Position numbers and translations under genes: made by a program
The notes under the pieces: model-generated
Told to the model about the DNA's origin: nothing
What the model saw: only the letters and a program-made list of their open reading frames with translations
The model's database searches: none
Source: an uncultured Limibaculum sp.
Lineage (GTDB): Bacteria; Pseudomonadota; Alphaproteobacteria; Rhodobacterales; Rhodobacteraceae
Assembly (NCBI GenBank): GCA_964467005.1
Contig: CAYXPI010000002.1
Location: 1 to 48,886, forward strand
Direction: 5' to 3'
DNA: 48,886 nt
Shown: positions 1 to 48,886 of the stretch, in pieces
Layout: each line of letters starts with the position of its first letter
Position numbering within the stretch: the stretch's first letter is position 1

Positions 1-391
1 ATGCCGTCTTGAGCCGCACCGCATCACGCTCGAGGTAGCTACCGGCGAGATCGGCGAAGGTGCGCGCCGCCTCGCGCTCGGCCGCCAAGGCGCGCCTCTG
101 CGCCTTTGCCTGGGCCTCTGCCGCGAGGCGCGGGTCAATCCCCAGCGCGGCTGTCTCGCGCGCCTGTCGGGCCAGCTCTCGCGCCTCGGCGAGCCCGAGC
201 GTCGGCCACGTGCCGAGCGCCATCTTGGCCTGCCTGCCGTCCACGCGGAAGCGGGCGATCCAGTCCTTGCGCCCCTTATCGTTGGTCCGGAGAACCAGCC
301 CCGGACAGAGCGCGTCGGGCGTCTCGGTCCTCTTGCCGGGCGCCGCCGCCCGCATCCTGTTGATCGCCGCCGCCGTCAGCTTGACCGCCAT
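1..391 (-). CDS. P4-like tyrosine integrase, N-terminal arm-DNA-binding domain (partial, runs off the window)
   Basis: Manual translation (absent from the ORF track because it is truncated): MAVKLTAAAINRMRAAAPGKRTETPDALCPGLVLRTNDKGRKDWIARFRVDGRQAKMALGTWPTLGLAEARELARQAR...GIDP. This fits the DUF4102/Arm-DNA-bind_3 pattern (D..GL.LR...G.K.W..R.R..G......LG..P...LA.AR...GIDP). GGGGAG-type RBS upstream; adjacent to a tRNA fragment. Confidence 0.9.
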   Translation of the reverse strand, partial: MAVKLTAAAINRMRAAAPGKRTETPDALCPGLVLRTNDKGRKDWIARFRVDGRQAKMALGTWPTLGLAEARELARQARETAALGIDPRLAAEAQAKAQRRALAAEREAARTFADLAGSYLERDAVRLKTA

Positions 392-414
392 CCCCGCATC
401 TCCCCGCTCGCTAC

Positions 415-493
415 TGTGCCCGCCCCTTGCGCCACTGTGCTCGGAGCCAGGGGCACAAAAGGGGCACACTCTGCGGGCTTCAGCCCGTGCCCC
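415..493. repeat. Putative integrase arm-type binding sites
   Basis: GGGGCACA direct repeats at 450-457 and 461-468 (11-bp period); inverted copies TGTGCCC 415-421, TGTGCTC 436-442 and GTGCCCC 487-493; all lie between the int start and the att core. Confidence 0.55.
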
Positions 494-596
494 TGAGTTT
501 CACTCAGTTGCACATCGCCGGGCCGATTTTCAAGGCAGAACAGGCGGATGGGTGGGGTGTGACCTCAGTTGCCTTCCGTCAGTTTCGTGACTGTCT

Positions 597-646
597 CAGT
601 GTTCACATCGCTGGGGTCACTGGTTCGAGCCCAGTACCGCCCACCA
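597..646 (+). tRNA. 3' half of tRNA-Val(CAC), truncated copy forming the att core
   Basis: Anticodon arm CAGTG-TTCACAT-CGCTG, T-arm ACTGG-TTCGAGC-CCAGT, 3' acceptor strand ACCGCCC-A-CCA. The required 5' GGGCGGT acceptor strand and D-arm are missing upstream, so this is not an intact tRNA gene. Confidence 0.85.
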
Positions 647-783
647 TCCCTTCCCATCGGGGTTTCGGACCGCCTGCCATGCGCGTGACGCGCGCTCGGG
701 CAAATGGGCTTGCGCCGGTCGGCGGCCCGGTGTCATCCTAAAGCTCGTTTTCATTCGATGGCATTTGACGAAGGGTTTGCTCG

Positions 784-2946
784 ATGAGCGAGACGGATCC
801 ACAGGCGCCGTCCGGCCCGGCGGAGCCCGAGCCGCCGACCTTCATCATCGGAGTGACCATGGCGGGCGCCGTCTCCGCCGGGGCCTACACCGCGGGCGTG
901 CTTGATTATCTCCTGCGCGCGCTCGACAGGCACAACGCCCGGGTCGATGGCCACGAGGAGGACCGGCCCCGCCACCGGGTGGTGCTCAAGGTGATGAGCG
1001 GCGCCTCCGCCGGAGGGGTCTGCGCGGCGCTGAGCGTGGTGGGCCTCGTCAAGAACCGCAGCGCGGAGGCGGCACGGCTCGCCGACCCCGTCGCATTCGG
1101 AGACGCGGACGATCCCTACGCACACAGTTACGTGTTCGAGCCGATGCACGCGGTCTGGGTCGACGGGCTCCATCTCTGGCACCCGGCGGGGGAGAGCGGG
1201 CTCCTCGCCATCCAGGACCTCCGGGACGCCGACGCGCCCGTGCTCTCGCTTCTGAACGGCGACCACGTCGCCGAGACGGCGGATCGCGCGATCGCCGACA
1301 CGGCATGGCCAGCCGGGGCACCGCTCGAGGGCTACGATTTCCTCGCGCAGGATCTCGAGATCTTCCTCACCGCGACCAATCTCGCGGGCGTGCCCTATCG
1401 GGTGAGTTTCCGCACCGGGGACGACGACAACGCGAGCGGGCACACCATGGCCCAGCACGCCGCGGTCCGGCATTTTCGCGTGAAGGGCCTTGGCACCCTC
1501 GATGTGCCGTCCACGTGGCTCGCGGCGTGGCGCGACGAGGGCATCCCGCTCGAGCTGCCGTCGGCCGGCCCCCTGCCAGTGGGCGACGCCGGCTCGGCCT
1601 GGCAGGGCCTGCGCAACGCCGCCATCGCGACCGGGGCCTTCCCCGTCGGCCTCGCCGCCACCGCCATCGCGAGCGACCCGCGCGAGTTCGGCCGGCAGCC
1701 CGACGACGAGGCGGCGCTGGGCGGGGCCTTTCCGGTCGACACCGATCCGACGCGCATCGGCGCGGTGGCGCCGGATTTTGGGGTCGCGCCCGATCACGGC
1801 GACACGGTGCGCTATGTGGCGGTCGATGGCGGGCTCATGAACAACGAGCCGTTCGAATACGCGCGCTACACCCTCCGCCCGGCCGAGGACCCGGAGGTCG
1901 CGGACAAGACCGGCCGCTACCTCAAGCCCAATCCGAGATCGGCCGAGACCGCCGACCGGGCCGTGATCATGATCGACCCGTTCCCGGAAGGGCCCGCCTA
2001 TCTCCCGCTCACGGAGCGCGAGGCCGAGGACGGGCGGGCGCTCGTGACCGTTCTGGGCGGGCTCCTGCCCGCGCTCAAGAACCAGGCCCGGTTCAAGCCA
2101 TCGGAGCTCCTTCTGGCGGCGTCGGGCGACATCCATTCGCGCTTTCTCATCGCGCCGAGCCGTGACGATGAGGCCACAGAGGGCCCCCGGCGGTCCGGCG
2201 CCGAGGCGATCGCGAGCGGCGGGCTCGGCGGCTTCCTCGGCTTTTTCGACCGGCGGTTCCGGGCCCACGACTTCATCCTGGGCCAGCGCAACTGCCAACG
2301 CTTCCTGCAGGCGCACTTCACGCTGGCGCCGACGAACCCGGTGCTCCGCCTCCGCGACACGACCTCGCCGGGCCCGCGCGTCCCGATCGTCCAGCCGGGT
2401 GCCGAACTCGAGAACGAGATCGCTCAGCCGCCCTGGCCCGCCATGACCGACGACGAGCTCGAACCGCTCCTCAACGCCGCGACCCGGCGCCTCGGCCTTC
2501 TCGGCCATCGGCTGGTGCGGCAACAGTCGCCCGGGCTCCTTCTCAGGCTGGCGCTCGAGCGGATCTGGTCGATGCAGCACCTCTTCGCCGGCGTGAAGGT
2601 CAATCTGCGAGCGCTCCTCATCAAGGCGGTGTTGGGCCAACTCGTCGCGCGCAAGCAGCACGCGCCGAGCGCCGATCTTTCGGACCTTGGCGCCCGTGTG
2701 TTGAGCGCCCTCGTCGCGCAGGGGAGCCGGCGGGCCACCGCGGCGGAGATCCGGACGGCGGTGGCGCGCGCCCGCGGCCCGGGCCAGGCGCCGCGGCTCT
2801 CCGAGATCGAAGACGCGCTCCAAAGTTTGGTGACGGCAGGCCAGGCCTGGACCCAGCGGCCGCTCCTCAGCGGGAGGGCACGCTTCACCCACCGGTTCTT
2901 CCGGCCCTCCGGCCTCGCCGCCGCCCGCGCCTGGCTAACGGGCTGA
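784..2946 (+). CDS. Patatin-like phospholipase domain protein (720 aa)
   Basis: Gly-rich loop MAGAVSAGAYTAG, nucleophile elbow SGASAGG, ATGAFP and the catalytic DGG motif (AVDGGLMNNEP). Confidence 0.85.
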   Translation: MSETDPQAPSGPAEPEPPTFIIGVTMAGAVSAGAYTAGVLDYLLRALDRHNARVDGHEEDRPRHRVVLKVMSGASAGGVCAALSVVGLVKNRSAEAARLADPVAFGDADDPYAHSYVFEPMHAVWVDGLHLWHPAGESGLLAIQDLRDADAPVLSLLNGDHVAETADRAIADTAWPAGAPLEGYDFLAQDLEIFLTATNLAGVPYRVSFRTGDDDNASGHTMAQHAAVRHFRVKGLGTLDVPSTWLAAWRDEGIPLELPSAGPLPVGDAGSAWQGLRNAAIATGAFPVGLAATAIASDPREFGRQPDDEAALGGAFPVDTDPTRIGAVAPDFGVAPDHGDTVRYVAVDGGLMNNEPFEYARYTLRPAEDPEVADKTGRYLKPNPRSAETADRAVIMIDPFPEGPAYLPLTEREAEDGRALVTVLGGLLPALKNQARFKPSELLLAASGDIHSRFLIAPSRDDEATEGPRRSGAEAIASGGLGGFLGFFDRRFRAHDFILGQRNCQRFLQAHFTLAPTNPVLRLRDTTSPGPRVPIVQPGAELENEIAQPPWPAMTDDELEPLLNAATRRLGLLGHRLVRQQSPGLLLRLALERIWSMQHLFAGVKVNLRALLIKAVLGQLVARKQHAPSADLSDLGARVLSALVAQGSRRATAAEIRTAVARARGPGQAPRLSEIEDALQSLVTAGQAWTQRPLLSGRARFTHRFFRPSGLAAARAWLTG

Positions 2947-2971
2947 GCCCTCTCTTAGGGAAGGAACACCG

Positions 2972-3955
2972 ATGGCCCTGACCGATCTCCTCGCTCTCCT
3001 CAACGTCGCGGTCACGCTCCTCCTCATCGTGCTCGCCTTGAGCCTCTTCGCCTCGCTTGCGGTGGAGGCGATCGCCGGGGTTTTCGCCACCCGGGGCCGC
3101 CTCCTCCGCCGTCGGATCCTCGAGATGCTGGACGACCCGGAGGAGGCGGGCTTCGCCCGGCTGGTGCTCCGCTCGCCGATTGTGGCGGCGCTCGGCGAGC
3201 GCGGGCGCTTCCCGTCCTACATCCCGAAGGAGACCTTCGCGTTGGCCGTGGTCTCGGTGATGCGCGAGAAGGGGCTCGAGACGCTCGACGATCTGCCGCC
3301 GGCGCTGAGGGCGTTGGCCCTCGGGGTCGGCTTCGCGACGGAGGCGGAGCGCGCCGACTTTCAGAGCGAGGTCGCGGCCTGGTACGAGCGCACGATGGAG
3401 CGCCTGTCCGGCGTCTATCGGCGGAGCTCGCGGCGTCTTCTCTTCGTGGTGGGGCTTCTCCTCGCCATTGCCCTCAACGCCGACATGATCGCGATGACCA
3501 CCTCGCTCTGGCAAAACCGGGCGATGCTGGGCGCGAGTGTCGCGCGGGTCGAGGCGGTGCATGCCGAGGTGCGCGCCGCCGCCGCCGAGCGGGGAACGAC
3601 GCCGGAGGAGGCGCTGGCCGCGGCGGACAATCCGGAACTCCGCCGTCGGCTCGTCGCCGCGTTCGAGGCGGATCCGGCGCTTTCGGCGCTCGACCTGCCG
3701 CTCGGCTGGGCGCTCGAGACGCTGGACTGCGCGCGCCGGGAGACCGAGGCCGACCGCACGGCCTGCGGAGAGCTCGCTCTGGTCGCGCGGATCTGGGAAA
3801 GCGACGAGTGGTCGAGCGTGAGCGTCCTCGGCTGGCTCCTCACCGCGCTCGCGCTCCTTCCGGGCACGGGGTTCTGGTTCGATACGCTCGGCCGGCTCCT
3901 CAAGCTCCGGGCGGCCGGCGCGAAGCCGAGCACCCCAGAGCCCGACCCCGCCTGA
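2972..3955 (+). CDS. Conserved hypothetical membrane protein (about 3 TM segments, 327 aa)
   Basis: AAGGA RBS; hydrophobic N-terminal, central and C-terminal segments; motifs PSYIP..FA, WYERTMERLSGVYRR, LPLGW and GWLLTALA...G..FWFD.L that I recognise from a widespread uncharacterised family. Confidence 0.8.
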   Translation: MALTDLLALLNVAVTLLLIVLALSLFASLAVEAIAGVFATRGRLLRRRILEMLDDPEEAGFARLVLRSPIVAALGERGRFPSYIPKETFALAVVSVMREKGLETLDDLPPALRALALGVGFATEAERADFQSEVAAWYERTMERLSGVYRRSSRRLLFVVGLLLAIALNADMIAMTTSLWQNRAMLGASVARVEAVHAEVRAAAAERGTTPEEALAAADNPELRRRLVAAFEADPALSALDLPLGWALETLDCARRETEADRTACGELALVARIWESDEWSSVSVLGWLLTALALLPGTGFWFDTLGRLLKLRAAGAKPSTPEPDPA

Positions 3956-3979
3956 GCCCACACCGAAAGGAAACTCGGA

Positions 3980-6127
3980 ATGGCCATCGAGCATCTCGCC
4001 CATCGTGACGCCCGCGCGGAGTGGGCGCCGGACCCGGACCGCTCCCGCCTCAGCTGGCACCGCGAGAGCGGAAGCGGCAAGATCTTCTACGTGCTTCGCC
4101 AAAGGGGTGATTTCGTGAGCCTCTGCCACGATCACGGGCGGCTCTTCGGGGCGGAGGTGGAGCGCGGCGTGTTCCCCGAGATCCTCGACAGCGTCGCGGT
4201 CGACACCGATGCCGAGCGCGCGACCCTCGACATCGTGTTCCGCGCGCTGTTTCTGCGCATCGTGGACGATCTCAAGGCGGCCTGCATCGGCGAGCTTCAG
4301 GACGGGATCAAGGCGCTCTCGGACGGCTATCGAAGGGGCGCCGACCAGCCGCGCTACGGGCCGGACGAGGTGACGATGGCCTGTCTTGCGATCGACGCGG
4401 GGAATGTCGCGACCGGCTTCACCCGGCGGCTCAAGCGCTACGGCTCAACCGACTTTCCGTTGGGCGAGACGCTGGCCTATGTGGTTGGCGCGCTTCGCCG
4501 GTTCGGCGAGGTCCCCAGCCGCGCGGCCTCGGCGGACGAGGCGGGCCTCGTGCGCGCACTGGTGGCGCAGGGAGAGCGGGCGCGGCTCGGCATGGGCTGC
4601 ACGGGGTTCGCCGTGCCGCCTCGCTGGGGGGCGGAGGGCAAGGCGCTCCACGCCCGCACCTTCGACAGCGCGTTTTTCGACTGGAACGCGACGCCGGGCC
4701 TCCACCTCGTCGACGAGACCGACGGGCATCCGGGCTGGTGCCGTTACGCCGCCGTCGGCACGGTGGGCCTCGTCTATCCGGGCGGCATTTCGGGGATCAA
4801 CGAGGCGGGCCTCGCCTGCTCGCTGCACCAGATGTCCACCACCACCTACAGCACCGGCAAGTCGGGGGGCGGCTTCGCCATTGCGCCTTACGTGCAGCAG
4901 CGCATTCTGCGGGAGGCCCGGAGCCTCGACGACGCGGAGCGGATCGTGCGCGCCAGCGAGCATTTCGCCTCCTGGGCCATCCTCGTCTCCAGCGCGAGCG
5001 AGGCGGCGGCCGCCACATTCGAGATCGCCGCTCGAGGCGCGGACGGCACGGAGCGCGTCCGCCGGATCGACCACGGGCCCGCCGCGATCCAGACCAACCA
5101 TTTTCGCCACGACGCCCTCGAAGAGAGGTTCGCGTGGTTCGAGGACGCCCATTTCACTAAGTCCTTCGGCAAATGGCGGGAGAGCCGGGCCCGGGAGACC
5201 TCGACCGAGACGCGGCTCGGCTTCCTCGGCCGCGGTCCGGGCGTGGGCGTGGACGGCGCGCTCGGCCTCATGGCCGCCCATGACGACGCGGATCTGCCCC
5301 GCACCGGCACCGGCGACTTCCACCAGCGGAGCTTCGGGCGGACGGTGTGCAAGGCCTACGGCCTGATGGCCAGCGTGGCGCGCGCCCATCCGGACCGGAC
5401 GCCCGGGGCGGACGAGCTTTGGGTGACGATGGGAGAGGCGCTGCCGGGGCCGCATTCCCACCTCGCGGGCTTTTCGATCGACTGGTCGGCGTTCACACTC
5501 ACCCCCATCGGCGCCATCCCGCCTGGTGGGGACCCGCGGCTCCGCGAGGCCTACGCCCTCTATGTCGAAGCGCATCGGATCTTCGTGCGGCCCCGGCGCG
5601 GCGAGGCGACGGACACGGACGACCGCGGCTTTCTCGGCCGGGCGCTCAGCGCGGAGGAGCGGGCCAGGACCCTTCGCCTGGCGATCTCGAAGCTCTCGCA
5701 GGCGCTCGAGATCTGGCGCGCCGCCATGGGGGAGCCGGATTTCCCCACCCTCTACATCCGGGCCCGGCTCACTCACGAGCTCGCAACCTGCGACGGGATC
5801 GGCGGCCAAACCTTCGCCACAGCCCTCACCGACTGGCGGGAGCTCTTGCGCTTCGCCCGGCGCGGGACGACCGGATTGCCGGTCACGGCCTACGAGCGGG
5901 CGCTCGTGCGCATCCATGCCGCGGCGACGCTCCGGGCGCTGGGGGAGGACGCCGAGGCACGCGCCCTCGCGGCCGAGGGACGAGAGGGGCTGGAGGAGAT
6001 CCGGCGGGAGACCTTCGGCGCCCGTGGGGGCCATCCCGGGCTTTCGGAGCTGCACACGTTGGCGGGGGATCTCGAGATCGGCAAGCGGGCGGATCTCCCG
6101 CCCGTGGATTTCGTCACGGTCGAATAA
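3980..6127 (+). CDS. Peptidase C45 / Ntn-hydrolase (acyltransferase or amidase) with a C-terminal helical extension
   Basis: Autoprocessing site GMG|CTGFAV followed by LHARTFD, SGINEAGL and IQTNHF, typical of the C45/NAAA-like family; AAGGA RBS. Confidence 0.8.
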   Translation: MAIEHLAHRDARAEWAPDPDRSRLSWHRESGSGKIFYVLRQRGDFVSLCHDHGRLFGAEVERGVFPEILDSVAVDTDAERATLDIVFRALFLRIVDDLKAACIGELQDGIKALSDGYRRGADQPRYGPDEVTMACLAIDAGNVATGFTRRLKRYGSTDFPLGETLAYVVGALRRFGEVPSRAASADEAGLVRALVAQGERARLGMGCTGFAVPPRWGAEGKALHARTFDSAFFDWNATPGLHLVDETDGHPGWCRYAAVGTVGLVYPGGISGINEAGLACSLHQMSTTTYSTGKSGGGFAIAPYVQQRILREARSLDDAERIVRASEHFASWAILVSSASEAAAATFEIAARGADGTERVRRIDHGPAAIQTNHFRHDALEERFAWFEDAHFTKSFGKWRESRARETSTETRLGFLGRGPGVGVDGALGLMAAHDDADLPRTGTGDFHQRSFGRTVCKAYGLMASVARAHPDRTPGADELWVTMGEALPGPHSHLAGFSIDWSAFTLTPIGAIPPGGDPRLREAYALYVEAHRIFVRPRRGEATDTDDRGFLGRALSAEERARTLRLAISKLSQALEIWRAAMGEPDFPTLYIRARLTHELATCDGIGGQTFATALTDWRELLRFARRGTTGLPVTAYERALVRIHAAATLRALGEDAEARALAAEGREGLEEIRRETFGARGGHPGLSELHTLAGDLEIGKRADLPPVDFVTVE

Positions 6128-6361
6128 CGGCGCGCCCACTTTGAATTCGCCCGGGATCCACGCCGGATTTACACCGTTCGTCGCGGTCTGATATGGCGAT
6201 TTTTGCTGATTTGCGGTAGATTTGGCCTTGGGTTGCGGAGACGGTCTCCGCCCCCTTACTCGATTTATTATGAAACTTGCGAGGCTCGCCCCAGCCTCGC
6301 TCGCATCGACTTCAATCCGTTGCCTCGGCCACCGTGCCGCGCCGAAGAGAGGACCTGTTCC

Positions 6362-7921
6362 ATGACCGCACGCGATCACCACGCCCTCCCGCTCAAGCAG
6401 ACCTGCGAGGCAAAGATCGAGCACGCCCAGGGCGTCATGGCCGGGGACGAGCTCCTGTTTGAGACCCGGTTCGACTACCTTTTCCCGAAGCTCGCGCGCA
6501 CGCCCGCGGCGCGCGTTGCCGAAACCCACGACACCCTCGCAGCCCTCGAGGCCCTCGGCACGGCCATGGTCGAGCCCGGCAGCGCGCCGGACAACCTCTT
6601 CGACAGCGGGGTGCCCGCGGTCTTTACCTATCTCGGCCAGTTCATCGACCATGACCTCACCGCCCGCACGGACCGCGACGGCGACGTCACCGATCTCGAG
6701 GCGCTGAGCGCCCAGGGCCGGCGCGACCCGGACGACGTGATCCGCAAGCTCGCCAACGGCCGCCGGCCCCAGCTCGATCTCGACAGCGTGTATGGCGACG
6801 GGCCGGGGCTCGTCGCGACCAACGCCCTCAACGAGAACCTCTCGGTCGCGGAGACGCTCGGGATCTTCGATCGAGCGACGCTCAAGCTCCGCCTTCAGCC
6901 CGTGGCGCCCAAGAAGATCGACCTGCCGCGGAACGCCGGGGACGGGAGCCGGGCCCAGATCGGCGACGCGCGCAACGACGAGAACGTGATCATCAGCCAG
7001 CTCCACGCGGCCTTCCACGCCTTCCACAACGCGGTGTGCGATGGGCTCTCGGAAGGCTCGGCGGAGCTCAACTATGTGCGGGCACGCCAGCTCGTGCGCT
7101 GGGCCTATCAGTGGGTGGTGCTGAAGGACTATCTGCCGCGAGTCTGCGCGCCCGCGGTGGTGGCCGACGTGCTGGCCAACGGTCCCCGGTACTTCGGTGT
7201 GTCCGCCGGGCGCGACGCGATCTTCATGCCGCTCGAGTTCTCGGTGGCGGCCTTCCGCTTCGGCCACACGATGATCCGGCCGGAATACATGCTGAACGGC
7301 CAGACGACCGACACGATCGACAACCTCTTCTTCCCGGCGCGCGCGCTCGATGGCCGCGACCCGCTCGTGGAGGCCAACACGCTGAAAGACGCGTTCTTCG
7401 TGGAGTGGAGCCGGTTCGCGGGCACGGGGCCGGACGTGCAGAACGCGCGGAAGTTCGATTTCCTGCTCTCGCGCGGGCTCCTCAACCTCACCTTCGAGGC
7501 GACGACGATCGAGGCGCTCAAGCGGCTGGCGGTGCGCAACCTCCTCCGCGGCTTCTCGCTCTCCCTGCCGACCGGGCAGGCTGTGGCCCGTGCCATGGGG
7601 ATCGCCCCCCTGCCCGAGGACGTGGTGGGTGCAGAGGACACGCAGGAGCTGATCGACGCCCTTGCGCGGAACCGGTTCACGACGCAGACGCCGCTCTTCT
7701 ACTACCTGTTGCGCGAGGCGTCGGTGCAGGTGGACGGGCGGCATCTCGGCGAGGTCGGCAGCCGGATCGTGGCCGAGACCGTGGTGGGCCTCATCAAGGA
7801 CGACCCGAACGGCGTGCTCGCCAACCGTGACGACCCTGCGGTGCTGGAGGCTGGGGTCGATTGCGGCGTAATCACCGTCCGCGGGATCGAGGACATCTTG
7901 ACGGGCGCCGGCGTTCTCTAG
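6362..7921 (+). CDS. Heme peroxidase, peroxidase-cyclooxygenase (animal heme peroxidase) superfamily
   Basis: Distal motif FTYLGQFIDHDLT, LDLDSVYG, IGDARNDEN, proximal motif EFSVAAFRFGH, TPLFYYLLREA and LGEVGSRIVAET. Start moved to ATG 6362 (GAGGA RBS). Confidence 0.9.
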   Translation: MTARDHHALPLKQTCEAKIEHAQGVMAGDELLFETRFDYLFPKLARTPAARVAETHDTLAALEALGTAMVEPGSAPDNLFDSGVPAVFTYLGQFIDHDLTARTDRDGDVTDLEALSAQGRRDPDDVIRKLANGRRPQLDLDSVYGDGPGLVATNALNENLSVAETLGIFDRATLKLRLQPVAPKKIDLPRNAGDGSRAQIGDARNDENVIISQLHAAFHAFHNAVCDGLSEGSAELNYVRARQLVRWAYQWVVLKDYLPRVCAPAVVADVLANGPRYFGVSAGRDAIFMPLEFSVAAFRFGHTMIRPEYMLNGQTTDTIDNLFFPARALDGRDPLVEANTLKDAFFVEWSRFAGTGPDVQNARKFDFLLSRGLLNLTFEATTIEALKRLAVRNLLRGFSLSLPTGQAVARAMGIAPLPEDVVGAEDTQELIDALARNRFTTQTPLFYYLLREASVQVDGRHLGEVGSRIVAETVVGLIKDDPNGVLANRDDPAVLEAGVDCGVITVRGIEDILTGAGVL

Positions 7922-7997
7922 CCAGCGAGGGGGCCCGCGGTTCTGGCGCGGGCGGGGCTCTCGGCATACACTGCGCGTGTGCGGTGCAGGAGGCTCG

Positions 7998-8432
7998 ATG
8001 CGGCGGAGGATGCTGGCGGCCCTGGCCCTCGCCGCGGCGCTCGCCTCTGGGGCGCGGGCCGCCGGGGCGGGCCTCGAGGTGACGGTCACGGGCGTGCGAA
8101 GCGCCGAGGGGCAGGTGATCCTGCGCGTCTGGGGCGAGGGCTCGGCTTTCCCGACCGACCCGGACGCGGCCTTGGCGGTGGTGCGCGCGCCGATTTCCGA
8201 GGGCACGGCCCGCGCAACCTTCCCGGATCTGCCGCCGGGCGCCTACGCCGTCGCCGCGGCCCATGACGAAAACGGCAATGGCCGTCTGGACATGACGGCG
8301 CTCGGCCCGCCCGCCGAGGGCTACGGCTTCTCGAACGACGCCATGGGGTTCCTCGGCCCTCCCGGCTTCGCCGCCGCGCGCATCGAGCTCGGCGGCGAGC
8401 CCAGCGCGATCGTCATCCGCCTTCGCTACTGA
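7998..8432 (+). CDS. DUF2141 family exported protein
   Basis: Signal peptide MRRRMLAALALAAALASGARA; motifs YAVAAAHDENGNGRLD and EGYGFSNDA...GPPGF; GGAGG RBS. Confidence 0.85.
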   Translation: MRRRMLAALALAAALASGARAAGAGLEVTVTGVRSAEGQVILRVWGEGSAFPTDPDAALAVVRAPISEGTARATFPDLPPGAYAVAAAHDENGNGRLDMTALGPPAEGYGFSNDAMGFLGPPGFAAARIELGGEPSAIVIRLRY

Positions 8433-8544
8433 GCCTGCGCAACACCTCCCCGACCGCGGCGCTCGCGCGGCTATCAAGCACTTGTGAATCGCGCAGGTTC
8501 GGATACCCTTTGTGCAGTGCGGCGCGAGGGCGTGGGGTGCAGGG

Positions 8545-9882
8545 ATGGCCGAGACGGTTCTCTACGCGACGCGGATCCTCGCGATCCAGGGCGACCTCCT
8601 GGAGGTGGCGCTGCCGCCGAGCGCTGCCGCTGCCCCCTGCTTCGGCGATCTGGCGGAGATCCGTGAGGGCGACGGCCGGCCACGGCTCGCCCAGGTGGTG
8701 CGACTCGCTCAGGGTGCGGCCGCGCTTCAGGTCTTTGCCGGGGCCAAGGGGATCTCGACCGAGGCGCGGGTCCGCTTCCTCGGCCACCCCCCGCGGGTCA
8801 CCTTCTCGGCCAACATCCTCGGCCGGGTGCTCGGCGGCGAAGGGAGCCCTGTGGATGGCGGCCCGCCGCTCGACCTCGAGCCCGTGATCGAGATCGGCAC
8901 CCCCTCGGCCAACCCCGCGCGCCGTCGGCTCGCCAGCCGCATGATCCGCACCGACGTGCCGATGATCGACCTCTTCAACTGCCTGGTGGAGAGCCAGAAG
9001 ATCCCGATATTCTCGGTCTCGGGCCAGCCCTACAACCCGTTCCTCGCCCGCGTCGGCATCCAGGCAGACGCGGATGTGGTGGTGTTCGGCGGCATCGGCC
9101 TCCTCTTCGACGACTATTGGCGCTTCCGCACCGCCTTCGAGGACGCCGGCGTCTTCGCGCGCACCGTGATGGTGGTGAACCAGGCCTCGGACCCCATCGT
9201 GGAGCGCCTTTTGGTGCCCGACATGGCCCTGGCCATCGCCGAGCGTTTCGCCGTCGAGGCCAAGAAGCGGGTGCTCGTGCTCCTCACCGACATGACGGCC
9301 TATGCGGACGCGCTCAAAGAGATCGGCATCTCGATGGAGCGCGTGCCGTCCAACCGCGGCTATGTGGGCGATCTCTACTCCCAGCTCGCCAAGCGCTACG
9401 AGAAGGCGGCGGATTTCGAGGGCGGCGGCTCGGTCACCATCCTCACCGTCACCACCATGCCGGGCGACGACGTCACCCATCCGGTGCCGGACAACACTGG
9501 CTACATCACCGAAGGGCAGTTCTACCTCCATTCGGGCGTGATCGACCCCTTTGGCTCCCTCTCCCGCCTCAAGCAGCACGTGATCGGCAAGCGCACCCGC
9601 GAGGATCACGGGGCGGTGATGAACACGATGATCCGCTTCTACTCAGAGGCGCGGGAGGCCGAGCAGAAGCAGGCGATGGCGTTCGAGCTCTCGGATTACG
9701 ACCGGAAGCTCTTGCGCTTCGGCGCGCTCTTCCGCCAGCGGTTCATGGATCTCGAGGTGGCGATGCCGCTCGAGGCGGCGCTCGATCTCGGCTGGGAGAC
9801 GCTGGCGGCCTGTTTCGAGCCGGACGAGCTCCTCATGAAGCGCGCGCTGGTCGAGGCCTACTATCCGGGAGGCGCGGGCTGA
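8545..9882 (+). CDS. ntpB: V/A-type ATP synthase subunit B
   Basis: SQKIPIFS, VLVLLTDMTAYADALKEI, PSNRGYVGDLYSQLA..YEKA, THPVPDNTGYITEGQ and GSLSRLKQ. Confidence 0.95.
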   Translation: MAETVLYATRILAIQGDLLEVALPPSAAAAPCFGDLAEIREGDGRPRLAQVVRLAQGAAALQVFAGAKGISTEARVRFLGHPPRVTFSANILGRVLGGEGSPVDGGPPLDLEPVIEIGTPSANPARRRLASRMIRTDVPMIDLFNCLVESQKIPIFSVSGQPYNPFLARVGIQADADVVVFGGIGLLFDDYWRFRTAFEDAGVFARTVMVVNQASDPIVERLLVPDMALAIAERFAVEAKKRVLVLLTDMTAYADALKEIGISMERVPSNRGYVGDLYSQLAKRYEKAADFEGGGSVTILTVTTMPGDDVTHPVPDNTGYITEGQFYLHSGVIDPFGSLSRLKQHVIGKRTREDHGAVMNTMIRFYSEAREAEQKQAMAFELSDYDRKLLRFGALFRQRFMDLEVAMPLEAALDLGWETLAACFEPDELLMKRALVEAYYPGGAG

Positions 9883-10487
9883 TGGCGCGGCTCTCGCTCT
9901 CGAAAGCGCAGCTCGCGCGCGAGACCCAGGCGATGGCGCAGTATCGCCGCTATCTCCCGGCGCTCGACCTGAAGCGCAAGCAGCTCCTCCAGGAGCGTCA
10001 GACCGCGGGCGCGCGCCTGGCCGCGCTCAAGGCCGAGATCGCCGAGCGGGTGGCCGCGGTGGGGGCCGAGCTGCCGATGCTCGCCAACCGCGAGATCGCG
10101 CTCGATGGGGTGGTGCGGATCCGGTCGATCGAGGTGACCACGCGCAATCTCGTGGGCCTGCGGGTCCCGGTGCTGGCGGGTCTCGAGACCGAGCGGGCGC
10201 CCTACGGGCTCCTCGTGCGGCCGCATTGGGTCGACCGGCTGTCCGAGAGGTTGGAGGAGGTGCTTCGCCGGGAAGTCGAAGCCCGGCTCCTGGCCGAGGA
10301 GATCGTCCTCCTCGACGCCGCCATCGTGAAGGTCATGCAGCGGGTCAACCTCTTCGAGAAGGTGCTGATCCCGCGGGCCGAGGCCAACATCAAGCGCATC
10401 CGCATCGCGCTCGGCGACATAGCCCGGGCCGCTGTGGTCACCTCGAAGATCGCCAAGTCGAAGCGCGCACAGGGGGCGGCGGCATGA
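9882..10487 (+). CDS. ntpD: V/A-type ATP synthase subunit D
   Basis: YLPALDLKRKQL and QRVNLFEKVLIP; TGATG overlap with subunit B. Confidence 0.92.
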   Translation: MARLSLSKAQLARETQAMAQYRRYLPALDLKRKQLLQERQTAGARLAALKAEIAERVAAVGAELPMLANREIALDGVVRIRSIEVTTRNLVGLRVPVLAGLETERAPYGLLVRPHWVDRLSERLEEVLRREVEARLLAEEIVLLDAAIVKVMQRVNLFEKVLIPRAEANIKRIRIALGDIARAAVVTSKIAKSKRAQGAAA

Positions 10488-12253
10488 GCATCGCGCCGAT
10501 GATGCGCGCGGTCCTCTGCGGGCCGCTGCGGGAGAAGGCGGACACGCTGGCCGCGCTTCAGGCGATGGGGTGCCTGCATCTCGTGCCATTGTCCGAGCCC
10601 GGGCCGCTTGAGCCGACGGGCGAGGCGGAGCGGCGTCGGGCCACCGCGGCCTGGCGCCATCTCATGGACGCGCCGCGGCGCCTGCGCCCCTGGCCGGCGG
10701 AGCGTCCGCTAGATCTTCCCGCGGTGGTGAACGACGTCCTGTCCAACAAGGGCCGCCTCCGCAGCCTTTCCGAGCGGCGGGACTTTCTGCAGGCCCGCAT
10801 CGGCGCGCTCGAACCCTTCGGGGATTTCGCGCTCCCGCCGGTGGCCGAGCGGCGGGGCATGCGGCTCTGGTTCTACGATCTGCCGGTCAAGCATCGCCGG
10901 GCGCTCGACGGGGTGACGCTGCCATGGGCGGTCGTGGGTCAGGTGGGCAGTCGGCTCCATGTGGCGGTGGTCGCCCGCGAGGAGCCACCGGCCGATCTTC
11001 TCCCAGTGCCGCGCACCCGCACCGGCTCGCGCCGGCTCTCCGCGCTCCGCCACGAGCTCGAGGAGGTGGAAATCGAGATCGAGCGCGCGGAGGCGGAGCG
11101 GGCCGAGCTCACCCGTCACCGCCGCGCCCTCGGCCGGCGGTTGGCCCAGGCCGCGGACGCGGACGACCGGGCCGCCGCCGCCGCCATGAGCCGGGACGAC
11201 GATCGACTCTTCGCCCTCGCCGCCTGGGCCCCGGCCGAGGCGGCCGACCGCCTCTCGGACTTTGCCACAGCGCGCGGCCTCGCCCTCACCCTCGACCTCG
11301 CGGGACCCGAGGACCGTCCGCCGACCCTCCTCGAGGCTGACGGGCCCTTTGCCGCCGCGGCCGATCTCACGCGCTTTTACATGACGCCGGGCTACCGGTC
11401 CTGGGACCCCTCGCTGATCGTCTTCGCCTCCTTCGCGCTCTTCTTCGCGATGATCCTCGCGGATGCGGGCTATGCAGCACTCCTCGGCCTTGGGCTCTGG
11501 GCCGCGTGGCGACGCATCGGGCGGAGCGCCACGGGCCGACGCGCGCGCCGCATGCTCGCGGCCATCCTGGCCGTCGCCGGGGCCTACGGCGTGCTCGCGG
11601 GCAGCTATTTCGGCGTCGCACCCGGGCAGGGGACGGTGCTCGGTGCGCTTCACCTCATCGATGTCGGCGACTTCGCGACGATGATGGCGGTCTCGATCGG
11701 CATCGGGGTTCTGCACATCTCGCTGGCCAATCTGCAGGTGGCCTGGCGCGCCCGGGGCTGGCCCGTGCGGGCGGAGAAGCTCGGCTGGATCGCGGTCACC
11801 TGGGCCGGGTTCTTACTTTGGCTCGCGCCGGGGCCCGTCTGGTGGGTGGTTCTCGCGGGCGGGATCGTCGCCGTTGCCCTCGGGGCGGCGCTTGCGGGAG
11901 CGGAGGGGCCGCTCGCCCGCCTCGGCGCCGGGGCAAAGGCGCTGACCGGCCTCACCGGCCTTTTCGGCGACGTCTTGAGCTATATGCGCCTCTTCGCCCT
12001 CGGCCTCGCCTCGGGGACCCTCGCGGCCACCTTCAATGACATCGCCGGCCGCCTCGCCGCGGAGGTGCCTGGGGCGGGGGTCGCCCTCGCGCTTCTGGTC
12101 CTCCTCCTCGGCCACGGCGTGAACCTCGCCCTCGGCATCCTCTCGGGCGTCGTCCACGGGCTCCGGCTCAACTTCATCGAGTTTTTCGGCTGGGGGCTCT
12201 CGGAGGAGGGCTACCCGTTCCAGGCTTTCGCAAACAGGGAGAGGGTCGCATGA
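10484..12253 (+). CDS. ntpI: V/A-type ATP synthase subunit I (a)
   Basis: FFAMILADAGY, essential Arg in DVLSYMRLFALGLA, HGLRLNFIEFF; ATGA overlap with D. Confidence 0.93.
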   Translation: MSIAPMMRAVLCGPLREKADTLAALQAMGCLHLVPLSEPGPLEPTGEAERRRATAAWRHLMDAPRRLRPWPAERPLDLPAVVNDVLSNKGRLRSLSERRDFLQARIGALEPFGDFALPPVAERRGMRLWFYDLPVKHRRALDGVTLPWAVVGQVGSRLHVAVVAREEPPADLLPVPRTRTGSRRLSALRHELEEVEIEIERAEAERAELTRHRRALGRRLAQAADADDRAAAAAMSRDDDRLFALAAWAPAEAADRLSDFATARGLALTLDLAGPEDRPPTLLEADGPFAAAADLTRFYMTPGYRSWDPSLIVFASFALFFAMILADAGYAALLGLGLWAAWRRIGRSATGRRARRMLAAILAVAGAYGVLAGSYFGVAPGQGTVLGALHLIDVGDFATMMAVSIGIGVLHISLANLQVAWRARGWPVRAEKLGWIAVTWAGFLLWLAPGPVWWVVLAGGIVAVALGAALAGAEGPLARLGAGAKALTGLTGLFGDVLSYMRLFALGLASGTLAATFNDIAGRLAAEVPGAGVALALLVLLLGHGVNLALGILSGVVHGLRLNFIEFFGWGLSEEGYPFQAFANRERVA

Positions 12254-12696
12254 CCGAGCTGGTCGTCGCACTCGGATGGGTGGGCATCTACGGGGCCATG
12301 GCGCTCGCCGCCATCGGCTCGATCATGGGCTGCGCGGTGGCGGGGCAAGCGGCCATCGGTGCGATGATGGAGACCTCGGGCGGCTACGGGCGCTATGTGG
12401 GGATCTCCGCCATGCCCTCTTCGCAGATCATCTTCGGCATCGTCATCATGTTCTCGCTCCAGCAGGAGGTGACGGCGGCCAATGGCGGCGCGCTCTTCGC
12501 CATCGGCACGCTGGCGGGGCTTGCGCTGATGATGAGCGGGATCTGGCAGGGCCGGGCCTGCGCCTCCGCGATCATGGCCGCGAAGGACAAGCCCGAGATC
12601 TTCGGTCTCGCGCTCGCACCGGCGGCGATCGTCGAGGGCTTCGCGGTCTTCGCCTTCGTCTTTGCGCTGGTGCTTGCCGGCAGCATCCCGGGCTGA
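12250..12696 (+). CDS. ntpK: V/A-type ATP synthase subunit K (c), 4-TM double-hairpin proteolipid
   Basis: 148 hydrophobic aa; SAMPSSQIIFG, SGIWQG and a single carboxylate in AIVEGFAVFAFVF. Confidence 0.92.
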   Translation: MTELVVALGWVGIYGAMALAAIGSIMGCAVAGQAAIGAMMETSGGYGRYVGISAMPSSQIIFGIVIMFSLQQEVTAANGGALFAIGTLAGLALMMSGIWQGRACASAIMAAKDKPEIFGLALAPAAIVEGFAVFAFVFALVLAGSIPG

Positions 12697-12706
12697 GGGG
12701 CGGGCC

Positions 12707-13393
12707 ATGAGCGAGACCGGGCAGGCGACGGCGGCGGGCATCGAGGCGCTCATCCAGCGGCTCCGCGCCGAGGGGGTGGCCGAGGGCGAGGCGGAGGCCA
12801 ACCGGCTCGTGGCCGACGCGGAGGCGCGGGCGCGCGAGATCGTCGAGGCCGCGCGCACAGAGGCGGCGGCGGAGCGGGCCCAGGCCCAGGCCGAGGCCGA
12901 GCGGCTGAAGCGGGGCGGCGAGGAGGCGCTGAAAATCGCCATGCGCGACGCGGTTCTCGAGCTTTCGGCCTCTCTCAGCCACCGCTTTGCCGAGCGGATC
13001 GAGGCGCGGCTCCAGGCGCTGACCGAGGACGACGCAACGCTCGAGCGCATGATCCTGGCCGTGGCGGGGCGCGCGCGGGCGGAGGCGGGGGCAGACGCGG
13101 CCGAGCGGCTCGAGATCGTGCTGCCGCGGGCGGCCGTCGGGCTCGACGATCTCCGCCGAAATCCCGAAGAGCTTCGCGCGGGCACGCTCAGCCATTTCGT
13201 GGCCAGCGAGGCCGCGGCGATGCTGCGCGAGGGCGTCACCTTCTCGCGCGCCGGCGATGGCACCGGCGGGATCCGCATGGTGCTGACGGAGGAGGGCCTC
13301 AGCGTCGATCTGACCGACGCGGCCATCGCCGAGCTCATCCTCGCCCATCTCCAGCCCCGCTTCCGCGCGCTCCTCGAAGGGGTGGTGAGCTGA
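12707..13393 (+). CDS. ntpE: V/A-type ATP synthase subunit E
   Basis: N-terminal Ala/Glu coiled coil (GIEALIQRLRAEGV..GEAEA), C-terminal VDLTDAAIAELILAHLQPRFRALLEG; operon context. Confidence 0.85.
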   Translation: MSETGQATAAGIEALIQRLRAEGVAEGEAEANRLVADAEARAREIVEAARTEAAAERAQAQAEAERLKRGGEEALKIAMRDAVLELSASLSHRFAERIEARLQALTEDDATLERMILAVAGRARAEAGADAAERLEIVLPRAAVGLDDLRRNPEELRAGTLSHFVASEAAAMLREGVTFSRAGDGTGGIRMVLTEEGLSVDLTDAAIAELILAHLQPRFRALLEGVVS

Positions 13394-14097
13394 TGGGCCA
13401 GTACGTTACGCTGATGGCGAGCCTGCCGGCCCTCGGCCCCGTCCTCGGCGCCAAGCGCGCGCCCATCCTCCGGCCCCGGCTGGAGGCGCGGCTGAAGCTC
13501 CTCGCGCCCGAGCACCGGGCCGAGCTCGACGCGCTGATGCAGGCGCTCACTTGGCGTGGTTGGGGGCTCTCGGCGAGCGATGCGGAGTTCCTCGCGGCCG
13601 CCCGCCGCACCGAGGCGCGGCTGGCCAGTCCGACGCTGCGCCGCCTCCTCCGCGACCGGTTGGAGCTTCGCACCCTGGTTGCGGCCCTCCGCCGTCGCGC
13701 GGCCGGCGAAGGCCCCCCGCCGCCGGACCGGGCGTGGGGCGCCGGGCGCTATCTCCGCCGCATCGTCGAGAACTGGTCCGACCCCGGTTTTGGCGTGGCC
13801 GCGGCCTTTCCCTGGGTGCTGCCGGCACGCGACGCGCTGGAGCGCGGGGCGACGACAGCGCTCGAGCGGCTCCTTCTCGAGGCCGCCTGGCACCAGACCG
13901 AGCGCCACGGGACGGGCCACGACTTCGACTTCGACGCGGTCGCGCTCTACACCGTGCGCTGGAGCCTCCTCGATCGCTGGACCCATTACGACGCCGAGCA
14001 CGCCGCCCAGCGCTTCGACCGCCTCCGCGAGACGGCCCTTCAGCGCCTGCCAGAGGCCCTTACCCCCGGCACCCACCGCCTGGAGGCCGAGCCATGA
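13393..14097 (+). CDS. DUF2764-type V-ATPase subunit C-like protein
   Basis: N-terminal Y..LMASLPAL and C-terminal HDFDFDAVALY.....LLDRW; located between E and A as in chlamydial-type operons. Confidence 0.8.
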   Translation: MGQYVTLMASLPALGPVLGAKRAPILRPRLEARLKLLAPEHRAELDALMQALTWRGWGLSASDAEFLAAARRTEARLASPTLRRLLRDRLELRTLVAALRRRAAGEGPPPPDRAWGAGRYLRRIVENWSDPGFGVAAAFPWVLPARDALERGATTALERLLLEAAWHQTERHGTGHDFDFDAVALYTVRWSLLDRWTHYDAEHAAQRFDRLRETALQRLPEALTPGTHRLEAEP

Positions 14098-15947
14098 CCG
14101 AGACCGCGCCCGCCGAGGCCACCGCCGAGATCGTCGCCGTGCAGGAGGACATCGTGCGCCTCGCCCTCCGCGACCGGGAGGCGGGCCGGCTGATGAAAAA
14201 CGAGGTGGTCCACATCCATCCCCGTCGCCTTCCGGGAGCGGCGCTCCAGGCCGAGATCCTGCGCGTCTCGGGCGGGGAGGCGGACGCCCAGGTCTATGAG
14301 AGCACGATGGGCGTGGGCCTCGGCGACCCGGTCACCCAGTCCGGGCAGCTCCTCTCGGTGCGGCTGGGGCCCGGGCTCCTCGGCCAGGTCTATGATGGGC
14401 TGCAGTCGCCGCTCGAGGTGCTGGCCCAGGGTCACGGGCTCTTCTTGCCGCGCGGTGTCGCCGCGCCGGGCCTCGACGAGAGCGTGAAATGGGCCTTCAC
14501 CGCGGGTGTGCGCATCGGCGCGGAGGTGACGGGCGGCGACGCGCTCGGCACCGTGCCGGAGGGCGTGATCACCCACAAGATCCTGGCCCCCATCGGCATC
14601 GACGAGCCCGTGGAAGTGACCTGGATCCGCGACGGGCCGGTGACCGTGACCGACCCCATCGCGCGCCTCAAAGGCGCCGCGGGGCGAGAGCGCACGGTGA
14701 CGCTCGCGCAGGATTGGCCAGTGCGGATGGCGCTCCCCGGGCCGCTCCTCGCACGGCGGGCGAGCCTCCGCCTCTACCCGGATACGCCGATGACCACGAA
14801 GCAGCGGCTGATCGACACCGTCTTTCCCGTCGCCCAGGGCGGCACCGCCTGCATCCCCGGCCCCTTCGGCGCGGGCAAGACCGTGCTGCAAAACCTGATC
14901 TCTCGCCACGCGGATGTGGATGTGGTGGTGGTGGTCGCCTGCGGCGAGCGCGCCGGTGAGGTGGTGGAGACGATCACCGAGTTTCCGAAGCTCAAGGACC
15001 CGCGGACCGGTGGCTCGCTGATGGACCGGACCGTGATCGTCTGCAACACCTCCTCCATGCCCGTCGCGGCGCGGGAGGCGTCGATCTACACCGGCCTCAC
15101 CATCGCCGAGTATTACCGCCAAATGGGGCTGCGGGTGCTCTTGATCGCGGACTCGACCTCCCGCTGGGCGCAGGCGATGCGCGAGACCTCGGGCCGCCTC
15201 GAGGAGATCCCGGGCGAGGAGGGCTTCCCCGCCTATCTCGACAGCGCGGTGAAGGGGATCTACGAGCGCGCGGGCGTGATCCGAACCAATGACGCCTCGG
15301 TGGGCTCGCTCACCATGATCGGCACCGTCTCGCCCGCGGGCGGCAATTTCGAGGAGCCGGTCACGCAATCGACCCTCGGCGCGGTGAAGTGCTTTCTCGG
15401 GCTCTCGGCGGAGCGGGCCTACAAGCGCTTCTATCCGGCGGTGGATCCGCTTCTCTCCTGGTCCCGCTACCGCGAGCAGCTGGCCCCGTGGTACGCCCGC
15501 GAGATGGGGCCCGGCTGGGCGGCCAAGATCGAGGGCATGCTCCGCCTGCTCATCCGCGGCGCCGAGATCCAGCAGATGATCCAAGTGACCGGCGAGGAGG
15601 GCGTGAGCCTCGAGGATTTCGTGGCCTACCAGGCGGCCCTCTTCCTCGACATGGTGTACCTCCAGCAGGACGCCTTCGACCCGGTGGACGCCGCCGTGCC
15701 GCTCTCCCGCCAAACCGCGCAATTCGAGCTCGCCTACGGCGCCGCCACCCGGGCCTATGCCTTTGCGAGCCAGGCGGAGGCGCGCGCGCATTTCACCAAG
15801 CTGACCGGGCTGGTCAAAAACCTCAACTACGCGGTTGAGGGCTCGACGGAGGCCGAGCGCCTCCTCGCCGAGATCACGGCCCTCGACCGGTCGGTGCCGG
15901 AACACAGCGCCGCGCGGTCTGCTGAGACGTCGGTGATACAGGGCTGA
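14094..15947 (+). CDS. ntpA: V/A-type ATP synthase subunit A
   Basis: Walker A GPFGAGKT, ACGERAGE, ADSTSRWAQAMRE and VSPAGGNFEEPVTQ. Confidence 0.96.
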   Translation: MTETAPAEATAEIVAVQEDIVRLALRDREAGRLMKNEVVHIHPRRLPGAALQAEILRVSGGEADAQVYESTMGVGLGDPVTQSGQLLSVRLGPGLLGQVYDGLQSPLEVLAQGHGLFLPRGVAAPGLDESVKWAFTAGVRIGAEVTGGDALGTVPEGVITHKILAPIGIDEPVEVTWIRDGPVTVTDPIARLKGAAGRERTVTLAQDWPVRMALPGPLLARRASLRLYPDTPMTTKQRLIDTVFPVAQGGTACIPGPFGAGKTVLQNLISRHADVDVVVVVACGERAGEVVETITEFPKLKDPRTGGSLMDRTVIVCNTSSMPVAAREASIYTGLTIAEYYRQMGLRVLLIADSTSRWAQAMRETSGRLEEIPGEEGFPAYLDSAVKGIYERAGVIRTNDASVGSLTMIGTVSPAGGNFEEPVTQSTLGAVKCFLGLSAERAYKRFYPAVDPLLSWSRYREQLAPWYAREMGPGWAAKIEGMLRLLIRGAEIQQMIQVTGEEGVSLEDFVAYQAALFLDMVYLQQDAFDPVDAAVPLSRQTAQFELAYGAATRAYAFASQAEARAHFTKLTGLVKNLNYAVEGSTEAERLLAEITALDRSVPEHSAARSAETSVIQG

Positions 15948-16058
15948 CAAAATGCGTCTAAGGTCCCCATAGGTTGAATCAGGATCGGCGGCGCCGTGGT
16001 CCGGTGCCCGTCCGTCGACGCACTCGCTGAGACCCACACCTGCCCTTGGGGGAAAGCC

Positions 16059-19000
16059 ATGATCTCCGAAGACCTCGCAGCCCAGTTCTACCGCGGCATC
16101 ACGCGCGCGGAGCCCAGCCCCGCCGACATCCAGACCTATGCGGCCGCCGAGAGCGAGACCGCGGCCATCGAGGCCATCATCCGCGACCAGGGGGCCGAGA
16201 CCCTCCGCGTCGTCACCTTCTACCAGATCTACTACAACCGCCTGCCGGATCTTCCGGGGCTCGACTTTTGGACGGGGGTGGCCCGTGCCCCTGCCGGTAT
16301 CTCCGACGCCGCCCTTGCGGGCGCGTTCTTCGGCGCCGGCGAGTTCGAGACGATCTATGGCGGGCGCGAGACCGAGGACGCGGTGCGCCTCATCTACGAG
16401 AACGTGCTCGGCCGCGAGGCGGACATCCCCGGCCTCGAGTTCTGGACGAACGCCGTCCTCGATCCCGACAACAATTTCGGCCTTCGCGAGCTCGGCCTCG
16501 CCTTCGCCACCGCCTCCGAGACCCAGACGACCTTCGCCCCGCTTCTCGACGATTACCTCACCGACCTTGCCGAGGTCGACACCGCGCCCGCCTCCCTCTT
16601 CAGCTACACCGACAAGGACGGGGGCGGCGGCACGCGCTTCAACGGCGCAGAGGGCAAGTCCACCACCACTTCCATCCAGATCCTCGACAAGGGCACGCCC
16701 GTCGAACTGCTCAACACCGGCGATCTGGGCGCGGACAACGCGGTGGCCGCCGACATCATGAACCTGACCGCGCTGCGCAACGACCCCCGGTTCCAGGGCA
16801 TCGACGGTTCTGGCTTCACGGTGGCGGTGATCGACAGCGGCATCGACCTCGATCACCCGGCATTCGGGCGCCTCACCAACGGCGTCTCGGAGCGCATCGT
16901 GGCGGCGATCGACTTCACGCCGGAGTTCGATGGGCCGGACGACATCAACGGCCACGGCACCAACGTCGCCTCCATCGTGGCCTCGGAGGACCCGCAGTAT
17001 CTGGGCGTCGCCCCGGGCGCCAACATCGCGGGGCTCCAGGCGCTCCAGGCCGACGGCCGCGGCTCCAACGCGGATATCGAGCAGTCCCTCCGCTGGGTGC
17101 TGGAGAACGCCAACGCCTACAACATCGTGGCCGTCAACCTCTCGCTCGGCAACGGCTCCAACCTCAACCGCGCCGCCCCCAACCCGAGCGGCTATGCCGA
17201 CGAGCTCGCGGCGCTCCGCTCCATCGGCGTCGTCGTCACCTCCTCGGCGGGCAACGAGTACTACACCTACCAGGAGCCCGGCACGTCGGACCTCGCGGCC
17301 GATCCCAACGTGATCTCGGTGGGGGCGCTCTGGGACCAGAGCGTTCAAAACTTCTTCTGGAACAGCGGGGCGAAGGATTTCGTCTCGACTGCGGGCGACA
17401 TCACCTCCTTCTCGCAGCGCGCCACCGACCCCTCGATCGACACGATCTTCGCCCCGGGCGCGCTGATCGTCGGCGCGGCGCCGGGCGGGGGCACCGCGGC
17501 CCTCGGCGGCACCAGCCAGGCCGCGCCGCAAGTCGCGGGCCTCGTGGCGCTGGCCCAGGAGATCGCCGTCCAGTATCTCGGCCGGCTCCTCACGCCGCAG
17601 GAGTTCGAGGCCGCCCTTCGCGCCGGCGCCACCACCGTGAGCGACGCCGAGACGCCCAACGACAACGTGCGCAACACCAACGCCGTGTTCCAGCAGGTCG
17701 ACGCCCTCGCAATGGCCGAGGCGATCCTCGCCATCGGCGGGATCGACGACCCCGGAGGCCCGATCGACCCGCCCCCGGGCGCTGAGGACCCCATTCCCGG
17801 CGACGCGACCACCACCGCCGTCATCGCCCCCGGCGGCGCGGTGCAAAGCGTGGTGGATTTCGAGTTCGACAGCGACTGGTTCCGCATCGATCTTGTGGGC
17901 GGCGAGGTCTACACCTTCCGTCTCCAGGGCGCGCCCTCCGGCAACGGCACCCTGGCCGATCCCCTTGTGGCCATCCGCGACGAGGCGGGCCGGGTGCTGG
18001 CCTCGGACGACGACAGCGGGCTCGAGGTGGAATCCGAGCTCGGCTTCGTCGCGCCCGAGACCGGGACCTACTTCCTCGAGGCGCGGGCCTTCGAGGGCGG
18101 CACGGGCACCTATCTCCTCTCGGCGGAGGGCCAGGCGGTGTCGGGCGATCTGCCGGCGGGCCCGTCCACGCCCTCGGTGCTGACCCCGGGCACGGCCGTG
18201 GCGAGCGAGATCGACGAGCTCGGCGACCATGATTGGCACCGCCTCGACGTCACACCGGGCACGACCTATTCGATCTTCCTCACCGGGCTCACCCTCGAGG
18301 ATCCGGTGCTTCAGCTCTTTGCGTCGGACGGCACGCTCCTCGGCGCCAACGATGATTTCGACGGCCTCGACAGTGCCCTCGCCTTCAACGCAGAGGCCGC
18401 GGGCTCCGTCTTCGTGGATGCCGGCGCCTTCGCGGACAACGGAACCGGCACCTACGAGGTCTTCGTCCAGATCGAGAGCCCGGGCGGCGGCGGTGGCGAT
18501 ATCCCGGGCGATCCCTCCACCGCGGCCCGCCTCGCTCCCGGCGACACGGTGGAGGGTGTGCTCGACTTCACCGGCGACACCGACTGGTACCGTCTCGATC
18601 TCGACGCCGGGGTGAACTACGAGTTCGCTCTCCTCGGCGCGTCCTCCGGGGTCGGCAATCTCGAGGACCCGCTCGTCGCGCTCTACGACGCGGCGGGGGT
18701 CGAGCTCGCCTTCAACGACGACGCCCCGGGCACGCTCGACAGCCTCCTCGAATTCCGCCCGATCTCGGACGGCACCTACTACGTGTCCGCCGAGAGCTAC
18801 GACGGCGCGAGCGCGGGCAGCTACCGCCTCAGCATGGCCGCGAGCGGCGGCGGCGGGGGCGGCGGCGACCTGCCGGGCGACGTAACGACGCCCGCCGTCA
18901 TCGCGCCGGGCGAGGCGGTGGCCGATGTGCTCGAAACCCCCGGCGATGTCGACTGGTTCGCGACCGAGCTTTTCGCCGGCACCACCTACACCATCGCGCT

Positions 19001-20651
19001 CCGCGGCGCGGCCTCGGGCGGCGGCGATCTCTCCGACCCTCTCGTCGCGCTCTTCGACGCGGTGGGCCGGGAGATCACGTTCGACGACGACGGCGGCGTG
19101 GATCTCGACAGCGAGCTCGTCTTCACGCCCCAGGACAGCGGCATCTACTATGTGAGCGCGGAATCCTACGAAGGGCTCTTCGCCGGCAGCTACACCCTGG
19201 AGCTCGACGCGGCGGGCACGGGCGAACGCGACATCCTGCCGGGCGATCCCAGCACCACCGCGCGCCTGCCGGTCGGCTCCGCCCTCGCCGGCACCCTGGA
19301 CTTCAACGGCGACGAGGACTGGGTGCGCGTCTCGCTCCGCGCGGGCGTCGAGTATCAGATCGACCTCGAGGGCGTGTCGTCCGGCCAGGGCACGCTGGAG
19401 GACCCGGTGCTGGGCGTCTACGATGCCTTCGGCGGGCTCATCGCGAGCGACGACGACGCGGGCGCGGGGCTCGACAGCCAGCTCTTCTTCACCCCGACCG
19501 CGACCGGCGACTACTTCTTGGCCGCGGCGGGTTTCGGCGGGGTCGAGACCGGGACCTTCCTCCTCTCGATCTCGGGCGATGAGACGCTGCAGGAGGTCCC
19601 GGGCGATCCCTCCACCCCCTTCGCGGCGGTGTTCGGCCAGCCCCTCTCCGGCGAGATCGAATTCGGCCCCGACACCGACTGGTACGCGGTCGAGCTCCAG
19701 GCGGGCGCAACCTACGGTTTCGCCCTGTCGGGTCTGGGCGCGGGCCTCGGCACCCTCTCCGACCCTCTCGTCGCACTCTACGACGACGCGGGCGGCTTCC
19801 TCGCCTTCGACGACGACGGCGGCGACGGGCTCGACAGCTTCCTCGAATACACCGCGACCTACACCGGCACCCACTATGTGAGCGCCGAGAGCTTCGGCGC
19901 GGCCACCGGCTCCTACGAGCTCCTGGCCATCGGCCAGGGCGGCGGCCCGGCACCGGTGGACGACATCCCGGTCCTCGCGGAGGGCCGCCTCGTCGCTCAT
20001 GGCGACACGACCACCGGCACCATCGACTTCGTGGACGACCTCGATTTCTTCGCCGTCGATCTCTTCGAGGGCGTGGAATACACCTTCACCCTCGCCGGCG
20101 CGGCGGGCGGCTTCGGCACGCTGGAGGACCCCGGGCTCACCCTGTTCGACGACACGCTCGAGCTCGTGGGCTCGGACGACGACGGCGGCCTCGGGCTCGA
20201 CAGCCAGCTGACCGTGGTCGCGCCCCGCACCGGCACCTACGCCCTGGGCGCGGAGGGGGTGGACGGCACCACAGGCACCTACACGCTGGGCTTCGTCTTC
20301 GCCGAGGACGACGGGTTCTCGGCGGTGACCCAGCCTGGGCAGGAGTTCATTGGCGTGCTCGACTTCGCGGGCGATGTGGACTGGATCCGCGCCGACCTCC
20401 AAGGCGGGGTCACCTACGACGCCTTCCTCGCCGGCAGGGCGACCGACGGCTTCGCGCCGGTCTTCGATCCCATCCTCACCGTGCGCGACGCCCTCGGCTT
20501 CGAGCTCGCGGCCAACGACGACGCCCCGGGCAGCGGCGGCTTCGACAGCGCGGTGACGTTCACCCCGCCGATCGACGGCTCCTACTTCTTCTCGGCCGCC
20601 TCGGTCTCGGGGCAGGAGGCCGACGCCGCCTACAGCCTCTTCATCGCCTGA
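16059..20651 (+). CDS. Large S8 (subtilisin-like) protease with an N-terminal DUF4214/S-layer-anchor-like domain and 8 PPC-like repeats
   Basis: Catalytic triad VAVIDSG / NGHGTNVA / GGTSQAAPQVAG; N-terminal YQIYYNRLPDLPGLDFW and IYENVLGREADIPGLEFW; repeats D.DW....L..G..Y...L.G......L.DP...LYD..G......DDD.G..LDS.L.F.....GTYY. Confidence 0.88.
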   Translation: MISEDLAAQFYRGITRAEPSPADIQTYAAAESETAAIEAIIRDQGAETLRVVTFYQIYYNRLPDLPGLDFWTGVARAPAGISDAALAGAFFGAGEFETIYGGRETEDAVRLIYENVLGREADIPGLEFWTNAVLDPDNNFGLRELGLAFATASETQTTFAPLLDDYLTDLAEVDTAPASLFSYTDKDGGGGTRFNGAEGKSTTTSIQILDKGTPVELLNTGDLGADNAVAADIMNLTALRNDPRFQGIDGSGFTVAVIDSGIDLDHPAFGRLTNGVSERIVAAIDFTPEFDGPDDINGHGTNVASIVASEDPQYLGVAPGANIAGLQALQADGRGSNADIEQSLRWVLENANAYNIVAVNLSLGNGSNLNRAAPNPSGYADELAALRSIGVVVTSSAGNEYYTYQEPGTSDLAADPNVISVGALWDQSVQNFFWNSGAKDFVSTAGDITSFSQRATDPSIDTIFAPGALIVGAAPGGGTAALGGTSQAAPQVAGLVALAQEIAVQYLGRLLTPQEFEAALRAGATTVSDAETPNDNVRNTNAVFQQVDALAMAEAILAIGGIDDPGGPIDPPPGAEDPIPGDATTTAVIAPGGAVQSVVDFEFDSDWFRIDLVGGEVYTFRLQGAPSGNGTLADPLVAIRDEAGRVLASDDDSGLEVESELGFVAPETGTYFLEARAFEGGTGTYLLSAEGQAVSGDLPAGPSTPSVLTPGTAVASEIDELGDHDWHRLDVTPGTTYSIFLTGLTLEDPVLQLFASDGTLLGANDDFDGLDSALAFNAEAAGSVFVDAGAFADNGTGTYEVFVQIESPGGGGGDIPGDPSTAARLAPGDTVEGVLDFTGDTDWYRLDLDAGVNYEFALLGASSGVGNLEDPLVALYDAAGVELAFNDDAPGTLDSLLEFRPISDGTYYVSAESYDGASAGSYRLSMAASGGGGGGGDLPGDVTTPAVIAPGEAVADVLETPGDVDWFATELFAGTTYTIALRGAASGGGDLSDPLVALFDAVGREITFDDDGGVDLDSELVFTPQDSGIYYVSAESYEGLFAGSYTLELDAAGTGERDILPGDPSTTARLPVGSALAGTLDFNGDEDWVRVSLRAGVEYQIDLEGVSSGQGTLEDPVLGVYDAFGGLIASDDDAGAGLDSQLFFTPTATGDYFLAAAGFGGVETGTFLLSISGDETLQEVPGDPSTPFAAVFGQPLSGEIEFGPDTDWYAVELQAGATYGFALSGLGAGLGTLSDPLVALYDDAGGFLAFDDDGGDGLDSFLEYTATYTGTHYVSAESFGAATGSYELLAIGQGGGPAPVDDIPVLAEGRLVAHGDTTTGTIDFVDDLDFFAVDLFEGVEYTFTLAGAAGGFGTLEDPGLTLFDDTLELVGSDDDGGLGLDSQLTVVAPRTGTYALGAEGVDGTTGTYTLGFVFAEDDGFSAVTQPGQEFIGVLDFAGDVDWIRADLQGGVTYDAFLAGRATDGFAPVFDPILTVRDALGFELAANDDAPGSGGFDSAVTFTPPIDGSYFFSAASVSGQEADAAYSLFIA
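17780..20650 (+). repeat. Eight tandem PPC-like domain repeats of about 115-125 aa
   Basis: Units begin DPIPGD, GDLPAG, GDIPGD, GDLPGD, DILPGD, EVPGD, DDIPV and SAVTQPG, each with D.DW/DF and DP motifs. Confidence 0.8.
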
Positions 20652-20657
20652 GGCACC

Positions 20658-20687
20658 GGGCCCGCTCCTTCTGGGGGCGGGCCCTTT
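20658..20687 (+). terminator. Rho-independent terminator between convergent genes
   Basis: Hairpin GGGCCCGCTCC-TTCTG-GGGGCGGGCCC followed by TTT immediately after the protease stop. Confidence 0.7.
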
Positions 20688-22837
20688 CAGTAGCGGGACT
20701 GCTTGCGCCGGATCGCCCCGGCCTCTTCCGAGATCGCCAGCGCATCGGCGAGCGTCTCCACCCCCTTCGCCTCCAGAACCGGGATGAGGTGGCAGAGCAC
20801 CTCCGCCGTCGCGATCGCATCCGTGAGCGCCGTGTGCCGCGCCCCCGAGCCGCCGGCGAAGGAGGTGCCGAAGCGCTCCGCCAGCGCGTCCAGCCGGTGG
20901 TCCGCCCCCTGCCCGAAGAGATGCGCGGAGAGAAGCACCGTGTCGAGCACGGGCATGTCGAATTTGAGCCCGATGAGGCTCTCCTTGAGCTGGAGGAATT
21001 TGAGGTCGAAGGGCGCGTTATGCGCCACCAGCACCGCGTCCGCCGCGAAGGCGTGGAAGGCCTTCAGCGCCTCGCCCACCTCGGGCTGGCCGGCCACCAT
21101 CTCATCGGTGATGCCATGCACCCGGGTCGATGCCGCGGGGATGCGCCGCTTGGGGTCCACCAGCTGCTCGTAGCTCTCGCCGGAGATGAGCCGTCCGTTG
21201 ACCACGCGCACGGCCCCGATCTGCACGATCTCGTCGCCCGCCGAGGGGAAGAGCCCCGTCGTTTCGGTGTCGAACACCACGAAGGTGAGCGCCGAGAGCG
21301 CGCGGGCCGACATGTCCTCCGGCACATCGCGTGCGAGAAGACCGAAATCGTAGAACTCGGGGCGCTCCGGCAGCACCGTGAGGGGCGCGCTCTCATGGTC
21401 CTCCACGGCGGTGGGAAGCGGCAGGCGGAGGCGCGCGCGGCCCGCGAGGGTCTCCTCGGACCACATCTCCGTGCGGTGGTGGATCAGCACGTCGCGGCCC
21501 GTGAGCCCGGCGAGGCTCGGGGTGAGCGGCTCGGCGAGCCAGGCGTCCATCAAGGCCTCCGGCAGGGGGTCGCCCTCCCATTCGAGGTCGAGATACACAT
21601 GCACGCCCCCATACTCGCCGGAGAGCGCGATCTCCCTTGCGCCGAGGGCCTGCCCGAGCCGGGCGCCGAGGAGGGTGAGGAGGTCGACGAGGGTGAAGCT
21701 GTCGGCGTGGAGCCAGACGGCCGCGCCACGGTGGCCGAGGCTCGGGCCGCCCTCGCCCGCCAGCCGGTCGCGCACGCAGGCGGCGAGTTCGTTGGTGGAG
21801 ACGTCGTTCATCGACCAGCTGCCCACCCGCAGCTCGTTGTACGCGCCGGCAAGCTCGTCGATCCGCCGGGCGAGGCTCTGGGACTCTTGGCCGATGACCG
21901 AGATGAAGCGCTCCTGCATCTCCGCGCCCATGTCTGGGGCCGCGCCCAGAATGTCGACGGCGGCGCGAAGGTTGGCGGCGGGCCGGCGGAGGCCTTCGAG
22001 CATCTCCTTCAAGAGATGGTCCCGCGCCGCGTGGTCCGAGATCACGGCGGTTGCGTCGCGCAGCGTGGCGACAAAGCCCTCCATCTGGCTGCCATCCGCG
22101 TTCAAGATCAGCGAGATCTGCCCTTGCAGCGTGAGCCGCCCGTCGCGCGTCGCGCAGACGACCTCCACGCTCTGCCAGTCTCGCCTGGTGCGCGCCTCGG
22201 GCGAGGCGAAGCGCTCCGAGAGCCGTTCGAGCGCGTGGCGGATGGGCTCCTCGGTCACGAGGCGAAGGAGCGAGCGGCCGAGCCCGATTTGCCCCGAGAT
22301 CCCGAGAAGCCGCTGGGCCTCGCCGTTGTAAAGGAGGATCTCCTTCTTGAGATTGCAGATGAGCACGCATTCGCGCAGATCGCGGAGCACGGCCTCGAGC
22401 TGTGCCTTCTCGGCCAGCACGGCCTCGAGCGCCGACGCCGCCACCCGGTCGGTCTCCCCGCGGGCCGCGCTCAGCGCCTCGGCCACCCGACGGGCCGCGG
22501 GGCCGAGCTCGCCCAGATAGCGCGCGGCCTCGGTCTCGATCTCCGCACTGGCCGCCTTCGAATGCGCCCGCGTCTCCAACTCGCCGGAGAGGAGCTGGAT
22601 CGGCCGCGCGACGTTCTCGTCGAAGAGCTGCCAGATCCAGGCCGTGAGGAGGAGAACCGCGCCGCCCCCGATCAGCCCTGCGAGGACGAGATGCGGCGTC
22701 GCCTCCGGCAAGGTCTCCGCCCCCATGCGGCTGGCGGCGAAGACCAGCGCCCCGGCGATGGCCGCGGCCCCGCCGAGACCGACAACCGCGAAGAGGAGGA
22801 AGATCCGGAGGCGAAGGCTCCAGTCCTCAAGTCGCAT
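20687..22837 (-). CDS. Membrane-anchored PAS / kinase-like / DEDDh 3'-5' exonuclease (DnaQ-like) fusion
   Basis: Two N-terminal TM helices; PAS-like LRDLRECVLICN....ILLYN; DHp-like LRRPAANLRAA; exonuclease motifs FVVFDTETTG, AHNAPFD and RHTALTDA. Confidence 0.85.
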   Translation of the reverse strand: MRLEDWSLRLRIFLLFAVVGLGGAAAIAGALVFAASRMGAETLPEATPHLVLAGLIGGGAVLLLTAWIWQLFDENVARPIQLLSGELETRAHSKAASAEIETEAARYLGELGPAARRVAEALSAARGETDRVAASALEAVLAEKAQLEAVLRDLRECVLICNLKKEILLYNGEAQRLLGISGQIGLGRSLLRLVTEEPIRHALERLSERFASPEARTRRDWQSVEVVCATRDGRLTLQGQISLILNADGSQMEGFVATLRDATAVISDHAARDHLLKEMLEGLRRPAANLRAAVDILGAAPDMGAEMQERFISVIGQESQSLARRIDELAGAYNELRVGSWSMNDVSTNELAACVRDRLAGEGGPSLGHRGAAVWLHADSFTLVDLLTLLGARLGQALGAREIALSGEYGGVHVYLDLEWEGDPLPEALMDAWLAEPLTPSLAGLTGRDVLIHHRTEMWSEETLAGRARLRLPLPTAVEDHESAPLTVLPERPEFYDFGLLARDVPEDMSARALSALTFVVFDTETTGLFPSAGDEIVQIGAVRVVNGRLISGESYEQLVDPKRRIPAASTRVHGITDEMVAGQPEVGEALKAFHAFAADAVLVAHNAPFDLKFLQLKESLIGLKFDMPVLDTVLLSAHLFGQGADHRLDALAERFGTSFAGGSGARHTALTDAIATAEVLCHLIPVLEAKGVETLADALAISEEAGAIRRKQSRY

Positions 22838-23237
22838 CGGCCGGGGCGGGCGCGGCGGCCTCGGCCGGCGCATCGGCCAGGAGACGCTGCACCCGGCGCG
22901 AAAGCTCCTCGACCCCGAAGGGCTTTGAGAAGAACGCGTCCGCCCCGAGGGCCAGCGCCTTCTCGCCCTCGATGGGCCCGCCTTTGGCGGTGAGGATCAC
23001 GATCTTCACATCCGCAAGCTCCGGATCCCGGCGCATGGTCTGGCACACATCGTAGCCGTCGCGCTTCGGCATCATCACGTCGAGCACCACGAGATCGGGC
23101 TTCTTCTCGCGCATGCATTGCAGGGCGGATTCCCCGTCGCCCACCGTGCGCACGTCGTAGCCGTCGCGGCGCATGAGAAACTCGAGGGAAAACGCGATGT
23201 TGGGCTCGTCGTCGACGAGCAGCACCGAGCGGGTCAT
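22827..23237 (-). CDS. Single-domain response regulator (receiver only)
   Basis: VLLVDDEPN, LVVLDVMMP, ILTAK and SKPF; overlaps both neighbours. Confidence 0.92.
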   Translation of the reverse strand: MTRSVLLVDDEPNIAFSLEFLMRRDGYDVRTVGDGESALQCMREKKPDLVVLDVMMPKRDGYDVCQTMRRDPELADVKIVILTAKGGPIEGEKALALGADAFFSKPFGVEELSRRVQRLLADAPAEAAAPAPADAT

Positions 23238-23779
23238 GGGCGGTCCTCCGTGGGGCTTCGGCCGCTCTTGCAGGCGGCATCTATGAGAGCATCTTGGCTC
23301 CCCGGGTCGATCCAGTCGAGTGTGTCGAGGGGCGGCGGGTAGCCGCTCAGCAGGCCGTCCCACTGCTCTGGGCTGAGCGCGGCGCGGCGTTCGCCCTGGC
23401 AGTCGAACATATGGGGGATGCGGCGCTCGTCCATAAAGCGCTCGCGCAGGATCACCGTCCCGACCTTCATCCCCTCGTGCTCGCGCCGGCGGAGATCGAC
23501 GGCGGCGAAGCGCACGATGCGGGGGGCGGCGAGCGTCCAGGGCTGGAACACGCTCTGATGCTCGAAGGTTTGGGCGACGACGGTGTCGGTGCGGAGCGCG
23601 GCGACGGCCCTCTCGTACCAAGTGTATTCGTTCCAGAGGAGGAAGGCGAACATCGCGAGCCCGCCCGCCACCGGCGCGAGCCAGCGCGGAAGGCCCCCGG
23701 GCACCAGGCGCCCCAGGGCGAAGACGAGCCCCGCGGCCCCAAGCCCGAGCGCAACGGTGGCGATGAGAATGAACACCAT
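23234..23779 (-). CDS. Hypothetical membrane-anchored protein (181 aa)
   Basis: Two N-terminal hydrophobic helices ending LWNEYTWY; ATGA-coupled to the receiver gene within the operon. Confidence 0.75.
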   Translation of the reverse strand: MVFILIATVALGLGAAGLVFALGRLVPGGLPRWLAPVAGGLAMFAFLLWNEYTWYERAVAALRTDTVVAQTFEHQSVFQPWTLAAPRIVRFAAVDLRRREHEGMKVGTVILRERFMDERRIPHMFDCQGERRAALSPEQWDGLLSGYPPPLDTLDWIDPGSQDALIDAACKSGRSPTEDRP

Positions 23780-23788
23780 GGCCGGGCC

Positions 23789-25621
23789 TCACGCCACCGT
23801 CTGCCGCCCTTGGGCGACGGCGGACTGCATGGTCTTCACCACGATGAAGGCGTTCTTGAGGTGGTGCCGCTCGAGATCGGAGAGGGTGGCGGGGCTCATG
23901 AAGTTGTCGGGCTTGGCGCCTTTGCGGATCAGCGCCGCCTGGTGCTTGAGCCGGGTCTCGGCGATGAGATCGTAGGCGGCGATCAGGTCGCGCCCGCCCG
24001 TCTCCGAGAGGGTGCCGGCGGCCTGCGCCGCGTCGAGCCGGGCCCGGGTGTTCACGGCCGTCAGCCCGCCCATGAGCGCGTAGAGCCGCGCGAGGTCGAC
24101 AATCGGCACCACGCCGTTGTGTTTGAGGTCGAGCGCGTTCTTGTGCTCGCCGGAGCGGATGAGCGCAAAGCCCCGGAAGAGCGAGAGCGGCGGCTGATGG
24201 GTGAGCGAGTTCGCCACCATATGGGCGATGAAGATCGAGTTCGCCCGAGCCTTCTTAAGCGTCTCGGCCTGGAGGCCCTCGAAGAGCCCCGCTTCGCCCG
24301 CGATGGGGCGGAGATCGAACATCACCGAGGCGAGCATCCGCGCCTCCGGATCGGGTGTGGCGATCCAGCCCGCGAAGTAGCTCCGCCATTTGTGGAGCGG
24401 CTGGCGCCAGCGTGGGGCCGTCGCCATCATATCGCCCGGGCAGTAGAAGAAGCCGCAGGCGTCGAGTCCGTCGGAGACGAACTTGGCGAGCTCGGCGAAA
24501 TAGGCGTCGTCCTCGGGCGTCGCCGCGTCGTCGAGGATGAGGCAGTTGTCCTGGTCGCTGACTCCCGTCTGCTCCTGGCGCCCCTGGCTGCCGCACACCG
24601 CCCAGAGATAGGGGACGGGCGGAGGCCCGAGCCGCTCCTCGGCCAGCGCGATCAGCCGGCGGGTGAGCGCGTCGGTGACGTTGGTGACAAGCCGGGTGAC
24701 CACCTGGTGCTCGGCGCCCGAGCCGACGAGGGTGGCGAGGAACTCGGGCACCTTGGCGACCGTGGCGGCGAGGTCCTCGATTTTGTCCTTCCGTGCGATC
24801 TCCGAGAGAAGCATCGGGGTCGACAGCGCCTGGCGCATCACAAGGTCGGACCGCGTGACGATGCCGACCGGACGCTCGCCCTCGACGATGGGGAGGTGGC
24901 CGATCCCGCGCTCCACCATGGCCGTGATCGCCTCGAGGCTGAGATCGGCGGGGGAGAGGGCGATGGGCCGCGCGGTCATCACTTCCGCAAGCGGCGTGTC
25001 CGCTGGGCGCCGCTCGGCCAGAACCCGCGCGCAGAGATCGGAGGTGGTGAGGATGCCGACGAGCCGGCCCGCCTCGGCGATCAGAACGCAGGAGATCCCC
25101 TTCTCGCGCATGAGGGTGGCCGCGTGGGCGGCGGTGTCGGCCGGGCTCAGCGTCACGGGGCGCGGGCTCATGATCTCCGAGACGCGGATCATGCCGAGAT
25201 CGGGGGCGGGCTCGCGTTCCGGCGGGGCGGCGGCGCCGGGCTCGCGGCCGAAGAAGCGGGCGAAGCCGGCCTCGCGCCCCATCAGCGCGAGGAAGCTGGC
25301 GGCGGGCACGCAGACGAGCGTGGTCGCCTCGCGGGCGGTGGCGGTGTAGGGCGCGCGTCCGTCGAGGAGGAGGCCGCGCTCGCCGAAGCATTCGCCGGGG
25401 GAGAGGCGGGAGATGACGTCGCCGGCCTCGGAGGTGATCTCCACCGAGCCTTCGGCGATGGCGTAGAGGCCATCGACCGTGGCGCCGATCCGGTAGACGG
25501 TCTCGCCGGGGGCGAGGGTCACCTCGCGGGTGGCGGCCACGGTTGCGGCGCGGGCCTCTGGGCCCAGGGTGTCGAAGGGGTGGTGCGTCGCGAAGAAGCG
25601 CTCGACGGTCTCGGGATCCAT
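23789..25621 (-). CDS. cNMP-binding / CBS-pair / DUF294 nucleotidyltransferase-like protein
   Basis: cNMP motif GECFGERGLL; two CBS domains (GILTTSDL, GIVTRSDL); NTase signature GSQGRQEQTGVSDQDN; CPGDMMAT.P.WRQP; DLKHNGVVPIVDLAR. Confidence 0.92.
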   Translation of the reverse strand: MDPETVERFFATHHPFDTLGPEARAATVAATREVTLAPGETVYRIGATVDGLYAIAEGSVEITSEAGDVISRLSPGECFGERGLLLDGRAPYTATAREATTLVCVPAASFLALMGREAGFARFFGREPGAAAPPEREPAPDLGMIRVSEIMSPRPVTLSPADTAAHAATLMREKGISCVLIAEAGRLVGILTTSDLCARVLAERRPADTPLAEVMTARPIALSPADLSLEAITAMVERGIGHLPIVEGERPVGIVTRSDLVMRQALSTPMLLSEIARKDKIEDLAATVAKVPEFLATLVGSGAEHQVVTRLVTNVTDALTRRLIALAEERLGPPPVPYLWAVCGSQGRQEQTGVSDQDNCLILDDAATPEDDAYFAELAKFVSDGLDACGFFYCPGDMMATAPRWRQPLHKWRSYFAGWIATPDPEARMLASVMFDLRPIAGEAGLFEGLQAETLKKARANSIFIAHMVANSLTHQPPLSLFRGFALIRSGEHKNALDLKHNGVVPIVDLARLYALMGGLTAVNTRARLDAAQAAGTLSETGGRDLIAAYDLIAETRLKHQAALIRKGAKPDNFMSPATLSDLERHHLKNAFIVVKTMQSAVAQGRQTVA

Positions 25622-25649
25622 GTTCGGCGCTCCCTGCCGGAAGGGGGTG

Positions 25650-25675
25650 ACCGGCGCGGGGGCTCCCGCGCCGGT
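25650..25675 (-). terminator. Intergenic stem-loop after the symporter gene (partial terminator or mRNA stabiliser)
   Basis: Perfect 11-bp stem ACCGGCGCGGG-GGCT-CCCGCGCCGGT, without a strong U tract. Confidence 0.55.
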
Positions 25676-25687
25676 GGTGTCAGGCGA

Positions 25688-27457
25688 TCAGTGCTCGACC
25701 GCGGTGCCGGCCCCTTTCGGGATCCGGATGCTCTCGACGAGCGCGCGGATTTCCTTCGGCGGCTCTTTCGACATCACGGAGACCACATAGGCCACCGCGA
25801 AGTTGACGAGCGCGCCCACCGCGCCGAACGCCTCCGGCGCGATGCCGAGGAAGTGGTTTGCCGTCGTGTTCTCGAACATCGCCGTGCCGGGGATGAAGAA
25901 CCACCCCTTGAAGGCGAAGATGTAGAGAAGCGTGACGGTGAGGCCCGACAGCATGCCGAAGATCGCCCCGATGTTGTTGATGCGGGTCGAGAAGATGCCC
26001 ATCATCAACGCCGGGAAGATCGAGGAGGCCGCGAGGCCGAAGGCGAGCGCCACGACCTGTGCCGCAAAGCCGGGTGGGTTCAAGCCGAGATAGGCCGCGA
26101 TGCAGATCGCCACGCCCATCGAGACCCGCGCCGCCAGGAGCTCTCCCTTCTCCGACATGTTGGGCATGAAGGTGCCCTTCAGGAGATCGTGGGAGACCGC
26201 CGAGGAGATGGCCATCAGGAGCCCCGCCGCGGTGGAGAGCGCCGCCGCGAGGCCGCCGGCGGCGACGATCGCGATCACCCAGTTTGGCAGCTGCGCGATC
26301 TCCGGGTTGGCGAGCACCATGATGTCTCGGTCGACCGTGAGCTCGTTGCCGGCCCAGGCGGGGTCGATCAGGTTGCCCTCACCGGGGGTCGCGCTCTCGT
26401 TGTAGTACTGGATGCGGCCGTCGCCGTTCTTGTCCTCGAAGGAGAGGAGGCCGGTCGTCTCCCAGTTCTTGAACCAGTCGGGACGTTCGTCATAGACGAG
26501 CGCCTCGGCCTGCGGCCCGTTGGGGTAGATCGTGTCGGTGAGGTTGAGCCGCGCCATGGCGCCCACGCCCGGGGCCACGGTGTAGAGAAGGGCGATGAAG
26601 ACGAGCGCCCAGCCGGCCGACCAGCGGGCATCCGCCACCTTCGGCACGGTGAAGAAGCGGATGATCACGTGGGGCAGGCCCGCGGTGCCGATCATCAGCG
26701 AGAGCGTGTAGAGGAGGATGTTGAGCGTCCCTCCGTCCTGCGCCGTGTACTGTGTGAAGCCGAGCTCCTGCACCACGGTGTCGAGCCGGGTGAGCAGCGG
26801 CACGCCCGATTCCGTGTGGGTGGAGAAGAGCCCGATCTGCGGCAGCACGTTGCCCGTGAGCTCGAGCGAGATGAACACCGCCGGGATGGTGTAGGCGACG
26901 ATCAGCACGCAGTACTGGGCGATCTGGGTGTAGGTGATGCCCTTCATGCCGCCCTGCACCGCGTAGAGGAACACGATGCCGGTGCCGATGAGCAGGCCCG
27001 TGGTCGCGTCCACCTCGAGGAAGCGGGAGAAGGCGACGCCCACGCCCTTCATCTGCCCGATCACGTAGGTGATGGACGCGACGATGAGGCACACGACGGC
27101 CACGATCCGCGCCGTCGACGAGTAGAAGCGGTCGCCGATGAACTCAGGGACCGTGAACTTGCCGAATTTGCGCAAGTAGGGCGCGAGGAGCATGGCGAGG
27201 AGCACGTAGCCCCCGGTCCAGCCCATGAGGAACACCGAGGCGTCGTAGCCGCGGAAGGCGATGAGGCCGGCCATCGAGATGAAGGAGGCCGCCGACATCC
27301 AGTCCGCCGCCGTGGCCATGCCGTTCGCCACTGGGTGGATGCCGCGGCCCGCTGCGTAGAACTCGCCCGTGGTGCCCGCACGGGCCCAGAAGGCGATGCC
27401 GATGTAGAGCGCGAAAGACGCGCCCACGACGATGTAGGTGAGGGTGGTGAGATCCAT
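25688..27457 (-). CDS. actP: Sodium:solute symporter, ActP-like (probable acetate/monocarboxylate permease)
   Basis: NGMATAADWMSAASFISMAG, APYLRKFGKFTVPEFIGDRFYS, GGMKGITYTQIAQY, GTAGLPHVIIRFFTVP and AAALSTAAGLL. Confidence 0.88.
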   Translation of the reverse strand: MDLTTLTYIVVGASFALYIGIAFWARAGTTGEFYAAGRGIHPVANGMATAADWMSAASFISMAGLIAFRGYDASVFLMGWTGGYVLLAMLLAPYLRKFGKFTVPEFIGDRFYSSTARIVAVVCLIVASITYVIGQMKGVGVAFSRFLEVDATTGLLIGTGIVFLYAVQGGMKGITYTQIAQYCVLIVAYTIPAVFISLELTGNVLPQIGLFSTHTESGVPLLTRLDTVVQELGFTQYTAQDGGTLNILLYTLSLMIGTAGLPHVIIRFFTVPKVADARWSAGWALVFIALLYTVAPGVGAMARLNLTDTIYPNGPQAEALVYDERPDWFKNWETTGLLSFEDKNGDGRIQYYNESATPGEGNLIDPAWAGNELTVDRDIMVLANPEIAQLPNWVIAIVAAGGLAAALSTAAGLLMAISSAVSHDLLKGTFMPNMSEKGELLAARVSMGVAICIAAYLGLNPPGFAAQVVALAFGLAASSIFPALMMGIFSTRINNIGAIFGMLSGLTVTLLYIFAFKGWFFIPGTAMFENTTANHFLGIAPEAFGAVGALVNFAVAYVVSVMSKEPPKEIRALVESIRIPKGAGTAVEH

Positions 27458-27460
27458 CCG

Positions 27461-27727
27461 TCAGTCCTCCTGCACGCCGAATTTCTTGTCGATCGAGTTC
27501 ATCGCGATCGCATAGGCGAAGATCAGGATGAGAAAGACGTAGATCGAGCCTTGCTGGGCGAACCAGAAGCCGAGATCGGTGCCGCCCACGGGAATCGCCG
27601 ACAGCAGGGGCCGCAGGAGGATCCCGAAGCCGAAAGACACGACGCCCCAGATGATGAGGCAGATCGTCATGAGGCGCACATTGGCCTTCCAGTAGTCGTT
27701 GTCGTTGGTGTTTTGCTCTTCCGCCAT
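27461..27727 (-). CDS. DUF4212 small membrane partner of ActP-like symporters
   Basis: YWKANVRLM...LGFWFAQQGSIYVF; GAAGGAAGGA RBS. Confidence 0.9.
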   Translation of the reverse strand: MAEEQNTNDNDYWKANVRLMTICLIIWGVVSFGFGILLRPLLSAIPVGGTDLGFWFAQQGSIYVFLILIFAYAIAMNSIDKKFGVQED

Positions 27728-27853
27728 CGTTCCTTCCTTCAGTGGCGTTCCCAGGGGTCGTGTTCTCATTTTGGCCGTGCCAGTCGGGTGGCCGCGGCCG
27801 GTCGAGGGGCGCGAAGCCCCCCATCGATCTCACCCGATGGCCCCCGCCCCGCC

Positions 27854-27947
27854 TTGATCGAGCGCAAATCGCTACTGGAGCGCGGAGGCGGCCTCGGATG
27901 CGGCGGGCATGCCCGACCACCGCCGCATTCCGGTTGATCTTGGTCAA
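27854..27947. promoter_or_regulatory. Two Crp/Fnr-family (FnrL/FixK-like) boxes upstream of the symporter operon
   Basis: TTGATCGAGCGCAA (27854-27867) and TTGATCTTGGTCAA (27934-27947) versus consensus TTGAT-N4-ATCAA / TTG(A/C)-N6-(T/G)CAA. Confidence 0.45.
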
Positions 27948-28278
27948 ACGATCAACAGAAGTCTGAAAACGCGCGGTATTTTTGTAAATTTCAGCACGCC
28001 ATGTCAGGTTAGGCTGTCAATTCTTGCGTCAACCCGCGAGGCTGGGTCGCGATAAGATTATGAAATTGCATCCCGTCCAACGGAAATCGCAAGGGCGTGC
28101 GCAAGAAACTGTTGTGCGACACGGCAATTCGCGAAAAATCATAACAACGGCTGCGACAGGAGCGACGGCCGGTGTTCGTGGAGGGAACGATGACGACAGG
28201 TTTGGGCGGCGGTCTGACCGCGGCCTCTCGAGCGGAATCCGAGTGGCAGCTCGCCGGCCGCCGCCATGGGGGGGCGCC

Positions 28279-28404
28279 ATGATCGGGGTGCGCGACGTTC
28301 TGTGCGCGGCCCTGGCGCTCGGCTGCCTCCTCGGCCTCGCGATGAGCGCGGCTCAGACCGGGCTGATGAACGGCAGCCCCGGCACGGAAGCCGTGACGGA
28401 CTGA
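28279..28404 (+). CDS. Possible small hydrophobic peptide (41 aa)
   Basis: MIGVRDVLCAALALGCLLGLAMSAAQTG...; single hydrophobic helix; ATGA-coupled to an upstream 30-codon ORF (28190-28282) that has a GGAGGG RBS. Confidence 0.35.
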   Translation: MIGVRDVLCAALALGCLLGLAMSAAQTGLMNGSPGTEAVTD

Positions 28405-28413
28405 TCGGTCGCC

Positions 28414-29508
28414 TCAGGGCTCGGGCGCGAGGACGGCGACATCGCCGCCCGCGTCGAAGAACTGCACGACGACGCCCATATCATGGAGGAGGCCGGCCTC
28501 GGGCTCGGCCGCCGCGCGGTCGGCGAAGGTCACGCGCACGCGCTCGACCGCCGAGCCGTCGCCCGCCCCGTCCTCGAGGAAGCCGAGGATCTGGAAGACG
28601 TCCGCGGCGCCGAGCCCCCGGCCCTCGGGCGGGAGTGCCGTGAATTCGAGGCTCTGGTCGTCGTCGCGGTAGCCCACCTGGTCGAGGATCTGCCGGGCGT
28701 CCAGCGCCTCCTCCTCATCAACGCTGAGGAGCGGGAGGAAGTACTCCGTCCGGCCTGGCTTGGCGGCGCGTGCCATGGCCACGGCGCTCTCGAAGGCCGC
28801 GATGTGGTAAGGCGCGTCGTGAAGCCCCGCCGGCGCCCGGGCCACGCGCACCAGGCCCTCGCGGCGCTCCGCCTGGCCCCAGGCGGCGTAGAACGCCTCC
28901 GGGTCCGCGTAGGCGTCGGCCACCTCTTCGGGATCGAGCACGGCGGCCATCACCTCGGGCCGGCCAAAGGGCGGGCGGGGGCCGAGCTCGCGGTCCCCAT
29001 CCCGGCGGATCTCAGCACGGAGCACCGGCAGCTTGGCGAGCGCGGCGGTGAGAACCGCCTCCTCCGCGGCGAGCGCGTCGGCGAAGGCGCTCACATCGTC
29101 CTCCGCCCAGCCATAGCGGCTTTGAAAGATCCGCCAGCCCTGCGTCCGGCCATGGCTGAGCTCGTCCTCGCCCTCCGCGGGCGGCAGGGTGTTGAGCGCC
29201 ATCACCGACACGCCGAAGCTCTTGCCGCGGATCTGGAACCCCGGGGCGAAGGCCGCTTCGCCGAGGTTTTCGAGATCGGCAGGGCTCGGCGTTCCCTTGC
29301 GGTCGGCCGCGGCCAAGGTCTTGGCCGTCGCCGCCTCGCCTGCGAGCTGCCAGACATCGGCCTTGAAGCCCGGCGCGGCCACCACCGCCTCGAGCGCGAA
29401 GGCCAGGAGATCGGCCACCGGCGACGCCCCGGTGACGATCTCGAGATCCAGGCTCGAGGGCAGGGTGATCTCGGCCCCGTCGAGGGCGCCCAAGTCTATC
29501 TCAGCCAT
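28414..29508 (-). CDS. Acidic hypothetical protein, candidate immunity protein (364 aa)
   Basis: Its start overlaps the last 13 nt of the upstream putative toxin gene; Asp/Glu-rich; no signal peptide. Confidence 0.7.
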   Translation of the reverse strand: MAEIDLGALDGAEITLPSSLDLEIVTGASPVADLLAFALEAVVAAPGFKADVWQLAGEAATAKTLAAADRKGTPSPADLENLGEAAFAPGFQIRGKSFGVSVMALNTLPPAEGEDELSHGRTQGWRIFQSRYGWAEDDVSAFADALAAEEAVLTAALAKLPVLRAEIRRDGDRELGPRPPFGRPEVMAAVLDPEEVADAYADPEAFYAAWGQAERREGLVRVARAPAGLHDAPYHIAAFESAVAMARAAKPGRTEYFLPLLSVDEEEALDARQILDQVGYRDDDQSLEFTALPPEGRGLGAADVFQILGFLEDGAGDGSAVERVRVTFADRAAAEPEAGLLHDMGVVVQFFDAGGDVAVLAPEP

Positions 29509-32500
29509 AGGAGCCTTCCGCGACTGTCATAATAGGCGACGTGGATGTTGCTGCTCAGCTTGTGCGTCTTGATCTGGTCGACCGCAAGCTGCGCGGCGGC
29601 CTTGTCCGGGAAGAAGTAGGCGAGGCCCTTGAGCTCCCGGGCCGTGTCTCCGGTGCCGGTCTTGATGCTGCCGGAGGCGAGATCGGCGCTGTAGCTTTTG
29701 AGCTGATCCAGATCGAAGGCGCCGGCACTGCTCTTGTCCTCCACCAGGTAGTCGCCCGGCTCCTTCGGACCGCGCTGCTTGGCCATCTTCTTGGCCGAGG
29801 AGCCCGAGGCGGGGGCGACCGAGACGATGTCGTCGCCGCGGCGCGTGGTGCCGCGGATGGTGAGCTCGCCCGAGGCGCGGGAGGCGCGCTGGATCTGCCG
29901 GCTGGGGTCCGACATGGTGGCCGCTCGGAAGGCGGTGAAGAGCTCGCCCCGGGCGGTCTGGTCCGGCATCGTCTCGATGAAGCCCTTGAGGGCGGCGATC
30001 CGGTCCTCCTTCGGCACATGGTCCGTGATGTGCGCCACCAGCTTGTCGCGCATCGCGTGGCGGAGCTTTTTCGGGAAGGACGCCTCGGTCGCCCCTTCGA
30101 TCCCGGCCACCACGCTCTTGATGTCGAAGGCGGGCACCCTGACCGTCTTGCCGTCGACCGTGTAGGAGAGCCCGTCCGAGATCGCCTTGAATGCCTTCTC
30201 GTAGTATTTGCACTGGGCCCGGTTCTCCGGGATCATCGCCTCGGTCATATCGTCGAGGGCCGGGAAGGTCTCCTTGCCTTCGAGCTTGGCGGTCAGCCGC
30301 TCGCGCCGCTGCTTGGCGGTGAGCTTCACGGCCGGGTCGTCCGGGTCGAGTTCGATCTTGCGCACGACCCATTCGAGCTCGTTGGTCTCTGGGTTCACCC
30401 GCTGCTCGAGCGAGAACTTCTCGTACTTGCCTGTGTCGGGGTTCACCGGATCGACCCAGTTGCCGCCCTTCTCGCCGGATTTGCGGAAGCGCACGAGCTC
30501 GTAATCCCCCGTGTTCTTCTGGCGGAAGAAGTGGCCGTCCGGCAGGTCGTCCTTGGTGAGGCCGAGGGCGTCGAGCGCCTCCTGGTTGCGCTTGGGCACG
30601 TGCTCGGTCTTGAAGAGGCGGGGGGGCGGCACGTCGTCGATCCAGGAGGGCGCGCCGCCGTCGTCCATCGCCTTCTTCACCTCGTCGAGGCGGCTCGCGT
30701 AATGCGCCTGATCCGCCTCGGCAAAAGCCAGCTCGTCGGCCACGTCCTCCATCATGTCCTCGAGCCGGCGGAGGTCCTGCGGGTCGGCCTCGTCGACGGT
30801 CTCGAGGAGCGCGTTGTAGGCGATGTTGATCTGGCGCTGCCGCTCGGTGATCTCGGCCACAAGATCCGCCTGCTGGCGCGCCTCGATCGTGAGCTGCGCT
30901 TCGAAGGCCTCGAGCTTCTGGCCCACGGTCTTGGTCGCCCAGTTGTCGAGCTGGTCCTCGGTCAGCTTCAGAGCCGCGCGTTTGAGCTCGGGGTCCTTCG
31001 TGATCTGGATGAGATGCGCCATCTCCTCCTTGATGGCGGCGTTGCGCGCGTCGGGGCTCGCGCCGGCCCGCGCGACGATCTCCACATAGAGATTGCCCGC
31101 CTCGTCGTGGCGCATGAGCGTGACGGCCTCGGCCGCGTCCGAGCCGAAGCGCGCGTCGAAGGCGGTCTCGGACATGAGCTGGGTCGAGACGCTCCGCACC
31201 CCGCCGAGATTGACGGCCTCTTTGAGGATGCGCGTGTACTCGGCGTGCTTGGCGTCGTCGATGCCGAGGTGGCGGAGCATGTCGCCCCAGTCCTCGTCCG
31301 AGAGCCGGGCGAGATCGGCCGCATCGTCGAGGCCCTTGAGGCTGACGAGCGCGCGGATCGCCTTCACCGCGTCGAACCCGTCGAGCACCACGCCGCCCCA
31401 GGCGACCGCCACCCACCCCCAATGGGGCACGAGCTCGGGGTCGAGGAGCCCGCCCGTGGGGTCGAGGGCCGTGCCCGCCGCGGCGGAGAGCATGAAGTAG
31501 TCCTGCGTCGTCTTCACGGCGTCGTAGGTGCCGACGGCGATGGACGCGCCGATGAGGACAAGCGCCACCCCACCCGTGGCGAAGGCCGCGCCCACGGCGA
31601 GCCCGATCGAGAGGGCGGCCAGCGCCACGCCCTCGATAAGCTTCCGTCGCTTGGCGCGCTTCACCTTCTCCTGGATCCAGCCAAGGCGGACGCCCTGCAC
31701 GCCGAGGGCCGCAATGGCGGCGTTGCGCATCCCGTCGAGCGCCCAGAGATCGAGCGACTTCGAATCTAGATTGGCCCGCGTGTCCGAGATGTTCTGGATC
31801 ACCTCGTCGACCGTGCCGGAGAACGCGCCGCTCGCAGGCGGCGCGCTCGCCGCGGCCATGGCCCTGCGCCGAGCGGGCTCGAGACGAAGCGCCAAAGGGA
31901 AGGGCTCGACGACCGTGGTCTTGAGGCTCTCGAGCGTGCCGATCTCGGTGTCGCGGGCGGCCTTCGCGTCGGCCACTGCCTCCTCGGCCGCGGCGCGCGC
32001 GTCCTCGAGATCCGGGTTCGCGCCCATCTGGGTGGGATCCTCGGTCTCGGCCGCGTCGATCGCCGCCTCGGCGTCGTCGAGCCGTTTCTCGGCGGCGGCC
32101 ACCAGCCCATCGTGCTTGGTCTTCGCGGTCGCGATCCGCTCCTCGATCTTGTCGAGCCGGCGCGAGACGACCTTGAGCCGCTCGAAGGCCGCGGGCGTCA
32201 TCGCCCGGCCCTCGAGCTCGGCCTTCATCTTCTGCGCCTCCCGCTCCGAGACGGCGAGGGCCGCGTAGCAGCTGTCGCGCATCACGAGCTCGAACTGCTC
32301 GAGGAAGGCGTCCTTGTCGTCGAGATACTCGAAGCCCGGGCCGAAGGCCACGAGCTGCGCTTCGTAGGGGTCGAGGAGGCTCGCCGCGCGGTTGATCACG
32401 CCGAGGCCCGAGCGCATGTCGATCACGTAGTCGTCCGAGGTGATGAGCGTCTGCAGCCCGGAATGGTCGCGCCGGATGTTGAGGCCGTACTCCTTGAACC

Positions 32501-34727
32501 TCTCGGCCTCGGCCAAGGTCATCTTCGACATGCTCTTGTAGGAGAGGACGTCGGACTCGTAGGCGACGTAGTGGCCGTCCTCCAACATCACGGCGGCCGG
32601 GCCCTTCAGGCGGCGCGCGAACGCGTTGGCCTCGCTCAGGGAGCCGAGCTCGCGCTCGCTCCGGCGCTTGAGAACCACGGGGGAGTTGTTGAAGGTCGCG
32701 ACCCGGATGCCGGAGAAGCCGCCGTGCTCGAGATCGATGCGCCCGCCGCCGGTCTCCTGGCGGATGCGGAGCTTCTCGAGCAGCCGGTCGACGGATTTGA
32801 AATACACCTCCGGGTCGCTGGTCGTGCCCGTGAATCCCGCCTTCACCTCGGCCAGCTCCTCGTCGGTCAGCTCGTCGAGCTTCTCTGCGGCCAGAAGCAT
32901 CTTCTCGAGGATGTCCGGCGTGAGCGGAACGCCGCCCTTCTTCCACTCGAAGAAGTTGAGGATCCGCTCTGGCAGCGCCTCCAGACGCTGGAGCTTGTCC
33001 ACCATCTCGGCGCGCTTCTCGAGCCAGGCCTCCGAGATGGCCGGGAAGTTGGGGTCGTCCGGGTCGATCTTCTGTCCGGGTTTGTAGCCGATCTCGTCGA
33101 AGAACTCCTGATCGGCGAGCTTGTTCACTTGGGCTTGGAGCTCTGGGGGCATGGCGCGGAATGCGTCGTCGAGCGCGTCGCGGTCCTCCGGGCTGTAGGA
33201 TGTGTCGCTCTCGATGAAATGACGCACGGGGATCGCGCCGTGCTCGTCCACCATCTCCTGGGTGATGTCGTATTTCGGGTGGAGGCGATTGCCCTCGTCG
33301 GCGCAGTGCTGGATCGCCTCGGGTCGGCTCATGCCGTGGTACTGCATGTAGTACATCACGTCGAATTCGAGCGAGGTCATCGGCGTGCTGACGGGGACGA
33401 GCACCCGGATCCAGGAACCGGCCGGCTCCGGCCCGGCCCCCTCGGTCTCCGGCGTCGCGACGGGGCGGATCTGAGGCGCGCCGAAGGTGACGATGCCGCG
33501 GGGCTTCTTCTTGCGCTTTCGCCCCTCCTTGCCTTGGGCGGGAGGTGCGGCCGGCGGGGCCGGGGATGCAACGGGGGTCGCGGCGGTCTCGAGGGTGTCG
33601 ACCGCGGCCTCGGCGGCGGCCAGATCGCCCGCGCGCACCGCCGAGGCGTAGCCGGCGAGCGCCCCGCGCAGCTCGGCGGCCTGGGTGCTGGGGAGCTGGG
33701 CCAGCCGAGGCTTGAGCGCCGAGAAGGCGGCGCCGTAGCGGGCCTTCAGCGCCTCGGCCGCGGCGGGGGGCAGGCGTGGCGCCGGCGGCGCCTCGGCCGT
33801 GGGGGCCGCGCCCGCCATGGCGGCCTCCCGCACGGGCTCGGGTGCGGGCTCAGGCGTCGGCGGGGCCCTCTCCTCCCGGATCGTCCCTCCGCCCTCTGGG
33901 TCGGGATCTGGCGCCGAGAGATCCACCGGCGCCAGCGTCTCGTCCGCCTCCGCCTCGTCCGAGCCGTCGATCTCCACCCCGCCTTCGAGGATCTTCACCT
34001 TGGAGAATTGCGTCACCCCGAGCTTCTTCAGCATGAGGCGCACGCGCTTGGCGAGTGCGGGGATCCGTCGGCCCTCGAGATGGAGGCAGAGGGTGCGCGC
34101 GCCGACCCCCTCCTCGCCATGCTCCTCGGCCAGCCGCTCGGTGCCCGCCTGGCCGAAGGTGAACTTCTTGGCGCCCGCCTCCTTCCGCAACACCCCCGCG
34201 AGGCCGCGGGGCGCCTTGGTGGCGTGGAAGTTGAGCCGCATTTCCTCGGGCTGGTTCGAGGGCAGGCCCACGGCAAAGCTCACCTGCCCGCGTTTGATCC
34301 GGGGCGCCCATTTCTTGATGAAGGCGGCATGGGCCACGGGATCGACGAATTGGCCGGCCTCTTCGGCGTCCGCCGCCGTCTCCGCGCCCGCCTGGGCCTC
34401 GGCCCGGGCTGCGGCGATCTCCTTGGCGAGCGGTTTGCCCATCACCGCGACGGTGTTGGCGAGGTCGGCCTTGGCCTTCTTGTCCTTGGCCTTTTTCTCG
34501 AGCTCCTTGGCCTCGGCGGCCACCTGCTTGCCCGTGGCGGCGAGCTTGTCGAGTGCGCCCTCATAGGCCTTGAGCGCGGCCTCCGCCCGGGCGCCACCCA
34601 GCGCCGCCCCGGCTTTCGCCACGTCGTCGAGCACCTTCTCGAAGGCGGGGCCGGACTTCCTGAGGCCGTCCGGCGCCTCCTTCTTCCACCAGCTCTTGCT
34701 GAGGGTGATCTGCGACGCGCTCTTCAT
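29496..34727 (-). CDS. Putative polymorphic toxin (1743 aa) with a C-terminal restriction-endonuclease-fold domain
   Basis: GGAGGA RBS before ATG 34727; modular layout of Lys/Ala-rich N-terminus, Pro-rich linker, coiled coils, Gly/Ala TM hairpin, EEMAH motif, and C-terminal RRGDDIV...YLVEDKS...FDLDQLKSY (PD-(D/E)xK plus Q..Y helix). Confidence 0.75.
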   Translation of the reverse strand: MKSASQITLSKSWWKKEAPDGLRKSGPAFEKVLDDVAKAGAALGGARAEAALKAYEGALDKLAATGKQVAAEAKELEKKAKDKKAKADLANTVAVMGKPLAKEIAAARAEAQAGAETAADAEEAGQFVDPVAHAAFIKKWAPRIKRGQVSFAVGLPSNQPEEMRLNFHATKAPRGLAGVLRKEAGAKKFTFGQAGTERLAEEHGEEGVGARTLCLHLEGRRIPALAKRVRLMLKKLGVTQFSKVKILEGGVEIDGSDEAEADETLAPVDLSAPDPDPEGGGTIREERAPPTPEPAPEPVREAAMAGAAPTAEAPPAPRLPPAAAEALKARYGAAFSALKPRLAQLPSTQAAELRGALAGYASAVRAGDLAAAEAAVDTLETAATPVASPAPPAAPPAQGKEGRKRKKKPRGIVTFGAPQIRPVATPETEGAGPEPAGSWIRVLVPVSTPMTSLEFDVMYYMQYHGMSRPEAIQHCADEGNRLHPKYDITQEMVDEHGAIPVRHFIESDTSYSPEDRDALDDAFRAMPPELQAQVNKLADQEFFDEIGYKPGQKIDPDDPNFPAISEAWLEKRAEMVDKLQRLEALPERILNFFEWKKGGVPLTPDILEKMLLAAEKLDELTDEELAEVKAGFTGTTSDPEVYFKSVDRLLEKLRIRQETGGGRIDLEHGGFSGIRVATFNNSPVVLKRRSERELGSLSEANAFARRLKGPAAVMLEDGHYVAYESDVLSYKSMSKMTLAEAERFKEYGLNIRRDHSGLQTLITSDDYVIDMRSGLGVINRAASLLDPYEAQLVAFGPGFEYLDDKDAFLEQFELVMRDSCYAALAVSEREAQKMKAELEGRAMTPAAFERLKVVSRRLDKIEERIATAKTKHDGLVAAAEKRLDDAEAAIDAAETEDPTQMGANPDLEDARAAAEEAVADAKAARDTEIGTLESLKTTVVEPFPLALRLEPARRRAMAAASAPPASGAFSGTVDEVIQNISDTRANLDSKSLDLWALDGMRNAAIAALGVQGVRLGWIQEKVKRAKRRKLIEGVALAALSIGLAVGAAFATGGVALVLIGASIAVGTYDAVKTTQDYFMLSAAAGTALDPTGGLLDPELVPHWGWVAVAWGGVVLDGFDAVKAIRALVSLKGLDDAADLARLSDEDWGDMLRHLGIDDAKHAEYTRILKEAVNLGGVRSVSTQLMSETAFDARFGSDAAEAVTLMRHDEAGNLYVEIVARAGASPDARNAAIKEEMAHLIQITKDPELKRAALKLTEDQLDNWATKTVGQKLEAFEAQLTIEARQQADLVAEITERQRQINIAYNALLETVDEADPQDLRRLEDMMEDVADELAFAEADQAHYASRLDEVKKAMDDGGAPSWIDDVPPPRLFKTEHVPKRNQEALDALGLTKDDLPDGHFFRQKNTGDYELVRFRKSGEKGGNWVDPVNPDTGKYEKFSLEQRVNPETNELEWVVRKIELDPDDPAVKLTAKQRRERLTAKLEGKETFPALDDMTEAMIPENRAQCKYYEKAFKAISDGLSYTVDGKTVRVPAFDIKSVVAGIEGATEASFPKKLRHAMRDKLVAHITDHVPKEDRIAALKGFIETMPDQTARGELFTAFRAATMSDPSRQIQRASRASGELTIRGTTRRGDDIVSVAPASGSSAKKMAKQRGPKEPGDYLVEDKSSAGAFDLDQLKSYSADLASGSIKTGTGDTARELKGLAYFFPDKAAAQLAVDQIKTHKLSSNIHVAYYDSRGRLLWLR

Positions 34728-34841
34728 CGGGATCCTCCGGTGGCGGGCGGCGCGGGTCTGCGGGCGCCGGCGCGTCAACCCGTCAAAGCTCCGGCGATTC
34801 GCCCGGGCCTGTCAACCTGCCCGGGCGGGGGCCGGCGGGGC

Positions 34842-36773
34842 TCAGAAGTCGTCGCGCGCCCAGTCGAGCGGGGGCAGTTCCTCCACGATCTCGAAGGCGA
34901 TCGTCTCGGTGAAGCTGCGCCCGTAGCGGTCGGTCGTGGTGACGGTGAGGGTGTGGACGCCGGCGGGCAGGTTGGCCGGCAGGTCGGCCCGCCAGAGATG
35001 GTTGGAGCCCCGGGTGAGCATCCAGGCCTGGAAGGGCTGGGCGGTGGACGCGATCCACTCCACCCCCTTCCAGGTCTGATAGCCGGCGCCGCCCTCGCCG
35101 AAGCTCTTCACCGTCACCCGGCCCTGGGAGGCTTGCTTGGCCAGCGCGTGGGGGTCGGCGAATTCGGGGCCGGCGGAGGGGGCCTCGCCCGCGCCGTCTT
35201 GGGTGCGGCGGGCCTGGATCGCCGCCTGGTCGTTGATCGCGACGGACACCCGGCTGTCGCGCGAGCCGTTCCAGACATTGACGACCACCCAGCTGCCGCC
35301 GGCGAGGTCTGCGCGCGAGAGCAGGTTGGGGTCGCCGAGATCGTTGACCGAGACCGGCGGGATCACGTCCTGCGGCGGGTTGTAGGCGTCGGCATAGGCG
35401 AAGAGCTTGCGCGCCCAGTCGCGGAACCGCGGGGTGTTGAACGACGCGTGCATCTGCGCCTCGGGCCCGGCGTCGAAGGTGCGGTAGGTGTCGACATAGG
35501 CCGCGCCGTCGAATTCGAGGATATAGTAGCCGCGGGGCGAGCCGAGGCGTTGGGTGGCGTGGGGAATGCCCGCGTCGTTGAGATCCCCCGCCCACCAGGA
35601 GCCCGAGAGCGCGCCGGTGACGATCTGGTGGAAGGGCTGGGGCCCGACGCCGGTGTTCTCGGCGAAGCCCGCGAACTCCTCTCCGGGCAGGATCTGCTCG
35701 GTGGTGTGGGTGTGGCCCGAGAGGCCGAGGGCCGGACGGTCGCCGATGATCTCGGCGAGGGCCGCGAAATTGTCCGTCTGGTGCTTTTGCGCGTCCGCGT
35801 TCGCGAAGGTGACGAGGGGAATGTGGGTGTTGATCACGATGAGCCGGTCCTCGGGCACCTGGGCGAGGTTGTTCTCGAGCCAGGTGAGCTGACGCTCGGA
35901 GATCACGCCGTTGTAGGTGGGCGCGCGCGCGAGGTCGCAAAACGGGTGATCGTCCACCCCGTTGCAAGGGTAGCGCACATTGTCGAGCACAACGAAATGG
36001 ACCTGGCCGATGTCGAAGGAGTAGTACTCCGGCCCCCATTCCGCGCGGAAGGTGTCGAGGGAATGGGCATCGCTTTCGGCGTCGAAATCGAGGTCGTGAT
36101 TGCCGGGCACGAAGTATTGCGGCACCCGGCCGAGGGCGATGATCTCCTTGAAGCGGGGGTAGAGGGAGAGGTCGTCGCCCATCACGTCGCCCTCGAACAG
36201 GAGGCATTCGGTGGCCGAGTTGTCGCGACTGGCGAGGAGCTTGCCCGCGGTCTCGCGCACATAGCCGATCTCGCGGTTGGAGTAGGGCTGCGCGTCGCCG
36301 AAGACGAGGCACTCGAAGACGTCGCCCGTGCCGTCGTCGACCAAAGGGAAGTTGACCGCTTCGGGCAGCGGCCCGGTGGGCGCGATGCCGCCGAAGCGGA
36401 GCGGTGGGGACCCCTCGACCTTATGGATGTAGAAGAACTGGGAGACCATGTCCGGGCTTACCGGTGCACTCATCCCCGCGGGTTTGGTGATGAAGAGGTT
36501 CATGTCGTCGACGGCGGGGAGGGCGTAGGCGCCCGCTCGGTCGGTGACCGTGACGTCGAGGCCGTTGGAGACGAGGACGCCTGGAACGCCGGCCTCGCCC
36601 GCATCCATCCGGCTGTTGCGGTTCGTGTCGTGGAAGACGGTGCCGCGGGCCACGTCCGAGCCGTCGCCGGCCCCGCGGATCACCTCGACGGTGCCGATGT
36701 AGTCGGGGTCTTTGGCGAGCGCATGGGGCGCGGCCAGGGCGGCCGCGAGGACCGTGGTGGAGAAATGGCGCAT
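34842..36773 (-). CDS. Exported calcineurin-like metallophosphoesterase (MetallophosN/Metallophos/MetallophosC architecture)
   Basis: Signal peptide; G.VFHDTNRNS..D.GEAGVPGVLVSNG; motifs GDAQP, EGDVMGD, PGNHD, HIP and SGHTH. Confidence 0.9.
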   Translation of the reverse strand: MRHFSTTVLAAALAAPHALAKDPDYIGTVEVIRGAGDGSDVARGTVFHDTNRNSRMDAGEAGVPGVLVSNGLDVTVTDRAGAYALPAVDDMNLFITKPAGMSAPVSPDMVSQFFYIHKVEGSPPLRFGGIAPTGPLPEAVNFPLVDDGTGDVFECLVFGDAQPYSNREIGYVRETAGKLLASRDNSATECLLFEGDVMGDDLSLYPRFKEIIALGRVPQYFVPGNHDLDFDAESDAHSLDTFRAEWGPEYYSFDIGQVHFVVLDNVRYPCNGVDDHPFCDLARAPTYNGVISERQLTWLENNLAQVPEDRLIVINTHIPLVTFANADAQKHQTDNFAALAEIIGDRPALGLSGHTHTTEQILPGEEFAGFAENTGVGPQPFHQIVTGALSGSWWAGDLNDAGIPHATQRLGSPRGYYILEFDGAAYVDTYRTFDAGPEAQMHASFNTPRFRDWARKLFAYADAYNPPQDVIPPVSVNDLGDPNLLSRADLAGGSWVVVNVWNGSRDSRVSVAINDQAAIQARRTQDGAGEAPSAGPEFADPHALAKQASQGRVTVKSFGEGGAGYQTWKGVEWIASTAQPFQAWMLTRGSNHLWRADLPANLPAGVHTLTVTTTDRYGRSFTETIAFEIVEELPPLDWARDDF

Positions 36774-36820
36774 GACGGTCTCCTGGGTGTGGGTGCACCC
36801 GAAGGAGTGTCCGCCACGAG

Positions 36821-36838
36821 ATGACAGATGCGTGTCAG
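36821..36838 (-). promoter_or_regulatory. Putative Pho box (PhoB site)
   Basis: Minus strand CTGACAC-GCAT-CTGTCAT (11-bp period, consensus CTGTCAT-N4-CTGTCAT), about 50 nt upstream of the phosphoesterase start. Confidence 0.65.
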
Positions 36839-38604
36839 CCCGGCGATGGTTTTGCGGAGGCGACAGGTGCGCAGTCGAACACGCTCACCTCGGGCTCGAT
36901 GAAAAGGGGCTTCGTCGGCTCGAACCGGCGGAGGAGCGTGCAGGTCTCCGCCACTTCGGTGTGGAAGCTCCGGAAGGCCTCCGACGGGCTCTCGGTCCGG
37001 TAATACTCGAGATCGCCCAGCACGAAGCCGTCCACCCCGCGGCCGAACCAGTAGGCGAGCGTCCATTCCTGCGGCTGGAGCGGCCAGGCATGGGGCTGGA
37101 CGACGTCTTTGATCTCCTCGTCCGTCGCGGTCTCGAGGCCGAACATCACGCCCGGCATCGGCAGGTGGTAGAGGGGCGGGCCCGGCCGGGGGTCGACCGC
37201 GCGCTCGGGCGCCTCTTCGGGCATCTCAATACCGTACTTCGCCGCCAGGGCCTCGGTGCGGGCCCGGGTGGCGGCCAGCGCCTCCGGGTGCTGCTTCCGG
37301 GCGAGCGCGACGGAGGTCATGATCCGCCGGTCCGCGAAATGATCGGCGACGAAGGCGGTGACCTCGGCCTCGATCGGCGGGGCGATGGCCTGTCGGAGGC
37401 TGATCGAGGCGCCCCAGAGGCTGGCCAAAATGGCGGCAAGGCTCGCGCCGGCGCCAACCGCGCGAAGCGCCCGCGCCCGCTGGTCGAGCAGGAGGGCGAG
37501 CGCAAGCCCCGCGAAGAGCTGGAGGAGCGTGAAGTAGAGGATCCAGAGCCCGCTGTGCTGCCGAGTGCCGACGGTGGCGAGCACGATGGCGGTGCCGAGG
37601 AGCGTTGCCGCCCAGCCGGAGAGCGCCACGGCCTCGGCCCGCCCGGGGCGCCGCGCTGCGAGGACGACGACGGGGAAGACCAGGGCGAGGCCGAGGCCCG
37701 CCCAGGTGAGGCCCTCGGCCGGGTTCGCGGCGAGCCCGAGCCAAGTGCGCGCGGCGTCGGCGAAGCTGTCGTCGCGCACCGACATGATGGCCTGGACCTC
37801 CTGGAACTCGAGAAACCGGGCAAAGTCGAGCACCGTGCCGATGTTGAGGATCGGCCACAGCGCGAGGGCCAGGAGCCCGGAGCGCAGGAGCGACCGAACC
37901 GCGCCGCCGAGCCCCGCGCTCGCCACCAGAATCGCCGCGTGAAAGAGGAGGAGCGGCGCGAGGAACATGACGAAGGAGTGCTTGAAGCTGACCCCGAGCA
38001 CGATCGCGACGCCCACCCAAAGGTCGAGCTTGGGCGCCTCCGCGGTCCGGTGGCGGAGGAGGAGGAGATAGAGGAGGAGCACCCCGCTCGTGGCGAGCGG
38101 CATGTCGCTCTTGGCGATGTGGGCGAGGAACACGGAGGCCGGGAGCAGCGCGCCCATCAGCCCGGCGACGAGGGCGGCCCCGTGGGAGAGGCGAAGCTCC
38201 CGCGCGATGAGGTAGAAGAGCGGGGCGATGACCGCCGTCATCGCCGCGGTCGCGATCCGGGCGGCGATGTAGAACGCCGTGGGGTCCGCGAAGTACTGGG
38301 CACGGAACTCGGCGAGGCTGTGCCAGAGCGGGATCGCCCGGCCGATCACGTAGAGAACGGCGAAGACCACCGCGTTGAGGTAGTTGAACAGCGGGGGGTA
38401 AAAGTGCTGCGCTGGCACGATCTGGCCGGCGAGAGCGCGGGCCGCCTCGTTCACCCGTTCGTCGCCGTGGAAGTAGCCGTAGTCCACGCCGATGAGGCGT
38501 AGGAGCACGGCCAGCGCGAAGAGGCCGCCGAGATGGGTGGCGGGGCTCAGGCTCGCGGCCCACGCCCAGGCCCGGGCGGGATCGGTCGCGGCCATCGGTT
38601 TCAC
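36835..38604 (-). CDS. GT-C (ArnT/PMT-like, GT39/GT83) membrane glycosyltransferase
   Basis: Polytopic membrane protein with a first-loop FHGDE motif, YPPLF, AHIAKSD and SFKH; GTGA overlap with the upstream gene (alternative start ATG 38595). Confidence 0.75.
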   Translation of the reverse strand: MKPMAATDPARAWAWAASLSPATHLGGLFALAVLLRLIGVDYGYFHGDERVNEAARALAGQIVPAQHFYPPLFNYLNAVVFAVLYVIGRAIPLWHSLAEFRAQYFADPTAFYIAARIATAAMTAVIAPLFYLIARELRLSHGAALVAGLMGALLPASVFLAHIAKSDMPLATSGVLLLYLLLLRHRTAEAPKLDLWVGVAIVLGVSFKHSFVMFLAPLLLFHAAILVASAGLGGAVRSLLRSGLLALALWPILNIGTVLDFARFLEFQEVQAIMSVRDDSFADAARTWLGLAANPAEGLTWAGLGLALVFPVVVLAARRPGRAEAVALSGWAATLLGTAIVLATVGTRQHSGLWILYFTLLQLFAGLALALLLDQRARALRAVGAGASLAAILASLWGASISLRQAIAPPIEAEVTAFVADHFADRRIMTSVALARKQHPEALAATRARTEALAAKYGIEMPEEAPERAVDPRPGPPLYHLPMPGVMFGLETATDEEIKDVVQPHAWPLQPQEWTLAYWFGRGVDGFVLGDLEYYRTESPSEAFRSFHTEVAETCTLLRRFEPTKPLFIEPEVSVFDCAPVASAKPSPG

Positions 38605-38960
38605 CCCTGCGCGAGGACGAGGAGGCCGCCGACGATGAGTGTGAGCCCGACGCCCTTGGCGAGGGTCAGATCCTCGCCGAGCACAAAGATCCCGCTCAGC
38701 ACCACCAGGATGATCGCCACGCTGACGAACGGATAGGCGAGCGAGACGTGCAGCTTCTGCAACGCGAGGAGCCAGAGCATGGCGCCCACGCCGTAGAGCG
38801 CGAAGCCGAGGATCACGAAGGGGGACTGGAGAAACGAGAAGATTTTCGCAACGGCCCCGAGGCCCTCACCCACCCGAACGGTCGACACACCGTATTTGAG
38901 GCAGGTTTGGGCGAGCGCCGAGATGCACACGCTGGACAACACTACGACGTAAGGAGACAT
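38601..38960 (-). CDS. Small EamA/SMR-type membrane protein (ArnE/ArnF-like flippase)
   Basis: 119 aa with 4 TM; AQTCLKYG, LWLLALQKLHVSLAYPF and LGEDLT. Confidence 0.8.
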   Translation of the reverse strand: MSPYVVVLSSVCISALAQTCLKYGVSTVRVGEGLGAVAKIFSFLQSPFVILGFALYGVGAMLWLLALQKLHVSLAYPFVSVAIILVVLSGIFVLGEDLTLAKGVGLTLIVGGLLVLAQG

Positions 38961-39224
38961 AAAATGACCTCAACCCACACCATTCACGCCGGTTCGAATT
39001 GCCGAAAGCGCAAGAATTGTCAAGGCGACTTTTCCGTCGCAGGCCTTCGGCGGGGCGCTGCGGCGGCCGGTTGGCCATGCCTGGGACAGCGTCATGGCGG
39101 CTCCTCCGTCTCGGGAAAAAGCCGGGCGCCACGAGGGCGCCCGCAAGTGGGAACAGAGGTCTGCTCCGAGGGACAGGTGTAAGATGCCGGCCGACTGTGG
39201 CGGCAACAGGCCCGCAGCGGGACC

Positions 39225-40238
39225 TTAGCGCGGCCTTTCGGGGGCGGAGAGGGCGCAGGCGATCAGACGGTCGAGCGCCTCCCAGCTGTCGGGCTCGAGG
39301 CGGACGGGCACCGCCAGAACCTCCCGGCGCCACGCCGGCGCGAGGCGGACGGCGTCCTTCTCGGTGGTGACGAGGAGGGCGCCCTGGCCGCGGGCCTCGG
39401 CCACGAGGCGGCGGAGAACCGCGTCCGGGTAGGTGTAGTGGTCCGGGAAGGGGTGGGTCGCGCGGAGATCGGCGCCGAGGTCGCGGAGGGTGGCGAAGGC
39501 TTTCTCCGGCCGCCCGATCCCGGCGAAGGCGACCACGGGGAGGCCCTCGAGGTCGAGACCCGTGGGGGCGGGAGCGATCCGGGCCCCGAGGGTGGGGATG
39601 CGCGCGAGCTCCGGCCAGGATGCGCGGAGGGTGGCCCGCGCGGCATCGGGGCCGATGAGGACGGCGGCGTCGGCCCGGGCGAGGCCCTCCCTCACGGGCT
39701 CGCGCAAGGGCCCCGCGGGGATCACCCGACCGTTGCCGAAGCCGGCCTCCGCGTCCACCGCGAGGAGCGTGAGGGACTTGGCGAGGCTCGGGTTCTGCGC
39801 GCCGTCGTCGAGGAGGAGGAGGCCCGCGCCGGCGGCCACTGCGGCGCGGGCGCCGGCGGCTCGGTCCCGCGCGATCCAGACCGGGTGGGATTGGGCGAGG
39901 AGGAGCGGTTCGTCCCCCACATCGGCGGCCGTGTCGCGGGCCGGGTCCACCCGGTGGGGGCCCGCGCGCCGTCCGCCATGGCCGCGGCTGAGGATGGTGG
40001 GCGGGTGGCCCTGGTCGGCCAGACGCGCGGCAAGGGCCCGCACGAGGGGGGTCTTGCCCGCCCCGCCTGCCGTGAGATTGCCGACGACGATCACCGGCAC
40101 CGGCGCGTGCCAGGGCGTGGTGCGGATCCGGCGGAGCCAGCCGCCCAGCCGCCAAACGAGGCTTGCCGGTGCCAGGAGCCCGGCGAGGACGCCGGGGGCC
40201 TCCGGCGGGCGGGACCAGAAGCCGGGCGCACGCATCAT
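39225..40238 (-). CDS. lpxK: Tetraacyldisaccharide 4'-kinase
   Basis: VPVIVVGNLTAGGAGKTP, LSRGHGG, GDEPLLL, LLDDGAQN, PAGPLRE, FPDH and TTEKDAVR. Confidence 0.95.
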   Translation of the reverse strand: MMRAPGFWSRPPEAPGVLAGLLAPASLVWRLGGWLRRIRTTPWHAPVPVIVVGNLTAGGAGKTPLVRALAARLADQGHPPTILSRGHGGRRAGPHRVDPARDTAADVGDEPLLLAQSHPVWIARDRAAGARAAVAAGAGLLLLDDGAQNPSLAKSLTLLAVDAEAGFGNGRVIPAGPLREPVREGLARADAAVLIGPDAARATLRASWPELARIPTLGARIAPAPTGLDLEGLPVVAFAGIGRPEKAFATLRDLGADLRATHPFPDHYTYPDAVLRRLVAEARGQGALLVTTEKDAVRLAPAWRREVLAVPVRLEPDSWEALDRLIACALSAPERPR

Positions 40239-41500
40239 CCCGCCTCGAGCGCGCGGAGACGGGCGGCGAGGGCGGGCAGGTCGGGGGTCGCGCGCCGCCG
40301 GACCTCTGCCGCGGCCGCGGCCATCCGAGCGCGGGCCTCCGGTTGGGCGAGGAGGGCGGTGACGGCGGCGGCCAGCGCCCGGGGCTCCGCCACCTCCCGG
40401 GCCCCTCCGGCCGCGGCGAGGGCGGCGTAGGCCTCGGCGAAGTTCTCCGTGCGGGGGCCGTGGAGGATCGCCGTGCCAAGCGCCGCGGGCTCGAAGGGCG
40501 TGTGCCCGCCCCGCGCCGCCCAAGAGCCGCCGACGAAGGCCACGGGCGCGAGCCGGTACCAGAGGCCCATCTCGCCCAGCGTGTCGGCGAGCCAGATGCG
40601 GGTGGCCGGCTTCGGCGTTTCCCCTTGGCTGCGTCGGGCGATGGCGAGGCCCCGGGCCGCGAGGCTCTCGGCGATGGCCGCGCCGCGCTCGGGATGCCGG
40701 GGGGCGAGGATGAGAAGGGTCTCGGGCGGGAGCTGGGCCACCGCCTCGGCGAGCGCGTCCTCCTCGCCCTCATGCGTGGAGGCGGCGAGCCAGACGGCAC
40801 GCGCTGTTAGGGCCGCGCGGGCGGCGTCAAGCGCGGCGGGATCGGCCTCGGGCACCACGGCGCTCTTGAGCGTGCCGAAGGTCTCGACCGTGAGGCCCGC
40901 GGGGCCGAGGGCGGCGATGCGCTGGGCGCTCTCGCCGTCCTGGGCGAGGACGAGGCGGAAGCGGCCGAAGAGCGCGCGGGCCATCGCGGGCACGCGCCCC
41001 CAGCCGCGCGCGCTTCGCTCGGAGATCCGGGCGTTGACCAGGGCCATGGGCACGCCGGCCCGGGCGGTCTCCACCATCAGCCTGGGCCAGATCTCGCTCT
41101 CGACCCAAATCGCGAGGCTCGGGCCCCAGTGGGCGAGGAAGCGGCGGACCGCCGCACGCGTGTCCACCGGCGCATAGGCGTGGAGCGCACCCTGAGGCAG
41201 GCGCGGGCCCACGGTTTCGGCCGCGCTGCGGGTGCCGGTGGTGAGCAGGAGACGGCGGTCTCCCGCCTCGGCGAGCGCGGCGATGAGGGGAAGGGCCGAG
41301 GTCGCCTCGCCCACGCTGGCGGCATGGAGCCAGACGAGCGGGCCCGCGGGCCGGGGCTGGCCTGGGTGGCCGAGGCGCTCGCCGAGGCGCGCGGGGTCCT
41401 CCTTGCCGCGGGCGGCGCGACGCGCGAGGAGCCGGGCGGCCAGGGGCTCGGCCGCCGCCGAGGTTGCGAGATAGAGGGCGAGCGCCGCCGACGGGGTCAT
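40235..41500 (-). CDS. waaA: 3-deoxy-D-manno-octulosonic acid (Kdo) transferase
   Basis: GKEDPARLGER, WLHAASVGE, ESEIWP, ASTHEGEE, APRHPERG, DTLGEMG and GGHTPFEPA. Confidence 0.95.
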   Translation of the reverse strand: MTPSAALALYLATSAAAEPLAARLLARRAARGKEDPARLGERLGHPGQPRPAGPLVWLHAASVGEATSALPLIAALAEAGDRRLLLTTGTRSAAETVGPRLPQGALHAYAPVDTRAAVRRFLAHWGPSLAIWVESEIWPRLMVETARAGVPMALVNARISERSARGWGRVPAMARALFGRFRLVLAQDGESAQRIAALGPAGLTVETFGTLKSAVVPEADPAALDAARAALTARAVWLAASTHEGEEDALAEAVAQLPPETLLILAPRHPERGAAIAESLAARGLAIARRSQGETPKPATRIWLADTLGEMGLWYRLAPVAFVGGSWAARGGHTPFEPAALGTAILHGPRTENFAEAYAALAAAGGAREVAEPRALAAAVTALLAQPEARARMAAAAAEVRRRATPDLPALAARLRALEAG

Positions 41501-42261
41501 CTCCCGGGCTCCGCCTCCTCGGGCCTGGGCGCGGGCGCCACGGCCGGGCGGCCGCAGAGCCGGTCGACCTCCTCGGTCAGCTCGGTGAGGGCGGCCTCGA
41601 TGCGCGCGCGAAAGGCCTCCTCCGCCACGGGATCGCCGCCCGGCGGAGGGGCAAGGGCCGGCCCGTAGGCCTGCACGCCGCGGCCGAATGGCCAGGGCAC
41701 CAGGAACCGGTCCCAGCTCGGCGCGAGCCAGGCACGGCGGGTGGCGAAGGCGATGGGCACGACGGCCGAGCCGGTGGCCACCGCCAGCCGCGCGACCCCG
41801 GCCTGCGCCCGCATCCTCGGGCCCCTCGGCCCGTCCGGCGTGATGGCCACGACGGCGCCGCGCGCAAGCCCGTCGAGCGCGGCCTTGGTCACCTCGGCGC
41901 CGCCCTTGTCTCGCCTCTTGGCCTTGTCGTAGGTCGAGCCGCGGATCGCCGGCACCCCAAACCGGCCCACAATGGCGGCGATGAGCGCACCGTCGGCGTT
42001 GTTGGAGATCACCGCCAGCGTCTCGCGCCCCGGCGGCGCCCAGGTGGGGGAGAGGAAGAGCCGCCCGTGCCAGATGGCGGCGACCACCCCCTGGCCGGTC
42101 GCGAGCTCGGCCTCGAAATGGTGCTTGCCGCGGATCTCCCAGCGGGTGGTGGCCCGCACGAGCCGGATGTAGCCCGCGCCCAGCCTGGCCAGACCCGCCC
42201 GCGCAAGGGCCGAGTGGCGGAGCCCGCGGAGCAGCCCCCGCGGCCGCGGGCGCGCGGCCAT
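41497..42261 (-). CDS. DUF374 lysophospholipid acyltransferase family (LpxJ-like lipid A acyltransferase)
   Basis: AIWHGRL, IRGST, AITPDGPRGP and SWDRFLVPWPF; upstream of waaA-lpxK. Confidence 0.88.
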   Translation of the reverse strand: MAARPRPRGLLRGLRHSALARAGLARLGAGYIRLVRATTRWEIRGKHHFEAELATGQGVVAAIWHGRLFLSPTWAPPGRETLAVISNNADGALIAAIVGRFGVPAIRGSTYDKAKRRDKGGAEVTKAALDGLARGAVVAITPDGPRGPRMRAQAGVARLAVATGSAVVPIAFATRRAWLAPSWDRFLVPWPFGRGVQAYGPALAPPPGGDPVAEEAFRARIEAALTELTEEVDRLCGRPAVAPAPRPEEAEPGR

Positions 42262-42264
42262 GGT

Positions 42265-42513
42265 TCAGCGCTCGAGGGCGGTGGGCTCGGCGCTGGCCTC
42301 GCGCTCCTCGTCGCGGAGCCGGTGCAGATGGGCGATGAAGTAGCGCATATGCGCGTTGTCGACCGTGCGCTGGGCCGCGGCTTTCCAGGCGTCGTGCGCG
42401 CTGTCATAGTCCGGGAAGAGGCCCACGATGTCGAGCGCGCCGACGTCCTTGAACGTCGTCTTGGCCGGGTCGACCAGCTCGCCGCCGAAGACGAGGTGCA
42501 GACGGGTGGACAT
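42265..42513 (-). CDS. DUF4170 family protein
   Basis: RLHLVFGGELVDP...DIVGLFPDY..A..AWKAAAQRTVDNAHMRYFIAHLHRL; GGAGG RBS. Confidence 0.9.
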   Translation of the reverse strand: MSTRLHLVFGGELVDPAKTTFKDVGALDIVGLFPDYDSAHDAWKAAAQRTVDNAHMRYFIAHLHRLRDEEREASAEPTALER

Positions 42514-42587
42514 GGGGACGCCTCCGCTTGGGGGTTGGTGGGCCGCACCCTATCCGGCCGCGGGGTTCAGTCAAGCCGGCGGCCGGG

Positions 42588-42797
42588 TCAGAGCCCGCCG
42601 TCCCGCTCCCAGCAGGGGCAGCATCGCAGCGCCCGCCAGCTCGGCCCCGCGACGATGTAGAGCGTGAGGGCGATGGGCGGCGTGAGGAGGATGGCGAGGC
42701 CGAGGGCGATGCGCGGCCGCCGGTCGAGCGCCCAGGCGTAGCCGGCGACGCCGAGCGCCGACAGGGCATAGAGCGTGATGGCTGTGTCGACCGACAT
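42588..42797 (-). CDS. Possible small 2-TM membrane protein (69 aa)
   Basis: Two hydrophobic helices; fills the gap between co-oriented genes; no recognisable family. Confidence 0.4.
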   Translation of the reverse strand: MSVDTAITLYALSALGVAGYAWALDRRPRIALGLAILLTPPIALTLYIVAGPSWRALRCCPCWERDGGL

Positions 42798-42814
42798 AGC
42801 CGAATGCTACGCGA

Positions 42815-43618
42815 TCAGGCGGGGCGGCGAAAGGCCAGGAGGGCCCGGTGGAGCGCGGGCGGGGCCACCAGGAGGGAGGGAACCCGGGGCGTCGGCCCGT
42901 TGAAGGCAAGCGCGTGGCCGTCGAGATCGCTCACCCGGCAGCCGGCCGCCTCGGCGATGAGGCAGCCCGCGGCCACGTCCCACTCCCAGGCTGGGGCGGC
43001 GGTGAGGGTGGCGTCGGTCTCTCCCGCCGCGGCAAGGCAGATGCGCCAGGCGAGCGACGAGCGGCCCCGGCGGCGGATCGGGGGCGGGCCGCCGGGCCAG
43101 TGCTCGGGCGCGAGGGAGGCCTTCGACGCGATCACCTCGGCGCCCTCGGGTGCCGTGCGGGCGGAGGGGGCGAGGCCCGAGCGGGCGCCTCCGCGCTCGC
43201 GCCAGGCGCGGCTGCCCCGGGCGGCGGCGTAGGTCTCGCTCCGAGCCGGCAAATGCACCGCGGCCGCCAGGGGGCGGGCCTCCTCCACCACGGCGGCGAC
43301 GACGGCGAAGCCCGGCTCCCCGGCGAGGAAGGCGCGGGTGCCGTCGATGGGGTCCACGACGAAGAGACGCCGGGCGGAGAGCCGGTCCGGCGTGTCGGGG
43401 TCCTCCTCCGAGAGCCAGCCATAGCTCGGCCGGGCGGGGCGCAGCGTCGCGGCCAGCGCGCGGTTGGCCGCAAGGTCGGCGTCGGAGACCGGACCCTGTC
43501 CGTCCGCCTTCTCCCAGTGGCGGGCGGAGCGGCGCCACTGCGCCCGAGCCACCGCGCCCGCGGCCCGCACCGCGGCGAGGAGGAGGACGAGGTCCTCCTC
43601 CGCCGTCGCCTCAGGCAC
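42815..43618 (-). CDS. Inositol monophosphatase / CysQ-like 3'(2'),5'-bisphosphate nucleotidase
   Basis: PVSDADL, GWLSEE, VVDPIDGTRAF and WEWDVAAG. Confidence 0.9.
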   Translation of the reverse strand: MPEATAEEDLVLLLAAVRAAGAVARAQWRRSARHWEKADGQGPVSDADLAANRALAATLRPARPSYGWLSEEDPDTPDRLSARRLFVVDPIDGTRAFLAGEPGFAVVAAVVEEARPLAAAVHLPARSETYAAARGSRAWRERGGARSGLAPSARTAPEGAEVIASKASLAPEHWPGGPPPIRRRGRSSLAWRICLAAAGETDATLTAAPAWEWDVAAGCLIAEAAGCRVSDLDGHALAFNGPTPRVPSLLVAPPALHRALLAFRRPA

Positions 43619-44987
43619 CGACGGTAAGCCCGTCGACCAGGAGCGACGGCACGCGGGCGGCGCGGTGGGGGTCCGCGTCGTTCGCCGGGCGGAGGGTCGC
43701 GACCATCTCGGGCAGGCTGCCGGCGATGGTCACTTCGTTCACCGGATAGGCGATCTCCCCGCGCTCGACCCAGAAGCCCGAAGCGCCCCGGCTGTAGGCG
43801 CCGGTGGTGGGGTTCACCGAACTGCCGATGAGGGAGGTGACGAGGAGGCCCGTGCCCATCTCGGCCAGAAGGTCGTCCCGGCTCCGCCGGCCCTCGGTGA
43901 GCGCGATGTTCGAGGTGCCGGGGCGGGGCGGCCCGGCGGGCCCGCGGCGCGCGTTGCCGGTGGTGGCGAGGCCGAGCTGGCGGGCCGTGGCCAGGTCGAG
44001 AACCCAGCTCGCCAGCACGCCGTCGGCCACGAGCTCGCGGGTGGCGGTGGCGATCCCCTCGGCGTCGACGAGCCGGCTCGCGCGGCCCCGGAGCCGGTGC
44101 GGCTCCTCGGTGATCGAGAGCCCCTCGGGAAGGATGCGCGCGCCCATCTTGTCGCGGAGCCAGCTCGCCCCCCGGGCCACCGCCTGTCCGTTGATCGCGG
44201 CGAGCACATGGCCCACGAGGCTTGCCGCCACCCGCTCGTCGAACACCACGGGACCTGCGCCGCCCGGGGGCTTGCGCGCGCCGAGGGCGGCCACCGCACG
44301 CTCCCCGGCGCGGCGACCCACGGTTTCGGGCGGCGGGAGATCGGCCCCGTGGCGCCGGATCTCGGCGGCGTAGTCCCGTTCGCGGCCGAGCCCCTCGCCC
44401 GCGATGGCCGAGGCGCTCACGGCCCAAAAGCTCCGGCCGAGGCTGTGGGCGAGCCCGTTTGTGGCGAGGAGCGTCGTCCGCTCCACGCCCCAGGAGGCGC
44501 GGGCCTGCTCGATCTGGGTGACGCCGGGCACGGCGCGCCCGGCCGCCTCGGCGGCGAGCGCCATCTCCTCGAGCCGCTCCGGCGCAGGCGGTGCGCCGGG
44601 GTCGAGGAGGTCGAGAACCGCAGGATCCAGGTCTCGGGCGAGGGCGCCGGCTTCGGCGAGCCCGCAACAGGGGTCTTCCGGCGCGTCGGCCGCGATGGCG
44701 ACGGCACGGGCGGCCATCTCCGCGAGGGTGCCCGCAGCGGGGTCAGAAGCGGCGACGCAGGCTTGGCGTCGGCCGAGGAGCACCCGGAGGCCGAGATCGA
44801 GCCCCTCGGAGCGGCCGGCCTCCTCGAGCGCGCCGTCGGCCACCCCGATCTCGAGCGCGGTCTCTGAGGCGACGATCACATCCGCGGCCTCGGCGCCGGC
44901 CCGGCGCGCGGCGTCGAGAAGGCGCTCGGCGATGGCGAGGTCGGCCGCGGCGCGGTCCTCCGCAGCGGCGGGCGCGGGGGCGGTCAT
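43611..44987 (-). CDS. pmbA: TldD/PmbA family protein (PmbA/TldE-like)
   Basis: GLRVLLGRRQA, DAEGI, TTGNARRG, VNPTTGAYSRGASGFWVERGEIAYPVNEVTIAG; no HExxGH motif, hence the non-catalytic PmbA type. Confidence 0.88.
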   Translation of the reverse strand: MTAPAPAAAEDRAAADLAIAERLLDAARRAGAEAADVIVASETALEIGVADGALEEAGRSEGLDLGLRVLLGRRQACVAASDPAAGTLAEMAARAVAIAADAPEDPCCGLAEAGALARDLDPAVLDLLDPGAPPAPERLEEMALAAEAAGRAVPGVTQIEQARASWGVERTTLLATNGLAHSLGRSFWAVSASAIAGEGLGRERDYAAEIRRHGADLPPPETVGRRAGERAVAALGARKPPGGAGPVVFDERVAASLVGHVLAAINGQAVARGASWLRDKMGARILPEGLSITEEPHRLRGRASRLVDAEGIATATRELVADGVLASWVLDLATARQLGLATTGNARRGPAGPPRPGTSNIALTEGRRSRDDLLAEMGTGLLVTSLIGSSVNPTTGAYSRGASGFWVERGEIAYPVNEVTIAGSLPEMVATLRPANDADPHRAARVPSLLVDGLTVGA

Positions 44988-45397
44988 GGCTGGGTGCTCC
45001 CAGAATCGCCCAGGATCACATGGCCAAGAAGCCCGAGGGCGAGGGCCAGCTGGACAAGCATGGTGCCGCCGGCGCCGACCGCGCGGAGCCAGACCACCGT
45101 CGCGCCGCCGAAGAAGTAGAGCCCGTGGGCGAGGCGCGCGGCGAGGAGAGCGAGGCCGATCGGGTGGAGCGCGATGGCGGGGGTTCCGAGCCCCTCGGCG
45201 AGCGCCATCAGAAGGAGGGTGAGCGGCACCGTCTCCACCGCGTTCCCGTGGGCGCGGGTGGCGTGGAGGAGCTCGGGCACCCCGCCGTCGCCCAAGGGCA
45301 CGTCGTGGCGGGTTCGGGCGAGGCCGACGCGAAGGGCGAGACCGCCGATCCAGAGCGTGAGAAGGGCGGCGTAGACGGCGGTGACGGGCAGGGGCAT
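44984..45397 (-). CDS. MAPEG family membrane protein
   Basis: VTAVYAALL, LGDGG...L..ATRAHGNAVETVP and ARLAHG. Confidence 0.88.
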   Translation of the reverse strand: MPLPVTAVYAALLTLWIGGLALRVGLARTRHDVPLGDGGVPELLHATRAHGNAVETVPLTLLLMALAEGLGTPAIALHPIGLALLAARLAHGLYFFGGATVVWLRAVGAGGTMLVQLALALGLLGHVILGDSGSTQP

Positions 45398-45604
45398 GGG
45401 CTCTCCGAGGCGTATCGAGGCTGGCCTGTCACCTAGCGCGGCGGAGGTCCCTTGGGAAGCCCACGGGGTGGCGGGCGCCGCGCCGGGCAAGTGTCCCCCG
45501 CGCTCCCGGGGGCCGATGGGGGCGCCGACGCCGGGCCCGGGGCCGGGGCCGCGGCTCGCCCGGGTGGGCGGGGCCCCCGGGGGCGCGGGCCGGCGCGTGC
45601 CCCT

Positions 45605-47020
45605 TCAGGCGCGGGCGTAGACGTCCTCGTAGCGCACGATGTCGTCTTCGCCGAGATAGGCGCCGGACTGCACTTCGATCAGATGGAGATCGAGCTTTCC
45701 CGGGTTCTCCAGCCGATGAACGGCGCCGAGGGGAATGTAGACGCTTTCGTTCTCGGTGAGGAGCCGCACCTCCTCGCCCACGGTCACCTGGGCGGTGCCG
45801 GCCACCACCACCCAATGCTCGGCCCGGTGGTGGTGGGACTGGAGCGAGAGCCGCCCCCCGGGCTTCACCATGATCCGCTTCACCTGAAAGCGGTGCCCAT
45901 GGGCCACTCGTTCGTACCAGCCCCAGGGACGGTAGCAGCGGGGAAACTCGGTGGCCTCGGGCGCGTTCTCGGCCTTGAGCTGCGCCACCGCCGCGCGCAC
46001 CTCCTGCGCCCGGTCGAGATCGGCCACGAGCACCGCGTCGCCAGTGGCCACCGCCACCACGCCCGAGAGCCCGATGCCCACCACGCGCACATCCGGGTGG
46101 TCCGAGCGCAGGAGCGTGTCCTTGCAGTCGATCGCGAGGGCGCCGCCTCGGGTGGCGGTGCCGCTCGCATCGGGCCCGCTTTCGGCCCAGACCGTGCGCC
46201 AGGAGCCGAGATCGTTCCAGCCGCCCGAGAAGGGCACGACCCATCCCTCGGCCCGTTCCATGATCGCGTAGTCGATCGAGATGTCCGGCAACGCGCGGTA
46301 GGTCGCCTCCTCCGGGCGGAAGAAGCCCAGATCCTCCCGCCCCTCGGCAAGCGCCCGGGCGCAGCCGTCCCGAATCTCGGGCGCGTGGGCGTCGAAGGCG
46401 GCGAGCGCCGCGGCCGCGGTGAAGACAAACATCCCCGAGTTCCAGAGATAGCGCCCCGAGCGCAGCATTTCCTCGGCGCGTGCGGCGTCCGGCTTCTCGA
46501 CGAAGCGGAGGAAGGGCTGCGCCTCGGCGCCCGGCTTGGTCGCGAGCTCGATGTAGCCGAAGCCCGTCTCCGGCCGGTCCGGCGTGATCCCGAAGGTGAC
46601 GAGGTGGCTCGCGCGCGCGGCCTCTGCCGCCGTCGCGACCGCCTGATGAAAGGCCGGGACATCGGCGATGAGATGGTCCGACGGCAGCACGAGCATGATG
46701 GCGTCGGGGTCCTCCGCCGCCACTTCGAGGGCTGCGAGGCAGATGGCGGGCGCGGTGTTTCGCCCCTCGGGCTCGAGGAGGATGCGGCTCGCGGCGTGTC
46801 CGGCGTCCGAGAGCTGCTCGGCGGCGACGAAGCGAAACTCTTGGTGGGTGAGGAGGATTGGGTCCGCATAGCCCTGGCCGGCGAGGCGGTCGAGCGTGCG
46901 CTGAAACAGCGATCCGCCGTCGAGAAGCGGGCAAAACTGCTTGGGGTAGGATTTCCGCGAGGCCGGCCACAGGCGCGTTCCCGACCCGCCGCAGAGGATC
47001 ACCGGATAGATCATGCCCAT
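45605..47020 (-). CDS. manC: Mannose-1-phosphate guanylyltransferase / mannose-6-phosphate isomerase
   Basis: PVILCGGSGTRLWPASR..YPKQF, EPEGRNTAPA, FVEKPD, SIDYAIME, and C-terminal cupin RPWG...SLQSHHHRAEHW. Confidence 0.95.
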   Translation of the reverse strand: MGMIYPVILCGGSGTRLWPASRKSYPKQFCPLLDGGSLFQRTLDRLAGQGYADPILLTHQEFRFVAAEQLSDAGHAASRILLEPEGRNTAPAICLAALEVAAEDPDAIMLVLPSDHLIADVPAFHQAVATAAEAARASHLVTFGITPDRPETGFGYIELATKPGAEAQPFLRFVEKPDAARAEEMLRSGRYLWNSGMFVFTAAAALAAFDAHAPEIRDGCARALAEGREDLGFFRPEEATYRALPDISIDYAIMERAEGWVVPFSGGWNDLGSWRTVWAESGPDASGTATRGGALAIDCKDTLLRSDHPDVRVVGIGLSGVVAVATGDAVLVADLDRAQEVRAAVAQLKAENAPEATEFPRCYRPWGWYERVAHGHRFQVKRIMVKPGGRLSLQSHHHRAEHWVVVAGTAQVTVGEEVRLLTENESVYIPLGAVHRLENPGKLDLHLIEVQSGAYLGEDDIVRYEDVYARA

Positions 47021-47072
47021 GCTCTCGCCCTCCCCGCGCCGAACCCACGCGGGTCTCGATAGCGGAGCGGGG

Positions 47073-47384
47073 TCAGTGCGTCCAGTTTCCCCGCCGGGTG
47101 TGGGCGAAGTTGGAGGCGTAGCCCATGGGTCGGATGTTGGGCCGTCGGGGCTTGGCCTCCTCCACGACGAAAGGGATCCCGTGGCGCCGGGCGTACTCCA
47201 CCGCCGCGTCCTTGGTCTCGAAGCTCAGCCGGACCTGGCGGCGGGTGTCGCCCGAGGAGGTCCAGCCCATCAGCGGGTCGATCCGCCGGGGTTCGGCCGG
47301 CGCGAATTCCAGCACCCAGCCGCGGGCGTTTCCCTGGCCCGAGGTCATGGCGCTGCGCGCGGGCTGAAAGATGCGGGCTTGCAT
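47073..47384 (-). CDS. ETC complex I subunit (NDUFS4-like)
   Basis: MQARIFQPARSAMTSG...W.LEF...IDPLMGWTSSGDT..QVRL.F...YASNF; AAGGAGG RBS. Confidence 0.92.
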   Translation of the reverse strand: MQARIFQPARSAMTSGQGNARGWVLEFAPAEPRRIDPLMGWTSSGDTRRQVRLSFETKDAAVEYARRHGIPFVVEEAKPRRPNIRPMGYASNFAHTRRGNWTH

Positions 47385-47499
47385 GGGCGGCCTCCTTGGC
47401 ACGGCGCTCGAGGACTCCCGGGAGTCTGGTCGTCCGCGCATGGCGGCACAAGGGGGCGGGCCCCTCCGGCGGGGCGGCACGTCGTCGCTCAACCGCGGG

Positions 47500-47529
47500 C
47501 CAAACAGAAGAAGGCACCCCAAGGGGTGC
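47500..47529 (-). terminator. Rho-independent terminator of the candidate sRNA
   Basis: Hairpin at 47514-47529 followed by a pyrimidine/U-rich tail on the minus strand. Confidence 0.55.
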
Positions 47530-47632
47530 AATCAAAGTGTGGCAGTCTTTTCTGGGATCACGCCGCCGACCCGATGCAGGGAGCGAGGGTGGGGTGGGTG
47601 TCGCACCGAGCCGACGGCGATCTGCTGCTTGC
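47500..47632 (-). ncRNA. Candidate structured small RNA (about 130 nt)
   Basis: Sigma70-like promoter TTGACC-N17-CATAAA (47667-47639); 16-bp stem with several G-U pairs and a C-rich loop; then terminator GCACCC-CTTG-GGGTGC followed by CTTCTTCTGTTT. Confidence 0.55.
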
Positions 47633-47812
47633 CCATCTTTTATGCCCGCACGGCTGGCGCCGGTCAATGGTCAATGCCAAAAACTGCCCCCACTTTTTCA
47701 CGGTCTCACCACAGTTCCGCCGTGATCCAATTTTGCAGCGCACGCGGCGTGGATCGGCCATTGGACCGCGCGCGGCCACCGGTTATCTCTCTCGCGCAAA
47801 GGAGCGCCGCCG

Positions 47813-48886
47813 ATGGCCGACATCACGGATATTCTCGACAAGCTGCCGCCCAAACCCGCGCGTCCGGAAAAGCTCGAGGGCGGCAAGCGGCTGGTGATGC
47901 ACACGCCCTTCTCCCCCGCGGGCGATCAGCCCCGTGCCATCGATGAGCTCGCCGAGGGGGTGATGTCGGGTGAGCGGGATCAGGTTCTCCTCGGCGCCAC
48001 CGGCACCGGCAAGACCTTCACCATGGCCAAAGTGATCGAAGCCACGCAGCGGCCGGCTATCATTCTCGCGCCCAACAAGACGCTCGCCGCCCAGCTCTAC
48101 GGGGAGTTCAAGCATTTCTTTCCGGAGAATTCGGTTGAATACTTCGTATCCTATTATGATTATTATCAACCGGAGGCTTATGTCCCGCGCTCCGACACCT
48201 ATATCGAGAAGGAAGCGCAGATCAACGAGCAGATCGACCGGATGCGCCACGCCGCGACCCGGGCGCTGCTCGAGCGCGACGACGTGATCATCGTCGCCTC
48301 GGTCTCCTGCATCTACGGCATCGGCGCGGTCGAGACCTACGGGGCCATGACCCAGGATCTCAAGACCGGCCTGCCCTACGACCAGCAGACGATCATGCGC
48401 GAGCTCATCGCCCAGCAGTACCGGCGCAACGATGCCGGATTCCAGCGCGGCACGTTTCGCGTGAGGGGTGATTCGCTCGAGGTCTGGCCCGCGCACCTGG
48501 AAGACCGGGCCTGGCGCTTCTCGTTCTTCGGCGACGAGCTCGAGGGCATCGCCGAGTTCGATCCCCTGACCGGCGAGCGCACCGACCGGCTCGAGCGGGT
48601 GCGGATCTACGCCAACAGCCACTACGTGACCCCGCGGCCCACCCTCACCCAGGCGGTGAAGCAGATCCGACTTGAGCTCGCCCAGCGGCTCAAGCAGCTC
48701 GAAGGCGACGGCCGGCTCCTCGAGGCCCAGCGGCTCGAGCAGCGCACGCAATACGACCTCGAGATGATCGAGGCCACAGGCTCCTGCAACGGGATCGAAA
48801 ACTACTCCCGCTATCTCTCGGGCCGCCAGCCCGGCGAGCCGCCGCCCACGCTCTTCGAGTACATCCCGGACAACGCCATCGTCTTC
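47813..48886 (+). CDS. uvrB: Excinuclease ABC subunit B (partial, runs off the window)
   Basis: Manual translation: PAGDQPRAI, QVLLGATGTGKTFTMA, APNKTLAAQLYGEFK, EYFVSYYDYYQPEAYVP and GIENYSRYL; AAGGAG RBS. Confidence 0.97.
   Translation, partial: MADITDILDKLPPKPARPEKLEGGKRLVMHTPFSPAGDQPRAIDELAEGVMSGERDQVLLGATGTGKTFTMAKVIEATQRPAIILAPNKTLAAQLYGEFKHFFPENSVEYFVSYYDYYQPEAYVPRSDTYIEKEAQINEQIDRMRHAATRALLERDDVIIVASVSCIYGIGAVETYGAMTQDLKTGLPYDQQTIMRELIAQQYRRNDAGFQRGTFRVRGDSLEVWPAHLEDRAWRFSFFGDELEGIAEFDPLTGERTDRLERVRIYANSHYVTPRPTLTQAVKQIRLELAQRLKQLEGDGRLLEAQRLEQRTQYDLEMIEATGSCNGIENYSRYLSGRQPGEPPPTLFEYIPDNAIVF

Follow-up and report, generated by a model that had tools for sequence, protein, structure and literature searches.

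A candidate cargo-marking module on a predicted nuclease toxin from an uncultured Rhodobacteraceae bacterium

How does a very large bacterial toxin leave the cell that makes it when it carries no recognizable secretion marker? This question is raised by a 1743-aa protein encoded in the window, meaning the whole stretch of 48,886 nucleotides from an uncultured Limibaculum sp. that was analyzed here. An earlier note on this DNA read the protein and its downstream neighbor as a polymorphic toxin with its immunity protein, and proposed that the toxin might use an undescribed delivery route. We consider it fairly probable that the two genes form a toxin-immunity pair in which the 1743-aa protein is loaded on a type VI secretion system (T6SS) via its N-terminal domain, and the partner neutralizes the nuclease tip. 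The delivery route is probably this known machine, used with an undescribed lineage-specific cargo domain that would be analogous to RIX. The undescribed element appears to be the cargo-marking domain and not the machine. The features of the locus are as follows.

34734..34738, minus strand: ribosome-binding site GGAGG of the toxin gene, 6 nt upstream of the ATG
29496..34727, minus strand: polymorphic toxin gene, 1743 aa, ATG start
34365..34727, minus strand: N-terminal domain A, residues 1-121, a Lys/Ala-rich four-helix bundle with a WWxxExP motif (AF2 model and alignments)
33948..34346, minus strand: N-terminal domain B, residues ~128-260, alpha/beta, the conserved core of the family and a candidate T6SS cargo marker
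33348..33935, minus strand: Pro/Ala-rich linker and short helical segment, residues ~265-460 (from sequence)
31290..32315, minus strand: coiled coil and Gly/Ala hydrophobic hairpin, residues ~805-1146, a predicted membrane-crossing pre-toxin region (hydropathy)
31014..31028, minus strand: EEMAH motif, residues 1234-1238, within a conserved beta-beta-alpha segment (alignment)
29499..30290, minus strand: toxin tip, residues 1480-1743, a helical lid and a predicted PD-(D/E)xK nuclease domain
28414..29508, minus strand: predicted immunity gene, 364 aa, acidic, of an unnamed family; its first 13 nt overlap the end of the toxin gene

The toxin and partner genes look real and native because their GC3 values (0.92 and 0.90, respectively) are close to the genome median of 0.91. 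Furthermore, overlapping contig pieces from four runs of one study span the locus and the domain order of the toxin was found again in other organisms, and therefore the locus is not a chimera. A sequence check recovered every motif previously quoted for the 1743-aa reading frame: the hydrophobic stretch (residues 1029-1072), WGWVAVAW (1103), EEMAH (1234) and, in the tip, RRGDD (1629), LVEDK (1661), DQLKSY (1674) and GLAYFF (1701). The coordinates likewise confirm the 13-nt overlap with the acidic 364-aa frame, whose product has a pI of 4.3 (9.7 for the last 150 residues of the toxin). Neither protein has a family match in Pfam or NCBIfam, and promoter and terminator scans gave chance-level results. 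In line with the earlier note, none of the window genes that were scanned was recognized as a secretion gene, and the toxin carries neither the DUF4157 marker (no eCIS_core in Pfam) nor an RTX marker (0 GGxGxD motifs).

The toxic activity is predicted to reside in the tip. Residues D1632, E1663, D1664, K1665, Q1675 and Y1679 are invariant in all six sequences; they are of a catalytic type and define the motif GD…EDK…QxxxY. Alignment and model together place the D on the second strand and the ExK on the third strand of an alpha-beta-beta-beta-alpha-beta core, as in PD-(D/E)xK nucleases. When the tip model (mean pLDDT of 74) was searched with Foldseek, the top row was the restriction enzyme PaqCI (probability 0.96, E of 0.14) and CdiA-CT ranked fourth. 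The VIA rows over model residues 125-264 are mostly restriction endonuclease (REase) folds, the best again being PaqCI (Z of 6.2, rmsd of 4.0, 100 aligned residues), with further matches to NucS, BglII, XisH, CdiA-CT, SdaI and TseT. The best rows are restriction-type nucleases, but no single match is significant on its own (Foldseek E of at least 0.14, VIA Z of at most 6.2). The invariant D…ExK…QxxxY residues and the modeled fold together argue for the proposed REase-type tip, and we predict that the tip is a nuclease of this fold. It has no match in Pfam or NCBIfam, named Tox-REase families included, and remote membership in one of these is possible. A word-index search yielded no shorter homolog of the tip, whereas genome and metagenome scans did find tip homologs.

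The tip and the 364-aa partner occur together in all six loci computed to carry either. In four of four loci detected through the tip alone, a partner homolog follows directly, and in the single locus detected through the partner alone, the tip precedes it. Four of the six loci share the 13-nt overlap, and in one locus (L068) the tip-partner cassette is attached to an unrelated N-terminus. An immunity-type gene therefore lies directly downstream and co-travels with the tip, as in polymorphic toxin systems. The complex prediction that had been proposed for the tip and the 364-aa protein gave a score of 0.78, compared to 0.02 for the best control; the 0.78 mark is reached by 116 of 157 solved pairs and by 2 of 215 mismatched pairs. 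At least 84% of contacts are shared among the runs, and the partner pLDDT is at least 87. These models predict that the 364-aa protein binds the tip, by which it would protect the producer. None of the six partner proteins has a Pfam match. A word-index search returned no partner homolog, whereas genome and metagenome scans did find some. Together with the tip linkage and the modeled complex, the missing Pfam and NCBIfam matches favor the suggestion of a new immunity family. In the ESM Atlas, DUF5953 appeared at 0.76 on 21% of members, which is no more than a lead.

We regard the N-terminal ~260 aa, comprising the four-helix bundle (domain A, AF2 mean pLDDT of 91) and the alpha/beta domain, as the likely missing secretion marker. 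The first ~270 aa of the toxin recur at 37-74% identity in four other genes of the genome, whose C-termini are unrelated, so that five genes in this genome encode the module. More broadly, the computed layout is modular: the module heads 178 protein clusters (50% identity), and the tips on family members include colicin-DNase/WHH (HNH), Endonuclea_NS_2 and Ntox4, while DUF4781 occurs in paralogs of the toxin. The same REase tip is joined to the module in four proteins. In one locus with a colicin-DNase/WHH-type tip (L207), an SMI1/KNR4 protein is encoded behind it. An invariant C-terminus among homologs would have spoken against a polymorphic toxin; four homologs do keep the tip, but many members carry others. 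The anticipated variable C-termini behind a shared N-terminus were thus seen, and this conserved module joined to variable toxin domains, along with the co-travelling tip and partner, strengthens the polymorphic-toxin reading. In a phylum sample, the module was present in 2 of 21 Rhodobacteraceae genomes and in none of 379 others.

Defence systems often contain PD-(D/E)xK domains. In addition, the window shows no orphan tip-immunity cassettes behind the pair. Both points would fit an intracellular toxin-antitoxin system, a defence nuclease or an effector against eukaryotes rather than an interbacterial weapon. We consider such a role very improbable, given that the coupled co-travelling partner, the hydrophobic hairpin and the swapping of tips follow the antibacterial polymorphic-toxin pattern, as portrayed in excerpts of PMC3482391, and that SMI1/KNR4 lies behind the sister tip.

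The pair would then be a weapon that must be exported, and the distribution of the module points to the T6SS. In Rhodobacterales, the T6SS sheath gene tssC is present in 32 of 33 domain carriers, compared to 109 of 400 genomes overall, based on an order-wide search that scored six candidates per genome; the lone exception (G028) is a carrier call with an E of 1e-4 that contains a stop. In a genus sample, tssC was present in 12 of 12 carriers and in 35 of 60 genomes overall. The corresponding Fisher p values (5e-19 and 7e-4) overstate the association because related genomes are not independent. Clustering of the genes was also computed: a domain gene falls within the 20-kb stretch around tssC in 26 of 32 order-level carriers, and these T6SS-linked genes are either divergent from tssA or in an operon directly behind clpV. 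The one beside tssA is the first gene of an operon that also contains MotA/TolQ/ExbB and two ExbD genes. Each of the 32 tssC-positive carriers in the order sample gave at least two VipB matches, which is what a genome with both tssC and tssCL should show. That none of 33 domain-negative T6SS loci has the domain is not evidence, since those genomes were chosen for lacking it.

Two TssC trees were built, one quick and one with FastTree. In the first (66 rows from a quick search), the host TssC lies outside a 33-row clade holding the 32 carriers. In the 95-row tree, all 44 carriers fall within one 64-row clade, which also includes 20 domain-free genomes, and the host TssC branches together with three carriers that have the same fused form (support of 0.995). 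The host T6SS is encoded on other contigs (C226, C184 and C17), where gene calls include tssA-C, E-G, J-M, hcp, clpV, vgrG and PAAR. Only one vgrG turned up against five or six candidates. In the host, the five domain genes all lie away from the T6SS, and no T6SS-adjacent domain copy is among the positions listed for the genus. The domain is therefore nearly confined to T6SS genomes and linked to the T6SS, but unlinked in the host genome. Because the module tracks the T6SS in order and genus, mostly within T6SS clusters, and the host has that T6SS elsewhere, the undescribed delivery route of the earlier note has become less likely.

Many family members do not look like toxins themselves. A toxin tip is missing in roughly half of the family; of 104 members with at least 400 aa, 53 end in one common non-toxin helical domain, and members encoded next to a T6SS mostly measure 260-660 aa and lack a recognizable tip. 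A stand-alone domain gene precedes a toxin gene in one locus (L011), and others head three-gene operons. Domain A also resembles the four-helix bundles by which large clostridial toxins bind membranes (Z of 9.5-9.8, rmsd of 2.1-2.2, 86-89 aligned residues), with scores that fall within the chance range for helical bundles. These features, together with the ExbBD-like operon next to tssA, could indicate that the T6SS is used but that the N-terminal domain is an accessory or interaction module (an adaptor, a membrane anchor or an ExbBD-like partner), such that loading needs a separate adaptor, for example one of the shorter family members. We judge this unlikely, because the domain is always N-terminal on many tips, a RIX-like pattern, and RIX members themselves include secreted adaptors (excerpts of PMC10435454).

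The EEMAH segment, in which E and H are invariant in five of five aligned sequences and one homolog reads HEMVH, gave no meaningful Pfam match; the motif looks zincin-like. This HExxH-like motif and the hydrophobic pre-toxin region recall toxins of extracellular contractile injection systems (eCIS/PVC). Similarity of the pre-toxin region to an eCIS-core protein (P0006) is weak, at 26.5% identity over 366 columns without filtering, and it shrinks to 36 aa under a low-complexity filter. In contrast to such toxins, the 1743-aa protein lacks eCIS_core, which was found in one of five carriers checked, and a phage-sheath gene was not found in the host genome (88.85% complete).

These similarities bear on the idea that the toxin exits by another route (type I secretion, flagellar or type III export, an extracellular contractile injection system, vesicles or lysis), with the T6SS link reflecting shared ancestry of a competitive gene set. 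The toxin locus is an orphan, and a DUF4781 protein has been reported from Burkholderia type III clusters, according to excerpts of PMC12580581. However, the host has one FlhA, in a flagellar cluster, and FliQ/SctS is single in four of the five carriers checked and was not found in the fifth. On one plasmid, a three-gene operon lies directly behind a type I ABC/HlyD pair, but the same plasmid bears tssC and a long second tssC, and its HlyD matched none of 104 other loci of at least 8 kb. With the lack of GGxGxD repeats in the toxin, these observations make the type I route weak, and we hold exit by any of these routes to be quite unlikely.

Loading on the T6SS thus remains the preferred reading. 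A protein of 1743 aa is too large for the Hcp tube, and for this reason the toxin would ride the VgrG/PAAR spike, onto which the undescribed N-terminal domain would load it. Once delivered, the hydrophobic hairpin might cross the inner membrane of the target, and the predicted C-terminal PD-(D/E)xK domain would cut nucleic acid, presumably DNA. Because the N-terminal domain heads many tips and tracks one kind of T6SS, it is probably the hallmark of a new class of antibacterial toxins that roseobacters inject. A broader proposal, to which we give an even chance, is that this module serves as the code for cargo loading in a T6SS subtype specific to roseobacters (TssCL, an ion-transport gene and the ExbBD-like operon). 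It would then define a whole set of undescribed giant effectors and secreted adaptors across a major marine lineage.

The closest precedent is RIX, an arginine-rich motif of ~55 aa from Vibrionaceae and Moritellaceae that was shown to be necessary and sufficient for secretion, and whose authors speculate that other families own comparable domains. According to the same excerpts (PMC10435454), RIX is likewise restricted by family and sits N-terminally on the products of orphan genes whose toxin tips vary, certain members being toxin-free and ahead of a cargo gene. The module described here differs in length, composition and taxon: it is a ~260-aa, two-domain, Lys/Ala-rich candidate marker of Rhodobacteraceae that is often encoded inside the T6SS cluster. 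MIX, FIX, PIX and WHIX are also N-terminal domains that define polymorphic T6SS cargo effector classes (excerpts of PMC12135965); the module matched no Pfam family, NCBIfam family or solved structure, in searches whose fold part barely covered domain B, and may be distinct from them. The tip resembles Tox-REase-5 with Imm52 in its predicted C-terminal REase fold with D, ExK and Q and in its large downstream immunity gene, and TseT-TsiT in that TseT is among the fold matches (Z of 4.3). However, its motif differs from the FDG/EAK of Tox-REase-5 (excerpts of PMC3482391), and the six partners do not match Pfam, where Imm52 would be expected to.

The double VipB of the carriers and the Leisingera proteins in the family recall the roseobacter group-3 (H1-like) T6SS with TssCL. 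In the portions of the 2022 survey that treat these systems (PMC9515649), function is described for no roseobacter T6SS, and its similarity search gave few effectors, none of the N-terminal-module type in section 12. The lineage concerned is a major marine one whose T6SS effectors have so far been undescribed, and the module, if it acts as proposed, would be the second family-restricted T6SS cargo domain after RIX. Such a lineage-specific marker would yield a ready catalog of candidates (effectors, immunity genes and adaptors) in Leisingera and related culturable strains, and would make roseobacter interbacterial competition directly testable, squid egg-gland symbiosis included.

Fold searches of the N-terminal model gave only generic helical bundles and barely covered domain B; three weak rows were ADF-H/gelsolin (E of 0.3-1.5). 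For both the N-terminus and the partner, the ESM Atlas yielded only unnamed clusters below 0.8. No meaningful match came from profile searches against PDB sequences, and plasmid searches with the partner and with the C-terminal stretch of a short family member found no match. An EspG-like (type VII) identity for a neighbor gene (C23) and an RNase A-like tip with a CdiI-like partner for a paralog (C194) were suspected likenesses that found no Pfam/NCBIfam or library support and were set aside, and short-sided joints in the contig layout were not accepted as tip swaps. The locus itself adds a predicted new REase tip and a putative new immunity family, and this immunity family may be partly derived from a copy of the nuclease fold that it neutralizes.

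The earlier note had described a gene for a 1743-aa toxin that overlaps by 13 nt a gene for a 364-aa predicted immunity protein (the partner), and both open reading frames (ORFs) were found as described, together with every motif listed for the toxin.

Window 34727-29496, minus strand: toxin ORF, 1743 aa, ribosome-binding site present
Window 29508-28414, minus strand: partner ORF, 364 aa, ribosome-binding site present

Pfam and NCBIfam searches gave no match for either protein, and the codon bias of both is the genome's own. The pair is flanked by a 643-aa gene (no Pfam match), which we take to be metallophosphoesterase-like, and a DUF4212/solute-symporter operon, between which no additional toxin cassettes were found. 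Of the relatives that have names, the closest are recorded under Paralimibaculum, Pikeienuella, and Limibaculum. Locus DNA is present in four runs, all stromatolite metagenomes from one study, whose contigs tile the locus.

The toxin C-terminal domain (the tip, residues 1480-1743) is predicted to be a restriction-endonuclease-type nuclease domain because its motif and consistent, weak structural matches agree. Residues D1632, E1663, D1664, K1665, Q1675, and Y1679 are invariant across six loci; the QxxxY label is one that we carry over from RecB-type nucleases. In the tip model (mean pLDDT 74, from an alignment of four sequences), strands and helices follow one another as in the restriction-endonuclease fold. 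In line with the Tox-REase fold that had been anticipated, the Foldseek results placed the restriction enzyme PaqCI first (probability 0.96) and CdiA-CT and several further restriction-endonuclease folds lower, but the best E value was only 0.14, and there was no match at E up to 0.001. VIA structural rows over residues 125-264 of the model were mostly of this fold (best Z 6.2). As far as the accessible part of PMC3482391 describes them, the tip would work like the Tox-REase families, and its motif sets it apart from Tox-REase-5/Imm52.

A word search found no partner homologs. A search of 100 relatives gave a single strong match, immediately preceded by this same tip; two further rows (E ~0.008) were left out as marginal. 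A search by the tip alone returned four loci (three metagenome contigs and 1 of 400 genomes), all of which carry a partner homolog (29-36% identical) behind the tip. The 13-nt overlap is present in four of six loci, which are not six independent events (L067 is close to L068, and L069 goes with the P0040 tip), and at L068 the tip-partner cassette sits behind an unrelated N-terminus. The proposed pairing is also supported by complex prediction: tip and partner scored 0.78 compared to 0.02 for the best control, a mark attained by 116 of 157 solved pairs and 2 of 215 mismatched pairs and roughly applicable here, the alignments being our own. Prediction runs share at least 84% of contacts, with a partner pLDDT of at least 87. 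In the listed part of the predicted interface, the tip contributes mostly a Lys-rich surface and its last helix (residues 1643-1742), the catalytic residues themselves excluded.

Window 28414-28680, minus strand: partner segment resembling the C-terminal half of the toxin nuclease fold (hhalign and shuffles)

This segment reflects a likeness between the last ~65 partner residues and the last ~75 of the tip (hhalign E 6e-4, probability 29%), with a score of 31.9, whereas none of 40 block shuffles exceeded 20.1. That the partner C-terminus is akin to the toxin's own nuclease fold is a lead only, from sequence comparison. The suggestion of a new immunity family is supported by a partner without library matches that travels with the tip.

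The first ~270 aa of the toxin (the module) match four other genes of the source genome at 74, 64, 47, and 37% identity, whose C-termini are unrelated; a fifth copy, weak and partial, lies on contig C125. Its AlphaFold model (mean pLDDT 91) has a four-helix bundle at 11-121 (A) and an α/β domain at 130-248 (B), and a solved-fold search returned generic helical bundles only, with B barely covered. A profile built from five source-genome sequences (E up to 0.001) found 178 clusters. Among the best 150 of these, A and B occur together in 107, B only in 41, and A only in 2, and the 104 members of at least 400 aa make up 32 groups by C-terminus, a number of which are singletons ended by contig truncation. 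As the earlier note expected, C-termini vary: long members end in colicin-DNase/WHH, Endonuclea_NS_2, or Ntox4 tips or in the toxin's own (P0001, P0002, P0040, P0050), and others look, by our assumption, papain-like or zincin-like. A common helical end without a toxin signature is found in 53 of the 104. An SMI1/KNR4 gene lies 3' of one HNH-tipped member, and CpXC genes come after ~1900-aa members.

The module matched no library family. By analogy it would work like the RIX, MIX, PIX, and WHIX cargo classes (accessible parts of PMC10435454 and PMC12135965), and it falls outside the RIX definition as given in the former. The accessible part of PMC9515649 describes the roseobacter T6SS type at issue, with module-type effectors absent from its effector list, and that of 10.1101/2021.10.07.463556 has a main text without Rhodobacter or Alphaproteobacteria. 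Our literature search, at the level of listings apart from the papers named and covering few subscription papers, found no description of the domain, which supplements could list.

Across the order, the domain occurs in 33 of 400 genomes (20 of 138 genera, source genome counted), and 32 of these 33 carriers are among the 109 with the sheath gene tssC; the sole exception has a marginal match containing a stop codon. Within the genus, all 12 carriers (of 60 genomes) have tssC, compared to 35 of 60 overall. These associations are inflated by kinship among genomes. A phylum sample had the domain in 2 of 21 genomes of the source family and 0 of 379 others, though single MAG proteins from Azospirillaceae and Gammaproteobacteria also belong to it.

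We took ~20-kb stretches around tssC from all 32 carriers and 33 of 77 non-carriers. The domain gene lies inside this stretch in 26 of 32 carriers, several stretches having been chosen with the match position already known. Domain-B genes are divergent from tssA, and domain-A genes lie 22-48 nt behind clpV, before an ion-transport gene and a long second tssC. Divergent from tssA, several carrier T6SS clusters also have a small gene followed by MotA/TolQ/ExbB and a pair of ExbD genes, in many cases downstream of the domain gene, which would tie an ExbBD-like motor to the T6SS. The ion-transport gene recurs between clpV and the second tssC in several genomes.

C17:1478-2743 (source genome), L054:2817-3719 (PF00520), L214:849-1679: ion-transport gene in T6SS operon
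L214:14001-16938, L054:16269-19796, and L076, L079, L086: small gene, MotA/TolQ/ExbB, and two ExbD genes

In a quick TssC tree of 66 rows, 32 carriers and one non-carrier form one clade (support 99), with the source-genome TssC outside it. After 29 genus sequences were added, the latter groups with three fused A+B carriers (0.995), and all 44 carriers fall in one 64-row clade with 20 non-carriers; a further carrier of the genus, whose tssC is partial, was left out.

Four of eight plasmid matches were examined. On a Leisingera caerulea plasmid, the domain gene, annotated hypothetical, adjoins tssA and is first in an ExbB/ExbD operon; two others have no secretion genes nearby. The fourth lies behind a type I system, the one locus favoring type I secretion of the toxin, yet that plasmid also encodes a T6SS and its HlyD gene matched none of 104 other loci, which makes this route a weak alternative.

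The source genome (88.85% complete) has T6SS genes spread over contigs C226, C184, and C17, one vgrG, and one FlhA within a flagellar cluster; no phage-sheath gene was found in it at this completeness. None of its domain copies adjoins its T6SS. The toxin is most likely an orphan T6SS cargo, and the undescribed delivery route proposed earlier is less likely than a known one, probably entered through a domain that itself appears undescribed. The module would load the toxin on the T6SS spike, either directly or with short family members serving as adaptors. Passage of the tip through the target inner membrane would depend on the hydrophobic hairpin, and the tip would degrade target DNA unless neutralized by the translationally coupled partner. 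Speculatively, the tip might be released by the EEMAH segment, whose E and H are conserved in all 5 of 5 sequences (HEMVH in one homolog).

Several minor observations accompany these results. TTGAC occurs within ~150 nt upstream of four of five full domain genes and tssB, versus 372 of 3,565 genes genome-wide, and is possibly a shared promoter element. An orphan second hcp of the source genome (C1:38690-39196) is 41% identical to the cluster copy.

Window 34728-34880, and upstream of the C194, C23, and C39 domain genes: TTGAC-bearing regions (sequence count)
Window 2-7921: contig-edge integrase-like fragment, then patatin-like gene, C45-like hydrolase, and two genes without assigned family
Window 8545-15947, plus strand: V/A-type ATPase operon, in an alphaproteobacterium
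Window 15996-20651, plus strand: S8 subtilase, 1551 aa, five PPC domains and DUF4214

Four short members (P0100, P0105, P0121, P0151) end in PxCEEC, presumably a motif of T6SS spike-associated proteins. At L193-L199, L060, and L061, ~1900-aa domain-B proteins with a terminal YQFRAPxEWFxxxY segment, which we take to be zincin-like, precede CpXC genes, a candidate second toxin-partner family. In a candidate third pair (L204, L210, L211, L212), ~1300-1400-aa members, with a presumably papain-like tip, precede a conserved 139-155-aa gene without Pfam match. Two genes without library matches follow paralogs: a conserved 268-aa gene, possibly a chaperone, 3' of a ~690-aa paralog (L002:9787-10593, L012:10285-11091), and a 98-aa acidic gene (L001:620-916, minus strand) that is likely the immunity gene for the different tip of the C194 paralog. 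Finally, a conserved operon, also present as a degenerate copy on C125, encodes a ~500-aa domain protein and then two helical proteins (~940-1270 and ~1000-1050 aa; no Pfam match for either). Its products may form an effector with several parts or a set of adaptors.

C39:7693-16023 (source genome, L003), and L013, L014, L052, L055, L058, L059, L215: three-gene operon
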